A stretch of DNA of 41,363 nucleotides from positions 1 through 41,363 of the forward strand of contig JBFRWQ010000162.1 in NCBI GenBank assembly GCA_051439665.1, written 5' to 3'. Every line of letters starts with the position of its first letter. The stretch's first letter is position 1. Source of the stretch: Microcystaceae cyanobacterium (GTDB lineage: Bacteria; Cyanobacteriota; Cyanobacteriia; Cyanobacteriales; Microcystaceae). The translations under genes and the position numbers were made by a program. Shown in pieces: positions 1 to 41,363 of the stretch. The notes beneath the pieces were generated by a model. That model had not been told where the DNA came from, searched no databases, and worked only from the letters and a program-made list of their open reading frames with translations.

Positions 1-2
1 CA

Positions 3-185
3 ATGCAGCAAAAATATCCTCAACTGCGATCGCTCGATATGGAACAGTTACGAGAAACTCTCTTAGATATTGAAGCAGATACTTATGCAGAATTTATTCG
101 TGCAGGACGATTAAATAGTAACTTGTCCCCTGTGCTTCAGGAAATTCTGGTTGAATCACAGGATAAAAAGGATAAAAAAGGATAA
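3..185 (+). CDS. 3' end of an unidentified ORF (may continue upstream of the window)
   Basis: Open frame from the window edge to TAA at 183-185. No recognisable motif. Confidence 0.3.
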   Translation: MQQKYPQLRSLDMEQLRETLLDIEADTYAEFIRAGRLNSNLSPVLQEILVESQDKKDKKG

Positions 186-333
186 ATTCGGACAAAAGTA
201 TAGCATCTCTAAACGACTTGATTATAAATAATTTCTGAATCGAGGGGTTATTATCGGTTTAATTCTTGCTTTTCTAGCAGGATTTGCTAAATTATTTGGG
301 TTCATCGGCCAATCTTAATCAGCATAAAGCTTA

Positions 334-351
334 CCCCTGTCTGCACAGGGG
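334..351. terminator. Possible bidirectional hairpin between convergent genes
   Basis: CCCCTGT-ctgc-ACAGGGG is a perfect 7-bp stem flanked by AAAATTTT, 11 nt beyond the stop of the minus-strand response regulator. The T-tracts are weak. Confidence 0.3.
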
Positions 352-361
352 AAAATTTTGC

Positions 362-1438
362 TCATTCAGCTTCTTGTTCAATGTATTCAATAAATTTAGT
401 AGATAATTGAGGATTACGCCATCCTTTAGCTGTTTCTTCCTTGATAATTCTCAGCGCTTCTTGTGGAGGTAAGGCTTTTTTATGGGGACGATGACTGGTT
501 AGGGCATCATAAATATCAAGAATCTGAAATATTTGGGCTAAATAAGGAATATCTGAGGTTTTTAATCCATCAGGATAGCCACTTCCGTCCCATTTTTCGT
601 GATGGTGACGAATAATTTGTGCAATTCCCCGACGATTCTGCATTGGCCGACAGATTTTTTCCCCAATTAAAACGTGCTGTTTGACTAATTCTCGTTCTTT
701 GAGGGTTAATTCCCCTTGCTTGAGAAAGATAGAATCAGGAATGACAACCGTTCCTATATCGTGGAGATGGGACGCTAAAATCAAGTCATTGATCTCAACT
801 GGGGACAATTTCAAAAATTGACCAAAAGATTGCGCCATTTGATCTAGTCTCCGACTCGATGTTCTTCCATCTAAAGAGCGAGTTTCAACCGCTTCAGCAA
901 TGAGAAATAAGACTTGCTGTATTTGTTCTAGCCACTCATACAGGCGCTTTCTCTGAACCAAAAGGGCGACTTTGGGCAAAAAAGAAAGTTCTTCTAAAGG
1001 TTTACTCAACAACCCATCTGCTTTGACTTCCTGACTTTTGAGACGGGCGGGGTTATCGTCATTGACCGTCATTAACACCACAGGGATAGTGGCGGTACGA
1101 GAATCGTTTTTTAACTGCCGACAAAACTCAAATCCCGTTTCTTGTGGCGTTAATACGTCAACAAGTAGTAAATCAGGCTGATATTTCAGCACTTGTTCAA
1201 AAAGGGAGTCTGTGTCATCTGTTTCAAGTACACAGTAGCCTTCATTTGCTTGGGAGAGTAAATCCCCTAAAAGAAGACGACTATGGGGATTTTTATCAAT
1301 TATCAGAATCTTGGCTGGGTCAGATGCGCCGAAAATATCCACCACGGAGTTATTAAGTAAGAATGAGTGTGAGAAGGTTGCTCTCCTAGTATAGTCAATC
1401 GCTCTAACTGATGAGCAGAGGATTTTACGGAAGTTCAT
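362..1438 (-). CDS. Two-component response regulator with receiver domain and HD-GYP output domain (RpfG-like cyclic-di-GMP phosphodiesterase)
   Basis: Receiver motifs are present: ILIID..., LLLVDV with the acceptor Asp, VVLMT, LSKPL. The C-terminus carries HLHDIGT (HD) and HHHEKWDGSGYPDGL (GYP). ATG start at 1436-1438. Confidence 0.85.
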   Translation of the reverse strand: MNFRKILCSSVRAIDYTRRATFSHSFLLNNSVVDIFGASDPAKILIIDKNPHSRLLLGDLLSQANEGYCVLETDDTDSLFEQVLKYQPDLLLVDVLTPQETGFEFCRQLKNDSRTATIPVVLMTVNDDNPARLKSQEVKADGLLSKPLEELSFLPKVALLVQRKRLYEWLEQIQQVLFLIAEAVETRSLDGRTSSRRLDQMAQSFGQFLKLSPVEINDLILASHLHDIGTVVIPDSIFLKQGELTLKERELVKQHVLIGEKICRPMQNRRGIAQIIRHHHEKWDGSGYPDGLKTSDIPYLAQIFQILDIYDALTSHRPHKKALPPQEALRIIKEETAKGWRNPQLSTKFIEYIEQEAE

Positions 1439-1565
1439 AAGAGGAAAGACAATTTTTCCTCATTGAGTTTAATCAAAATCGTTATGACTATGATATAGTT
1501 GTTTACGGGTCTTAACGATTGACTTGTTTTGATACCTCTGAATTAAATTACGGAGAAAGTAGATT

Positions 1566-2171
1566 ATGACCAGTCCCGCAGAAGGATGCTTAAGAGTGGG
1601 TCAAGCTGCCCCTGACTTTACGGCCACTGCAGTTGTTGATCAAGAGTTCAAAACCCTCAAACTCTCTGATTATCAGGGCAAATATGTTGTTCTCTTTTTC
1701 TATCCCTTAGACTTTACCTTCGTTTGTCCAACAGAAATTATTGCCTTTAGCGATCGCTATGAGGAATTCAGCAAATTGAATACCGAAGTCTTAGGGGTAT
1801 CAGTTGATAGCGAATTTTCTCACCTTGCTTGGATTCAAACCGATCGCAAAGAGGGAGGAATTGGCGATATTACCTATCCTCTGGTTTCTGACTTGAAAAA
1901 AGAGATCAGTAGCGCTTACAACGTCCTCGATCCTGAAGCTGGGGTAGCCTTACGAGGTCTATTTATTATTGATAAAGAAGGTGTTATTCAACACGCTACG
2001 ATTAATAACTTATCCTTTGGTCGTAGCGTTGATGAAACGCTTCGCACCCTCAAAGCGATCCAATATGTCCAAACTCACCCTGATGAAGTATGTCCTGCGG
2101 GTTGGCAAGAAGGGGATAAAACCATGAATCCTGATCCTGTCAAGTCTAAGGTTTATTTTGCTGCCGTTTAA
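1566..2171 (+). CDS. Typical 2-Cys peroxiredoxin (AhpC/BAS1 type)
   Basis: Peroxidatic Cys motif DFTFVCPTE, resolving Cys in EVCPAGW, and a length of 201 aa. Confidence 0.9.
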
Positions 2172-2210
2172 GGTTGTTCAGTTGAACTAAAACATATTTT
2201 TAATGATTTT

Positions 2211-2242
2211 CCCCCATTATTAATCAATGGGGGGATTTTTTC
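2211..2242 (+). terminator. Rho-independent terminator of the peroxiredoxin gene
   Basis: CCCCCATT...AATGGGGG stem followed by ATTTTTTC, about 40 nt after the stop codon. Confidence 0.7.
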
Positions 2243-2410
2243 GGCATTGTTTCGATTGTGAATCTACCGAACCATTTAACTCTACCAATAACCATAATGT
2301 CTAATTGTAATCTAAAAAAGAGCTAAGACTTTGATCGTATATTACAATAGCTCATTGTTAAGTATGATAAAATATTCATTATAGCAATAAGTTATAATAG
2401 ACCATCATAA

Positions 2411-2593
2411 ATGAATGAACCAACGATAGCTCAACTTAAACAGTTGTACCTACTAAGTTATACTTTAACTAACATAATGTTTCAACCGATTCACATTATC
2501 CGTATTGATGAACGGAATCAAAACTTGTTTATCTTAGCAGGAAAGCAAGAAAATCTTGAAATTGTCATTACCCCTGATGGAGAGGTATTTTAA
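2411..2593 (+). CDS. Small conserved cyanobacterial protein (resembles the family I recall as DUF6888)
   Basis: 60-aa ORF. Its stop overlaps the next start (TAATG), which suggests translational coupling. The family assignment is from memory only. Confidence 0.5.
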   Translation: MNEPTIAQLKQLYLLSYTLTNIMFQPIHIIRIDERNQNLFILAGKQENLEIVITPDGEVF

Positions 2594-2808
2594 TGAAACA
2601 GATTAACTATGCTAATATGAGCGATCAAGAACTTAAACAGTATCTTTTAGAGCACAAAGATAACAAAGATGCTTTTTATGCTTATGTGGATCGTAAACAG
2701 CAACACCCGAAACAGGTGATTATTGGCGTTAATGAATTAGAGACATTAACCACTGAGGAAAAAATTGACTTACTGACGCAACGACTTCAAGCTCGATTCA
2801 ATGTTTAA
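2593..2808 (+). CDS. Small conserved cyanobacterial protein (resembles the family I recall as DUF6887)
   Basis: 71 aa. The N-terminal pattern MSDQELKQYLLEHKDNKDAFYAY is typical of that short family. It is coupled to the upstream ORF. Confidence 0.5.
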   Translation: MKQINYANMSDQELKQYLLEHKDNKDAFYAYVDRKQQHPKQVIIGVNELETLTTEEKIDLLTQRLQARFNV

Positions 2809-2888
2809 TTTACGATCAAGAAAGGGAGAGGTAATCGGCTGAAAAACAGAAAATGATGCAGCCACCTCGCCCCTACTGCGTCCTATTT

Positions 2889-5258
2889 TTACAGGACTAT
2901 ATCTGAGGAATTGAGTGAAGAAACTCCATCCATTCCTAATTCAAAATCACTTAACTGATCACCATCAATATCACCAGAAAGAATATTAGAAGCAAAGCGT
3001 AACTCTCCAATTTGACCAGTAAACTCTGCATCACTGATATAAATAAACGCTTGATCGTCTGCTAGAACAGGATTAGCATCTATTTGGGAAAGATCGATCA
3101 AATCCTTCTTGGTTGAGAAATCAGTGATAATATCTTTGAACAATCCTTTTCCAATGTCAGCAATCGAAGAAAAGATAAACGTATCCCGTCCACTCTCACC
3201 TGTTAGTTGATCAAATCCTGCTCCTCCTGTTAATTCATCATTACCACTACCACCAAAAATCAGATCATCTTTTTGACTACCAATCACGGTATCATGACCA
3301 CCACCCCCATCAATCACCAGATTATCTCCTGTCATTGTCACGGCAGAAAAATCCAACTGATTGGCTTGCCAGTTACCCAACAAACGAACCGTCCCTGATG
3401 CTTCTGTTGCGTCAATCTCTTCAATGCCATTGTCAGGGGCAAAATTAATCAAGCCAATATCCACATCTGCGTCACCCACCGCCACAATGACATCCGTACC
3501 TTGAGCGCCACTATCGCTATATGTATCGTATCCTTCAAACTTATAATCATCCTTAGCAGTTGTACCACTGACTAAGTAGTGATCTGAGCCTTTTCCCCCA
3601 TCAAGAAAATCATCTCCCCCATTACCTTCTAAAATGTCATTGCCTGCACCACCAGAAAGAACATCTTTGCCCCAACTTCCTTCAATCAGATCATCACCTT
3701 TACCCCCATCAATGGTATCGTTTCCTCCTTTACCTATAATGTGATCAGCTTCACTTGTGCCAATAATATAATCTGTTTGATGAGAGCCATAAATGATACT
3801 TTTACCCCCATAAAAGTAGTTTAGCCAACTAGAAACACTACTGAGAGATGCGTTAGCATTACCATCTTCATTCAACAAACGATCGCCTTCAATGGCAAAT
3901 CCAATATGATAAATGCCATCAGCCACGGTGTTAATCAGATTATTACCTAAAAATTTGACTTTTGCTCCATCATTCTGCACTAAATGATAGCCTGTTTCCC
4001 TATCTCCCTCATCATCTCCGTGAAGCGTCATAAAGGTATCATAGTTATAAGTACGAATCCAATAATTAATGTTTCGGACATCATGAGTTGTAATCCAACC
4101 ATCTTGATCAATTCCTGTTGCTTCAATTGCTTCCACAATTAGGTGATTAAGACTGTTTGCCGCTTCAGCACCTTCATTAATATCACCTGCGTTTGTATTT
4201 CTTGCTAAACCAGAATCCAACTTAATCGTATCAACAATTTGATCTAACCCTGTTCCTGTGGTGGATTGATCGGTGTAAAAGTAATTAATCCAATCAGCCA
4301 CATCTGCAACCGTAGCATTCGCATTGCCATCTTCATTACGAAATTGACCATCTTGAATCTCAAACCCAATATGATAGAGGCCATCTGCCACAGTATTCAC
4401 TAAATTTTCACCAAAGAAGCGAGTATTTGCTCCATCATTTTGAACTAGATGATAACCTGTTTCTGTTTGGTTTTCATCATCTCCATGAAAGTCAACAAAT
4501 TGCTGATAACGGGTTGCATCAGAACGAATCCAATTATTGATCTCAATAATATCATTTTCTGAAATCCAGCCGTCACTATCAAGGTTTAGCTCTGAGATTC
4601 CTTGTTGATACAATTCGTTAATACTGTTGGCTGCATCAGCGCCTTCAGCAATTTCTTGCCATGAAATACGATTAGTTAAGCCTTGATCAGCAATAATTAA
4701 TTCCGTAATGCGATCTAATCCCGTGTTGGTGGTGGCGTAATCTGTAAAAAATTCTGTTAACCATTGAGCTACATCAGCAACTGAAGCATTGGCATCTCCA
4801 TCTTCATTGAGAAAAACACCATTTTCAATGGGAAAGCCAATATGATATAGGCCATCAATTACTGTATCAACTAAATTATTGCCTTGATAGCGCTGAATTG
4901 CCCCATTATTTTGTAATAGATGAAAACCTGTTTCTTGATTGCCTTCATCGTCTCCATGCAGTCCTGTAAATTTTTCTAAATGATTTTCTCGAATCCAAGC
5001 ATTGATATTGACCACATCATCAACAGTAAATTCACCATTAACACCCGATCCTGTGGCTTTAATCGCCTTGACAATAAGTTTATTAATTTTATTGGCTGCA
5101 ATGATACCTGTGCGAATATTTTCTCCTTCATTTGCTCCTAATAATCCCGAATCGGTGCCTAGCATTGTGATAATTTGATCCAGTCCAGTTTCTGTTGTTC
5201 CTTGAGGGGGAGTGCCTAAAGGAGAATAGATAGAAGAGGATGAAGTTTGGATAGTCAT
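2889..5258 (-). CDS. Large RTX-type calcium-binding protein (probable type I secretion substrate) with three N-terminal domain repeats
   Basis: No signal peptide. The C-terminal half carries many GGxGxD nonapeptides (GKGGNDTIDGGKGDDLIEG, GGAGNDILEGNGGDDFLDGGKGSD, GGSGNDELTGGAGFDQLTG). ATG at 5256-5258. Confidence 0.85.
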   Translation of the reverse strand: MTIQTSSSSIYSPLGTPPQGTTETGLDQIITMLGTDSGLLGANEGENIRTGIIAANKINKLIVKAIKATGSGVNGEFTVDDVVNINAWIRENHLEKFTGLHGDDEGNQETGFHLLQNNGAIQRYQGNNLVDTVIDGLYHIGFPIENGVFLNEDGDANASVADVAQWLTEFFTDYATTNTGLDRITELIIADQGLTNRISWQEIAEGADAANSINELYQQGISELNLDSDGWISENDIIEINNWIRSDATRYQQFVDFHGDDENQTETGYHLVQNDGANTRFFGENLVNTVADGLYHIGFEIQDGQFRNEDGNANATVADVADWINYFYTDQSTTGTGLDQIVDTIKLDSGLARNTNAGDINEGAEAANSLNHLIVEAIEATGIDQDGWITTHDVRNINYWIRTYNYDTFMTLHGDDEGDRETGYHLVQNDGAKVKFLGNNLINTVADGIYHIGFAIEGDRLLNEDGNANASLSSVSSWLNYFYGGKSIIYGSHQTDYIIGTSEADHIIGKGGNDTIDGGKGDDLIEGSWGKDVLSGGAGNDILEGNGGDDFLDGGKGSDHYLVSGTTAKDDYKFEGYDTYSDSGAQGTDVIVAVGDADVDIGLINFAPDNGIEEIDATEASGTVRLLGNWQANQLDFSAVTMTGDNLVIDGGGGHDTVIGSQKDDLIFGGSGNDELTGGAGFDQLTGESGRDTFIFSSIADIGKGLFKDIITDFSTKKDLIDLSQIDANPVLADDQAFIYISDAEFTGQIGELRFASNILSGDIDGDQLSDFELGMDGVSSLNSSDIVL
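3804..5186 (-). repeat. Three tandem in-frame repeats of about 149-157 aa inside the RTX gene (aa 25-179, 180-336, 337-485)
   Basis: Each unit carries GLDxI..., W/NxWIR, HGDDE..ETGYHLVQNDGA, NLVNTVADGLYHIGF and NEDGNANA.V..V..W. I counted the units directly in the translated ORF. Confidence 0.85.
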
Positions 5259-5433
5259 AAAGCGGTAACGATCAATTGATAATTGGTTGAGAGATACTTA
5301 TTTCAACGTAATCGACCGCTCTGCCAATCGCTAACCGCAAATACACGGAAGTTTTTGTTAGAAAAAAAAGTATTTTGAGGACTGATTTATGTTAGGATAG
5401 TAATGGCTGTAGCCTATTTTTTAGGGTAGGGAA

Positions 5434-7143
5434 TTAAAACAAGAAATACCGTTGCGCCATTGGTAATTCGGTGGCAGGATCACAGGTTAATAACTCTCCA
5501 TTTGCTCTAACTTCATAAGTTTCTGGGTTAACCTCAATGTGAGGTAAAAAATCATTACATTTCATGTCTGTTTTACTTAAGTTGCGGGTATTCTTGACGG
5601 CAACACAAGGCTTTTGTAAATCAATCTTTTTGGGAATCTCTTGTTGAATGGCAATTTGAGAGAGAAATGTCAAAGAAGTAGCTGCGATCGCACCCCCAAA
5701 GCTACCAAACATGGGACGCATATAGACAGGTTGGGGAGTGGGAATACTTGCATTTGCATCTCCCATTTGGGACCATGCAATCATCCCTCCTTTAATCACG
5801 ATCTCTGGTTTTACGCCAAAAAAGGCAGGTTTCCATAAGCATAAGTCGGCTAATTTTCCTTCTTCCACTGATCCGACATAATCAGCAATTCCGTGAGTAA
5901 TAGCAGGATTAATAGTATATTTAGCCACATAGCGCTTTGCTCGTTGATTATCGTTATCCCCTGTTTCCTCCGATAATTTACCCCGTTGTACCTTCATTTT
6001 ATGACCCGTTTGCCAAGTTCTTAAAATCACCTCTCCTACCCTTCCCATTGCTTGAGAATCAGACGCAATCATACTAAATGCCCCTAAATCATGTAGAATA
6101 TCCTCTGCTGCAATGGTTTCCCGTCGAATTCTTGACTCTGCAAACGCCACATCTTCAGGAATACTTTGATCTAAATGATGGCACACCATTAACATATCAA
6201 GGTGTTCTTCCAAGGTATTTAAAGTATAAGGACGAGTAGGGTTAGTAGAAGAGGGTAAAACATTAATTTCACCGCAAACCTTAATAATATCAGGTGCGTG
6301 TCCCCCACCTGCCCCTACAGTATGATAAGAATGAATTACACGGTTTTTGAAGGCTGCAATGGTATTCTCGACAAACCCTGCTTCATTCAATGTATCGGTA
6401 TGAATGGCCACTTGTATATCATACTTGTCTGCCACAGTTAAACAAGTATCAATGGTAGCAGGGGTTGTTCCCCAATCCTCATGCAATTTTAACCCCATTG
6501 CACCTGCTTTGACCTGTTCAATTAACCCATCAGGTTGACTTGCATTTCCTTTCCCTAAAAAGCCTAAATTGATGGGGAACGCATCAGCCGCTTGCAACAT
6601 ACGATAAATATTCCATTCTCCAGGGGTACAGGTGGTTGCATTGGTTCCCGTTGCGGGGCCGGTTCCCCCACCAATCATGGTAGTGATCCCTGATGCGATC
6701 GCAGTTTCAATCTGTTGGGGACAGATAAAATGAATATGGGAGTCTATCCCTCCTGCTGTCAGGATCATTCCTTCCCCTGCCACAGCTTCCGTTGCTGGTC
6801 CAATAATAATATCAATGTTATCTTGTATGTAGGGATTTCCTGCCTTGCCAATTTTGAAGATTTTGCCGTCTTTAATGCCAATATCCGCTTTAATAATGCC
6901 CCACCAATCTAAGATTAAAGCATTGGTAATAACCAGATCCACTGCCCCATCTTCACGGGAGATCGGAGACTGTCCCATGCCATCACGGATCACTTTACCC
7001 CCTCCGAATTTTACCTCATCTCCGTAGGTGGTTAGATCCCGTTCTACTTCAATCAGTAAGTCTGTGTCAGCTAAACGAAGGCGATCGCCTACAGTGGGAC
7101 CATAAGTTTCTGCGTAGGCACGACGATCCATAAAATAAGGCAT
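5434..7143 (-). CDS. ureC: Urease alpha subunit
   Basis: N-terminus [23 protein letters not shown]. Also [36 protein letters not shown] and a C-terminal MAQRYFLF. Length 569 aa. Confidence 0.95.
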
Positions 7144-7381
7144 TAGTTAGTCCTCTCTATTAGGGTGTAATGGAACGATACAGTTAAATATCAAGAGATT
7201 TATCAATTTTACTGTTATTGTAATCTATGATTAAGTTCAATAAATATTTAATTGATCAATTTGTTAAGATATTAGTACAATGACACTTAAGCTGTCTGTC
7301 TCCACAAAAGCAAATTTGTGGTTGGATAGCTAACAACGTATCGTTGGAAAAATACGATCTATTATTCATCTAAAATTACCC

Positions 7382-8803
7382 ATGACACAAGAGCAATTAT
7401 TAGGTTTCAATGAACATTGGCTGGTGCAAAGATTAGAGAGGGTCAACACAGACATTCTTAAGAAATTTGTGTCAAACTGGCAAGATCTTAAAAATATTAA
7501 TACTCAAAAAGAACTTATTTCAGAAGTTATTACTCGCTTAAAGCTACTAAGTAATGACTCAGAGTTTATTAATCAATTTAAGGATTTTTTGAGAGACTAT
7601 GTGTTAAGTGCAAAAGTCTCTGAGTATATTTTGAAAATTAATAACAAAGACGATATTATTAGATGGCTAAATAGTTTGACTCAGAAATCTGGAGAATTTT
7701 CAGGAAGAAAATACCACTTTTTTCTTCATAAATATATTTCTCTCAATCGTAAACAACTTGATGATGCAGAAACTTCTATTTATTATCCCACAGAATTGGC
7801 ATTATTGATGGCAAGATCCAAAAAGGAATCTTATTTTCCTGATGGACTGAAACAAATACCTTATCATAAGACTTCCGAGTTTGAAATCATTTTTAGAGAT
7901 GATATGGATTGGATTGAAGTGCGAGGCGATTTTCAGATTGTTAGGGACTTCATGAGTACAGCGACCGTATCTCTAGATAATCCTTTCAGTGAAACAAAAA
8001 GCATATTTATTACTTATCAAAAAAATAAAACACCTAAGAGCTATCTTGTTGAACCTGTTAAATTCCTCCATATTTCCACTTTGAAAGATGCTATTAAAGG
8101 TAGTTATTTATCAGCATCATCTCCTACTAATGGTTCTAAAACATCTCGAATTTCTTTGTCTTTTGATAAATTAATTGATAGTCAAGAAGAAACAGAGCCT
8201 AGTTTAAGAAACCTAATAGTTCCAACAATTCAAGATGCAGATAAACTAAAAATTGCTTTTCAATATAAGCAAAAAGAATATTCTTTCGGAATTACTAAAA
8301 GTGGCGGTTTAACTTTTTATAAATATACTCCTGAAGAAGTCATAACCTATATTTTGCAAACTATTAATAAGATAGTAGTAGATAATTTTCGGCAAAAAAA
8401 TATTAGTATTCCACCGCAAGTAACTAACAAGTTTAGTGATTTTCAATCTAGTCCAATTAATGCCCATTCTAAGGTCAATAATATCATCAATAATGATCAT
8501 AGAAATATACTCACAAAAATAAAGTCATATATTGAAGAAAAGTATTCAGGTAATGGCTTAATTGGTATTTCTGATTTAGCTGAATATTGTGATACCATAG
8601 AAGGAGAAATTTATGTCAATTTATTAGCCTTAAAAAAACAAGGGGAAATTGACATTATTATTAGATACTTTTGTCCTGAAACTCATCAAATTCCTAATGA
8701 TGAAGTTCCTTACTGCTCTGAATGTGATTATGAATACTCTGCAGATTATATAACAACACTTGTTTATGTTCAACCGCTTAAAGTTAATCAAGAAGTTAAG
8801 TAA
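7382..8803 (+). CDS. Hypothetical 473-aa protein with no recognisable catalytic motif. The C-terminal ~90 aa look like a winged helix plus a C-x3-H...C-x2-C zinc-ribbon-like element.
   Basis: Long uninterrupted ORF with Lys/Asn/Ile-rich composition and no P-loop. Its C-terminus reads GISDLAEYCDTIEGEIYVNLLALKKQGEI followed by CPETH...CSEC. Confidence 0.7.
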   Translation: MTQEQLLGFNEHWLVQRLERVNTDILKKFVSNWQDLKNINTQKELISEVITRLKLLSNDSEFINQFKDFLRDYVLSAKVSEYILKINNKDDIIRWLNSLTQKSGEFSGRKYHFFLHKYISLNRKQLDDAETSIYYPTELALLMARSKKESYFPDGLKQIPYHKTSEFEIIFRDDMDWIEVRGDFQIVRDFMSTATVSLDNPFSETKSIFITYQKNKTPKSYLVEPVKFLHISTLKDAIKGSYLSASSPTNGSKTSRISLSFDKLIDSQEETEPSLRNLIVPTIQDADKLKIAFQYKQKEYSFGITKSGGLTFYKYTPEEVITYILQTINKIVVDNFRQKNISIPPQVTNKFSDFQSSPINAHSKVNNIINNDHRNILTKIKSYIEEKYSGNGLIGISDLAEYCDTIEGEIYVNLLALKKQGEIDIIIRYFCPETHQIPNDEVPYCSECDYEYSADYITTLVYVQPLKVNQEVK

Positions 8804-8827
8804 CCATTAAGTGAGGAAAAATTAAAG

Positions 8828-9517
8828 GTGAATAAAAAACAATTAGCTTCTGCATTCCTTGATGATATTAGCAATTATATTGCCAAACTACAACAAATAG
8901 AATCAAGACAAAATTCACTAACTTGTGCTAACTGCTTTAAGAATGATAATAACTATGAAGCAGAAAAAGATATATTGTCTAGGATACTTACTCAAAACTT
9001 CCAAAACACTAAAGAAAAAGGTGATGCTTTAGAAAATTTGGTTAAATATCTATTTGAAAGAATTTCATTAGTCAGTAATGTTGAAATTACCAATAAAGAT
9101 ATTACATTGGGACAAACCGATATTCAATTATTACCAATCGATCATATATTATACGAAATATGGGGAATTAGAGATTGCCCCCCAATGTCTATTATAGGAG
9201 AATGTAAAAATTATCCTAAAGATCCTGTTGGTAGAGAAGAAATTGAAAAAATTTGTTGGCGAACTTGTAAAGGAGGATGCTTAAGTTTTTTCATTACATT
9301 TGACTTTACACAGCCAGCACTAGATGAAATTGCCTATTTTAATCGACATAAAAATGATTTATGTATAAAAGGAGAAGGTGCATTAATTGTTCCTATTACT
9401 ATATTTATGCTAGAAACAATTATTACAAATAATATTAATTTTTGTTATTTTATTCGTTGGGCAATTCTATACTCTAAAGATATGAATATTGCTAATTATA
9501 TTCAAAAATTTAACTAG
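8828..9517 (+). CDS. Mrr-like restriction endonuclease-fold (PD-(D/E)XK) protein
   Basis: GTG start 24 nt after the upstream stop, preceded by GAGGA. The ordered motif LENLV ... GQTDIQLL ... IIGECKNY ... VGREEIEKI ... FFITFDFT matches the E / D / ExK layout of the Mrr catalytic domain as I remember it. Confidence 0.6.
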   Translation: MNKKQLASAFLDDISNYIAKLQQIESRQNSLTCANCFKNDNNYEAEKDILSRILTQNFQNTKEKGDALENLVKYLFERISLVSNVEITNKDITLGQTDIQLLPIDHILYEIWGIRDCPPMSIIGECKNYPKDPVGREEIEKICWRTCKGGCLSFFITFDFTQPALDEIAYFNRHKNDLCIKGEGALIVPITIFMLETIITNNINFCYFIRWAILYSKDMNIANYIQKFN

Positions 9518-9656
9518 CGGGTCAGAAAATACTACTCAAGAGTCGTATTAATACGGCAACTAGAGCCAAAGAAATGAGTTAATCTAGTAAATAAGAAAAC
9601 AACCTATTCACTCCCTAAACTTAAAAGATGAACGAGTTAATAGGAAGGAGATCAAG

Positions 9657-9782
9657 ATGACAGAATTAACGCTAGGACTTCAATTAGTGACCATTATTAG
9701 CTTAAGTTGTACCATTTTAACCCCTATTCTTCTGTGGTCATTAACCTTTCCCATCAATCAACGGGTAAAAGTCAACTATTAA
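9657..9782 (+). CDS. 41-aa predicted single-pass membrane peptide (below the ORF-track cutoff)
   Basis: AGGAAGGAG Shine-Dalgarno 6 nt upstream of the ATG. The product is MTELTLGLQLVTIISLSCTILTPILLWSLTFPINQRVKVNY, with a hydrophobic core. A strong terminator follows. Confidence 0.5.
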   Translation: MTELTLGLQLVTIISLSCTILTPILLWSLTFPINQRVKVNY

Positions 9783-9803
9783 GCTAAATTAGACAGAAAA
9801 CGA

Positions 9804-9840
9804 GGCGGAAGCAAGTGCATGATAGTTTCCGCCTTTTTTG
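9804..9840 (+). terminator. Rho-independent terminator after the small ORF
   Basis: GGCGGAA ... TTCCGCC stem followed by TTTTTTG, with an A-tract upstream, so it may work in both directions. Confidence 0.7.
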
Positions 9841-9983
9841 CTTGTTTTAGCGTTATTTCAGTGAGCAGTAACAAGTTACTATGTTTTAAAGCGGAGATTC
9901 TTGCAGAAGTGATCATGGGTTGATAGAGTAAAATCAAAATTCTTTTGACAAAAGACCCTCTAACTGTCACATAGCCAATCATC

Positions 9984-10871
9984 ATGACTTCTCCTCTTGT
10001 GTCCATTATTATTCCTGTTCTCAATGATGTTGAAGGATTGAGACAATGCCTAAAAGCGCTACAATGTCAAACCCTATCGTCTGAACAGTATGAAATTATT
10101 GTGGTAGATAATGGTTCAAGTGAAGCGATTAAGCAATGTGTGGCAGAATTTGAGCAAACTCGCTATTTAACTCAGGAAATTCCTGGCTCTTATGCTTCTC
10201 GTAATGTGGGAATAGAAGCAGCCAAAGGGTCTATTTTAGCTTTCACAGATGCTGATTGTTTACCCGTATCCATCTGGCTAGAGAAAGGAATAGAGTGCTT
10301 AAAAAATACCCCTAATGCTGGCTTAGTTGCTGGTAATATTGAGCTTTTCCCCCTAGATCCCCAGAAACCCAATGGGGTTGAGTTATTCAGCATGATAACG
10401 GATTTATGTCAAGAAAAATATATCGAAAGATTGAATTTTGGTGCAACCGCTAATGTTTTCACCTATCGTAAAGTTTTTGATGAGGTAGGATTATTTAAGA
10501 CAACCCTTAAATCAGGGGGAGATATGGAATGGGGTAAACGGGTGCATAAGGCAGGATATAAGACCGTTTATTGTGCAGAAGCAGCGATTCGTCATCCAAC
10601 CCGATCAACATGGAAATCCATCAAAGCAAAAACCTTGCGAGTGATTGGTGGAGTTCATGATATGTATCCCCCTTATTCAGCGAGAGCTTTAGTGAATAAT
10701 ATTCGCAAAGATTGGCCAAAAGGAGAAGATATCAAGAATATCATACAAGATCCTCGGATCAAATCCAATCCAGATCGCCTTAAGGTCTTAATGGTGGTTT
10801 TAGGTGTTAAATGGTTACGTTCAAGTGAACAAGTACGCCTCTTTTTTGGCGGTAAATCTCAAAATCTTTAA
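9984..10871 (+). CDS. Family 2 glycosyltransferase
   Basis: VSIIIPVLND, VVDNGS and FTDADC are the GT-A/GT2 signature elements. Confidence 0.8.
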   Translation: MTSPLVSIIIPVLNDVEGLRQCLKALQCQTLSSEQYEIIVVDNGSSEAIKQCVAEFEQTRYLTQEIPGSYASRNVGIEAAKGSILAFTDADCLPVSIWLEKGIECLKNTPNAGLVAGNIELFPLDPQKPNGVELFSMITDLCQEKYIERLNFGATANVFTYRKVFDEVGLFKTTLKSGGDMEWGKRVHKAGYKTVYCAEAAIRHPTRSTWKSIKAKTLRVIGGVHDMYPPYSARALVNNIRKDWPKGEDIKNIIQDPRIKSNPDRLKVLMVVLGVKWLRSSEQVRLFFGGKSQNL

Positions 10872-10985
10872 GATAGGATCTCATATAAGTTTAAAAAATT
10901 GGCGTAATTTTCGTACCATCGATGTTAATCTACTGCTTACTGCCCACCGAAATGACATCAGTGAGCAAAGCTATGTCCTTACGTT

Positions 10986-13406
10986 TTAACGATGGGAATG
11001 TTCCTCTAATAAGGCTTTGGCACGGGGTTTATAGATGAGATAAAATAGCGCTTCGAGGTAACGTAAAATATCCTCTCGATTTTCTTTAGAGGCAAAATTC
11101 CAGAATCCATAAATCCGTGCTAGTGACAGAAGACGGGAGGTGTGAATCTTCCAAGTATAGGTACTATAAACCCGTTCGATTGCCTGATTAGAAATCTCTG
11201 TCCAATAGTTAGGATTATGTTCACATTTGGTCACAAATTCGAGAATTTTTGCTCCCGTTTCTGCGTAATTAGTTGGATTGATATAAAAGCCATTTACCTG
11301 ATCTTGGATAATTTCCAAGGGTCCCCCGAATTGGGTGGCAAAAGTAGGAAGTCCAGAGATCATTGCTTCAAGAATGGTTAAACCAAAGGCTTCAAATAAA
11401 GCGGGTTGAATAAAAATACCTTGATGATCAGCAATGACTCGATAAACAACCCCAGAATCACTTTTAGGAAGTCGTACCCCTAACCAGCGAATTTTACCAT
11501 GCAATTCATATTGATCGATTAAGCTATACATTTTTTCAATTTCTTCTTTTTCTTCTGCATCAGTGGTATCGCTGGTGGATAATTTACCTGCAATAAGAAT
11601 CAAATTACAATGCTCTTGTAGCTCAGAAGATTGACCATAACATTCCACTAAACCCGTTAGGTTTTTGATCCGATCTAAACGTGCCATCGAAAATAAGGGG
11701 CGCTTATTCAGGTCATCTAATTTACCATAAATTTGTGCAGGATCTTCTTTGGTAAATAGTAAGTCTGCAATGGCTTCACTCTTAGTAGGAATCCGATCTT
11801 CGTGACGAGTATAGGGAAAATAAACCGTTTCATTCACCCCAGGGGGAACAACATTAAATTTAGGAGAAAATAGATCAATGCCATGAACAACATGATATAA
11901 ATCTGGCATGGTAAAGTTCTCGTAAGATTCATATTGTCCCACACTATCAGGGCGACCAACAATTTCTTGATAGGTGCTGCTAATAATGCAGTTTGCTGCA
12001 TTCATGGCAATTAGATCTGCTGTAAATTGTAAAGAAAAATGATAGTTATTTTCCAAATCTTGCCAATACAGATTACTAAATAGATATTTGGATTTTTCTA
12101 AGGCATGAGCAATAATAAACTGGGTAACATCTAAGCGCCGAGAGAGTAAGAAAGCGACAAGATTGCCATCAGAATAGTTACCAATAATTAGATCTGGTCT
12201 TCCTTGTAATTCCGCTAATAGTTCTGTTTCGGCATCAACCACATAAGTCTCTAAATAAGGCCAAATTTCAAAGCGAGAGATCCAATTTTGAGTCAGATTG
12301 GGATTAAATTCTCGGAAGGGAACTCGTAAGATCCAAGCATTATCTGTGCCATAAACTTTTTCCAAGCGCTCATTACAGCGTGTCCCATCACTATTAGGAA
12401 TTAAACGGGAGAGAATAATCACTTTAGGTTCAATTCCTAATTCTTCTAAACCTGCAAGTCGAATATCTTCTTGTAATTGCTCTTCTAAACTTCTTGCTTG
12501 ATCTAAAACATAAACTACTTGTCCCCCTGTATCTGGCCGGCCTAACACTCCTTCTTGGCCAAACCAACCATGTACCGAGACTAAAACAATACGGAAAATC
12601 ATGGGAATACGAGAGAGAAAATTCTGCCATGATTGAGGATCAGGAGAATCAATTAACTCATCTAAAATATTTAAGGTTTCTTTGACCCTTCCTGCTGTAT
12701 TTCCCCATCCTGGTTCAAATCCCATTGCTTGTAGTTCATAACGAAATTCTTCATAGGGTTTATCATCAGGTAAATGGCTAACAAAACCAAGCGCTTCTTT
12801 GACTTGATCAGATAATTGCTGTTGATTATTAATGCGACCATTGATCAATAAAATAATGCCATTGTATTGATGAAGACTCAAGAATTTATAGAGGATATCT
12901 AACCCCAGATTAGGATCTTGAAAGAGCTTACTAGAGAGAAAACGATTTAAAAATTGTACCCCTTTACCGATATTTTTCGAGTCACGAATACTAGGGGAAT
13001 AATCATAGAAAGGTTTAAAGTCAATTTCAAACACATCTCCTTCTTCGGGATGGTAATGATTGACAAAGCGATCACGCACATCTAGTAATTGTTGAGGGGT
13101 TAAAGCATCAACACTGAGGTCTTCGTAAAGGCGATAATATTGATTTTTAGCAATTTTCGGTCGATAGACAATACATAAACTTTGTCCATCTAAAATAATT
13201 TCTTGAGTATAATAGATTAATCGACTCAGACGTGAGTGAAGATGAAACTCCTCGTTTTTTTGATAGTTTTTACAATAGTTTTCAAAAGCCGAAACAATGT
13301 CATTTCTCAGTAAATATGTATGCTCTGATTGACGGAGTTGATCGATAAATTGTAATAATTCAATTTTCTCATCTGAGTTGACAATTTGTTCAATCACTTG
13401 CTTCAT
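10986..13406 (-). CDS. susA: Sucrose synthase
   Basis: 806 aa. PDTGGQVVYVLDQ and a C-terminal GT-B glycosyltransferase domain (EAFGLTILEAM). The length and layout match cyanobacterial and plant SuS. Confidence 0.85.
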   Translation of the reverse strand: MKQVIEQIVNSDEKIELLQFIDQLRQSEHTYLLRNDIVSAFENYCKNYQKNEEFHLHSRLSRLIYYTQEIILDGQSLCIVYRPKIAKNQYYRLYEDLSVDALTPQQLLDVRDRFVNHYHPEEGDVFEIDFKPFYDYSPSIRDSKNIGKGVQFLNRFLSSKLFQDPNLGLDILYKFLSLHQYNGIILLINGRINNQQQLSDQVKEALGFVSHLPDDKPYEEFRYELQAMGFEPGWGNTAGRVKETLNILDELIDSPDPQSWQNFLSRIPMIFRIVLVSVHGWFGQEGVLGRPDTGGQVVYVLDQARSLEEQLQEDIRLAGLEELGIEPKVIILSRLIPNSDGTRCNERLEKVYGTDNAWILRVPFREFNPNLTQNWISRFEIWPYLETYVVDAETELLAELQGRPDLIIGNYSDGNLVAFLLSRRLDVTQFIIAHALEKSKYLFSNLYWQDLENNYHFSLQFTADLIAMNAANCIISSTYQEIVGRPDSVGQYESYENFTMPDLYHVVHGIDLFSPKFNVVPPGVNETVYFPYTRHEDRIPTKSEAIADLLFTKEDPAQIYGKLDDLNKRPLFSMARLDRIKNLTGLVECYGQSSELQEHCNLILIAGKLSTSDTTDAEEKEEIEKMYSLIDQYELHGKIRWLGVRLPKSDSGVVYRVIADHQGIFIQPALFEAFGLTILEAMISGLPTFATQFGGPLEIIQDQVNGFYINPTNYAETGAKILEFVTKCEHNPNYWTEISNQAIERVYSTYTWKIHTSRLLSLARIYGFWNFASKENREDILRYLEALFYLIYKPRAKALLEEHSHR

Positions 13407-13842
13407 GACAATTCTCCACTAAAATTAAGTAACAATTGCGACCCTAAGTAGTCAAATTAAAAGGCTATTGACCCCCAAACTGGTAAGAAGTTCAGTTAGG
13501 TGATTTTTGACCTAAGATATACCTACTTTTCTAATTATTTCTCCCCTTTATAAGGGTGGTTAGGGAGGAGCATAAGGGATCTTAACTGTCAGAAATCACC
13601 TTACTCTAAGACGAGAAATCAAGGTTGCACCCAGGCCAATTAGAGAGGTATTTTGGCTATCTTTGAGGTTAGACGAAAAATTATTGAGGATATCCATCCT
13701 TTAAAGTAACATTTTTTGGAGAATCAGCGCAACTGCTCATTTTTTTGAGATGAGCCATTAAATTATCCTTAAGATTTGGTAATTTTGAGAAGAATGACTA
13801 TGATAGGGATAAATCAACTCAAGGTTAAGCCTAATATCTATC

Positions 13843-14394
13843 ATGTCCAAGCTGATTAAACCGATTCCTAGTCTAGAAGAACAGCGTAGAGAACAAGAAA
13901 AACTTCATGATACCCTATTGTTGCTTGACCATCTTTTCAAACGGGAAGAAACCACAGCGAAGATGATCTTGGGGAATTTATATGATATCGCTACAGTTAA
14001 CCTGATTAATAATAAAGTTCCCCTGAAAATGGCGAGTCCTTTGTTAAAACTCTTTGCTACGACGGCTAAACCCCTTGCTTCTGTCGTTGCTGTTCGTGCA
14101 TTCCAAGCTTTGTGTCCTAAACTGATAGCTGATTATCTCTATTCTTTGGTAGAATTTAAGCCTCAAGACACAACTTCAATAGAAGTCCTAGAAATAGACT
14201 CCTTATCTCGTCCTGAAATGGAAGCAAAATTGCAGCAAGTTAAGCAATTACAGGGTAGAGTGAGGTTTTTAACGGGCAGTTTGGTGGCAACTCTAGCGCT
14301 CTTTGCAGGAAGCTCTTTATTTGTCGCTCATAGACTAGGAGTACAACCCCAAGACATTGTACAACCCACACAAACCGTCATCGATGATCGATAA
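13843..14394 (+). CDS. Hypothetical protein with a C-terminal transmembrane segment
   Basis: 183-aa ORF with a TM-like stretch LTGSLVATLALFAGSSLFVA. No recognised family. Confidence 0.5.
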   Translation: MSKLIKPIPSLEEQRREQEKLHDTLLLLDHLFKREETTAKMILGNLYDIATVNLINNKVPLKMASPLLKLFATTAKPLASVVAVRAFQALCPKLIADYLYSLVEFKPQDTTSIEVLEIDSLSRPEMEAKLQQVKQLQGRVRFLTGSLVATLALFAGSSLFVAHRLGVQPQDIVQPTQTVIDDR

Positions 14395-14735
14395 ATGACA
14401 TTAAGACTTACAGTCATCTTTGTCTGTTAATTTTAGCGATGAGCGCTATTTCTCCTACCTCCTCACAAACCATTTATATAAACCATCAGCACTAAGATTC
14501 AGAGATTTTAAGAATAGTTTAGTTTTTGATTCTTCTCTGAGAACTTTTGTTAATATGTCGCCATACTTTATCAAATTAGCCATTGCAAAGTAACCTCTTG
14601 ATTAAGATAGTAAACAATTATAGTCGTTTAAAATAAGTTTGAGACACCCAGAATGTAAGCATCTTGCTCACTATCACAACAACAAACGATGAGGTTTAAA
14701 ATCAGAAAAGAAACTTTAACCAGATATCACACAGA

Positions 14736-17297
14736 ATGCCTAACCTCTACTTTGACACTGAAAAAAACAATCGTAAATCTTTTGAACTCCCTGGCGCTAA
14801 ACCCCATTATAATCCTGATCGCCCTGGTCAAGTTAACCACATATTTCTGGATTTAAGCCTAGATATTCCTAATAAATCCTTTCAAGGCATCTGTCATATA
14901 ACCTTAACCCCTGTACGTCGAGGAATCACTCAATTAACCCTAGATGCAGTCAATCTCAACATCACCTCAGTGTTAATAGATGAGATCAGTCAACCCTTTG
15001 ACTACGATGGCGAAAAACTGGTTATTCAACTCTTAAAACCCACAACTGAGCAAACTTGCGTTCTTTCTATTGCTTATAACGTTTCTCATCCCCAACGGGG
15101 ACTATACTTTATCGCACCTGATGAACACTATCCTAACAAACCTACCCAGGTGTGGACTCAAGGGGAAGACGAAGACTCCCGCTTCTGGTTTCCTTGTTTT
15201 GACTATCCTGGCCAGTTAGCAACATCAGAAATTCGAGTAAAAGTCCCTAAACCTTACCTTGCTATCTCTAATGGCGAGTTAATAGCCACAGAAGATCAAG
15301 GAGAGGAAATTATCTATCACTGGTCACAAAAACAGGTACATCCTACCTATTTAATGACCTTAGCCGTGGGTGACTTTGCCGAAATCAAAGATAGTTGGAA
15401 CGACATTCCTGTCACCTATTATGTAGAAAAAGGACGAGAAGCAGATGGACAGCGTAGCATGGGTAAAACCCCTGACATGATAGCCTTTTTTAGCGAGAAA
15501 TTTGGTTATCCTTATCCTTACCCTAAATATGCTCAGGTGTGCGTGGATGACTTCATTTTTGGCGGAATGGAGAATACTTCTACTACTTTGTTAACCAATC
15601 GCTGTTTATTGGATGAACGGGCTACCATTGATAATATGCGGACAGAAAGCTTAGTCGCCCATGAATTAGCCCATCAGTGGTTTGGCGATTTGGTGGTAAT
15701 CAAACATTGGTCACACGCATGGATTAAAGAAGGAATGGCTTCTTATTCAGAGGTATTGTGGACTGAGAAAGAATATGGCAAGGATGATGCCGCTTATTAC
15801 CTCTTAGGAGAAGCAAGAAGCTATTTACAAGAAGATTCTAGTCGGTATCGTCGTCCTATTGTGACGAATGTTTACCGAGAAGCGATCGAATTATATGATC
15901 GTCATTTGTATGAAAAGGGCGCTTGTGTTTATCATATCATTCATACCATCTTAGGCAGTGAGTTATTTGATAAAGCGATTCATACTTTTGTCCAGGAGAA
16001 TGCCCATAAAACGGTTGAAACCATCGATTTATTACGAGCCATTGATCAAGCAACTGGATATAATCTTATGTTTATCTTTGATCAATATGTCTTTCGAGGT
16101 GGACATCCTGATTATAAGGTGGGATATAGTTGGGATGGTGATAGTAATCTCGCTAAATTAACCGTTACCCAAACCCAAGGCAAAGAGGATGAAAAAGCAT
16201 TATTTGATTTAAAAATTCCTATTGCATTTGGTTATGTTGATGGTGATGTCACTCAGAAAACCTTTACCTTGCGTATCTATGAATATGAGCAGAGTTTCTA
16301 TTTTCCCTTAGAGAAGAAACCTGATTTTATTAGCTTCGATGTGGGCAACAATTTCTTAAAAACCGTTGAATTAGAATACCCAATTGCTGAATTAAAGGCA
16401 CAATTAAAGCATGATCCCGATCCCATTGCCCGTATCTACGCAGGAAAAGCGCTGGCTAAAAAAGGCGGTTTAGAAGTAATTGAAGCGCTAAAAAGCAGTT
16501 TAACCAAAGATCCCTTTTGGGGAGTCCGTCTAGAGTCAGCCAAGCACCTTGCAACCATTAAATTAGATCAAGCAGGTGGCGCTTTAATAGAAGGATTGCA
16601 GGATAAAGACGCAAAAGTGCGTCGTGCAGTGATAGGGGGCTTAAGTAAGATTAAAACCCTGCAAAGTTATGAACACATCAAGCAGACTCTAGAAAATGGA
16701 GATCCCAGTTACACAGTAGAGTCAACTACAGCCCGTTGTTTAGGGAGTATGGTATCAGGTAATTTGAAAGAAAAAGAGTCAGAAGTAATTGAAATCTTGC
16801 AAAAAGTTTTAAAAGAACGTGCAGGATGGAATGAAGTGGTACGATCAGGTGCAATTGGTGGTTTAAGTCAGCTTAAGACTTCTCCCGTTGCAGTAGATGT
16901 CATTGCAGAATACACTAAATTAGGAACACCTCAACCTTTACGGTTAGCTGCTATCCGTGCATTAGGAAGTATTTCTACGGGACAAACTCCCGACAAATTA
17001 GAGGCAATTTTAGAACAATTAGAAGCTATTTCCCAAGAGAGTTTCTTCTTAACTCAAGTTGCCGTTTCTGGTGCATTGGGACAGATGGAAACAGCCAAAG
17101 CAGTCTCTATTCTACAAAGTTTAGCAGACCAAACCCCCGATGGCCGAGTGCGACGGAAGGCTGAGGAAGCAATGGGTAAAGTACGGAAGAAACTAGGATC
17201 TGATAAGGAGCTTAAGTCATTACGGGAGGATTTAGATCAACTGAAGCAAGAAAATCAGCAGTTAAAAAGTCGTTTAGCTAAGTTAGAAGCTAAGTAA
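14736..17297 (+). CDS. M1-family aminopeptidase (aminopeptidase N-like) with C-terminal HEAT repeats and a coiled-coil tail
   Basis: GGMEN exopeptidase motif, HELAHQWFGD...E zinc motif, C-terminal repeats (DPxxxVRxxAxxxLG) and a terminal heptad-like LKSLREDLDQLKQENQQLKSRLAKLEAK. Confidence 0.85.
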   Translation: MPNLYFDTEKNNRKSFELPGAKPHYNPDRPGQVNHIFLDLSLDIPNKSFQGICHITLTPVRRGITQLTLDAVNLNITSVLIDEISQPFDYDGEKLVIQLLKPTTEQTCVLSIAYNVSHPQRGLYFIAPDEHYPNKPTQVWTQGEDEDSRFWFPCFDYPGQLATSEIRVKVPKPYLAISNGELIATEDQGEEIIYHWSQKQVHPTYLMTLAVGDFAEIKDSWNDIPVTYYVEKGREADGQRSMGKTPDMIAFFSEKFGYPYPYPKYAQVCVDDFIFGGMENTSTTLLTNRCLLDERATIDNMRTESLVAHELAHQWFGDLVVIKHWSHAWIKEGMASYSEVLWTEKEYGKDDAAYYLLGEARSYLQEDSSRYRRPIVTNVYREAIELYDRHLYEKGACVYHIIHTILGSELFDKAIHTFVQENAHKTVETIDLLRAIDQATGYNLMFIFDQYVFRGGHPDYKVGYSWDGDSNLAKLTVTQTQGKEDEKALFDLKIPIAFGYVDGDVTQKTFTLRIYEYEQSFYFPLEKKPDFISFDVGNNFLKTVELEYPIAELKAQLKHDPDPIARIYAGKALAKKGGLEVIEALKSSLTKDPFWGVRLESAKHLATIKLDQAGGALIEGLQDKDAKVRRAVIGGLSKIKTLQSYEHIKQTLENGDPSYTVESTTARCLGSMVSGNLKEKESEVIEILQKVLKERAGWNEVVRSGAIGGLSQLKTSPVAVDVIAEYTKLGTPQPLRLAAIRALGSISTGQTPDKLEAILEQLEAISQESFFLTQVAVSGALGQMETAKAVSILQSLADQTPDGRVRRKAEEAMGKVRKKLGSDKELKSLREDLDQLKQENQQLKSRLAKLEAK

Positions 17298-17489
17298 CTT
17301 GATTTTAGGGTGGGAGCGCTTTCTCTCACCTATTAAGCGAGTGGTCCCAAACCAAATGCTACCATAGATGTACTAAGTTACACTAATCATAGTCATGGAT
17401 TTTCAAAAGGGACAAGTATGGAGATATAAAACAAGAGATTGGAAACAGTCTTGTTTAGTTTATATTGCAGAAGTAACAGAAATAGATAG

Positions 17490-18278
17490 CTACTTTATCC
17501 AGATAGGTTGAGGAGAAGTATCATATTTACGAAGAATTTCTTTCGCTACTTTTTTGCTTAAAATATCAGATTTATAATTTTTCATTATTTTACTTGTGGA
17601 CATCATTGATCTTGATAATAAGAGAGAAACAGCTTCCTTTTTTTGATCATTGTTCAAATGAATAACTTTATCTAATCTTAAAAAAGTTTTGGCAATTTGT
17701 TCCCAAATCATAATTTCTGACTCAGGTTCAATATCTCTTGAAAAATTATCAATATGATCTTTAAGATTATCATTAAATACATCTCTCAAAATATTAAAAA
17801 TTATTTCTATTCGTTGTTTTTGTTGTTGGGTTAAGTTGCTAGTTCCAATAGGTGAAGGAACTAAACGATCAAGGTTTACTAATATGGTAAATGAATCGTC
17901 ATAAGACTCTTTGAATATCAAATCATTTTTTTCTTCTTGTTGATTATTAATGACTATTATATTATGAACTTCTAAATTACACTTCTTGTTGATTTTTATA
18001 CAAATATCATAAATTACCTTTTTGGCAACTTTTATTGAAACAATGAAAAACTCTCTCCTGTGATTAACTCTATAAGAGTTTAATGTTTCATGAATTTGTT
18101 TTTCTGCTAAACTGCAATCAGCAACTTTACAAGCCAAAGCAACTGTAAAAGGTTCAGGAACACCCGTTGTAAATAATTCCTTCCCTCGAATATTAGGTTC
18201 TCTGGTTGTCATACCAATTTTCACAACATTATGCCCAAATGATTCATTTTGCAATAAATAAATGTAACCTTCCTTCAT
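17490..18278 (-). CDS. T5orf172 / MUG113 (GIY-YIG superfamily-like) domain protein with an uncharacterised C-terminal helical region
   Basis: N-terminus GYIYLLQNESFGHNVVKIGMTTREPNIRGKEL...PEPF...HETLNSYRVNHRREFF matches the T5orf172 pattern. AAGGAG Shine-Dalgarno before the ATG. Very AT-rich. Confidence 0.65.
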   Translation of the reverse strand: MKEGYIYLLQNESFGHNVVKIGMTTREPNIRGKELFTTGVPEPFTVALACKVADCSLAEKQIHETLNSYRVNHRREFFIVSIKVAKKVIYDICIKINKKCNLEVHNIIVINNQQEEKNDLIFKESYDDSFTILVNLDRLVPSPIGTSNLTQQQKQRIEIIFNILRDVFNDNLKDHIDNFSRDIEPESEIMIWEQIAKTFLRLDKVIHLNNDQKKEAVSLLLSRSMMSTSKIMKNYKSDILSKKVAKEILRKYDTSPQPIWIK

Positions 18279-18358
18279 TTTTTGCTCCTTAGTATGTTAC
18301 ATTATCAGAAAAGCTACCTCTTATTATAGTCTATTAGTTCTTATTTTTGCTAAATGCT

Positions 18359-18640
18359 ATGATTCAATCATTTAAACATAAAGGATTACGTAAACTGTTT
18401 GAAGATTATAATCGTAAAGGAGTCCAACCAGAATATGCATAAAAGCTGTTAGATATTCTAGATCGCTTAAATGCGGCATCTGTCATCCAAGATATGAGTT
18501 ATCCTAGTTCTAGGCTACATCAATTAAAAGGCGATCGCAAAAATGAATGGTCAGTCAGTGTCTCAGGAAATTGGCGAGTGAACTTTAAATTTGTGGATGG
18601 AGATGCTTATGATGTTAACTATGAAGACTATCATGCTTGA
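18359..18640 (+). pseudogene. higB: HigB-type (killer protein, RelE/ParE superfamily) toxin gene interrupted by an in-frame TAA
   Basis: The translation is MIQSFKHKGLRKLFEDYNRKGVQPEYA*KLLDILDRLNAA...LHQLKGDRKNEWSVSVSGNWRVNFKF..VNYEDYHA. The stop lies at 18440-18442. The rest of the frame is intact and family-typical. Confidence 0.8.
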
Positions 18641-18649
18641 GAACGTAAA

Positions 18650-18949
18650 ATGATGACTAAGCGCAAACCTAGACACCCAGGGGGAATTATTCAACGTCAA
18701 TATCTTGAACCACTTAATTTAAGCATTAAAGACTTAGCAGACATTCTACAAGTTTCTGAATCTATTTTGTCTGATATTATTAATGAACAGACTGGGATTA
18801 CCCCTGACATAGCATTACGGTTATCTATTGCACTGCAAACAACGCCTGATTTATGGTTAAATCTTCAGAAAAATTATGATTTGTGGTGTGCGGCTAATTG
18901 TTCTGATGAATGGCAAAAAGTAACACCAATTGCTCTAAAAGTTTCGTAG
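18650..18949 (+). CDS. higA: HigA-family antitoxin (XRE-type HTH)
   Basis: RHPGGIIQRQYLEPLNLSIKDLADILQVS...ITPDIALRLSIAL.TTPDLWLNLQKNYDLW. It starts 10 nt after the higB stop. Confidence 0.85.
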   Translation: MMTKRKPRHPGGIIQRQYLEPLNLSIKDLADILQVSESILSDIINEQTGITPDIALRLSIALQTTPDLWLNLQKNYDLWCAANCSDEWQKVTPIALKVS

Positions 18950-19008
18950 AATTTAGAAGGAGTTTTATTTTGAGGTGGGAGAGTAAAAATTTCTATTATC
19001 TCATTGTT

Positions 19009-20526
19009 TTAAATACTTTTATTCCAATATTCCAACCCTGTTATGATCACTTCTTCTAACCACTTTTTAAACCGCTCTATCAGTATATTTTCTTGATCAG
19101 CATAAGAAAATTGAAAAGGTGAATCTATTAATGCCTGTATATCTCCAATATTATAGTCATTATCTTCCGTATTGTTTTTATGATAAGCACAAGCAGAACA
19201 AACTAATAACCCTCGATATTCATGTCCTAAACTATGAAATGAAATAAGAATAATTGTCGGTACAGCAACATCAATCACTAATTGAATCCATTGATGATAA
19301 GTTTGAGTATTAGCAAAGTATTTGAGTTGTTTAGCCGTTTCTATCACCTGATAACGATGGTAATAAGACTTAGAATTATCATCAGGTGAGACGGTTATAA
19401 AAACATCAGCATTATCTATTATATTTTGAACCGATAATTTTATTTCGTCAGTAATTTCAGTCAAGCGCTGACAAGCTATATCAAACAACTGAGATGCAAA
19501 TTTTTCTACTGTACGATATTTATCGGTAATTGATGCTGTTTGATTTTGTTTCAGTTTATCAGCAATAGAAGCAAGAATAATTTGCGTGCGTTTTGCTTCT
19601 GACAATACTTGTTCTGATAATCCTAAACTTTGTATAAAAGCCTGTTTTTGACTTTTAGAAAATAAGTTAATTAAATGAGATAAGTCACCTTGATCTGCTT
19701 TTTCCAACGCCTCAATATAAATTTTTCGATCATCTCTATTAACAACTAAAGGAAACCATTCTGCTTGAATAAAAACTAAACTAGCTAGACATCTAGCTAC
19801 TCGACCATTTCCGTCTTGAAAAGGATGAATTTGTGTAAAACGATGATGTAACCATGCAGAATCGACTTCAGGCGACACTTTCTGCTGACAATGTTGATGA
19901 TGTAGTTCTATTAGTCTATCCATTTCTGATTGAACCTGTTCAGGGGGACAATATTCATGAATCAAACCATCATCTCTCATGGGATTATTAGGCTGTTTTT
20001 TCCAATCACCACTAATTAAGGAAATCCGAGTTAATGCTCCCGTAGAAGGTATTAATGCTTCTGTATAATCTTGATTTTGCGTTAATAACTGATGAATTTG
20101 TTTAATATAAAAAGTAGATAAGGTTCTTTGTCCACCGACAAAATCAAATAAGCCTGTTATGGCAGCTTCTTGATCTTTAATTAAAGCGACAACTTGTTTA
20201 ACAGAACGATCTGTTGTTCCATGAGGAATTAAAGCTTCATCGATTCCTTGTTCAATTAATAAACGAGTAATTCCTCGATCAATTGTATAGAGTCGTTCAA
20301 TAATTCCTGTCTCAATTGCTATCTCTCGACGCAATCTATCCATGAAAGTTTGAAATTCTCCAGATGAGCGAAGTCGATCTGCTTGTTCTTCCCATACTTT
20401 CACTAATGGGGGTAACTCATCATTGGCCAGAGATCGCCAATTATTCGGTAAATCTTCAATTGGTTTCCAATTCATATCTATTACTTCTCGATTTGCTTTA
20501 TATGTTGAGCATAACATACGGAACAT
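19009..20526 (-). CDS. Fic-domain protein (predicted AMPylase or related NMP-transferase) with a ~200-aa uncharacterised C-terminal extension
   Basis: Canonical Fic motif HPFQDGNGRVAR. 505 aa from the first ATG. An alternative start MNWKPIEDL lies at 20475. Confidence 0.85.
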   Translation of the reverse strand: MFRMLCSTYKANREVIDMNWKPIEDLPNNWRSLANDELPPLVKVWEEQADRLRSSGEFQTFMDRLRREIAIETGIIERLYTIDRGITRLLIEQGIDEALIPHGTTDRSVKQVVALIKDQEAAITGLFDFVGGQRTLSTFYIKQIHQLLTQNQDYTEALIPSTGALTRISLISGDWKKQPNNPMRDDGLIHEYCPPEQVQSEMDRLIELHHQHCQQKVSPEVDSAWLHHRFTQIHPFQDGNGRVARCLASLVFIQAEWFPLVVNRDDRKIYIEALEKADQGDLSHLINLFSKSQKQAFIQSLGLSEQVLSEAKRTQIILASIADKLKQNQTASITDKYRTVEKFASQLFDIACQRLTEITDEIKLSVQNIIDNADVFITVSPDDNSKSYYHRYQVIETAKQLKYFANTQTYHQWIQLVIDVAVPTIILISFHSLGHEYRGLLVCSACAYHKNNTEDNDYNIGDIQALIDSPFQFSYADQENILIERFKKWLEEVIITGLEYWNKSI

Positions 20527-20604
20527 AACAATTAATTAAAAGTTACTTTCGATTTACTAATCTGACATAATATCTTAAAAGAAAGATGAGGAATTAATTA
20601 CCTT

Positions 20605-20792
20605 ATGAAGCGTGGTGATTTAATTCATTATTTAAGAAAGTAAGAGTGTGAATCCTACGAGAAGGAGGTAATCATTCATGGTTGTGAAATCCTTCTTAAA
20701 ATAAGCACTCATCGATTCCAAGACATAACGAAATTGATCACAATTTAGCTAAAAAAATAGGTAAAGATTTGGGAATTATACCAATTAAATAA
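20605..20792 (+). pseudogene. hicA: Degraded HicA-family toxin gene (frameshift plus several in-frame stops)
   Basis: Frame a reads MKRGDLIHYLRK*ECE. A second frame reads LREGGNHSWL*NPS*NKHSSIPRHNEIDHNLAKKIGKDLGIIPIK*. Together they reconstruct a HicA-like sequence. Confidence 0.7.
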
Positions 20793-20884
20793 AAAGTAGA
20801 TTATTCATCGATTTGGTTGAATAAGTTGTCACTTGTTCCCTAAACTGTCTATGATAAGAGAAAATTTAGCAAGGAACGATCGCT

Positions 20885-21388
20885 ATGTTTAAATCATTGG
20901 TTGTGTGGGGATGTGCAGGACTTTGTTTACTCCTAGCACCTAAAATGGCTCTAGGACAAGCCAATCAACTAGAAATTAGACCAGATGCCTTAACACAAGG
21001 AGAATCGAGCCAAAACCAACTGTCTCCCCTTGAATTAAATCAGTTTTCTCAAGCGATTAAGCAATTACAAACCCTTGAGATGAGAAATCAACAAAAAATG
21101 ACAGCAGCGATCAAAGATGAAGGTTTATCTCCCGAAAGATATGTAGAAATTGAAAATACGGCACGTGATCGCACATTTCAACCTGAAACTCCTGTTACAT
21201 CAGAGGAAGAAGAAAAATTTATCAAAGCAGCAACTCGCATTCAAGAAATTTGGCAAGAAGCACAACCAAAGCGAGAAAAAGCTGTCACCACTCAGGGGTT
21301 AACTATTGAACGTTTCGCCCAAATTAACCAAATTGTTGGCCAAGATCCCGCTTTACAAAAGCAAATCCAACAAATCATCGGTCAGTAA
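20885..21388 (+). CDS. Secreted DUF4168-like protein
   Basis: N-terminal signal peptide (LVVWGCAGLCLLLAPKMALG) and two repeats of the L(S/T)xE(R)(Y/F) ... helical motif typical of DUF4168, as I recall it. Confidence 0.6.
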   Translation: MFKSLVVWGCAGLCLLLAPKMALGQANQLEIRPDALTQGESSQNQLSPLELNQFSQAIKQLQTLEMRNQQKMTAAIKDEGLSPERYVEIENTARDRTFQPETPVTSEEEEKFIKAATRIQEIWQEAQPKREKAVTTQGLTIERFAQINQIVGQDPALQKQIQQIIGQ

Positions 21389-21393
21389 TCTGG

Positions 21394-22554
21394 CTAAATT
21401 CCCGCAAATTCAAAGATTTCGTTAGCTGCGCGATCGCACACCCCAACTTCCCCTAACAGGGTTTGCATCGCCTGGTAATCTTGTAACATTTGCCCACGAC
21501 GCTGATCATTAAGCAGTAAATCCAAAGCTTCCTGAGTAATATTATCTGAGGTACAGTTTTCTTGAATTAACTCCGGAACAATTCCCTTATTTAACACAAT
21601 GTTAGGAGGGGAAAGATAGGGAACAGAAAACTTCATAATATTGCGTGCAATCCACATTGTAGCAGGATTTAAGCGATAAATTACCACTTGGGGGATATTT
21701 AATAGGGCAATCTCTAAATTCACTGTCCCTGACTTACAAATGGCTAAATCAGCCGCAGCGATCGCATCTAACGTCCGTCCTTCTAATAAAGTTGCTTGTA
21801 GCCCATAAGATTGCACGGCATGGGCAATTTTTTCTTTGTAAACGTCTAAAGACACCGCTATCAGAAAATGAACATCAGGTAATTTAGTTTGAATTTGTTG
21901 GGCTGCTTGACAAATACTTGGCAGTAAATAGGTCAATTCTTGGGGACGAGAGACAGGAAAGAGGGAAATAATCGTTTTATCTAAAGGAATCCCTAAATTT
22001 TGCCGAGCTTCCTCCTTACTTGGTGCATCATGTAATCTATCAATTAAAGGATGACCCACCCAGGAGACGGATACCCCCTGTTTTTCAAAAAATCGTGCTT
22101 CTTCGGGAAAAATCGCCAACAAACGATCCATTACCTTAACTAACTGACGAGTACTTCCTTTATTAGGAGCCCACACCCAAGACTGAGGGGCAATATAGTA
22201 GATAATAGGAACATCAGGGAAGCTTTGGCGAATATAATTACCGATCGCAATATTCGGTCCCATATAGTCAATTAGAATCACCACATCAGGGGGAGACTGT
22301 CCTAAAAAGCGCTTAACCTGTTGCTGAATTTTCCAAGTCGAAAAAATAAGGGGTAGCGCTTCAAAAATACCAATTGAACCGATCGCTGTTGTGCTATTAA
22401 GTAGTTTAGCCCCTGCTTTTTCCATCAGATCTCCCCCCAAGGCCAAAATCTCTAAATCAATTCCTTGGGTAAGCGCTTTACGTTTCAGGGCTTCAATGAG
22501 CATTGCTCCTTGTAAATCACCCGAAACTTCCCCTGTACTGATAAAAATTCTCAT
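21394..22554 (-). CDS. lpxB: Lipid-A-disaccharide synthase
   Basis: MRIFISTGEVSGDLQGAMLIEAL N-terminus, 386 aa, directly downstream of lpxA. Confidence 0.9.
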   Translation of the reverse strand: MRIFISTGEVSGDLQGAMLIEALKRKALTQGIDLEILALGGDLMEKAGAKLLNSTTAIGSIGIFEALPLIFSTWKIQQQVKRFLGQSPPDVVILIDYMGPNIAIGNYIRQSFPDVPIIYYIAPQSWVWAPNKGSTRQLVKVMDRLLAIFPEEARFFEKQGVSVSWVGHPLIDRLHDAPSKEEARQNLGIPLDKTIISLFPVSRPQELTYLLPSICQAAQQIQTKLPDVHFLIAVSLDVYKEKIAHAVQSYGLQATLLEGRTLDAIAAADLAICKSGTVNLEIALLNIPQVVIYRLNPATMWIARNIMKFSVPYLSPPNIVLNKGIVPELIQENCTSDNITQEALDLLLNDQRRGQMLQDYQAMQTLLGEVGVCDRAANEIFEFAGI

Positions 22555-22593
22555 TTTTTAACGATAATTAAGTTTTAATAACTGATGCCTGAA

Positions 22594-23436
22594 TTACTGT
22601 TTGCCTCGAATCAGTCCACGTCGGCCATCTTCAGTGGTAGAACGTTGCAGAAAATGACGAAAATGCTGGACATGGGGATGGTCTGAGAGGAGTTCTAATT
22701 GTTCTAAACCCTCTTTCATGGGGATATTAGAGCGATAAACGAGACGAAAGGCTTTTTTAATCAGATTAATTTCTTCTGAGGTTAAACCAGACCGTTTTAA
22801 GCCAACTAAGTTAAGTGATCGCACCCTAGAGGGATTTCCTTCTACAATGGTAAAGGGTGGTACATCCCGTTCAATGCGACTCATTCCTCCCACCATTGCT
22901 AAACGACCAATATGGACAAATTGATGTACCCCTAATACGCCACTAATGCGAGCCTTTGATTCAATATGAATATGACCCGCTAAAGCTACAGAATTAGCGA
23001 TAATCACCTCATTTTCAATGACGCAGTTATGGGCAACATGGGAGTAGGCCATCAACAGATTGTGATTGCCAATCACCGTTTCTTCTCCTTCTGCTGTGGC
23101 ACGGTTAATGGTGACATATTCCCGAATCGTATTATAGTCACCGATTTTGACCCAACTAGCATCCCCTTTATACTTTAAATCCTGTGGTGTTCCTCCAATC
23201 ACTGCACCTGCATAAATTTCATTATGTTGGCCAATATCAGTAAAGGGTTCAATCACCACATGGGGGCCGAGTTTGGTTTCCGCACCAATACTCACATTTT
23301 CGCCGATTACTGCATAAGGCCCCACTTGTACGCTCGGATGAACTTGCGCCAAAGGATGAATAACCGCCGTGGGATGAATCAGAGTCGTCAAGGGTTTGGT
23401 TTCCTTGTGTGGATGGGTCAGCATAAACTCAGTCAT
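22594..23436 (-). CDS. lpxA: Acyl-ACP--UDP-N-acetylglucosamine O-acyltransferase
   Basis: Left-handed beta-helix hexapeptide repeats (IHPTAVIHPLAQVHPSVQVGPYAVIG...) and a C-terminal helical domain. 280 aa. Confidence 0.9.
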   Translation of the reverse strand: MTEFMLTHPHKETKPLTTLIHPTAVIHPLAQVHPSVQVGPYAVIGENVSIGAETKLGPHVVIEPFTDIGQHNEIYAGAVIGGTPQDLKYKGDASWVKIGDYNTIREYVTINRATAEGEETVIGNHNLLMAYSHVAHNCVIENEVIIANSVALAGHIHIESKARISGVLGVHQFVHIGRLAMVGGMSRIERDVPPFTIVEGNPSRVRSLNLVGLKRSGLTSEEINLIKKAFRLVYRSNIPMKEGLEQLELLSDHPHVQHFRHFLQRSTTEDGRRGLIRGKQ

Positions 23437-23553
23437 AGCTTATCGAATATTAGCTACACAATAGCAAGGGAATAGGTAATGAGCAATGGGATCACGAAAC
23501 ACTCTTGACCTTTCACTGATGACTATCGTAAGTTTCACAAATACTATTTTAAG

Positions 23554-24342
23554 TTACCAAGCTTTTGGTTGAAATTTACGATCATTGAGAATAGTAACCG
23601 TCTCTCCTGATTGAGCTAAGACAAATAACCCTTTACGATAAGCGTAACGTGCCACATCTGACGGAACAACCATGCCTGCTATTGCCCCTAATGCTCTTGT
23701 GTCTTGATAACGGGGCAGAAATTCTTTAAATTTAGCTAACCTTTCTAAATGGTCATCTACATCTTGTTGGCTTACTTTCGATTTGACTTCTATGACAACA
23801 ACATCTGTATCATTGACCACTAATAAGTCTATTTCTAATCCTTCATTACCTCGTTGTGCTGAGATTTCTTTTGAGAGTGAATGAACCTCAATTCCTCTTT
23901 CTTGAAATAAACGAACTGCTGCTGGACGAACTTGCCATTCAACAAATTCCCCTAACCGATTGCCTAATTTACCAATTTGCTGATTGACTTGCTTAATTTG
24001 ACGTTCAGTTTCTTGGCGCTCTTCTCGGAGAAGGCGTTCAGTTTCTTGGCGCTCCTCTCGGAGAATACGTTCAGTTTCTTGGCGCTCCTCTCGGAGAATA
24101 CGTTCAGTTTCCTGAAAACGACGCTCGGTTTCTTGGCGCTCTTCTCGGAGAATACGTTCAGCTTCTTGAAAACGGCGCTCGGTTTCCTGAGCTAGGCGCT
24201 GAGTTTCCTGACGCTGACGCTCGGTTTCTTGAATAAGATGTTCAGTTTTCTGGCGTTCTTCTCGGAGAATGCGCTCGGTTTCTTGCCGTGCATCGGCTAA
24301 TTCGGCTAGGATTCGCCAAACATCATCTGCTGTGGTTGACAT
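23554..24342 (-). CDS. Coiled-coil repeat protein with a C-terminal PD-(D/E)XK-like domain (DUF3782-type as I recall)
   Basis: The N-terminal half is built of ERILREERQETER repeats. The C-terminal half contains EIDLLVV...VVVIEVKSK, a D...ExK arrangement. Confidence 0.65.
   Translation of the reverse strand: MSTTADDVWRILAELADARQETERILREERQKTEHLIQETERQRQETQRLAQETERRFQEAERILREERQETERRFQETERILREERQETERILREERQETERLLREERQETERQIKQVNQQIGKLGNRLGEFVEWQVRPAAVRLFQERGIEVHSLSKEISAQRGNEGLEIDLLVVNDTDVVVIEVKSKVSQQDVDDHLERLAKFKEFLPRYQDTRALGAIAGMVVPSDVARYAYRKGLFVLAQSGETVTILNDRKFQPKAW
24002..24285 (-). repeat. In-frame 33-bp (11-aa) tandem repeats, from near-perfect to degenerate
   Basis: CGTTCAGTTTCTTGGCGCTC(C/T)TCTCGGAGAA(T/G)(A/G) occurs three times in a row from 24002, followed by degenerate copies up to about 24285. 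Confidence 0.85.
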
Positions 24343-24448
24343 AATTAGAATTGACTTTTTTATGTTTCTTAACTTAATTATATCCTGATTTTTGTCTTAA
24401 TTACCAATTGATCAATGTCGGCTATCTGTTAATCTATTAATAAGATTT

Positions 24449-25429
24449 ATGATAACGCCTACACTGATGTCTTTAAAATTCTACCAAAACCTTCTAGAAA
24501 CCCTGAAGCAAGAAGAAATTGTTATTGCTACGGTTGTTAATATTCAAGGATCAGTTCCCAGGGAAATTGGGGCTAAGATGGTTATTAGTAGAGGGGGCCA
24601 AATGTTTAGTACTATTGGTGGGGGAGCAGGAGAAGCCAAAGTGTGCCACAAAGCGCAAGAGATTCTAGAAACGGGAAAAAAGCAATGGGTAACAATTGAT
24701 TTATCAGGGGCAACCCATAAACCCACTGAAGGAATTTGTGGTGGTGTTATGAAAGTATGGTTAGAAAAATGGTCGGGAGATGATGCAATTCAGTTAGTAG
24801 AATCGATTATTACTAAACTTAAATTAGGACAAAATGTCAAACTATTTACCCCTTTTTTATCTCAAGCTTATCCCTATCTACTAACGGACAATGAGATTGT
24901 TCCTGAGCCTGACACAGGCTTTATTGATACTTTACAACCCCCTCCTACTCTTTTAATTATTGGGGCTGGTCATGTGGGCATACAATTAGCTAAAATTGCC
25001 AGTCTAATTGGTTTTCAAGTGATTGTTCAAGATGACCGATCTGAGTGGGCAAATCAAGCCTATTATCCCCAAGCAGAACAGATTTTCACCACTCCCATTA
25101 CTACTGTTTTATCCCAATTAACCCACTGTCAAGGACTTCATATTGCAATGGTGACAAGAGGATATAAATATGATTTAGATGCTGTACAGGGAATTGTTGA
25201 CAACAATATTCAGTATCAATATTTAGGGATGATTGGCTCTAAAAAACGAGTTAGTAGGGTCAAAAAAGCGCTATTAGATTTAGGCTTTCCTCAATCTCAG
25301 CTAGATACTATTTATGCACCAATTGGGTTAGATATTGGCGCACTGACTCCTGAAGAAATTGCGGTTAGTATTGGCGCTGAACTCATTTTAGTCCAACGAG
25401 GAGGAACTGGACAGCCCTTGAGTCGCTAA
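24449..25429 (+). CDS. XdhC/CoxI-family accessory protein
   Basis: N-terminal XdhC_CoxI region (IATVVNIQGSVPREIGAKMV) and a C-terminal Rossmann-like domain (LLIIGAGHVG). Confidence 0.8.
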   Translation: MITPTLMSLKFYQNLLETLKQEEIVIATVVNIQGSVPREIGAKMVISRGGQMFSTIGGGAGEAKVCHKAQEILETGKKQWVTIDLSGATHKPTEGICGGVMKVWLEKWSGDDAIQLVESIITKLKLGQNVKLFTPFLSQAYPYLLTDNEIVPEPDTGFIDTLQPPPTLLIIGAGHVGIQLAKIASLIGFQVIVQDDRSEWANQAYYPQAEQIFTTPITTVLSQLTHCQGLHIAMVTRGYKYDLDAVQGIVDNNIQYQYLGMIGSKKRVSRVKKALLDLGFPQSQLDTIYAPIGLDIGALTPEEIAVSIGAELILVQRGGTGQPLSR

Positions 25430-25550
25430 ATGCTCTATTATGGTTAGAAGAATTATCAAAAGTATGATGATATTGTTTTTCCTTCAAGTATAATGATTAG
25501 CTCTAGCGCTTATCAATTACCCAACACAAAACCGTTTCTCTCCCAAAATT

Positions 25551-26882
25551 ATGACAGCGATCGCATGGAATAACCTACTTTCTGACCTCTCTAACTTAGA
25601 ACTTATCACTGATTCTAGTCAAATTACCAAACTATCCCTTGACTACTATCATTTTAGTCCAGTTCTTCAGCGACAGCTACAGGATAAACGGGCGGATCTT
25701 GTCATTCGTCCCAAAACGGAAGAAGAAATTCTACAAGTTGCGCAAACCTGCGTTAACTATCATATTCCTCTAACAGTGAGAGGTGCAGGGACAGGAAACT
25801 ATGGACAGTCTATTCCTTTAAAAGGGGGAATTGTGCTTGATTTAAGCAATATGAACCAAATTAAGTGGATTAAGCAAGGATGCGCCCGTATGGAAGCAGG
25901 TATCAAAATGGCTGCTTTTGATAAAGAAGCAAGAGAAATGGGTTGGGAATTACGGATGTTTCCTTCTACCTATCGTAAAGCAACCATTGGGGGGTTTATC
26001 AGTGGAGGAAGTGGAGGAATTGGTTCAATTACCTATGGACAATTAGCAGATCGGGGTAATATACAGGCAGTTAAAGTGATAACCTTAGAAGAGACTCCCC
26101 GTGTGCTAGAGTTAAGAGGGGATGAAGTGCAAAAAGTCAACCATGCTTACGGAACAAACGGAATTATTACAGAATTAGAACTTCCCCTAGCGCCAGCTTA
26201 TCCTTGGTCTGACTTTATTGTTATTTTCGATCAGTTGACGGATGGGATGGAGTTTGGACAGGCGTTAAGTGATAGTGATGGTATTATCAAAAAGTTAGTC
26301 AGTATCCATGATGAGCCTATTTGCCGTTATTTTGCACCGTTACAAGACTTTTTACCCCAAGGAAAATCTGCTGCTTTAGTTATGATTTCTCAATATGATG
26401 TGGAGTTATTTAAAGAATTAGTGAAAGAATATAAGGGAGAAATTAGTTATCATAAATCAGCACAAGAAACGAATAAAGGAACGTTATTACTAGAATTTAC
26501 TTGGAATCATACAACTCTTCATGCTCGTAACGTAGAGGAAAATTTAACCTATTTACAGACATTATATTTTAACTTAGAGAAAGTTAAAGAACTTAACGAA
26601 AAATTCAAAGATGAAGTGATTATCCATTTAGAATTCATCAGAATTGGCGGAAAAGCGATTCCTGCTGGTCTTCCTCTTGTCCATTTTACAACAGAAGAGC
26701 GACTGAACGAAATTATCCGCTATCATGAGGAAGCAGGAGTTTTTATTGCTAATCCTCATACTTTCATCCTAGAAGATGGAGGACGAAAGGTTGTTGATCC
26801 TCTACAGCTTGCTTTTAAGCAAGAAGTCGATCCTTATGGGTTAATGAATCCTGGGAAAATGCGTGCTTGGGAGCAGGGATAG
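25551..26882 (+). CDS. FAD-binding (PCMH-type) oxidoreductase
   Basis: RGAGTGNYGQ FAD-binding motif. 443 aa. Confidence 0.7.
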   Translation: MTAIAWNNLLSDLSNLELITDSSQITKLSLDYYHFSPVLQRQLQDKRADLVIRPKTEEEILQVAQTCVNYHIPLTVRGAGTGNYGQSIPLKGGIVLDLSNMNQIKWIKQGCARMEAGIKMAAFDKEAREMGWELRMFPSTYRKATIGGFISGGSGGIGSITYGQLADRGNIQAVKVITLEETPRVLELRGDEVQKVNHAYGTNGIITELELPLAPAYPWSDFIVIFDQLTDGMEFGQALSDSDGIIKKLVSIHDEPICRYFAPLQDFLPQGKSAALVMISQYDVELFKELVKEYKGEISYHKSAQETNKGTLLLEFTWNHTTLHARNVEENLTYLQTLYFNLEKVKELNEKFKDEVIIHLEFIRIGGKAIPAGLPLVHFTTEERLNEIIRYHEEAGVFIANPHTFILEDGGRKVVDPLQLAFKQEVDPYGLMNPGKMRAWEQG

Positions 26883-27291
26883 AAAAGAGCTAGGGTTGAC
26901 TAAGTAAGCAGTCCACCCTGCAACTCTCATGAACACTCAAAATAGACTAATTTCAACTTGATTAGCGCTTCACAAGAGATGAGCAAGATTCCGGAAAAAA
27001 AGTAAAAAAATCTTGAAGTCAGTAGAAAATCTTTTTGCGATCGTATTAAGCTTAATCCATTTTCCTTAAGTTGATGGGCGTAAGGCTTGCGCCCCTACAA
27101 AAGTATATTTTCTATAGTTAAAGTACAAAATGTTATGATTATTACATTTTATCCTTTGTTACCTGTTGTGCTTGTGCGTGCTGATCACCATAAAGTCAGG
27201 AGAGCTATCTTTAACTTTTTGCTTCGTTAAAACTGGTTATAATTAAAGTATAATTTTTCGTCACTGCATTGTCTAAAAAGGGACCGATTCT

Positions 27292-28914
27292 ATGTTAGAA
27301 CAAATGATGAGAATGATGGTAGGTCAACAAATTGGCTCTTATCATCTGGATAAATTTATTGGTGTTGGTGGATTTGGAGGTGTATTTGAAGCCAGTGAAA
27401 GGGTAAGAAATGTAATTGTGAAAAAGGTAGCACTGAAAATAATTCCCGATAACAGTGATGCACAATTATTGGAATTATTAGCAGCGAGAGAGTTAGATCA
27501 TCTTAATTTAGTGCGTTCTTATAATGCAGGGGAATGTGAGATTATGAAGATAGAAATGCTCTATTTAGCGATGGAGTTAGCGCAGGAAAGTTTAGATAAA
27601 CGGATAGACAATGGAAGATTTTCTACGGATGAGGTAATGTTAATTACCCAACAAGTGGCACATGGTTTAAGCTATCTACATGGTAAAGATAAGGCGCATC
27701 GAGATTTAAAACCAGCTAATATTTTAAGGGTTGATCAGCAATGGAAGTTATCAGATTTTGGTTTAATTCGACAATTAGATAGTCAAAGTTATATTCAAAC
27801 AATGAATGTGGGGGGGACAATCGCTTATATGCCTCCTGAAGCATTTGAGGGGGAAATTTCCTCAGCATGGGATATGTGGTCATTGGGTATCATGTTGGTG
27901 GAAATAATTACAGGTAACTTGCCTTATGAGTTTAAAGATGGTAATCAATTATTAGCAAAAGTAACCAATGGTGATTTAAAGTTACCTGCTTTGCCTAAAG
28001 AATTTGAAGCGCTTATCTTAGGGTGTTTGCAACAAGAGAGAAGAAAAAGATGGACAGCGCAACAGGTGTTAAATGGGTTGCACTCAGAAGTTAAGGTTTA
28101 TCCTCAAGCGATTGTTCCTTCACCTATTCCTAAACAACAAAAGCAATTGCAAAATTTTACGGAAACGTTTGTTCCTTCACCTCCTCCTAAACAAGAAAAG
28201 CAATTGCAGAATTTTACGGAAATATTACCGAATGGGGTTAAGTTAGAAATGATTGCTATTCCAGCAGGAAGTTTTATGATGGGGAGTAATGATTATCCTC
28301 ATGCGAAACCGATACATAAAGTTACTTTAAAAGCCTTCTATATAGGTAAATATCCGATTACTCAGGCACAATATCAAGCAGTGATGGGAACTAATCCTTC
28401 TAATTTTAAAGGGCGAAATAACCCTGTAGAAAAGGTTAGTTGGAATGATGCACAGGAATTCTGTCGTAAATTATCAGACATGACACAGAAAGGGAAATGC
28501 TATCAACTTTCTAGTGAGTCACAGTGGGAATATGCTTGTCGGGCAAGAAGTGAAGGTAAATGGTGTTTTGGGGACTATAAGGGTCGATTAGAAAACTATG
28601 CTTGGTACTATGGTAATTCTAATCATACAACTCATGCAGTGGGACAAAAGAAACCTAATCATTGGGGGTTGTATGATGTATACGGCAATGTGTGGGAATG
28701 GTGCGAAGATGATTATGTGGATAACTATAGTGATACACCAAGAGATGGTACTGCGTATAATAAAAAGTCAATGAAACAACTTGTAATCCGTGGTGGTTCT
28801 TGGTACGACAATCCTGATAAGTGCTGTTCGGCGTATCGCTACCTCAATTCCCACAACCTCCGCTACGACAGTCTAGGTTTTCGTGTTGTGTGTAATGTCG
28901 GGAGGACTTCTTAG
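27292..28914 (+). CDS. Ser/Thr protein kinase fused to a formylglycine-generating-enzyme (FGE/SUMF1-like) domain
   Basis: Kinase motifs GVGGFGGVFE, VALKII, HRDLKPANIL and DFG (LSDFGL). The C-terminus has NPSNFKG, VSWNDAQEFC, GLYDVYGNVWEWC and RGGSW. Confidence 0.85.
   Translation: MLEQMMRMMVGQQIGSYHLDKFIGVGGFGGVFEASERVRNVIVKKVALKIIPDNSDAQLLELLAARELDHLNLVRSYNAGECEIMKIEMLYLAMELAQESLDKRIDNGRFSTDEVMLITQQVAHGLSYLHGKDKAHRDLKPANILRVDQQWKLSDFGLIRQLDSQSYIQTMNVGGTIAYMPPEAFEGEISSAWDMWSLGIMLVEIITGNLPYEFKDGNQLLAKVTNGDLKLPALPKEFEALILGCLQQERRKRWTAQQVLNGLHSEVKVYPQAIVPSPIPKQQKQLQNFTETFVPSPPPKQEKQLQNFTEILPNGVKLEMIAIPAGSFMMGSNDYPHAKPIHKVTLKAFYIGKYPITQAQYQAVMGTNPSNFKGRNNPVEKVSWNDAQEFCRKLSDMTQKGKCYQLSSESQWEYACRARSEGKWCFGDYKGRLENYAWYYGNSNHTTHAVGQKKPNHWGLYDVYGNVWEWCEDDYVDNYSDTPRDGTAYNKKSMKQLVIRGGSWYDNPDKCCSAYRYLNSHNLRYDSLGFRVVCNVGRTS
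28111..28224 (+). repeat. 57-bp (19-aa) in-frame tandem duplication in the kinase-FGE linker
   Basis: IVPSPIPKQQKQLQNFTET / FVPSPPPKQEKQLQNFTEI, at 28111-28167 and 28168-28224. Confidence 0.85.
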
Positions 28915-28967
28915 CTCTTTATTCCTTTCCTCTTTTCCACTCTTTGTACTGACTCGTATCCCATGCC

Positions 28968-29046
28968 AACCGCCCTGCAATAAATTGCTATTGGCTAATA
29001 AGTATCGTTATCTAAAGATAACTGAAAGATAAATCCCCTAGCTTAT
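28968..29046. repeat. 79-bp dispersed repeat, copy A (contains GCAATAAATTGC and GTTATCTAAAGATAAC palindromes)
   Basis: 74 of 79 positions are identical to copy B, which lies 282 bp downstream in direct orientation. Confidence 0.8.
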
Positions 29047-29137
29047 CCTATAGCCCTAAGCATTACGGTTATGACATTAGAGATCTCTGACACCCTTTCA
29101 TAGCTTACTTCTGCCTCCTGCCTTGTGCGTAGCGCTA

Positions 29138-29205
29138 TAGTTCAATTTATTGAACGTCCATTGTCAGCTTTGAAATTCATTTCAAGGCGGGTATTGAGGG
29201 AAGTA
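29138..29205. repeat. ~68-bp hairpin-containing repeat, copy 1 (upstream of uvrA)
   Basis: TAGTTCAATTTATTGAAC...TTGAAATTCATTTCAAGGCGGGTATTGAGGGAA. A second copy lies at 32714-32781. Confidence 0.65.
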
Positions 29206-29249
29206 CAGAATGTAAGTCTGGGATCAGGTTATTTCTGCTATCTTATCCT

Positions 29250-29328
29250 AACCACCCTGCAATAAATTGCTATTGGCTAATAGGTAACGTTATCTAAAGA
29301 TAACTGAAAGACAAATCTCCTAGCTTAT
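29250..29328. repeat. 79-bp dispersed repeat, copy B
   Basis: See copy A. Both copies are preceded or followed by CTTATCCTA. Confidence 0.8.
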
Positions 29329-29549
29329 GCTAGTTCAATCTGTTTCAGGAATAGCAATTATTAGTGAATAGAAGGTTAGATTTGCCTCGAATTTTGGTAC
29401 TCTTTAAATGGCAACAGAACCTGAAAAGTCTTGTCAAAAGAGTTTAACTTTGTAGGATATTAGTTTTTGAATAAGACGTTGAATTGTTTGTTGTTGGGCT
29501 TTAGCCTTAAACGTTATGATTATTAACAAATGTTAAGCCAAAATAAAAT

Positions 29550-32399
29550 ATGACTGATTCATCCCTCATTCGCATTAAAGGCGCACGACAACATAACCTA
29601 AAAAACATTGATCTCGACCTGACACGGGATCAATTGATTGTTTTTACAGGTGTTTCAGGGTCTGGTAAATCCTCTCTCGCCTTTGATACGATTTTCGCTG
29701 AGGGACAACGGCGATATGTAGAGTCATTAAGCGCTTATGCACGGCAATTCTTAGGTCAATTAGATAAACCAGATGTAGATGCAATTGAGGGGTTGAGTCC
29801 TGCGATTTCCATTGATCAGAAATCTACCTCCCATAATCCTCGTTCTACGGTGGGAACAGTCACAGAGATTTACGATTACTTACGTTTACTCTTTGGTCGA
29901 GCAGGAGATCCCCATTGTCCTCATTGTCAGCGTAGCATTGCCCCCCAAACCATTGATCAAATGTGCGATCGCATCATGGAATTACCAGATCGTACCCGTT
30001 TTCAGATTCTTGCGCCAGTGGTTAGGGGCAAAAAGGGAACACATAAGCAACTACTATCTAGTTTAGCCTCTCAGGGATTTGTGCGAGTTAAAATTAACGG
30101 TGAGGTACGAGAATTATCAGATAACATCGAATTAAAGAAGAACCATAAACACGATATTTTTATTATTATTGATCGCTTAATTAAAAAAGATGATCTACAA
30201 GAAAGATTAGTTGATTCTTTAGGGACTTGTTTAAAACAATCAGAGGGAATTGCTGTTATTGATTTAACCGTCAATACTGATCTAAAAGAGAAAGACTTAC
30301 CCTCAGAAATTGTCTTTTCCGAAAACTTTGCTTGTCCCGAACATGGGGCGGTAATGGAAGAATTATCCCCTCGTTTATTTTCCTTTAATTCTCCCTATGG
30401 CGCTTGTCCCCATTGTCATGGTTTAGGGAGTTTAAGAACCTTTTCCCCTGAGTTAATTATACCAGATCCAACTAAGCCTTTATATGCAGCGATCGCACCT
30501 TGGTCAGAAAAGGAAAGTTCTTATTATCTCTCTCTCTTAAACAGTCTAGCAGAAACTTTTGGCTTTGAATTATCTACGCCTTGGGAAAACTTAACGGAAG
30601 AACAAAAACACCTCTTACTCTATGGTTCAGATGAGCCAATCTGGTTTAGTGAAGATTCTAGGTATAATAAAGAGAATGGCTATTATCGTAATTTCAAGGG
30701 GATTTTACATATCTTAGATAAAAATTATAAGGACACCAGTTCTGATTTAATTAAGCAGAAATTAGAAAAATATATTGTTAATCAAACCTGCGAAGTTTGC
30801 GAGGGTAAGCGCTTAAAACCCGAAGCCTTATCCGTTACATTGGGACAGTGCAATATTACTGATTTAACAGGGGTATCGATTAGAGAAACCTTAACCAAAA
30901 TTGAACAGTTAGAATTAACCCCAAGACAAAAATTAATTGGAGAATTAGCGCTAAGAGAAATCAAAGCCAGGTTACAATTTCTCCTAGATGTGGGCTTAGA
31001 TTATCTTACCTTAAATCGGTCAGCCATGACCTTATCAGGGGGGGAAGCACAACGAATCAGGTTAGCCACGCAAATTGGTTCAGGGTTAACGGGGGTTTTA
31101 TATGTCTTAGATGAACCCAGTATCGGACTCCATCAACGGGATAATCATCGTCTTTTAACTACACTTAAAAAATTAAGAGATTTAGGTAATACTTTGATTG
31201 TGGTTGAACATGATGAAGATACCATCCGCAGTGCAGATTATATTATTGATATTGGACCCAAAGCTGGCATTCATGGAGGTGAAATTATTAGTCAAGGGGA
31301 TTTTAAAACCTTATTAAAAGCTAAAGATTCCTTGACAGGTGCTTATTTATCTGGTAAGCAAAAGATAGAAACACCAGCAGAAAGACGTAATGGCAAAGGA
31401 AAATCCTTAATCTTAAAAGGCTGTTCTCAAAATAACTTAAAACAGATTAATGTAGAAATTCCATTAGGCAAATTAGTGTGTATAACAGGGGTTTCAGGGT
31501 CAGGAAAATCCACCCTAATTAATGAAATATTGCACCCTGCACTGCAACATAACTTAAGTAAAAATGTTCCTTTCCCCAAGCATTTACAAGACATTCAGGG
31601 GTTAAATTTTATTGATAAAGTAATCGTAATTGATCAATCTCCTATTGGACGCACCCCTCGCTCTAATCCTGCCACTTATACAGGAATCTTTGATGCTATT
31701 AGAGCCATTTTTGCCGAAACCATTGAAGCAAAAGCCAGAGGATATAAAGCAGGTCGCTTTTCCTTTAATGTTAAAGGAGGACGGTGTGAAGCTTGTTCTG
31801 GTCAAGGTGTTAATGTCATTGAAATGAACTTTTTACCCGATGTTTATGTCCAGTGTGATGTATGTAAAGGGGCAAGATATAACCGTGAGACTTTGCAAGT
31901 TAAATATAAAAATTATTCCATTGCCGATGTTTTAAATATGACCGTAGAAGAAGGATTAAAAGTCTTTGAAAATATTCCTCGTGCCGTCAAGCGCTTGCAA
32001 ACCTTAGTTGATGTGGGCTTAGGGTACGTTAAATTAGGGCAACCCGCACCCACTTTATCAGGAGGAGAAGCACAACGAGTCAAATTAGCCTCAGAATTAT
32101 CACGACGTGCCACAGGAAAAACCCTTTATTTAATTGATGAACCCACCACAGGACTATCTTTTTATGACGTGCATCATCTCCTAAATGTTTTGCAAAGATT
32201 GGTAGATAAAGGGAATTCTATTGTGGTGATTGAACACAATTTAGATGTGATTCGTTCTTGTGATTGGATTATTGATTTAGGACCCGAAGGAGGAGATAGG
32301 GGAGGAGAAGTTATTGTTACAGGAACCCCTGAAACGGTTGCCAATCATCCAACCTCTTATACAGGGAAGTATTTAAAGCCTTTACTACAGCTAAAATGA
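29550..32399 (+). CDS. uvrA: Excinuclease ABC subunit A
   Basis: IRIKGARQHNLKNIDL, two Walker A sites (GVSGSGKSSL, GVSGSGKSTL), ABC signatures LSGGEAQR twice and zinc modules. 949 aa. Confidence 0.95.
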   Translation: MTDSSLIRIKGARQHNLKNIDLDLTRDQLIVFTGVSGSGKSSLAFDTIFAEGQRRYVESLSAYARQFLGQLDKPDVDAIEGLSPAISIDQKSTSHNPRSTVGTVTEIYDYLRLLFGRAGDPHCPHCQRSIAPQTIDQMCDRIMELPDRTRFQILAPVVRGKKGTHKQLLSSLASQGFVRVKINGEVRELSDNIELKKNHKHDIFIIIDRLIKKDDLQERLVDSLGTCLKQSEGIAVIDLTVNTDLKEKDLPSEIVFSENFACPEHGAVMEELSPRLFSFNSPYGACPHCHGLGSLRTFSPELIIPDPTKPLYAAIAPWSEKESSYYLSLLNSLAETFGFELSTPWENLTEEQKHLLLYGSDEPIWFSEDSRYNKENGYYRNFKGILHILDKNYKDTSSDLIKQKLEKYIVNQTCEVCEGKRLKPEALSVTLGQCNITDLTGVSIRETLTKIEQLELTPRQKLIGELALREIKARLQFLLDVGLDYLTLNRSAMTLSGGEAQRIRLATQIGSGLTGVLYVLDEPSIGLHQRDNHRLLTTLKKLRDLGNTLIVVEHDEDTIRSADYIIDIGPKAGIHGGEIISQGDFKTLLKAKDSLTGAYLSGKQKIETPAERRNGKGKSLILKGCSQNNLKQINVEIPLGKLVCITGVSGSGKSTLINEILHPALQHNLSKNVPFPKHLQDIQGLNFIDKVIVIDQSPIGRTPRSNPATYTGIFDAIRAIFAETIEAKARGYKAGRFSFNVKGGRCEACSGQGVNVIEMNFLPDVYVQCDVCKGARYNRETLQVKYKNYSIADVLNMTVEEGLKVFENIPRAVKRLQTLVDVGLGYVKLGQPAPTLSGGEAQRVKLASELSRRATGKTLYLIDEPTTGLSFYDVHHLLNVLQRLVDKGNSIVVIEHNLDVIRSCDWIIDLGPEGGDRGGEVIVTGTPETVANHPTSYTGKYLKPLLQLK

Positions 32400-32451
32400 G
32401 GCAATAGCAATTGCTGTTGTTGGGCTTTAGCCCCATAAACAAGCCTCCTTC
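32395..32451. repeat. 57-bp repeat, copy a, overlapping the uvrA stop codon (contains the GGGCTTTAGCCC hairpin)
   Basis: AATGAGGCAATAGCAATTGCTGTTGTTGGGCTTTAGCCCCATAAACAAGCCTCCTTC. 52 of 57 positions match copy b. A partial third copy lies at 29481-29512, just upstream of uvrA. Confidence 0.8.
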
Positions 32452-32461
32452 TAATGCACCC

Positions 32462-32605
32462 AATTAAATTAGTTGTGTCAATCCAGTACTGGACTGTTTT
32501 AACTAAAATAGTGCAATATATTTTCCGCTATTTCTATGATTTGATGGGCGAAGCCCATCCTACAACAATGAACCAAATTAGCTGTATCAATCCAGTAGTG
32601 GACTG
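32462..32605. repeat. Pair of ~35-bp repeats (32462-32496 and 32571-32605) around a GATGGGC-gaa-GCCCATC hairpin (32543-32559)
   Basis: AATTAAATTAGTTGTGTCAATCCAGTACTGGACTG versus AACCAAATTAGCTGTATCAATCCAGTAGTGGACTG. The first copy contains the 12-bp palindrome TCCAGTACTGGA. Confidence 0.7.
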
Positions 32606-32616
32606 AGGCCAGCTAC

Positions 32617-32673
32617 AATGAGGCAATAAGAATTGTTGTTTTTGGGCTTTAGCCCCATAAGCAAGCCTCCTTC
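32617..32673. repeat. 57-bp repeat, copy b
   Basis: AATGAGGCAATAAGAATTGTTGTTTTTGGGCTTTAGCCCCATAAGCAAGCCTCCTTC, 222 bp downstream of copy a. Confidence 0.8.
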
Positions 32674-32713
32674 ACCACAACGCCGAGAGAACCAATATTT
32701 CTATGGTAGAACT

Positions 32714-32781
32714 TAGTTCAATTTATTAAACATGACTTATTAGTCTTGAAATTAATTTCGAGGCGGGTATTCAGGGAAATG
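32714..32781. repeat. ~68-bp hairpin-containing repeat, copy 2 (downstream of uvrA)
   Basis: TAGTTCAATTTATTAAAC...TTGAAATTAATTTCGAGGCGGGTATTCAGGGAA, in the same orientation as copy 1. Confidence 0.65.
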
Positions 32782-32999
32782 CAATATCTGAATTGTACGA
32801 TTAGATTATGTAAAACACTATTTCTTACTCTGCTATATATCTTTGAATGAGCGATCGCCAAATATTCCGTATTAGTATAAAACTACACTGCCATGCCCTA
32901 ATTTCTAGTGGTTGTGATGGGTTGAAATCAAAATTTTCGCTATGATTAAGGAGAAATCCCACATTCAAATCTGTACTAATCCCCAAAAATATTGACATT

Positions 33000-33269
33000 A
33001 TGCAGGACTTATCCCCATTTATTATTTATTTTCTCCTGTTTGGCTCTTTGCTATGGGCTTTTAGAGCGTTTAGAGCCAAATCATGGTGGGTTAGGGTTGA
33101 TACCCGTTCCCCCAAATGCCGTTATTATTTTGGTCCTTTTAATAGTTCTGAGGAAGCAGAAGCACACCATAAGGAATATTTGCAGGATTTAGAGGCAGAA
33201 GGAGCAACGGGAATTGAATATGTCATTAAAAGGGGAAATCCCAAACGATTGACCATTGAATCTGAGTAA
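33000..33269 (+). CDS. DUF1816-like small protein
   Basis: WWVRVDTRSPKCRYYFGPFNSSEEAEAHHKEYLQDLEAEGA matches the cyanobacterial DUF1816 pattern as I recall it. It has an N-terminal TM segment. Confidence 0.65.
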   Translation: MQDLSPFIIYFLLFGSLLWAFRAFRAKSWWVRVDTRSPKCRYYFGPFNSSEEAEAHHKEYLQDLEAEGATGIEYVIKRGNPKRLTIESE

Positions 33270-33272
33270 TGA

Positions 33273-35150
33273 CTAAATAGCTTCTAATCGCTTTCTAGAC
33301 ACCCTAACTAATCGATAGGGTAGTTTCTCAGTAATAATTTTATACTCAGAAGGTTGTAACTTCAATTCATTGATTTGATTAGATTCACCAAGTAACAAAA
33401 TAGTCTCAGGATAGTCAGGTGTATCAGGAATATTGGTCAGAAATTGTTTGGCGGGATCATTTTCATCGCCGTAGATTGACCAAAAATAGCCAACAGTTTC
33501 ATGGGAATAAAACGTAATAGTGGGTTTTTTGAAGCCAATCATCATAATTTGTTCCTTGGGTTGCTTGACTTCTGTAATTACCTCAGCAATCTCTCTTAAC
33601 GGCAATTGACGAACTTGATCAACCATAATGTTAATCGGTTGCACGAAAAAGACAATAAAGCCGAGAAACCCAATGATATTGCTCACAATAATCCAGCGCC
33701 ATTGTCGTCGATTTAACCAGAAGAAGAGACTTAAAATAGCAGTAATTAACCAGATACTTGCACTCACTAAAGGAAGGGGTGATTGACCTAAAAGAGAGGA
33801 TAACTGATCCATTGCCGAATCTGTTCCGATTAATTTAGGTAAGGCTAAAGAACCAATACTCAGGGCAATTAAGAGTAATAAATTAAACCCGATACTGATA
33901 GAAAGAAATCGAGTTTGTTTAGGGCGATAACTTCCTGTTGCCCAACTAAATTCTTGACTCCAAGTTAGGGTCACTAGGTAAGCTGCTGCTGGAATGAGGG
34001 GTAAAGTATAACTAGGAAGTTTGGTGACAGCAACTGAAAAGAAAACAAAGATAACAGTAAACCACCAAAAGGCAAATAAGCCTAATTGACTCTGACGGGG
34101 TTGTTGCTGCCAAAAATCACGCTTCCCAAGGCGCAATCGAATCATACTGAGGGGTAAATAGATTGACCAGGGGGCAAACATTCCTAAGACAATGATAAAG
34201 TAAAAATACCAAGGAGCAGAATGTCCATTCACCACACTGGTAAACCGTTCAAAGTTATGATAGCCAAAAAAGGAATCAATATAAGCCTGACCATTTTCGA
34301 CAATTACTAAGATATACCAGGGAACAGTCACAGCTAAAAAGATTAACGTTCCCCAGACTAAACCCATTTCTTGAAACAGAACTTTTTGCCAGTTTCCTAC
34401 ATAAAATAGAAAGGCTAAAATAATCATCCCTGGCAGTACAAATCCCACCGGTCCCTTGGTTAAAACCGCTAATCCTGTTATGATATAAAAGGCTAAATAC
34501 CACCGATTAGAAATAGGCGTGAAGAGATTAAATTTATCTTCCTTTTCTTCTGAAGTATTAGATGTAGCGTACCCCCAGAAAAAGCAAAGGAGGGCTGCAC
34601 CAATACACCCACTCAGCAGCATATCAGAGACCCCTTGATGAGACCATAGTAAAGTTTGTAGATTGAAAGCCACTAAGGTTGAACCAATCCAGGCAGAAAT
34701 CCATAATTGGCGCTGTACTCTAGGGGTAGAAATTTGTTCAGGTGTAGCAGCCGCAGGGGTAGCAAAACCAAACTTTTTGAGAACAAAAAAGGAAAATACC
34801 GTTAAAGCGATCGCAGCTAAAGCAGAGGGTAATCTCACCGCCCATTCATTAACCCCTATGATCTTATAACCAATAGCCATCAGCCAATAAACCAAGGGCG
34901 GTTTATCAAAACGGGTGACTTCGTTAAAATAAGGAGTAATCCAATTTCCTGTGACAGTCATCTGACGGGCGGCCTCAGCAAAAAGAGGTTCAGTTTCATC
35001 AATTAGTCCCGTCGAACCTAAATTAAGAATAAAGGCAGCAAAGTTAACTAAAACAAGCCATGCTATGGAAAACCCCCAAGTGAAGTTAGCATTTTTCTCA
35101 AAATGATGCCATAGGGGTTGATGTGTGTGTTTTTCTTCTAAACGAGTCAT
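33273..35150 (-). CDS. Family 39 glycosyltransferase (ArnT/PMT-like polytopic membrane protein)
   Basis: DETEPLFAEAARQM...RFDKPPLVYWLMA loop motif and more than 10 predicted TM segments. The ORF-track start at 35189 is TTG, so I prefer the ATG at 35150 (MTRLEEKH). Confidence 0.8.
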   Translation of the reverse strand: MTRLEEKHTHQPLWHHFEKNANFTWGFSIAWLVLVNFAAFILNLGSTGLIDETEPLFAEAARQMTVTGNWITPYFNEVTRFDKPPLVYWLMAIGYKIIGVNEWAVRLPSALAAIALTVFSFFVLKKFGFATPAAATPEQISTPRVQRQLWISAWIGSTLVAFNLQTLLWSHQGVSDMLLSGCIGAALLCFFWGYATSNTSEEKEDKFNLFTPISNRWYLAFYIITGLAVLTKGPVGFVLPGMIILAFLFYVGNWQKVLFQEMGLVWGTLIFLAVTVPWYILVIVENGQAYIDSFFGYHNFERFTSVVNGHSAPWYFYFIIVLGMFAPWSIYLPLSMIRLRLGKRDFWQQQPRQSQLGLFAFWWFTVIFVFFSVAVTKLPSYTLPLIPAAAYLVTLTWSQEFSWATGSYRPKQTRFLSISIGFNLLLLIALSIGSLALPKLIGTDSAMDQLSSLLGQSPLPLVSASIWLITAILSLFFWLNRRQWRWIIVSNIIGFLGFIVFFVQPINIMVDQVRQLPLREIAEVITEVKQPKEQIMMIGFKKPTITFYSHETVGYFWSIYGDENDPAKQFLTNIPDTPDYPETILLLGESNQINELKLQPSEYKIITEKLPYRLVRVSRKRLEAI

Positions 35151-35251
35151 GCGATCGCTAAACTCCCCACAAAATAGGTACTGGATCAAAATTTTAACTT
35201 ACAGTACAATGTGTCGTCTGGTCTAGTCTTTGTTCCCAAGGATTAGTTTTT

Positions 35252-35314
35252 CAGTGACCAGTGACCATAAATTCATAATTCATAATTTATAATTCATAAT
35301 TTATAATTCATAAT
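35252..35314. repeat. Nine in-register heptanucleotide repeats: (CAGTGAC)x2 then CATAAAT and (TCATAAT/TTATAAT)x6
   Basis: Read directly as CAGTGAC CAGTGAC CATAAAT TCATAAT TCATAAT TTATAAT TCATAAT TTATAAT TCATAAT. The array lies in the divergent promoter region between the GT39 gene and the hydrolase gene. Confidence 0.9.
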
Positions 35315-35356
35315 TTTGCGTTATGTTAAGAAGCAGTATTTTTTATTGTTTAATCA

Positions 35357-36253
35357 ATGACCATGACTGCCCAATTACTCCCGACTCCCCAACTAGATAT
35401 CTTGACCTGGAACTGGCAAAATCACGCCATAAAATACACAGTAATGGGTGAAGGCCAGCCTTTACTGCTCATTCATGGGTTCGGCGCTTGTATTGGTCAT
35501 TGGCGCAAAAATATACCTGTTTTAGCTCAACAAGGCTATCAAGTCTTTGCGATCGACTTATTAGGGTTTGGAGGTTCAGATAAGCCACAACAGGACTATA
35601 CCCTAGAACTTTGGCAAGCTCAAATCAAAGACTTTTGGAGCGCTAAGATTGGAGAACCGACTGTATTTGTTGGTAACTCCATTGGGGGACTATTAAGCTT
35701 AATGTTAATGGCTAATTATCCCGAAATCACGGCAGGAGGTGTGGTCATTAACTGTGCAGGAGGCTTAAATCATCGCCCTGATGAGTTAAATCTTCCTTTA
35801 CGCTTAATCATGGGAGGATTTAGTCGTTTAGTTAGTTCTCCTATCACAGGAAAGTTTGTTTTTAATACTGTTCGCCAAAAATCTCGTATCCGTAATACCT
35901 TATACCAAGTTTATCGAGATAGAGAAGCAGTAACAGATGAATTGGTGGAAATGCTTTATCAGCCGTCTTGTGATACAGGCGCACAACAGGTATTTGCCTC
36001 AGTTATTACCGCACCTGCAGGAGATAAACCCTCAGACTTACTTCCTAAGATTCAATCTCCCTTGTTGGTGTTATGGGGAGAAGATGATCCCTGGACTCCC
36101 ATTAAAGGGGCAAAAATTTACCAAGAACGGGCAAAAGGTAACTTCAATACAGAATTTTATGCCATTCCTCAAGCTGGCCACTGTCCCCATGATGAGAAAC
36201 CTGAACAGGTTAACCTGTTTATTGTTAATTGGTTAGAACAGAAGTTTGCTTGA
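35357..36253 (+). CDS. Alpha/beta-fold hydrolase
   Basis: HGFG oxyanion region, nucleophile elbow GNSIGG and C-terminal GHCPHDE (catalytic His). 298 aa. Confidence 0.8.
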   Translation: MTMTAQLLPTPQLDILTWNWQNHAIKYTVMGEGQPLLLIHGFGACIGHWRKNIPVLAQQGYQVFAIDLLGFGGSDKPQQDYTLELWQAQIKDFWSAKIGEPTVFVGNSIGGLLSLMLMANYPEITAGGVVINCAGGLNHRPDELNLPLRLIMGGFSRLVSSPITGKFVFNTVRQKSRIRNTLYQVYRDREAVTDELVEMLYQPSCDTGAQQVFASVITAPAGDKPSDLLPKIQSPLLVLWGEDDPWTPIKGAKIYQERAKGNFNTEFYAIPQAGHCPHDEKPEQVNLFIVNWLEQKFA

Positions 36254-36503
36254 TGAGCGATCTATCCATCATTCTTATTTGGACTCAGGCAGTTTTAAAC
36301 TTGTATTTTAAAAGATTATGACATAAAAACAGATAAAATCTTTTTTATAACGTCTTTCAAGTTTTGCCTGAACTCCTTTTTCAATTAAGGGGATAATCTC
36401 CTGAAACTGCATAATATTACAAGTTTTAGCAGTCGTAGGGTAGGCAAACGAAAAAGATATAAAATGATGATAATTACCCGAAAAGTTTGCCCACTATCCC
36501 CCA

Positions 36504-36665
36504 TTACGTTTTATCAATGACAATATAAAGTCTTTCTTTATAACTAAATTCTTCTAATCGCACTTTTCTGTAAATTTGAAGCAATTGTCCCACTATAATT
36601 AGCATCAAATACTCAGATTTGTTGAGACAGGTTGTTAAATGATTTGTATAATTTTTAGGTAACAT
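36504..36665 (-). pseudogene. Possible remnant of the N-terminus of an IS4-like transposase (53-aa ORF)
   Basis: MLPKNYTNHLTTCLNKSEYLMLIIVGQLLQIYRKVRLEE resembles the N-terminal L..L...QYL.L..LV.LLQ..K.V.LE pattern of cyanobacterial IS4-family transposases that I remember. It then diverges and stops. No inverted repeats identified. Confidence 0.35.
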
Positions 36666-36811
36666 TTCGTTCAATAGAGGTGATCGCTCCGATAGACTAC
36701 TTTTCTTTCTATCACAGTTGCCTCTTTTTGTGACCCCATAAGGCTTTCAGCCATCCTTGTCCCCCCTTCAGCACTGCTTGTTGCCGATCAAAAGAATAAG
36801 AGGTACTAAAA

Positions 36812-39160
36812 ATGCCAATTGGACAAATTGAAGGACTTCTCAATCCACAAGGTAAGATAGCTAGTTCTAGTTGTCTGTTCTTTAATGACGAGCAAAATCA
36901 AAAATATATTGATAGTAAAAAAATGACAGGGGAATTAAAAAAAATACTCAATTTTCTTTCTCAAGAAAAACGACTGTATGTAAAATTTGACTTAGATCCT
37001 GAGAATGAGGTGAGGAATATAAAGTTATATAAGGCATTGGGGGTTATTACCTTATATAAAGTAAAAAAAGATAAATTAGATAAACTAGACAAACAAGAAT
37101 CCCCCATTAAGATATATATTGAATGGGATAACCAAAAAGATATTTTTCCTATTTTTCTTCCGTTTTTTCATTATTATTATCATGATTTAAGCAACACAGA
37201 TATTGTGGTTTTTATACCCTGTTATATTCCAGAATCTAAGAAATATGAGGCAATTGACATTCAAAAATGTGAACATTATTTTTGTAAAGCGAATCAGGAA
37301 TTGATAAAAACATCTATTAGTAGTTCGCTTTCTGAAGTTTCTTTATTCTCACTGCGCTCATATATACATACATTTGAAGAAGAAGAAAAAGAAGCGATTG
37401 ACTTGATACTATCAGCAACAAAGAAAATGTCCATTGAACATCAAAAGCAAATTATACAAGAAATTCAAAAAGACAAAACAAGCTTGTTACTACACTCATT
37501 TCCACTAAGGGAAATTTTACAGCAATTTAAAGAAAACTATGTTAAATTTTTAAATGAACATTTAATAGTAGATAACAAGAATAAAGAAGAATTAGAGAAT
37601 AAGAAAGATTTGATACGAGAACTACATTTGTATCTACAAAAAATCAATGAAGCAGAAAGAAAAGAATTCTGGCAGCAAATTGATTATTTAAAAACAACGT
37701 TAAGATATAAATTTACTTTTTGGAATACTACACCAATTGAATATAAAATAGAAATCGTAAAAAGACGATTTACACAATTTTTTGTTCTTGTTGAGCAGTT
37801 TTCAACGTCAACTTATCCCTATGAAAAATATATCAATCAAGAATGGCACAAATTATATAAATTTGACGATTTCGATCAAAAATTAATTTTAGAATGGTTA
37901 CGGAAAGAATCAGGAAACAAAGATTATTCTGAGGCTAGAATGCTTTCAGCAAGGGGGGCTGAAAAATTAGTCATCAACTATTATGAAAGCTTAGGTGATC
38001 AAGTTGAAGATGTTTCAATTCAGCAAGTTAAATTAACAACAAGTCAAGATTGGAAGTTAGGAGATATTCGTATTAATTCTAAGGAATTACTTGATGTGAA
38101 AAATGCACGAAAGGATAGAAATTCAAAAGTTTATTCAGAATTCTGCATTCCAAAATTTAAACAAGATGAGAAGAATCAACGAGATGTAAAAATTATTGCT
38201 GTAAGTTCTCCCTATCTTCAATTGTCATTTATCAAGGGTACTGATACTCCTCCGTCTAATTGGTATATTTCAAGCCCAATCATATTAGGAGAATTTGATG
38301 ATAGCCAACTTATAAAGTTAAAAGATTTTTTTAACAGTGATCTTATTCAGTTAGATATGTCGAGAGGCTTGGAATTAGATCGAAACACTTATTTACCGCC
38401 TTGGATATTTGATTACAGTGATAAATTTTATTCTGAACAAATCAACATTAGTGAACAATTTAGTGAGTTATGGTATGATGAAATACCTGAATATGAAGAT
38501 ATAGAACTAATGAAGAATAGTTTCCTTGATTCATGCTTATCTCTCTTTGTTATTAGTCGTAGAGATTTACCAGAATCATGGCAATTAAATTTACCTGATT
38601 GGAAGTGTAAATTTATTGAACAATTAAATAGTCGCCCTAATGAACGTCTGACTTTACCTTATCTATATCTTTCATTATTAAAACACTTTTTAATAATGCT
38701 ATCTGAACCAGAAAGTGATTATCAACCACAAGCCTATAGAGAAATTCTTGACTTGTCTAGTGGTCATCTAGATAAAAAGCCGTTAAAAATTTACGATCCA
38801 TTAAGTATGATTGAGGATTTATGTAAGTCATTACAAATCTTATGGCAACACCGTCACAAATATGACTTAACGGAATTTAGGATATTTAAGTTTAGTGGTA
38901 GAGGTTTGCTACGAGGTAAACGAAATCAATCCCAACAAAAATATACGACTATTATGGCATTCTGTGGAGGCGATGTATATAAAGATAATATATATAACAG
39001 TAAAAACTATCAAGGAAAATGTGGATTTACTCCTTTAGTGATTGGACAAAACGATACTTGTGAAACCTGTCAACTATTAATTTGTCCTGAATGTGGTGAT
39101 TGTCTCTGTCAAAGAACAAAAATAGACAAAATAAAAAACTTGCAGTACTATCCCACCTAA
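36812..39160 (+). CDS. Hypothetical 782-aa protein with a central PD-(D/E)XK-like nuclease motif and a C-terminal Cys cluster
   Basis: AAGAGG Shine-Dalgarno before the ATG. The central segment reads ARGAEKLVINYYESLG...DWKLGDIRINSKELLDVKNARKD (E / D / DxK, nt ~37950-38115). The C-terminus reads CETCQLLICPECGDCLC (nt 39059-39112). Very AT-rich, with no P-loop. Confidence 0.7.
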   Translation: MPIGQIEGLLNPQGKIASSSCLFFNDEQNQKYIDSKKMTGELKKILNFLSQEKRLYVKFDLDPENEVRNIKLYKALGVITLYKVKKDKLDKLDKQESPIKIYIEWDNQKDIFPIFLPFFHYYYHDLSNTDIVVFIPCYIPESKKYEAIDIQKCEHYFCKANQELIKTSISSSLSEVSLFSLRSYIHTFEEEEKEAIDLILSATKKMSIEHQKQIIQEIQKDKTSLLLHSFPLREILQQFKENYVKFLNEHLIVDNKNKEELENKKDLIRELHLYLQKINEAERKEFWQQIDYLKTTLRYKFTFWNTTPIEYKIEIVKRRFTQFFVLVEQFSTSTYPYEKYINQEWHKLYKFDDFDQKLILEWLRKESGNKDYSEARMLSARGAEKLVINYYESLGDQVEDVSIQQVKLTTSQDWKLGDIRINSKELLDVKNARKDRNSKVYSEFCIPKFKQDEKNQRDVKIIAVSSPYLQLSFIKGTDTPPSNWYISSPIILGEFDDSQLIKLKDFFNSDLIQLDMSRGLELDRNTYLPPWIFDYSDKFYSEQINISEQFSELWYDEIPEYEDIELMKNSFLDSCLSLFVISRRDLPESWQLNLPDWKCKFIEQLNSRPNERLTLPYLYLSLLKHFLIMLSEPESDYQPQAYREILDLSSGHLDKKPLKIYDPLSMIEDLCKSLQILWQHRHKYDLTEFRIFKFSGRGLLRGKRNQSQQKYTTIMAFCGGDVYKDNIYNSKNYQGKCGFTPLVIGQNDTCETCQLLICPECGDCLCQRTKIDKIKNLQYYPT

Positions 39161-39297
39161 ACCTATTACCACTGTAATAGCTATTCCTGTTCGCCAAGCT
39201 GTTTTATTCATTTTTAAAACTCTCTTTGAGAGAAGATGAATGACTCTCTCGGTATTATCGTGCAACTTACATACAATACTTTTATGTTCTAAAAAGA

Positions 39298-39657
39298 TCA
39301 GCGATCGCCGTAAACCATCCGTTCATCTACTCGCATTTCAATGGGTTCTTCTTGTTGGGAAGGGGAATAGACTTTAATTCTAGCGCTTGTGGCTAATGGT
39401 TCTAATAGATTAGCTAGGGCATTCATCCCATTTAAAACACGCCAATTAATCACCGAATTGGGACAAATAATTACCAATGTCAGTGCATTTCCATAACTGG
39501 TAATATACCATTCACATAAAGACAGCAATGCCTTTGTTTCTGCATCACATTGTTCATCAAAATAATAAGTGGTGGCATCATCTAATTGTTGACGCAATTC
39601 TTGATCAAAGGTATCAACTTGGGAAGACGGTAAATCATCGGTTGAAAGATAGTTCAT
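39298..39657 (-). CDS. Small acidic hypothetical protein (119 aa from the ATG at 39657)
   Basis: The ORF-track start at 39699 is TTG and adds a hydrophobic leader, so I prefer the ATG (MNYLSTDDLPSSQ...). It is co-directional with the SagB-like gene and lies immediately downstream of it. Confidence 0.55.
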   Translation of the reverse strand: MNYLSTDDLPSSQVDTFDQELRQQLDDATTYYFDEQCDAETKALLSLCEWYITSYGNALTLVIICPNSVINWRVLNGMNALANLLEPLATSARIKVYSPSQQEEPIEMRVDERMVYGDR

Positions 39658-39682
39658 AAGACAAGATACAAGGTAGAAAAAC

Positions 39683-40984
39683 TTACTGGCCAATAGCAAG
39701 GGTATATAAAACCGCTTGATCTGTTTCTAACAAAGCTTGCGTTTCATCATCATAATAAGCGCCAATTCCGCTACATTGGAGATTGAGCATTTGACTAATG
39801 AGATATAAACGATGGCCTAACCATCCCGCCCATTGCATCGCTGTTTGATAGTTGTGATAGTCACTGGTGATCAAGAAATTAACAGCGCTATCTCTAGCTA
39901 ACGCTTGATTCACGCATAGGTATTTACATTTTTCTGTGAAGTCTCCTTCCTTAATTAATTGACCTTTCAAATAGATACCTGATGTTAATCCTTCTACTCG
40001 ATTAATGACATAATAGATATTTAACTCTTCTACTTGATGAGTGGGTAACGGTTGTTGGATAAAAGATAAAACCTCTCTGAATTGCTCCTGAGAAATAGTT
40101 CCTTCTTTAAACCGTCTAACAGAACGTCTGTTCATAATAGACGTTTTCAGATGCTCTAAATTATAGTCTAATAAATCAGGAGACTTAATACTTTGAAAAG
40201 AAGAGACTTGATCACAGCTTGTTTCTTGGTATCCCTTTTCAATAAACCTATTGGCTTCAAAGTAATCAGTTGCACAAACAAAAGGAATCGATGAATGTAA
40301 AGGTTTAACTGATTTATCTTTAAATTCCCCTGACAAGACGCAAGCGGTAATAAATTCCTTATTTTCTAACCCTAACACTTGATTAAGCGCCAACTTATCA
40401 AACTCAAATAAGACTTGTGTTTCTCTTTGATGCGCCCATCCCGATGCTTCAATAGCGCCAATATGATGGCCACTATCTAAAAAGCAATAACGCAAACTTC
40501 TATTTTTATATTTCCAACTTGAACGAAAATAAGAACAAGAAATCAAAAAGATCACCCCTTTAATCATGCCTTGCGGAAACAAATATGCTTCTAATCCATC
40601 ATCAATCAGTTCATAAATTAAGGTTAACGAATTCGTATCAACCTCTAAGTGATAAATCCCATCAATTAATCCTTTCCTTCCTCTGATTTGGACATAAATC
40701 TCGGTCGGATATAATGCACCTGCTGAGGGAATGACTCTGAGAGAATATTCCCCCTCTCGATACATTTTTTGAAAGGAAATACAACTGGTTAAGTGAACAA
40801 AAGAATCGATCACATTGTCAGTTTCTAAAGGAAACCGACGATAAAACGCAGGATAATGTTTGAAGACAGTCGGTTGGGTAGATGAATCGACATAATTAGG
40901 GTCAATCATCACCGACAAGTAAGAGTGTTTCGTCGCTTCATGAAAGGGATGACCGACTTTAGTAAGTTCAAGCGTTTCTAACAT
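39683..40984 (-). CDS. SagB/ThcOx-family dehydrogenase (SagB-type domain plus nitroreductase-like domain)
   Basis: FHEATKHS near the N-terminus, PSAGALYPTEIYV (SagB-type signature), and a second half starting IMNRRSVRRFKEG (nitroreductase-type). Confidence 0.7.
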   Translation of the reverse strand: MLETLELTKVGHPFHEATKHSYLSVMIDPNYVDSSTQPTVFKHYPAFYRRFPLETDNVIDSFVHLTSCISFQKMYREGEYSLRVIPSAGALYPTEIYVQIRGRKGLIDGIYHLEVDTNSLTLIYELIDDGLEAYLFPQGMIKGVIFLISCSYFRSSWKYKNRSLRYCFLDSGHHIGAIEASGWAHQRETQVLFEFDKLALNQVLGLENKEFITACVLSGEFKDKSVKPLHSSIPFVCATDYFEANRFIEKGYQETSCDQVSSFQSIKSPDLLDYNLEHLKTSIMNRRSVRRFKEGTISQEQFREVLSFIQQPLPTHQVEELNIYYVINRVEGLTSGIYLKGQLIKEGDFTEKCKYLCVNQALARDSAVNFLITSDYHNYQTAMQWAGWLGHRLYLISQMLNLQCSGIGAYYDDETQALLETDQAVLYTLAIGQ

Positions 40985-41363
40985 TTTTTAACAGTTTTAA
41001 AATCTCAAAAGTGCTGGCAAAATCAGTGGCGGTAAAATCATCTAGATTCTTTAAATTAGGATTAGCCCCTAACTCCAGTAACTGTTGTAAAATCTCAATT
41101 TTACCTGCTGATGCAGCGTACATTAAGCAAGTAACCCCATTGCCATTTTGATTATCAATACTAATATTTGAGTTAACCAAATAAGTAATTAATTCAGCTT
41201 GATTTTTCACACAAGCATACCAAAGGGCATTATTACCATCATCATTGGTCAGGTTAATATTTGCCCCTGCTTCAACTAAAGCCTGAACAATCGGCAGATT
41301 TCCGTCTTTGGTAGCGCTCATCAGCGCTGTATCCTGATTATATCCTCTTTGATCTAAATCATC
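40968..41363 (-). CDS. Ankyrin-repeat protein, 3' part (the gene continues beyond the window end)
   Basis: Repeats of G.TALM.A...G...IV..L...GA..N type (DGNNALWYACVKNQAELITYLV; NGVTCLMYAASAGKIEILQQLLELGANPN). The frame stays open to position 41363. Its stop overlaps the SagB-like start by 17 nt. Confidence 0.75.
   Translation of the reverse strand, partial: DDLDQRGYNQDTALMSATKDGNLPIVQALVEAGANINLTNDDGNNALWYACVKNQAELITYLVNSNISIDNQNGNGVTCLMYAASAGKIEILQQLLELGANPNLKNLDDFTATDFASTFEILKLLKNVRNA

Follow-up and report, generated by a model that had tools for sequence, protein, structure and literature searches.

A candidate three-component conflict module with a predicted PD-(D/E)xK nuclease beside ureC in a cyanobacterium

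Beside ureC in a 41,363-nucleotide stretch of cyanobacterial DNA (the window, taken here as the whole stretch that was analyzed), we found a two-ORF cassette that we read, with belief and doubt about evenly balanced, as an undescribed conflict module of three components, A-B-C, organized as one operon and acquired by horizontal transfer. It probably serves in anti-phage defense or as an addiction module, the former being suggested by its genomic context. The reading builds on what was observed: which genes the cassette has and in what order, the fusion of two of them, the residues that are conserved, and how the cassette is distributed, composed, and placed in genomes.

A low-GC cassette beside ureC

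The cassette had been picked out in a sequence-only reading of the window as two ORFs on the same strand, 24 nt apart, with a GTG start codon behind a GAGGA element in the second. All of these features are present:

7144-7381, + strand: intergenic region upstream of ORF1, 29% GC, the presumed cassette promoter region
7382-8803, + strand: ORF1, 473 aa, comprising the A module, a linker, and the B module
8813-8817, + strand: Shine-Dalgarno-like GAGGA, read from the sequence, 10 nt ahead of the ORF2 start codon
8828-9517, + strand: ORF2 (the C module), 229 aa, with a GTG start

The M-[NK]-K N termini of ORF2 homologs agree with the GTG start. A promoter scan gave a sole promoter-like match (7252-7281) that was no better than chance, and a terminator scan likewise gave results at chance level. 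The flanking genes were correctly named as ureC and GT2, with a Urease_alpha match in the syntenic locus L032 for the former and a Pfam match (E = 2e-20) for the latter.

The AT-richness of the cassette, first judged by eye, was borne out by measurement: its GC content is 29.1%, whereas the window averages 37.2% (SD, 3.1% among segments as long as the cassette). This makes it the lowest-GC 2.1-kb stretch of the window, with just 0.13% of segments of that length reaching a value this low or lower. GC at third codon positions is 16 to 21% in the cassette genes and 26 to 35% in their neighbors, and the residue bias that had been noticed is also real, with Lys, Asn, Ile, Tyr, and Phe together making up 36 to 39% of the cassette proteins, compared to 24 to 28% in the neighbors. 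The cassette does lack HIP1 sites, as had been claimed, but we dropped this as evidence of foreign origin. The window has 15 such sites in 41 kb, so 0.77 would be expected in 2.1 kb and the probability of finding none is 0.46; moreover, the HIP1-free gap is 11 kb long (7089-18530) and spans the native GT2 gene and the next large gene.

Part of the cassette lies in a block of sequence shared with L032, which is the only syntenic contig and carries the cassette:

6950-8661, no strand assigned: 1,712-bp block 100% identical to JBFRWB010000116.1 (L032); ureC is otherwise ~11% diverged

The last mismatch before the block is at 6949, and the L032 contig ends at 8661; the intergenic region upstream of ORF1 (7144-7381) falls inside the block and is 100% identical between the two. 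To the left of ureC the synteny differs, with MinCDE in L032 and an RTX-like protein in the window. Judged from sequence identity, the block could be the footprint of either a recent recombinational transfer or a chimeric assembly. A metagenome scan with the GT2 protein returned nothing closer than 46% identity. Around the window cassette, we found no convincing direct or inverted repeats or target-site duplication and no terminal repeats.

ORF1 as a fusion of two modules

ORF1 had been labeled an ORFan, a label that must be withdrawn: it has homologs, which fell into 15 clusters in one search and came to 38 representatives in an exhaustive profile search. The description of the cassette as two genes holds for its number of ORFs here but not for the family, since ORF1 joins two genes that almost all related loci encode separately. 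On alignment with these homologs, ORF1 is an A-B fusion and the underlying unit is a three-gene cassette, A-B-C. The parts of ORF1 are as follows:

7382-8401, + strand: A module, ORF1 residues 1-340; free-standing homologs of ~330-360 aa end at this boundary
8402-8494, + strand: A-B linker, ORF1 residues 341-371; low complexity, present only in fused versions
8495-8803, + strand: B module, ORF1 residues 372-473 plus the stop codon; homologous to free-standing proteins of 99-109 aa
8672-8725, + strand: predicted zinc knuckle of B, C431-x3-H435-x9-C445-x2-C448, after the winged helix-turn-helix

The linker appears disordered in the AF2 model (pLDDT of <50 at residues 342-369). Nothing corresponds to it in loci with unfused genes, such as that of Nostoc sp. 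DedQUE12b; in these, A and B lie 4 to 35 nt apart or overlap, and free-standing B homologs are encoded between A and C. A second A-B fusion, P0044, has a linker whose sequence is unrelated to that of the ORF1 linker, and the two fusions fall on separate branches of the A tree; from this comparison of sequences, they apparently arose independently.

In the AF2 model, the A module begins with a part made of four helices and has two further parts rich in beta structure, with pLDDT mostly 80 to 95. Its conserved motifs are TxEFEIIFR...VRGD (164-183), EET (269-271), and ITKSGGLxF...PEEVxTYIL (304-325). Free-standing A proteins (~335 aa) have no detectable fold or family, and the A region had no match in Pfam, NCBIfam, PADLOC, PHROGs, PDB sequences, or PDB folds. 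Using hhalign, we found no relationship between A and NNH2 (probability, 0.5%), between the two halves of A, or between A and C.

Several candidate relatives of A were rejected. A CARF match in the A homolog P0044 (E = 0.007) did not recur in other A homologs and clashes with the all-beta prediction for that region, and the PADLOC matches to CARF, Cas8b, Cas5b, and JetA in P0044 and other A homologs were scattered, weak, and limited to one member each, which we took as noise. Foldseek searches with the ORF1 model against PDB and BFVD gave a convincing match for the winged helix only. The other alignments were too poor to give A a fold: those to CodY and CRP-type regulators were long but weak, an unnamed viral protein (A5Y2C5) reached an E value of 1e-4 but a TM score of 0.16, and a "recombination-associated protein" reached a TM score of only 0.25 to 0.30.

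The suggestion that ORF1 ends in a winged helix and a zinc-ribbon-like element was supported by the structural model and Foldseek for the former and by conserved Cys and His residues for the latter. The model places helices at 396-403 and 407-419 and a strand at 423-430. Foldseek aligned B with the winged helices of MarR/ArsR/SmtB and TFE-alpha at probabilities of 0.94 to 0.99, with all E values above 0.04. C431, H435, C445, and C448 are kept in 19 of 19 cyanobacterial-type B sequences; a divergent copy from Persephonella lacks the first Cys. B thus combines a modeled winged helix with four conserved metal ligands, and metal binding itself is predicted. The order of a winged helix and then a zinc-binding element is that of archaeal TFE-alpha, in which the latter is a zinc ribbon. 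However, B has no sequence-level relationship to TFE-alpha, MarR, or ArsR-SmtB, its ligand set is C-x3-H...C-x2-C rather than two CxxC knuckles, and its context is a nuclease operon rather than the transcription machinery. One relative, P0015, has B joined to NNH2 (E = 1e-44), one of the NNH domains otherwise known from the N termini of bacterial NACHT anti-phage proteins.

ORF2 as a predicted PD-(D/E)xK nuclease

The C module consists of a helical N-terminal region (residues 1-60) followed by a predicted PD-(D/E)xK core at about residues 61-191 (nt 9008-9400). Its AF2 model (pLDDT, 89; pTM, 0.89) has the element order H61-77, E82-87, E96-103, E121-127, H136-149, and E151-157, that is, alpha-beta-beta-beta-alpha-beta. 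The ordered E...D...ExK signature described for ORF2 was upheld: E69, D98, and E125-x-K127 are invariant in 20 distinct homologs, including the divergent Persephonella copy, with E69 on the preceding helix, D98 in a GQxD motif, and E125-C-K127 in GECKN. The acidic residue at the start of strand 2 and the (D/E)xK of strand 3, as expected of the superfamily, are conserved across these homologs. Other conserved residues are CWR (143-145) and NFCYF (204-208). Together, the modeled secondary-structure order and the invariant residues fit a PD-(D/E)xK nuclease, and nuclease activity is predicted.

The further assignment of ORF2 to the Mrr type fared less well: the Mrr label, like the assignment of a nuclease fold itself, is only weakly backed statistically. 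Mrr_cat (PF04471) was the commonest weak Pfam match among C homologs. Its gathering score was not reached; the window protein had no match, and two of 18 homologs matched below threshold (best E = 0.012). An hhalign comparison with Escherichia coli Mrr covered 17 columns around the ExK motif at a probability of 1.6%, placing ECKNY..VGREE on QAKRW..VGRPE. Profiles built from the A and C alignments found no relevant PDB sequence, and none of the Foldseek matches of the C model in PDB was significant (best, MspJI, E = 0.043, TM score of 0.33; then EndoMS, E = 0.34), with Avs3 among the weak ones.

C nonetheless resembles the Mrr/MspJI-type (type IV) enzymes in the helix-E, strand-D, strand-ExK order of its predicted core, E. 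coli Mrr in the "VGRxE" helix start that follows the ExK lysine (QAKRW..VGRPE in Mrr), and MspJI as its best, though nonsignificant, fold match. As in type IV restriction, the predicted nuclease comes without a cognate methyltransferase; in all loci the cassette is made up of A, B, and C alone. Type IV systems also read modified DNA through a domain such as SRA, DUF3578, or the winged helix of Mrr, and their cleavage depends on the modification; among the cassette proteins, B has a predicted winged helix and A has no recognizable fold. Unlike Mrr and MspJI, which carry their own DNA-reading domain on the same polypeptide, C has only a helical N terminus of ~60 residues and always occurs with its partners A and B.

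Rarity and conserved gene order

The expectation that the genes would co-occur elsewhere was met without exception: the order A-B-C is fixed, with tight spacing or overlap, in every locus with enough sequence (~20 distinct loci). Typical lengths are ~335 aa for A, ~100 aa for B, and ~225 aa for C. Large pentapeptide-repeat proteins encoded next to the cassette in three loci are not orthologous, and we excluded them as a fourth component. The cassette is single-copy and very rare. The exhaustive profile search covered 1.84 billion representative proteins, among which the family has its 38 members, and only 14 of 185,579 species genomes carry the cassette, in an extremely patchy distribution. 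Nearly all carriers are cyanobacteria; in addition, the divergent copy lies in a Mu-like prophage of Persephonella. Interrupted copies exist, and L015, L018, and L026 are pseudogenized or relic copies, as expected for dispensable genes with fast turnover.

No named system or curated family accounts for the cassette, in keeping with its description as undescribed. Scans of both proteins and their relatives against Pfam, NCBIfam, PADLOC, and PHROGs gave nothing above threshold for the A-B-C components; PADLOC-DB v2.0.0 in particular gave nothing for ORF1, ORF2, P0015, the C protein of L028, or the Persephonella A, B, and C proteins. We found no named system in the literature that matches an A-B-C cassette. 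Searches of plasmid and phage records by tblastn (50,697 phage records) did not find the cassette, and an IMG/VR scan with cyanobacterial-type patterns had no match.

Association with mobile elements

The foreign look of the cassette is general, with a GC content 6 to 22 points below that of its flanks in every host genome, and its chromosomal location varies from genome to genome. The cassette is also associated with mobile elements, and its neighbors include integrase, prophage, restriction-modification, and toxin-antitoxin genes. In Nostoc, a trio of tyrosine recombinases lies directly upstream. The Nostoc locus also has a tRNA-like fragment upstream of A, which is not tmRNA derived and was not called by ARAGORN. 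Type I restriction-modification genes are directly upstream of the cassette in Mojavia and nearby in Rivularia; restriction-modification genes occur within 8 kb in only 2 of 11 surveyed loci, and the methyltransferases in 2 of 11 neighborhoods belong to separate type I systems. Neighbors include HicA, BrnT, and Uma2 and, elsewhere, BrnA, HicB-like proteins, and DUF2442, along with many housekeeping genes. The divergent copy of Persephonella marina lies in its Mu-like prophage between regulatory and baseplate genes, co-directional with and downstream of a CI-like repressor gene, and copies of this type are also found in two IMG/VR viral contigs. For most cyanobacterial copies, that of the window included, none of the genes in reach encodes a phage structural protein or a recombinase.

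Alternative readings of the cassette

The gene order fits a type II or three-component toxin-antitoxin module equally well: in such compact operons, a DNA-binding component is encoded upstream and an enzyme that may be toxic comes last, and the genes are separated by short gaps or overlap at their stop and start codons. On this reading, which we consider unlikely but which deserves weight, C would be a DNase toxin and A-B an antitoxin and autorepressor whose B winged helix binds the operon promoter, and the module would stabilize host islands and prophages with no role in phage defense. The carriage of the cassette by an integrative element and a prophage, and the toxin-antitoxin genes that surround it in several genomes (HicA, BrnT/BrnA, HicB-like, and DUF2442 are frequent neighbors), would suit an addiction module. 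However, A, at ~335 aa, is far above the usual antitoxin size and unrelated to known antitoxins and chaperones, no conserved palindromic operator was found upstream of A across 16 loci, and no toxin-antitoxin family in Pfam, NCBIfam, or PADLOC matched the cassette. A very rare, single-copy cassette is also unlike the typical toxin-antitoxin families of cyanobacteria, and the NNH2 fusion of B points to immune-type architectures. As the border between toxin-antitoxin and abortive-infection modules is not sharp, this alternative overlaps with the conflict-module reading.

It is less probable still, and in our judgment improbable, that A-B-C is a gene set that phages or mobile elements use in their own life cycle, for example to process DNA, degrade that of the host, or keep out competing elements, with the cyanobacterial chromosomal copies as remnants. 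The divergent copies in the Mu-like prophage and the two viral contigs, the Nostoc copy behind its recombinase trio and tRNA-like fragment, and the interrupted and relic copies are all compatible with such an origin. Against it, most cyanobacterial copies stand apart from phage structural and recombinase genes, the cassette is absent from the 50,697 phage records and from the cyanobacterial-pattern IMG/VR scan, and the window cassette lacks terminal repeats and a target-site duplication. Even the repressor-adjacent position in the prophage is typical of accessory genes expressed in lysogeny rather than of core genes; lambda rexAB and sieB are accessory genes in this kind of arrangement.

Finally, that A-B is an ordinary one-component sensor and transcription factor of the host, controlling a housekeeping repair or processing nuclease C, is very improbable: a large N-terminal domain with a C-terminal winged helix and the weak, long Foldseek alignments to CodY and CRP-type regulators would suit it, but a cassette carried by only 14 of 185,579 species genomes, with a composition foreign to every host, associated with mobile elements, found at varying chromosomal sites, and in places pseudogenized, would not.

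Comparison with the nuclease-effector STAND defense systems (Avs/AVAST and bacterial NACHT proteins), which have REase/Mrr-like or NNH domains at their N termini, bears on the conflict-module reading. The cassette shares with them a small predicted PD-(D/E)xK effector (Avs3 being a weak fold match), and bacterial NACHT proteins recall the B relative in which B is joined to NNH2. Only this relative, P0015, carries NNH2, a domain accessory to STAND/NACHT proteins; HMM scans of A, B, and C for NTPase, P-loop, repeat-sensor, STAND, and AAA families gave no match, and the cassette encodes separate small proteins where STAND systems have one giant protein.

A proposed mechanism and its implications

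For the conflict module, we infer nuclease activity of C, a complex of A, B, and C, sensing by A, and a defense phenotype. C would be the effector, a metal-dependent, Mrr-like PD-(D/E)xK DNase. B, a small winged-helix/zinc-knuckle protein, would bind nucleic acid and act in a physical complex with A, which is our proposed reason for the fusion of A and B here and in one other lineage. A, a protein of ~335 aa with an unrecognized fold, may be the sensor or regulatory subunit, the sensor role being a guess; it would hold C inactive or undirected until it receives a cue from an invading element. Because the cassette has no methyltransferase, its action may be type IV-style restriction of foreign DNA or that of an abortive-infection nuclease. 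Integrative elements and prophages would spread it as their cargo, as would homologous recombination in the genes that flank it.

A more specific version of this proposal, which we put forward tentatively and with somewhat more doubt than belief, is that prophages and genomic islands carry A-B-C as a new family of anti-phage immunity, in which A, with a fold not seen before, and B sense infection and license a minimal Mrr-like nuclease. The scope of such a finding is limited: this is a very rare family with a predicted function, and numerous broadly similar candidate nuclease cassettes have been found before. If the proposal is true, A-B-C would be a compact three-part immune architecture without an ATPase or a methylase, and its largest component, which has no detectable relatives or structural matches outside the family, would represent a new sensor or regulator domain for nuclease-based immunity. 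B, joined to A in two apparently independent fusions and to NNH2 in another, would then be a modular adaptor linking various sensor or signaling domains to DNA. It would also be a rare case of an immune system documented mainly in cyanobacteria, in which, to our knowledge, few defense systems have been tested, and the mosaic identity around ureC could exemplify how a defense-type island moves between diverged cyanobacteria by recombination of housekeeping genes.

A three-gene cassette with two of its genes fused

In the window, the cassette consists of two co-directional open reading frames spaced 24 nt apart, between ureC and a family-2 glycosyltransferase (GT2) gene:

7382-8803, + strand: ORF1, 473 aa, ATG start
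8828-9517, + strand: ORF2, 229 aa, GTG start

The GTG start of ORF2 is preceded, 10 nt upstream, by GAGGA, and the N-terminus initiated there aligns with the M-[NK]-K... N-termini of its homologues. The sequence-only reading had this arrangement right, including both neighbors (Urease_alpha was identified in a syntenic contig). Its description of a two-gene cassette headed by an ORFan did not hold, as ORF1 corresponds to two genes that are separate in related loci. It has homologues of ~330-360 aa, which end at about ORF1 residue 335, while the C-terminal ~100 residues have separate homologues, free-standing proteins of 99-109 aa, the genes for which are always located between an ORF1-like and an ORF2-like gene. 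We refer to these two modules as A and B, and to ORF2 as C. Using HMMs of A, B and C over all fetched loci, we found that the genes do occur together elsewhere: about 20 distinct loci show the order A-B-C, none with sufficient sequence departs from it, and the genes are separated by 4-35 nt or have overlapping stop and start codons.

In the window's fusion, A spans residues 1-340 and B residues 372-473, and the ~30-residue linker between them is predicted by AlphaFold to be disordered (pLDDT < 50, residues 342-369). A second A-B fusion, P0044 (471 aa), also adjoins a C gene. Its linker is unrelated to that of the window, and in a neighbor-joining tree of A it lies apart from the window, whose nearest relatives (P0002 and P0003) are unfused. 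The two fusions appear to be independent, and such recurrence classically indicates that A and B work in physical association.

Predicted activities of the three modules

Module C is probably a PD-(D/E)xK nuclease. Its AF2 model (pLDDT 89, pTM 0.89) comprises a helix (61-77), three strands (82-87, 96-103 and 121-127), a second helix (136-149) and a final strand (151-157), which is the order of elements in the PD-(D/E)xK core. The E...D...ExK layout first recognized by eye is present, with E69, D98 and E125-x-K127 on the expected elements. These residues, together with CWR143-145 and NFCYF204-208, do not vary among 20 distinct sequences. The description "Mrr-like" has weak statistical backing, and membership in Mrr_cat is not established. 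Pfam Mrr_cat was detected in 2 of 18 C members, below threshold only, and hhalign of C against E. coli Mrr aligned only the ExK..VGRxE segment (probability 1.6%). Among PDB folds, the top match to C was a weak one to the restriction enzyme MspJI (E=0.043, TM 0.33), with EndoMS and Avs3 lower in the list.

At the C-terminus of ORF1, the proposed winged helix and zinc-ribbon-like element are both supported as predictions. Foldseek probabilities for the B winged helix reach 0.99 for MarR/ArsR/SmtB and TFE-alpha, and a C431-x3-H435-x9-C445-x2-C448 motif C-terminal to it is conserved in 19/19 cyanobacterial-type sequences; TFE-alpha, similarly, has a zinc ribbon after a winged helix. Closest to the window's B (79% nucleotide identity, with "SGNGLIG" in common) is the B module of P0015 (L005 256-1273), a protein that joins it to an NNH2 domain (Pfam, E=1e-44). 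NNH domains are described as N-terminal domains of bacterial NACHT anti-phage proteins (bioRxiv 10.1101/2022.07.19.500537). Downstream of P0015, the C gene is cut short at ~40 residues, and A is missing; this locus is either rearranged or decaying. In BFVD, A0A482MJ09 of Nodularia phage vB_NspS-kac68v162, at 111 aa the size of B, matched the B part of the ORF1 model with probability 1.00 (TM 0.56 on target, rmsd 3.9 Å). This cyanophage protein might mimic B, or it might simply be one of the usual phage winged-helix proteins.

Module A was modeled with good AF2 confidence as a four-helix N-terminal part and two beta-rich parts, and it has conserved acidic/basic motifs (TxEFEIIFR...VRGD, EET and ITKSGGLxF...PEEVxTYIL). 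It had no match in Pfam, NCBIfam, PADLOC, PHROGs, PDB sequences or PDB folds, and a viral fold search was also blank. When 1.84 billion representative proteins were searched exhaustively with a profile, only 38 matches were obtained, all members or fragments of the same family.

Composition and possible recent movement at the ureC site

The cassette is AT-rich, as had been judged by eye, with 29.1% GC compared to 37.2% for the window, and GC3 is 16-21% compared to 26-35% in the adjoining genes. The Lys/Asn/Ile-rich composition is likewise confirmed by a clear K/N/I/Y/F excess. No other 2.1-kb stretch in the 41 kb has so low a GC content, except for an equal near 37 kb. This block (36812-39160, + strand, ~29% GC) is a 782-aa ORF, perhaps also of foreign origin, for which Pfam gave no match. 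The lack of HIP1, also taken as a sign of foreign origin, proved uninformative: the octamer GCGATCGC has 15 sites across the 41 kb, so that only 0.77 would be expected in 2.1 kb (probability of none, 0.46), and the HIP1-free stretch extends for 11 kb (7089-18530), spanning the native-looking GT2 gene and a large gene that the sequence-only reading took for sucrose synthase. HIP1 spacing in this genome is too irregular to flag 2-kb islands.

A 41-aa hydrophobic ORF (MTELTLGLQLVTIISLSCTILTPILLWSLTFPINQRVKVNY; 9657-9782, + strand) with an AGGAG ribosome-binding site lies 140 nt 3' of ORF2 and had no match in a Pfam search. It is followed at 9795-9845 by a terminator-like GGCGGAA...TTCCGCC hairpin and T-run, and GC content around the ORF and hairpin is host-like (36%).

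A contig of a second assembly (L032; JBFRWB010000116.1 of GCA_051439375.1) carries ureC followed by the same ORF1, its positions 8054-11280 corresponding to window 5435-8661. The two copies of ureC are ~11% diverged up to 6949, whereas the 1,712 bp from 6950 to 8661, where the L032 contig ends inside ORF1, are 100% identical; under uniform divergence, the probability of such a run is about 1e-90. To the left of ureC, gene order differs, with MinCDE in L032 and an RTX-repeat protein in the window. Two explanations are possible: homologous recombination has very recently exchanged the cassette together with the spacer 5' of it and the initial ~200 bp of ureC, or co-assembly of strains has made one of the contigs chimeric. 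The flanks of the window's cassette have no convincing terminal repeats or target duplication, and no empty site was found in a metagenome scan with the GT2 protein as query (nothing closer than 46% identity).

The Rfam family RF02514 ("5_ureB_sRNA", described as "5' ureB small RNA") matched window 6702-6988 (+ strand), antisense to ureC, with 105 bits and E=1e-26, ending close to the start of the identical block. The family is a Helicobacter cis-antisense RNA; the match here is most likely due to conserved coding sequence for the urease large subunit and not to a cyanobacterial sRNA.

Distribution and genomic surroundings

C-type genes are present in 14 of 185,579 species-representative genomes. 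The carriers comprise Nostoc, Mojavia, Vacuolonema, Rivularia, Pleurocapsa, Pseudanabaena and cyanobacterial MAGs, as well as one 7-kb contig binned as Acetobacteraceae. In every genome with usable flanks, the cassette lies 6-22 GC points under its surroundings (at L025, 39.6% vs 62.0%), indicating that AT-richness is a property of the family and not specific to the window. In Crocosphaera sp. MO_167.B6, an isolated 156-bp fragment (L026 4001-4156) shares 83% identity with the part of ORF2 that encodes ExK and CWR, with no A, B or remainder of C beside it, and is thus what is left of a lost cassette. In Mojavia pulchra JT2-VF2 and a cyanobacterial MAG (L015 8637-9628 and L018 8656-9658), a stop or frameshift interrupts A, and B and C are intact; these may be pseudogenes or assembly errors.

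A divergent but complete A-B-C set is present in a Mu-like prophage of Persephonella marina EX-H1 (L029 7229-12087; also L030, L031, L033 and L034), with family HMM E-values of 1e-36 for A, ~1e-4 for B and 1e-38 for C. It follows a CI-like repressor gene in the same direction and precedes baseplate genes (baseplate-V-like). Four small genes separate it from the repressor, one a weak DUF6414 match and one encoding a predicted membrane protein. The same sequence is also found in two IMG/VR viral contigs.

In Nostoc sp. DedQUE12b, the cassette is directly 3' of a tyrosine-recombinase trio. Two HsdM-like genes are directly upstream of it in Mojavia, and a type I RM system is ~3 kb away in Rivularia; neighbors at other loci include HicA, BrnT/BrnA, Uma2, XisI, HicB-like and DUF2442 genes. 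Housekeeping genes are likewise common around the cassettes.

Several loci have tRNA or tmRNA features upstream of the cassette: in Nostoc, a tRNA-like 3' fragment (T-arm and acceptor; L003 8488-8647) immediately 5' of A, after the recombinase trio, which was not called by ARAGORN; at L007, a tmRNA gene 3.7 kb upstream (5877-6266); and at L001, two tRNA-Glu genes 4.2 kb upstream (5421-5795). These features suggest integration hot spots.

A candidate nuclease-based conflict module

Mobile-element, toxin-antitoxin and RM neighbors, together with foreign composition, agree with the earlier designation of a defense-type module, the function of which we infer from context only. We give about an even chance to a nuclease-based conflict module, in which C would cut DNA, B would bind nucleic acid in complex with A, and A would control or direct the nuclease in response to an invader. 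Lacking a methyltransferase, such a module would either be Type IV-like or act by abortive infection. In the chief alternative, which we consider about half as probable, the cassette would be an addiction or toxin-antitoxin module, A-B being both the antitoxin and the autorepressor. Gene order and neighbors agree with this, but it fits less well with how large A is and with the absence of any conserved operator upstream of A across 16 loci. We consider a function in a mobile element's own life cycle improbable, and a host regulator with a repair nuclease very unlikely, because distribution is patchy, composition is foreign and most copies have no element genes around them.

As the sequence-only reading had anticipated for ORF1, no component of the cassette matched a named system (PADLOC v2.0.0). 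None matched a curated NCBIfam or Pfam family, all homologues are named "hypothetical protein" in databases, and literature searches returned no description of a matching system. Islands and prophages are already familiar as carriers of small PD-(D/E)xK effectors that have DNA-binding and sensing partners. What is new is a ~335-aa protein family with a winged-helix/zinc-knuckle adaptor and neither ATPase nor methylase. Candidate nuclease cassettes are abundant, and the A-B-C family is an uncharacterized but very rare one.

Follow-up and report, generated by a model that had tools for sequence, protein, structure and literature searches.

The gene at positions 36,812–39,160 (+ strand) of contig JBFRWQ010000162.1 from a Microcystaceae cyanobacterium (assembly GCA_051439665.1) encodes a member of a large, unnamed and mostly cyanobacterial family of stand-alone proteins. 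The architecture starts at the N-terminus with two cold-shock/OB domains, continues with a PD-(D/E)XK core enclosed by two helical domains, and ends in a zinc module with eight cysteines. We propose that the protein acts on its own as a nuclease that is guided by single-stranded nucleic acid and probably serves in defence, and give this proposal an even chance of being correct. In the following, the analysed stretch of 41,363 nucleotides is referred to as the window.

A large and divergent protein family

The gene is complete and encodes 782 amino acids. Its ATG start is confirmed by the N-terminal alignment to homologues, and a Shine-Dalgarno-like AAGAGG (36,798–36,803, +), read directly from the sequence, lies 8 nt upstream; the very long frame with a good ribosome-binding site described in the sequence-only reading is thus present. 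That reading had also described the protein as an ORFan, which it is not: a word search yielded 78 homologues, and an exhaustive profile search 652 clusters (50% identity) at E ≤ 1e-30. A second word-indexed search, with a divergent alignment, returned 13 matches, all of them close relatives of the first sequence in that alignment, and did not widen the taxonomic range. The homologues are full length and share the same architecture, which argues against a fusion artefact.

The family is highly divergent. The best homologue among 5.8 billion proteins is 41–44% identical to the window protein; for the neighbouring hydrolase, identities are 61–89% across cyanobacterial orders. Within the family, the N-terminus is far more variable than the core, with top-residue frequencies of about 0.5 versus 0.71. 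Scanned as a single sequence against Pfam, PADLOC, NCBIfam and PDB, the window protein gave no matches, and no model in Pfam, NCBIfam or PADLOC matches the family core. The absence of a Walker A motif from the 782 residues bears out the earlier statement that there is no NTPase motif.

Two compositional remarks of the earlier reading fared less well. The gene is indeed AT-rich (29.7% GC versus 38.4 ± 4.5% in the other ORFs of the window), but low GC is common to about four other ORFs. Likewise, there are no HIP1 sites in the gene, but this is uninformative, with 0.85 sites expected and P(0) = 0.43, and we therefore dropped their absence as an argument.

The predicted nuclease core and its flanking domains

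The central region (aa 370–540; 37,919–38,431, +) was assigned to the PD-(D/E)XK or restriction-endonuclease fold on the basis of residue invariance, secondary-structure order and Foldseek comparisons. Here the sequence-only reading had pointed to the motifs ARGAEKLV (aa 380–387), LGDIRI (416–421) and LLDVKNAR (426–433), all of which are found at the places it gave. They contain the putative catalytic residues E384 (codon 37,961–37,963), D418 (38,063–38,065), D428 (38,093–38,095) and K430 (38,099–38,101, all +). These four, D400 (38,009–38,011, +) and Q405 are 100% invariant, both among the 78 homologues and among about 135 additional representatives at 50% identity, which makes about 213 members in all; the core also contains the invariant residues S379-A-R381, N431, R433, K450 and S466. 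Across this region, the window copy and the family consensus share 63% identity.

The AlphaFold models (pLDDT 86 and 89) place these residues where such a fold would require them. E384 is located on the helix 370–393, D418 directly before the strand 419–421, and D428-V-K430 within the strand 425–434. The core thus follows the order α-β-β-β-α-β, in which helix 1 carries the E, strand 2 starts with the D and strand 3 contains the DxK. When the full-length model was compared with PDB in Foldseek, the tandem cold-shock domains dominated the matches and masked the core, and residues 340–540 were therefore re-folded separately. Against BFVD, this model yielded eight matches with E < 1e-3 (E 2.6e-5 to 6.5e-4, best probability 1.00, TM up to 0.50/0.60), among them two phage models annotated as ‘Restriction endonuclease’. 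In PDB, known PD-(D/E)XK enzymes such as influenza PA-N, HincII and EcoRV make up most of the 50 best matches, but each match is weak and individually non-significant (best E 0.057, for PA-N, at a TM of about 0.3). The nuclease fold that had been suspected at residues ~370–430 is thus predicted, and the assignment of a PD-(D/E)XK core with the predicted active site E384, D418, D428 and K430 holds up at the level of sequence and model. While the core shares the order of elements and the placement of E, D and DxK with the generic restriction-endonuclease fold, it adds the further invariant residues listed above; no Pfam nuclease family matches it, and the structural similarity is modest (TM 0.3–0.6).

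The flanks of the core, which had been reported to match nothing, indeed give no Pfam match in the window protein itself, but they consist of degenerate cold-shock/OB domains and of helical domains that are conserved in the family. The first cold-shock domain (CSD; aa 1–83; 36,812–37,060, +) was recognized from the family profile, the consensus and the β-barrel of the model. It is followed by an insert of low model confidence (aa 86–97) and by a second CSD/OB-like β-barrel (aa 98–152; 37,103–37,267, +), which is supported by model strands at residues 100–152 and by a CSD stretch in the consensus. In PDB, the family profile matched the CSD structures of YB-1/CspB at 1.5e-5, and the consensus matched the Pfam CSD model (PF00313) in two stretches at 1.7e-12 (47.4 bits, cut-off 27); individually, 16 of 30 members exceed its gathering score. 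The tandem CSDs of Unr are among the Foldseek matches of the full-length model. By sequence profile, the N-terminal domains of the family are thus CSDs, as in the cold-shock and Y-box proteins CspA, CspB and YB-1; in contrast to these, they are modules of a predicted enzyme of about 750 residues.

In the window copy, this region is degenerate. The first CSD shares only 25% identity with the consensus of the family; the motifs WFGG, NFGFI and IYVHR are replaced by GLLN, SCLFF and KYIDS, respectively, and aromatic binding motifs of the RNP1/RNP2 type are absent from its CSDs. The Pfam CSD model gives no match to this protein, while its predicted structure keeps the barrel. Since the canonical aromatic motifs are gone, ligand recognition may differ or be lost in this copy. 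Most other members keep their CSD motifs; W[FY]G, for instance, is present in 60 of the 78 homologues.

The two helical domains flank the core on either side. Domain A (aa 153–369; 37,268–37,918, +; model helices 155–365) ends in a stretch of about 90 residues, from residue ~281 by the boundary of the profile match, that forms part of the conserved module and includes the conserved W287, Y299, W304 and P308. Domain C (aa 541–680; 38,432–38,851, +), delineated by model and conservation, is conserved, with no Pfam match and no recognizable relative.

At the C-terminus, a Cys-rich β-domain (aa 681–770; 38,852–39,121, +) is probably a two-zinc treble-clef or ribbon module. The earlier reading had counted at least six cysteines within the last 35 residues; these are C750, C753, C758, C761, C764 and C766, and together with C718 and C737 they make up the conserved eight-Cys module. 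C718, C737, C750-x2-C753, C758-x2-C761 and C764 are invariant in about 135 representatives, with C766 conserved in 108 of 110. Within the cluster, the window copy has a shorter spacing than the consensus. DUF2116, a ‘probable treble clef’ in Pfam, gave weak matches in 5 of 30 members, and one homologue is labelled ‘FYVE zinc finger domain-containing’ by NCBI.

Genomic context and proposed mobility

The family has no fixed place in the genome. The location differs in all ten distinct loci examined, and no conserved partner gene was found among them; the homologues thus do not behave as core genes with fixed synteny. Likewise, none of the 80 genomes carrying an ortholog of the neighbouring hydrolase has the candidate gene near it. 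Even in the closest genome (89% identity), synteny is not kept downstream (3′) of this hydrolase, so that an empty-site comparison cannot define insertion boundaries.

The candidate gene is separated from the hydrolase gene by the 558-bp non-coding spacer (36,254–36,811) that had been described previously as the possible site of an insertion-sequence scar. Within this spacer, an IS4-family transposase gene has left a decayed remnant of its N-terminal part (36,504–36,674, −). The best match (36,543–36,671, −) corresponds to residues 4–46 of an IS4-family transposase of Gloeothece verrucosa PCC 7822, with 47% identity over 43 residues; an internal deletion and a second fragment broken by a stop codon follow. 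An NCBIfam scan of the spacer peptides gave nothing useful, and the match came later from a tblastn search against 7.3 Gb of plasmids (E 5e-4; pairwise E 7e-8), which substantiates the suspected transposase remnant. We found no repeat copy of the spacer elsewhere in the window or in other loci, and no Rfam match in positions 35,000–41,363.

Some of the homologues have defence or toxin-antitoxin genes in their neighbourhood. In Limnothrix rosea, the homologue is located between hmaA and hmaB, inside a complete Hma system (HmaA 6e-199, HmaB 2.9e-149, HmaC 1.7e-135), at a locus that also includes HicAB, PIN and MNT/HepT modules, and toxin-antitoxin genes (HicB, MNT/HepT, DUF433/DUF5615) adjoin the homologue in three other loci. 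In about half of the loci, on the other hand, the homologue is surrounded by housekeeping genes only. Toxin-antitoxin modules are very common in cyanobacteria, so that their adjacency is weak evidence for defence. No defence model in PADLOC, Pfam or NCBIfam matches. When viral contigs were searched with the family profile, no copy turned up, so that a link to phages is absent from these data.

Taken together, the divergence, the variable N-terminus and location, the low GC content and the adjacent IS4 remnant argue for an accessory, fast-evolving gene. We propose that it is horizontally mobile and that it combines sensor and effector in one polypeptide.

Proposed role and alternatives

The evidence for a role in defence or abortive infection is circumstantial. 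In the mechanism that we propose, the N-terminal OB folds, represented in the family by two cold-shock domains, would bind single-stranded nucleic acid, and the restriction-endonuclease-fold core would cut nucleic acid at a metal-dependent site formed by E384, D418, D428 and K430. The C-terminal two-zinc Cys8 module and the two helical domains may hold the assembly together or add contacts to nucleic acids or partners. The nuclease would be recruited or released by single-stranded nucleic acid of a phage, either transcripts or intermediates that arise in replication or recombination, so that the N-terminal region would regulate a core whose substrate may be DNA or RNA. The protein would thereby defend the cell against phages or other mobile DNA.

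A similar layout is known from Shedu, for which a preprint uses the phrase ‘a common enzymatic core regulated by diverse sensor domains’ (bioRxiv 10.1101/2023.08.10.552793). Shedu (SduA, DUF4263) likewise combines a conserved PD-(D/E)XK core and variable N-terminal sensor domains in one polypeptide, encoded by a stand-alone gene at variable genomic locations. The unnamed family differs in its CSD/OB sensors, its pair of large helical domains and the Cys8 zinc module, and its activity and regulation are predicted. Membership in Shedu is not supported, as there is no DUF4263, Pfam or PADLOC match at E ≤ 10, and PADLOC should include Shedu.

Among the alternatives, a nuclease of DNA repair or recombination fares best, and we consider it unlikely. 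Here, the OB folds would bind single-stranded DNA at gaps, flaps or stalled forks, which the nuclease would then process as an accessory factor. Such a role is suggested by fusions, namely to a true SSB domain in two clusters (Pfam 3.4e-22) and to NERD and a UvrD helicase in one cluster. It is further suggested by neighbouring genes: one homologue lies directly downstream (3′) of mfd with uvrB 4 kb away, NurA is found about 4 kb from another, and in the window uvrA is located 4.4 kb upstream of the gene. The mfd/uvrB locus counts against the defence reading; the SSB and UvrD fusions suit repair as well as defence, and they also support the proposed binding of single strands. Yet the linkage of uvrA and the hydrolase occurs in many genomes without the gene nearby, so that the window case may be a coincidence, and the category of repair genes was picked after the fact. 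Moreover, the sporadic distribution, variable location, low GC content and extreme divergence relative to the neighbours are unlike a conserved repair factor.

Slightly less probable still is a nuclease dedicated to RNA, in which the CSDs would bind RNA and the PD-(D/E)XK core would cleave it in RNA-level restriction, turnover or processing. CSDs are typically RNA binders, and the best fold match in PDB, influenza PA-N, is an RNA-cleaving endonuclease. Furthermore, a CSD-like OB fold and a helical domain are joined to a PD-(D/E)xK nuclease and a CxxC zinc ribbon within CnuC, a single protein of the Type I-A CoCoNuT systems, for which RNA targeting has been predicted (PMC11090510). However, most PD-(D/E)XK enzymes cut DNA, the match to PA-N is weak, the SSB and UvrD fusions indicate DNA, RNA targeting by CoCoNuT is itself a prediction, and neither HEPN nor another RNase partner accompanies the family.

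It also appears quite improbable that the window copy is a decaying or inactive relic, borne by a mobile element, whose function is lost. The missing CSD motifs, the low-confidence insert in the model, the shortened cysteine spacing and the adjacent IS remnant would fit such decay, but the frame of 782 codons is intact and preceded by a Shine-Dalgarno sequence, all family-invariant catalytic and cysteine residues are kept, the core has stayed close to the consensus, and the whole protein is predicted to fold confidently.

Least probable of all is an autonomous, McrB-less relative of McrC/CnuC, the nuclease subunit of Type IV restriction systems: the domain combination is similar in CnuC and the unnamed family, and one homologue cluster is labelled ‘DUF2357 domain-containing’ in UniRef, but the protein, 30 + 56 members and the consensus gave no DUF2357/DUF524 match even at E ≤ 10, there is no Ig-like N-terminal domain, the CSDs lie at the N-terminus and not, as in CnuC, within the helix bundle, McrC is missing from the top fold matches, and no McrB/CnuB-like GTPase was seen among the Pfam-annotated neighbours in nine homologue loci and the scanned window neighbours, so that membership in McrC/CnuC is not supported.

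Returning to the single-protein nuclease guided by single-stranded nucleic acid, a more far-reaching version can be put forward tentatively, as a possibility. The family may represent a widespread single-gene immune system, in which CSD/OB sensing of phage single strands releases a PD-(D/E)XK nuclease of a new type, perhaps one that cuts RNA and DNA. It would then be an McrB-independent counterpart of the predicted RNA restriction by CoCoNuT, concentrated in cyanobacteria.

To our knowledge, few defence systems have been experimentally examined in cyanobacteria. If the proposal is correct, at least 650 clusters (50% identity) that are named by no curated library would be defined as nucleases with a clear active site, and cyanobacteria would gain a candidate single-gene defence system. 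The family would also provide a simple model for the coupling between OB-fold sensing and a nuclease of the restriction fold, with a modular sensor for single strands. The four putative catalytic residues and the eight cysteines are direct targets for mutagenesis.

A predicted PD-(D/E)XK nuclease core shared by a diverse family

The candidate gene (36812-39160, + strand) encodes a protein of 782 aa, starts with ATG and carries the sequence AAGAGG 8 nt upstream of this codon. The sequence-only reading had taken it for an ORFan, a view that does not hold: a word-indexed search returned 78 homologues with 33-44% identity, and when 1.84 billion cluster representatives were searched exhaustively with a profile, 652 clusters (50% identity) scored E<=1e-30 or better and 829 reached E<=1e-10. 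The named homologues from the word-indexed search are all cyanobacterial (Nostoc, Dolichospermum, Anabaenopsis, Crocosphaera, Synechocystis salina, Limnothrix, Okeania, Trichodesmium and Scytonema), one named family member belongs to the MAG of a Nitrososphaerota archaeon, and no family relatives were found on viral contigs. Across the family, the conserved unit corresponds approximately to residues 281-770 of the window protein, preceded by variable N-termini.

Within this unit, the motifs previously interpreted as a PD-(D/E)XK-like core are present as quoted (ARGAEKLV, aa 380-387; LGDIRI, aa 416-421; LLDVKNAR, aa 426-433), and their interpretation is borne out by conservation, residue order and structural matches. 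A380, R381, E384, D400, Q405, D418, D428, K430, N431 and R433 vary little or not at all among the 78 homologues; the first eight of these, up to K430, are shared by 100% of 135 additional representatives with a mutual identity below 50%. We modeled the full-length protein with AlphaFold2 using a 78-sequence alignment, which gave a confident model (mean pLDDT 86.4, pTM 0.77), and folded the core separately (aa 340-540; pLDDT 89.1, pTM 0.87). In both models, E384 resides on the long first helix, D418 just before a short strand and D428-V-K430 in the next strand, which is part of a hairpin; as modeled, this is the canonical PD-(D/E)XK arrangement.

The core finds weak Foldseek matches in the PDB (best E 0.057, TM about 0.3); known PD-(D/E)XK endonucleases (influenza PA-N, HincII and EcoRV) make up most of the top 50, which also contain NhoI/Eco15I restriction-enzyme domains. 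Among predicted viral structures, significant matches are obtained, eight of which have E values under 1e-3 (best 2.6e-5, prob 1.00, TM up to 0.50/0.60); 'Restriction endonuclease' is the annotation of two of these eight, and a phage DNA endonuclease IV and a NOV_C domain protein are among the weaker matches. No Pfam, NCBIfam or PADLOC model matched the core, even with the family consensus at E<=10, and it therefore constitutes, at the sequence level, an undescribed family of the PD-(D/E)XK superfamily. The protein has no Walker A motif, in keeping with the lack of an NTPase motif noted earlier.

Modules flanking the core

In the full-length model, two beta barrels (aa 1-83 and 100-152) and a helical domain (aa 155-365) precede the alpha/beta core (aa 370-515), which is followed by a second helical domain (aa 541-679) and a Cys-rich beta domain (aa 691-744) with a terminal helix. 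The barrels are related to cold-shock domains (CSDs): the family profile matched solved cold-shock and Y-box CSD structures (1.5e-5), the family consensus matched Pfam CSD in two stretches above the gathering score (1.7e-12), the full-length Foldseek search returned the tandem CSDs of Unr, and a cold-shock domain is precomputed for several of the 78 homologues. The window protein has lost the CSD motifs (WFGG to GLLN via a deletion, NFGFI to SCLFF and IYVHR to KYIDS), and its identity to the family consensus is 25% in the CSD region vs 63% in the core. In a Nostocales subfamily (P0003, P0005-P0009 and P0031; 1024-1025 aa and 981 aa), a helical unit of ~150 aa occurs in three tandem copies before the core, recognizable by the repeated '...ERNIYWQQVQYLQDNLAYKNFLWHIAP...' in columns ~700-1000 of the homologue alignment A1, so that this helical segment is a duplicable module.

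The terminal Cys cluster was likewise confirmed, with six Cys at positions 750-766, inside the last 35 residues. C718, C737, C750, C753, C758, C761 and C764 are invariant in the additional representatives, and C766 is found in 108 of 110. The family pattern, C...C...CxxC-x4-C-x2-4-C-x2-C-x1-3-C, would fit two zinc sites, and the spacing of the last three Cys pairs is shortened in the window copy. Weak hints come from matches to DUF2116 ('probable treble clef') and from one homologue named 'FYVE zinc finger domain-containing' by NCBI. Two clusters have a genuine SSB domain behind this module (Pfam 3.4e-22), located at aa 766-851 of homologue P0101 and aa 820-901 of homologue P0090 (BLASTP with the E. 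coli SSB); one cluster has NERD and a UvrD-type helicase N-terminal to the conserved module, and many others have CSDs. Judged by their domain matches, the recurring fusion partners are single-strand binders or nucleic-acid processors.

Genomic setting

With a GC content of 29.7%, the candidate gene lies ~1.9 SD below the mean of the 25 other long ORFs in the window (38.4 +/- 4.5%), four others being similarly low. Its lack of HIP1 sites, observed previously, is real but uninformative, since only 0.85 sites are expected (P(0) = 0.43). The suspected transposase remnant in the 558-bp upstream spacer (36254-36811) proved to be a genuine IS scar: 36543-36671 (- strand) shares 47% identity with aa 4-46 of a Gloeothece verrucosa PCC 7822 protein annotated as an IS4-family transposase (E 5e-4 in 7.3 Gb of plasmids, 7e-8 pairwise), and beyond an internal deletion lies a second fragment, interrupted by a stop codon (LYIVIDKT*WG vs LYVAIDRTSWG). 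Within the remnant, ~160 nt upstream of the ATG, there is a sigma-70-like promoter match (GAGACA-17-TATAAT, 10/12; 36624-36652, + strand); the number of such matches in this region is not above shuffled expectation.

The neighbors are ordinary chromosomal genes: UvrA, a PMT_2 glycosyltransferase and an alpha/beta hydrolase upstream, and, downstream and convergent, an operon of a 133-aa unknown, a nitroreductase-family protein and an ankyrin protein. In none of 80 genomes with an orthologous hydrolase (61-89% identity) does a family gene occur within 10 kb of it, and no empty site can be defined, because the synteny downstream of the hydrolase differs even in the closest genome, a Microcystaceae MAG. 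There, the hydrolase is directly followed by an ORF (L010 2751-4523) similar in sequence appearance to a Ser/Thr kinase fused to an FGE-sulfatase (formylglycine-generating-enzyme-like) domain at 27292-28914 (+) in the window, a difference in placement that points to local rearrangement. Elsewhere in the window, two low-GC ORFs, 17490-18278 (-; 28.0%) and 19009-20526 (-; 33.4%), encode a T5orf172/MUG113 (GIY-YIG-like) domain protein and a Fic/DOC-family protein and may form another accessory or conflict islet. The adjacent ORFs 7382-8803 (+) and 8828-9517 (+), of 473 and 229 aa (GC 29.8% and 27.5%, GC3 21% and 16%), which we recorded as the lowest in GC in the window, have no Pfam match.

In nine further distinct loci, the family gene always stands alone and in a different place each time, at odds with a set of core genes in fixed synteny. 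In [Limnothrix rosea] IAM M-220 (CM007612.1, a 73-kb record; L007 197-17949), it is located between hmaA and hmaB, two genes of a complete Hma (helicase/methylase/ATPase) system (PADLOC: HmaA 6e-199, HmaB 2.9e-149, HmaC 1.7e-135), which is split by HicAB, the family gene, a DUF2281/PIN pair and an MNT/HepT pair; the locus is a compact example of defence and toxin-antitoxin genes nested within another system. Two HicB-like genes flank the family gene in Dolichospermum, MNT/HepT and a phage-like block precede it in Synechocystis salina, and a DUF433/DUF5615 pair follows it in Anabaenopsis; neighbors in Nostoc, Okeania (two loci) and Scytonema are mostly housekeeping genes. Excision or repair genes occur near three family loci: in the metagenomic locus L091 (4146-7646, 8001-10751 and 14549-16546), where mfd immediately precedes the family gene and uvrB lies 4 kb downstream; in the window, with uvrA 4.4 kb upstream (29550-32399); and in locus L004, with NurA 4 kb upstream (4525-5724). 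This proximity may be coincidental, because uvrA and the hydrolase are also linked in genomes without a family gene nearby.

Function and relation to known nucleases

Sequence and models make it very likely that the window protein is an active nuclease of the PD-(D/E)XK type that recognizes single strands through OB folds, and that its zinc module has a structural or nucleic-acid-binding role. A sporadic distribution, a variable location, low GC next to an IS remnant, a hypervariable N-terminus on a strongly constrained core, very high cluster diversity, and a best match of 41-44% compared to 61-89% for the neighboring hydrolase all argue against a core housekeeping gene and for an accessory, fast-evolving one.

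The best single explanation, to which we give about an even chance, is a role in defence, supported by the Hma-embedded copy and the toxin-antitoxin neighbors. An accessory nuclease of repair or recombination appears unlikely, and slightly less likely again is a nuclease that targets RNA, as CoCoNuTs are predicted to do (PMC11090510). These readings overlap in part, as a defence nuclease, for instance, could target RNA. That this particular genome carries a decaying copy seems improbable, and an autonomous McrC-like protein slightly more so, its defining features having been tested and found lacking.

As a kind, single-protein restriction-fold nucleases with a modular sensor are already known, Shedu being likewise one. 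The curated libraries searched contain neither this family nor its additional invariant residues nor the CSD-helical-nuclease-helical-Cys8 architecture. The family represents a solid and directly testable candidate that would not surprise a specialist, with a biological role that we infer.
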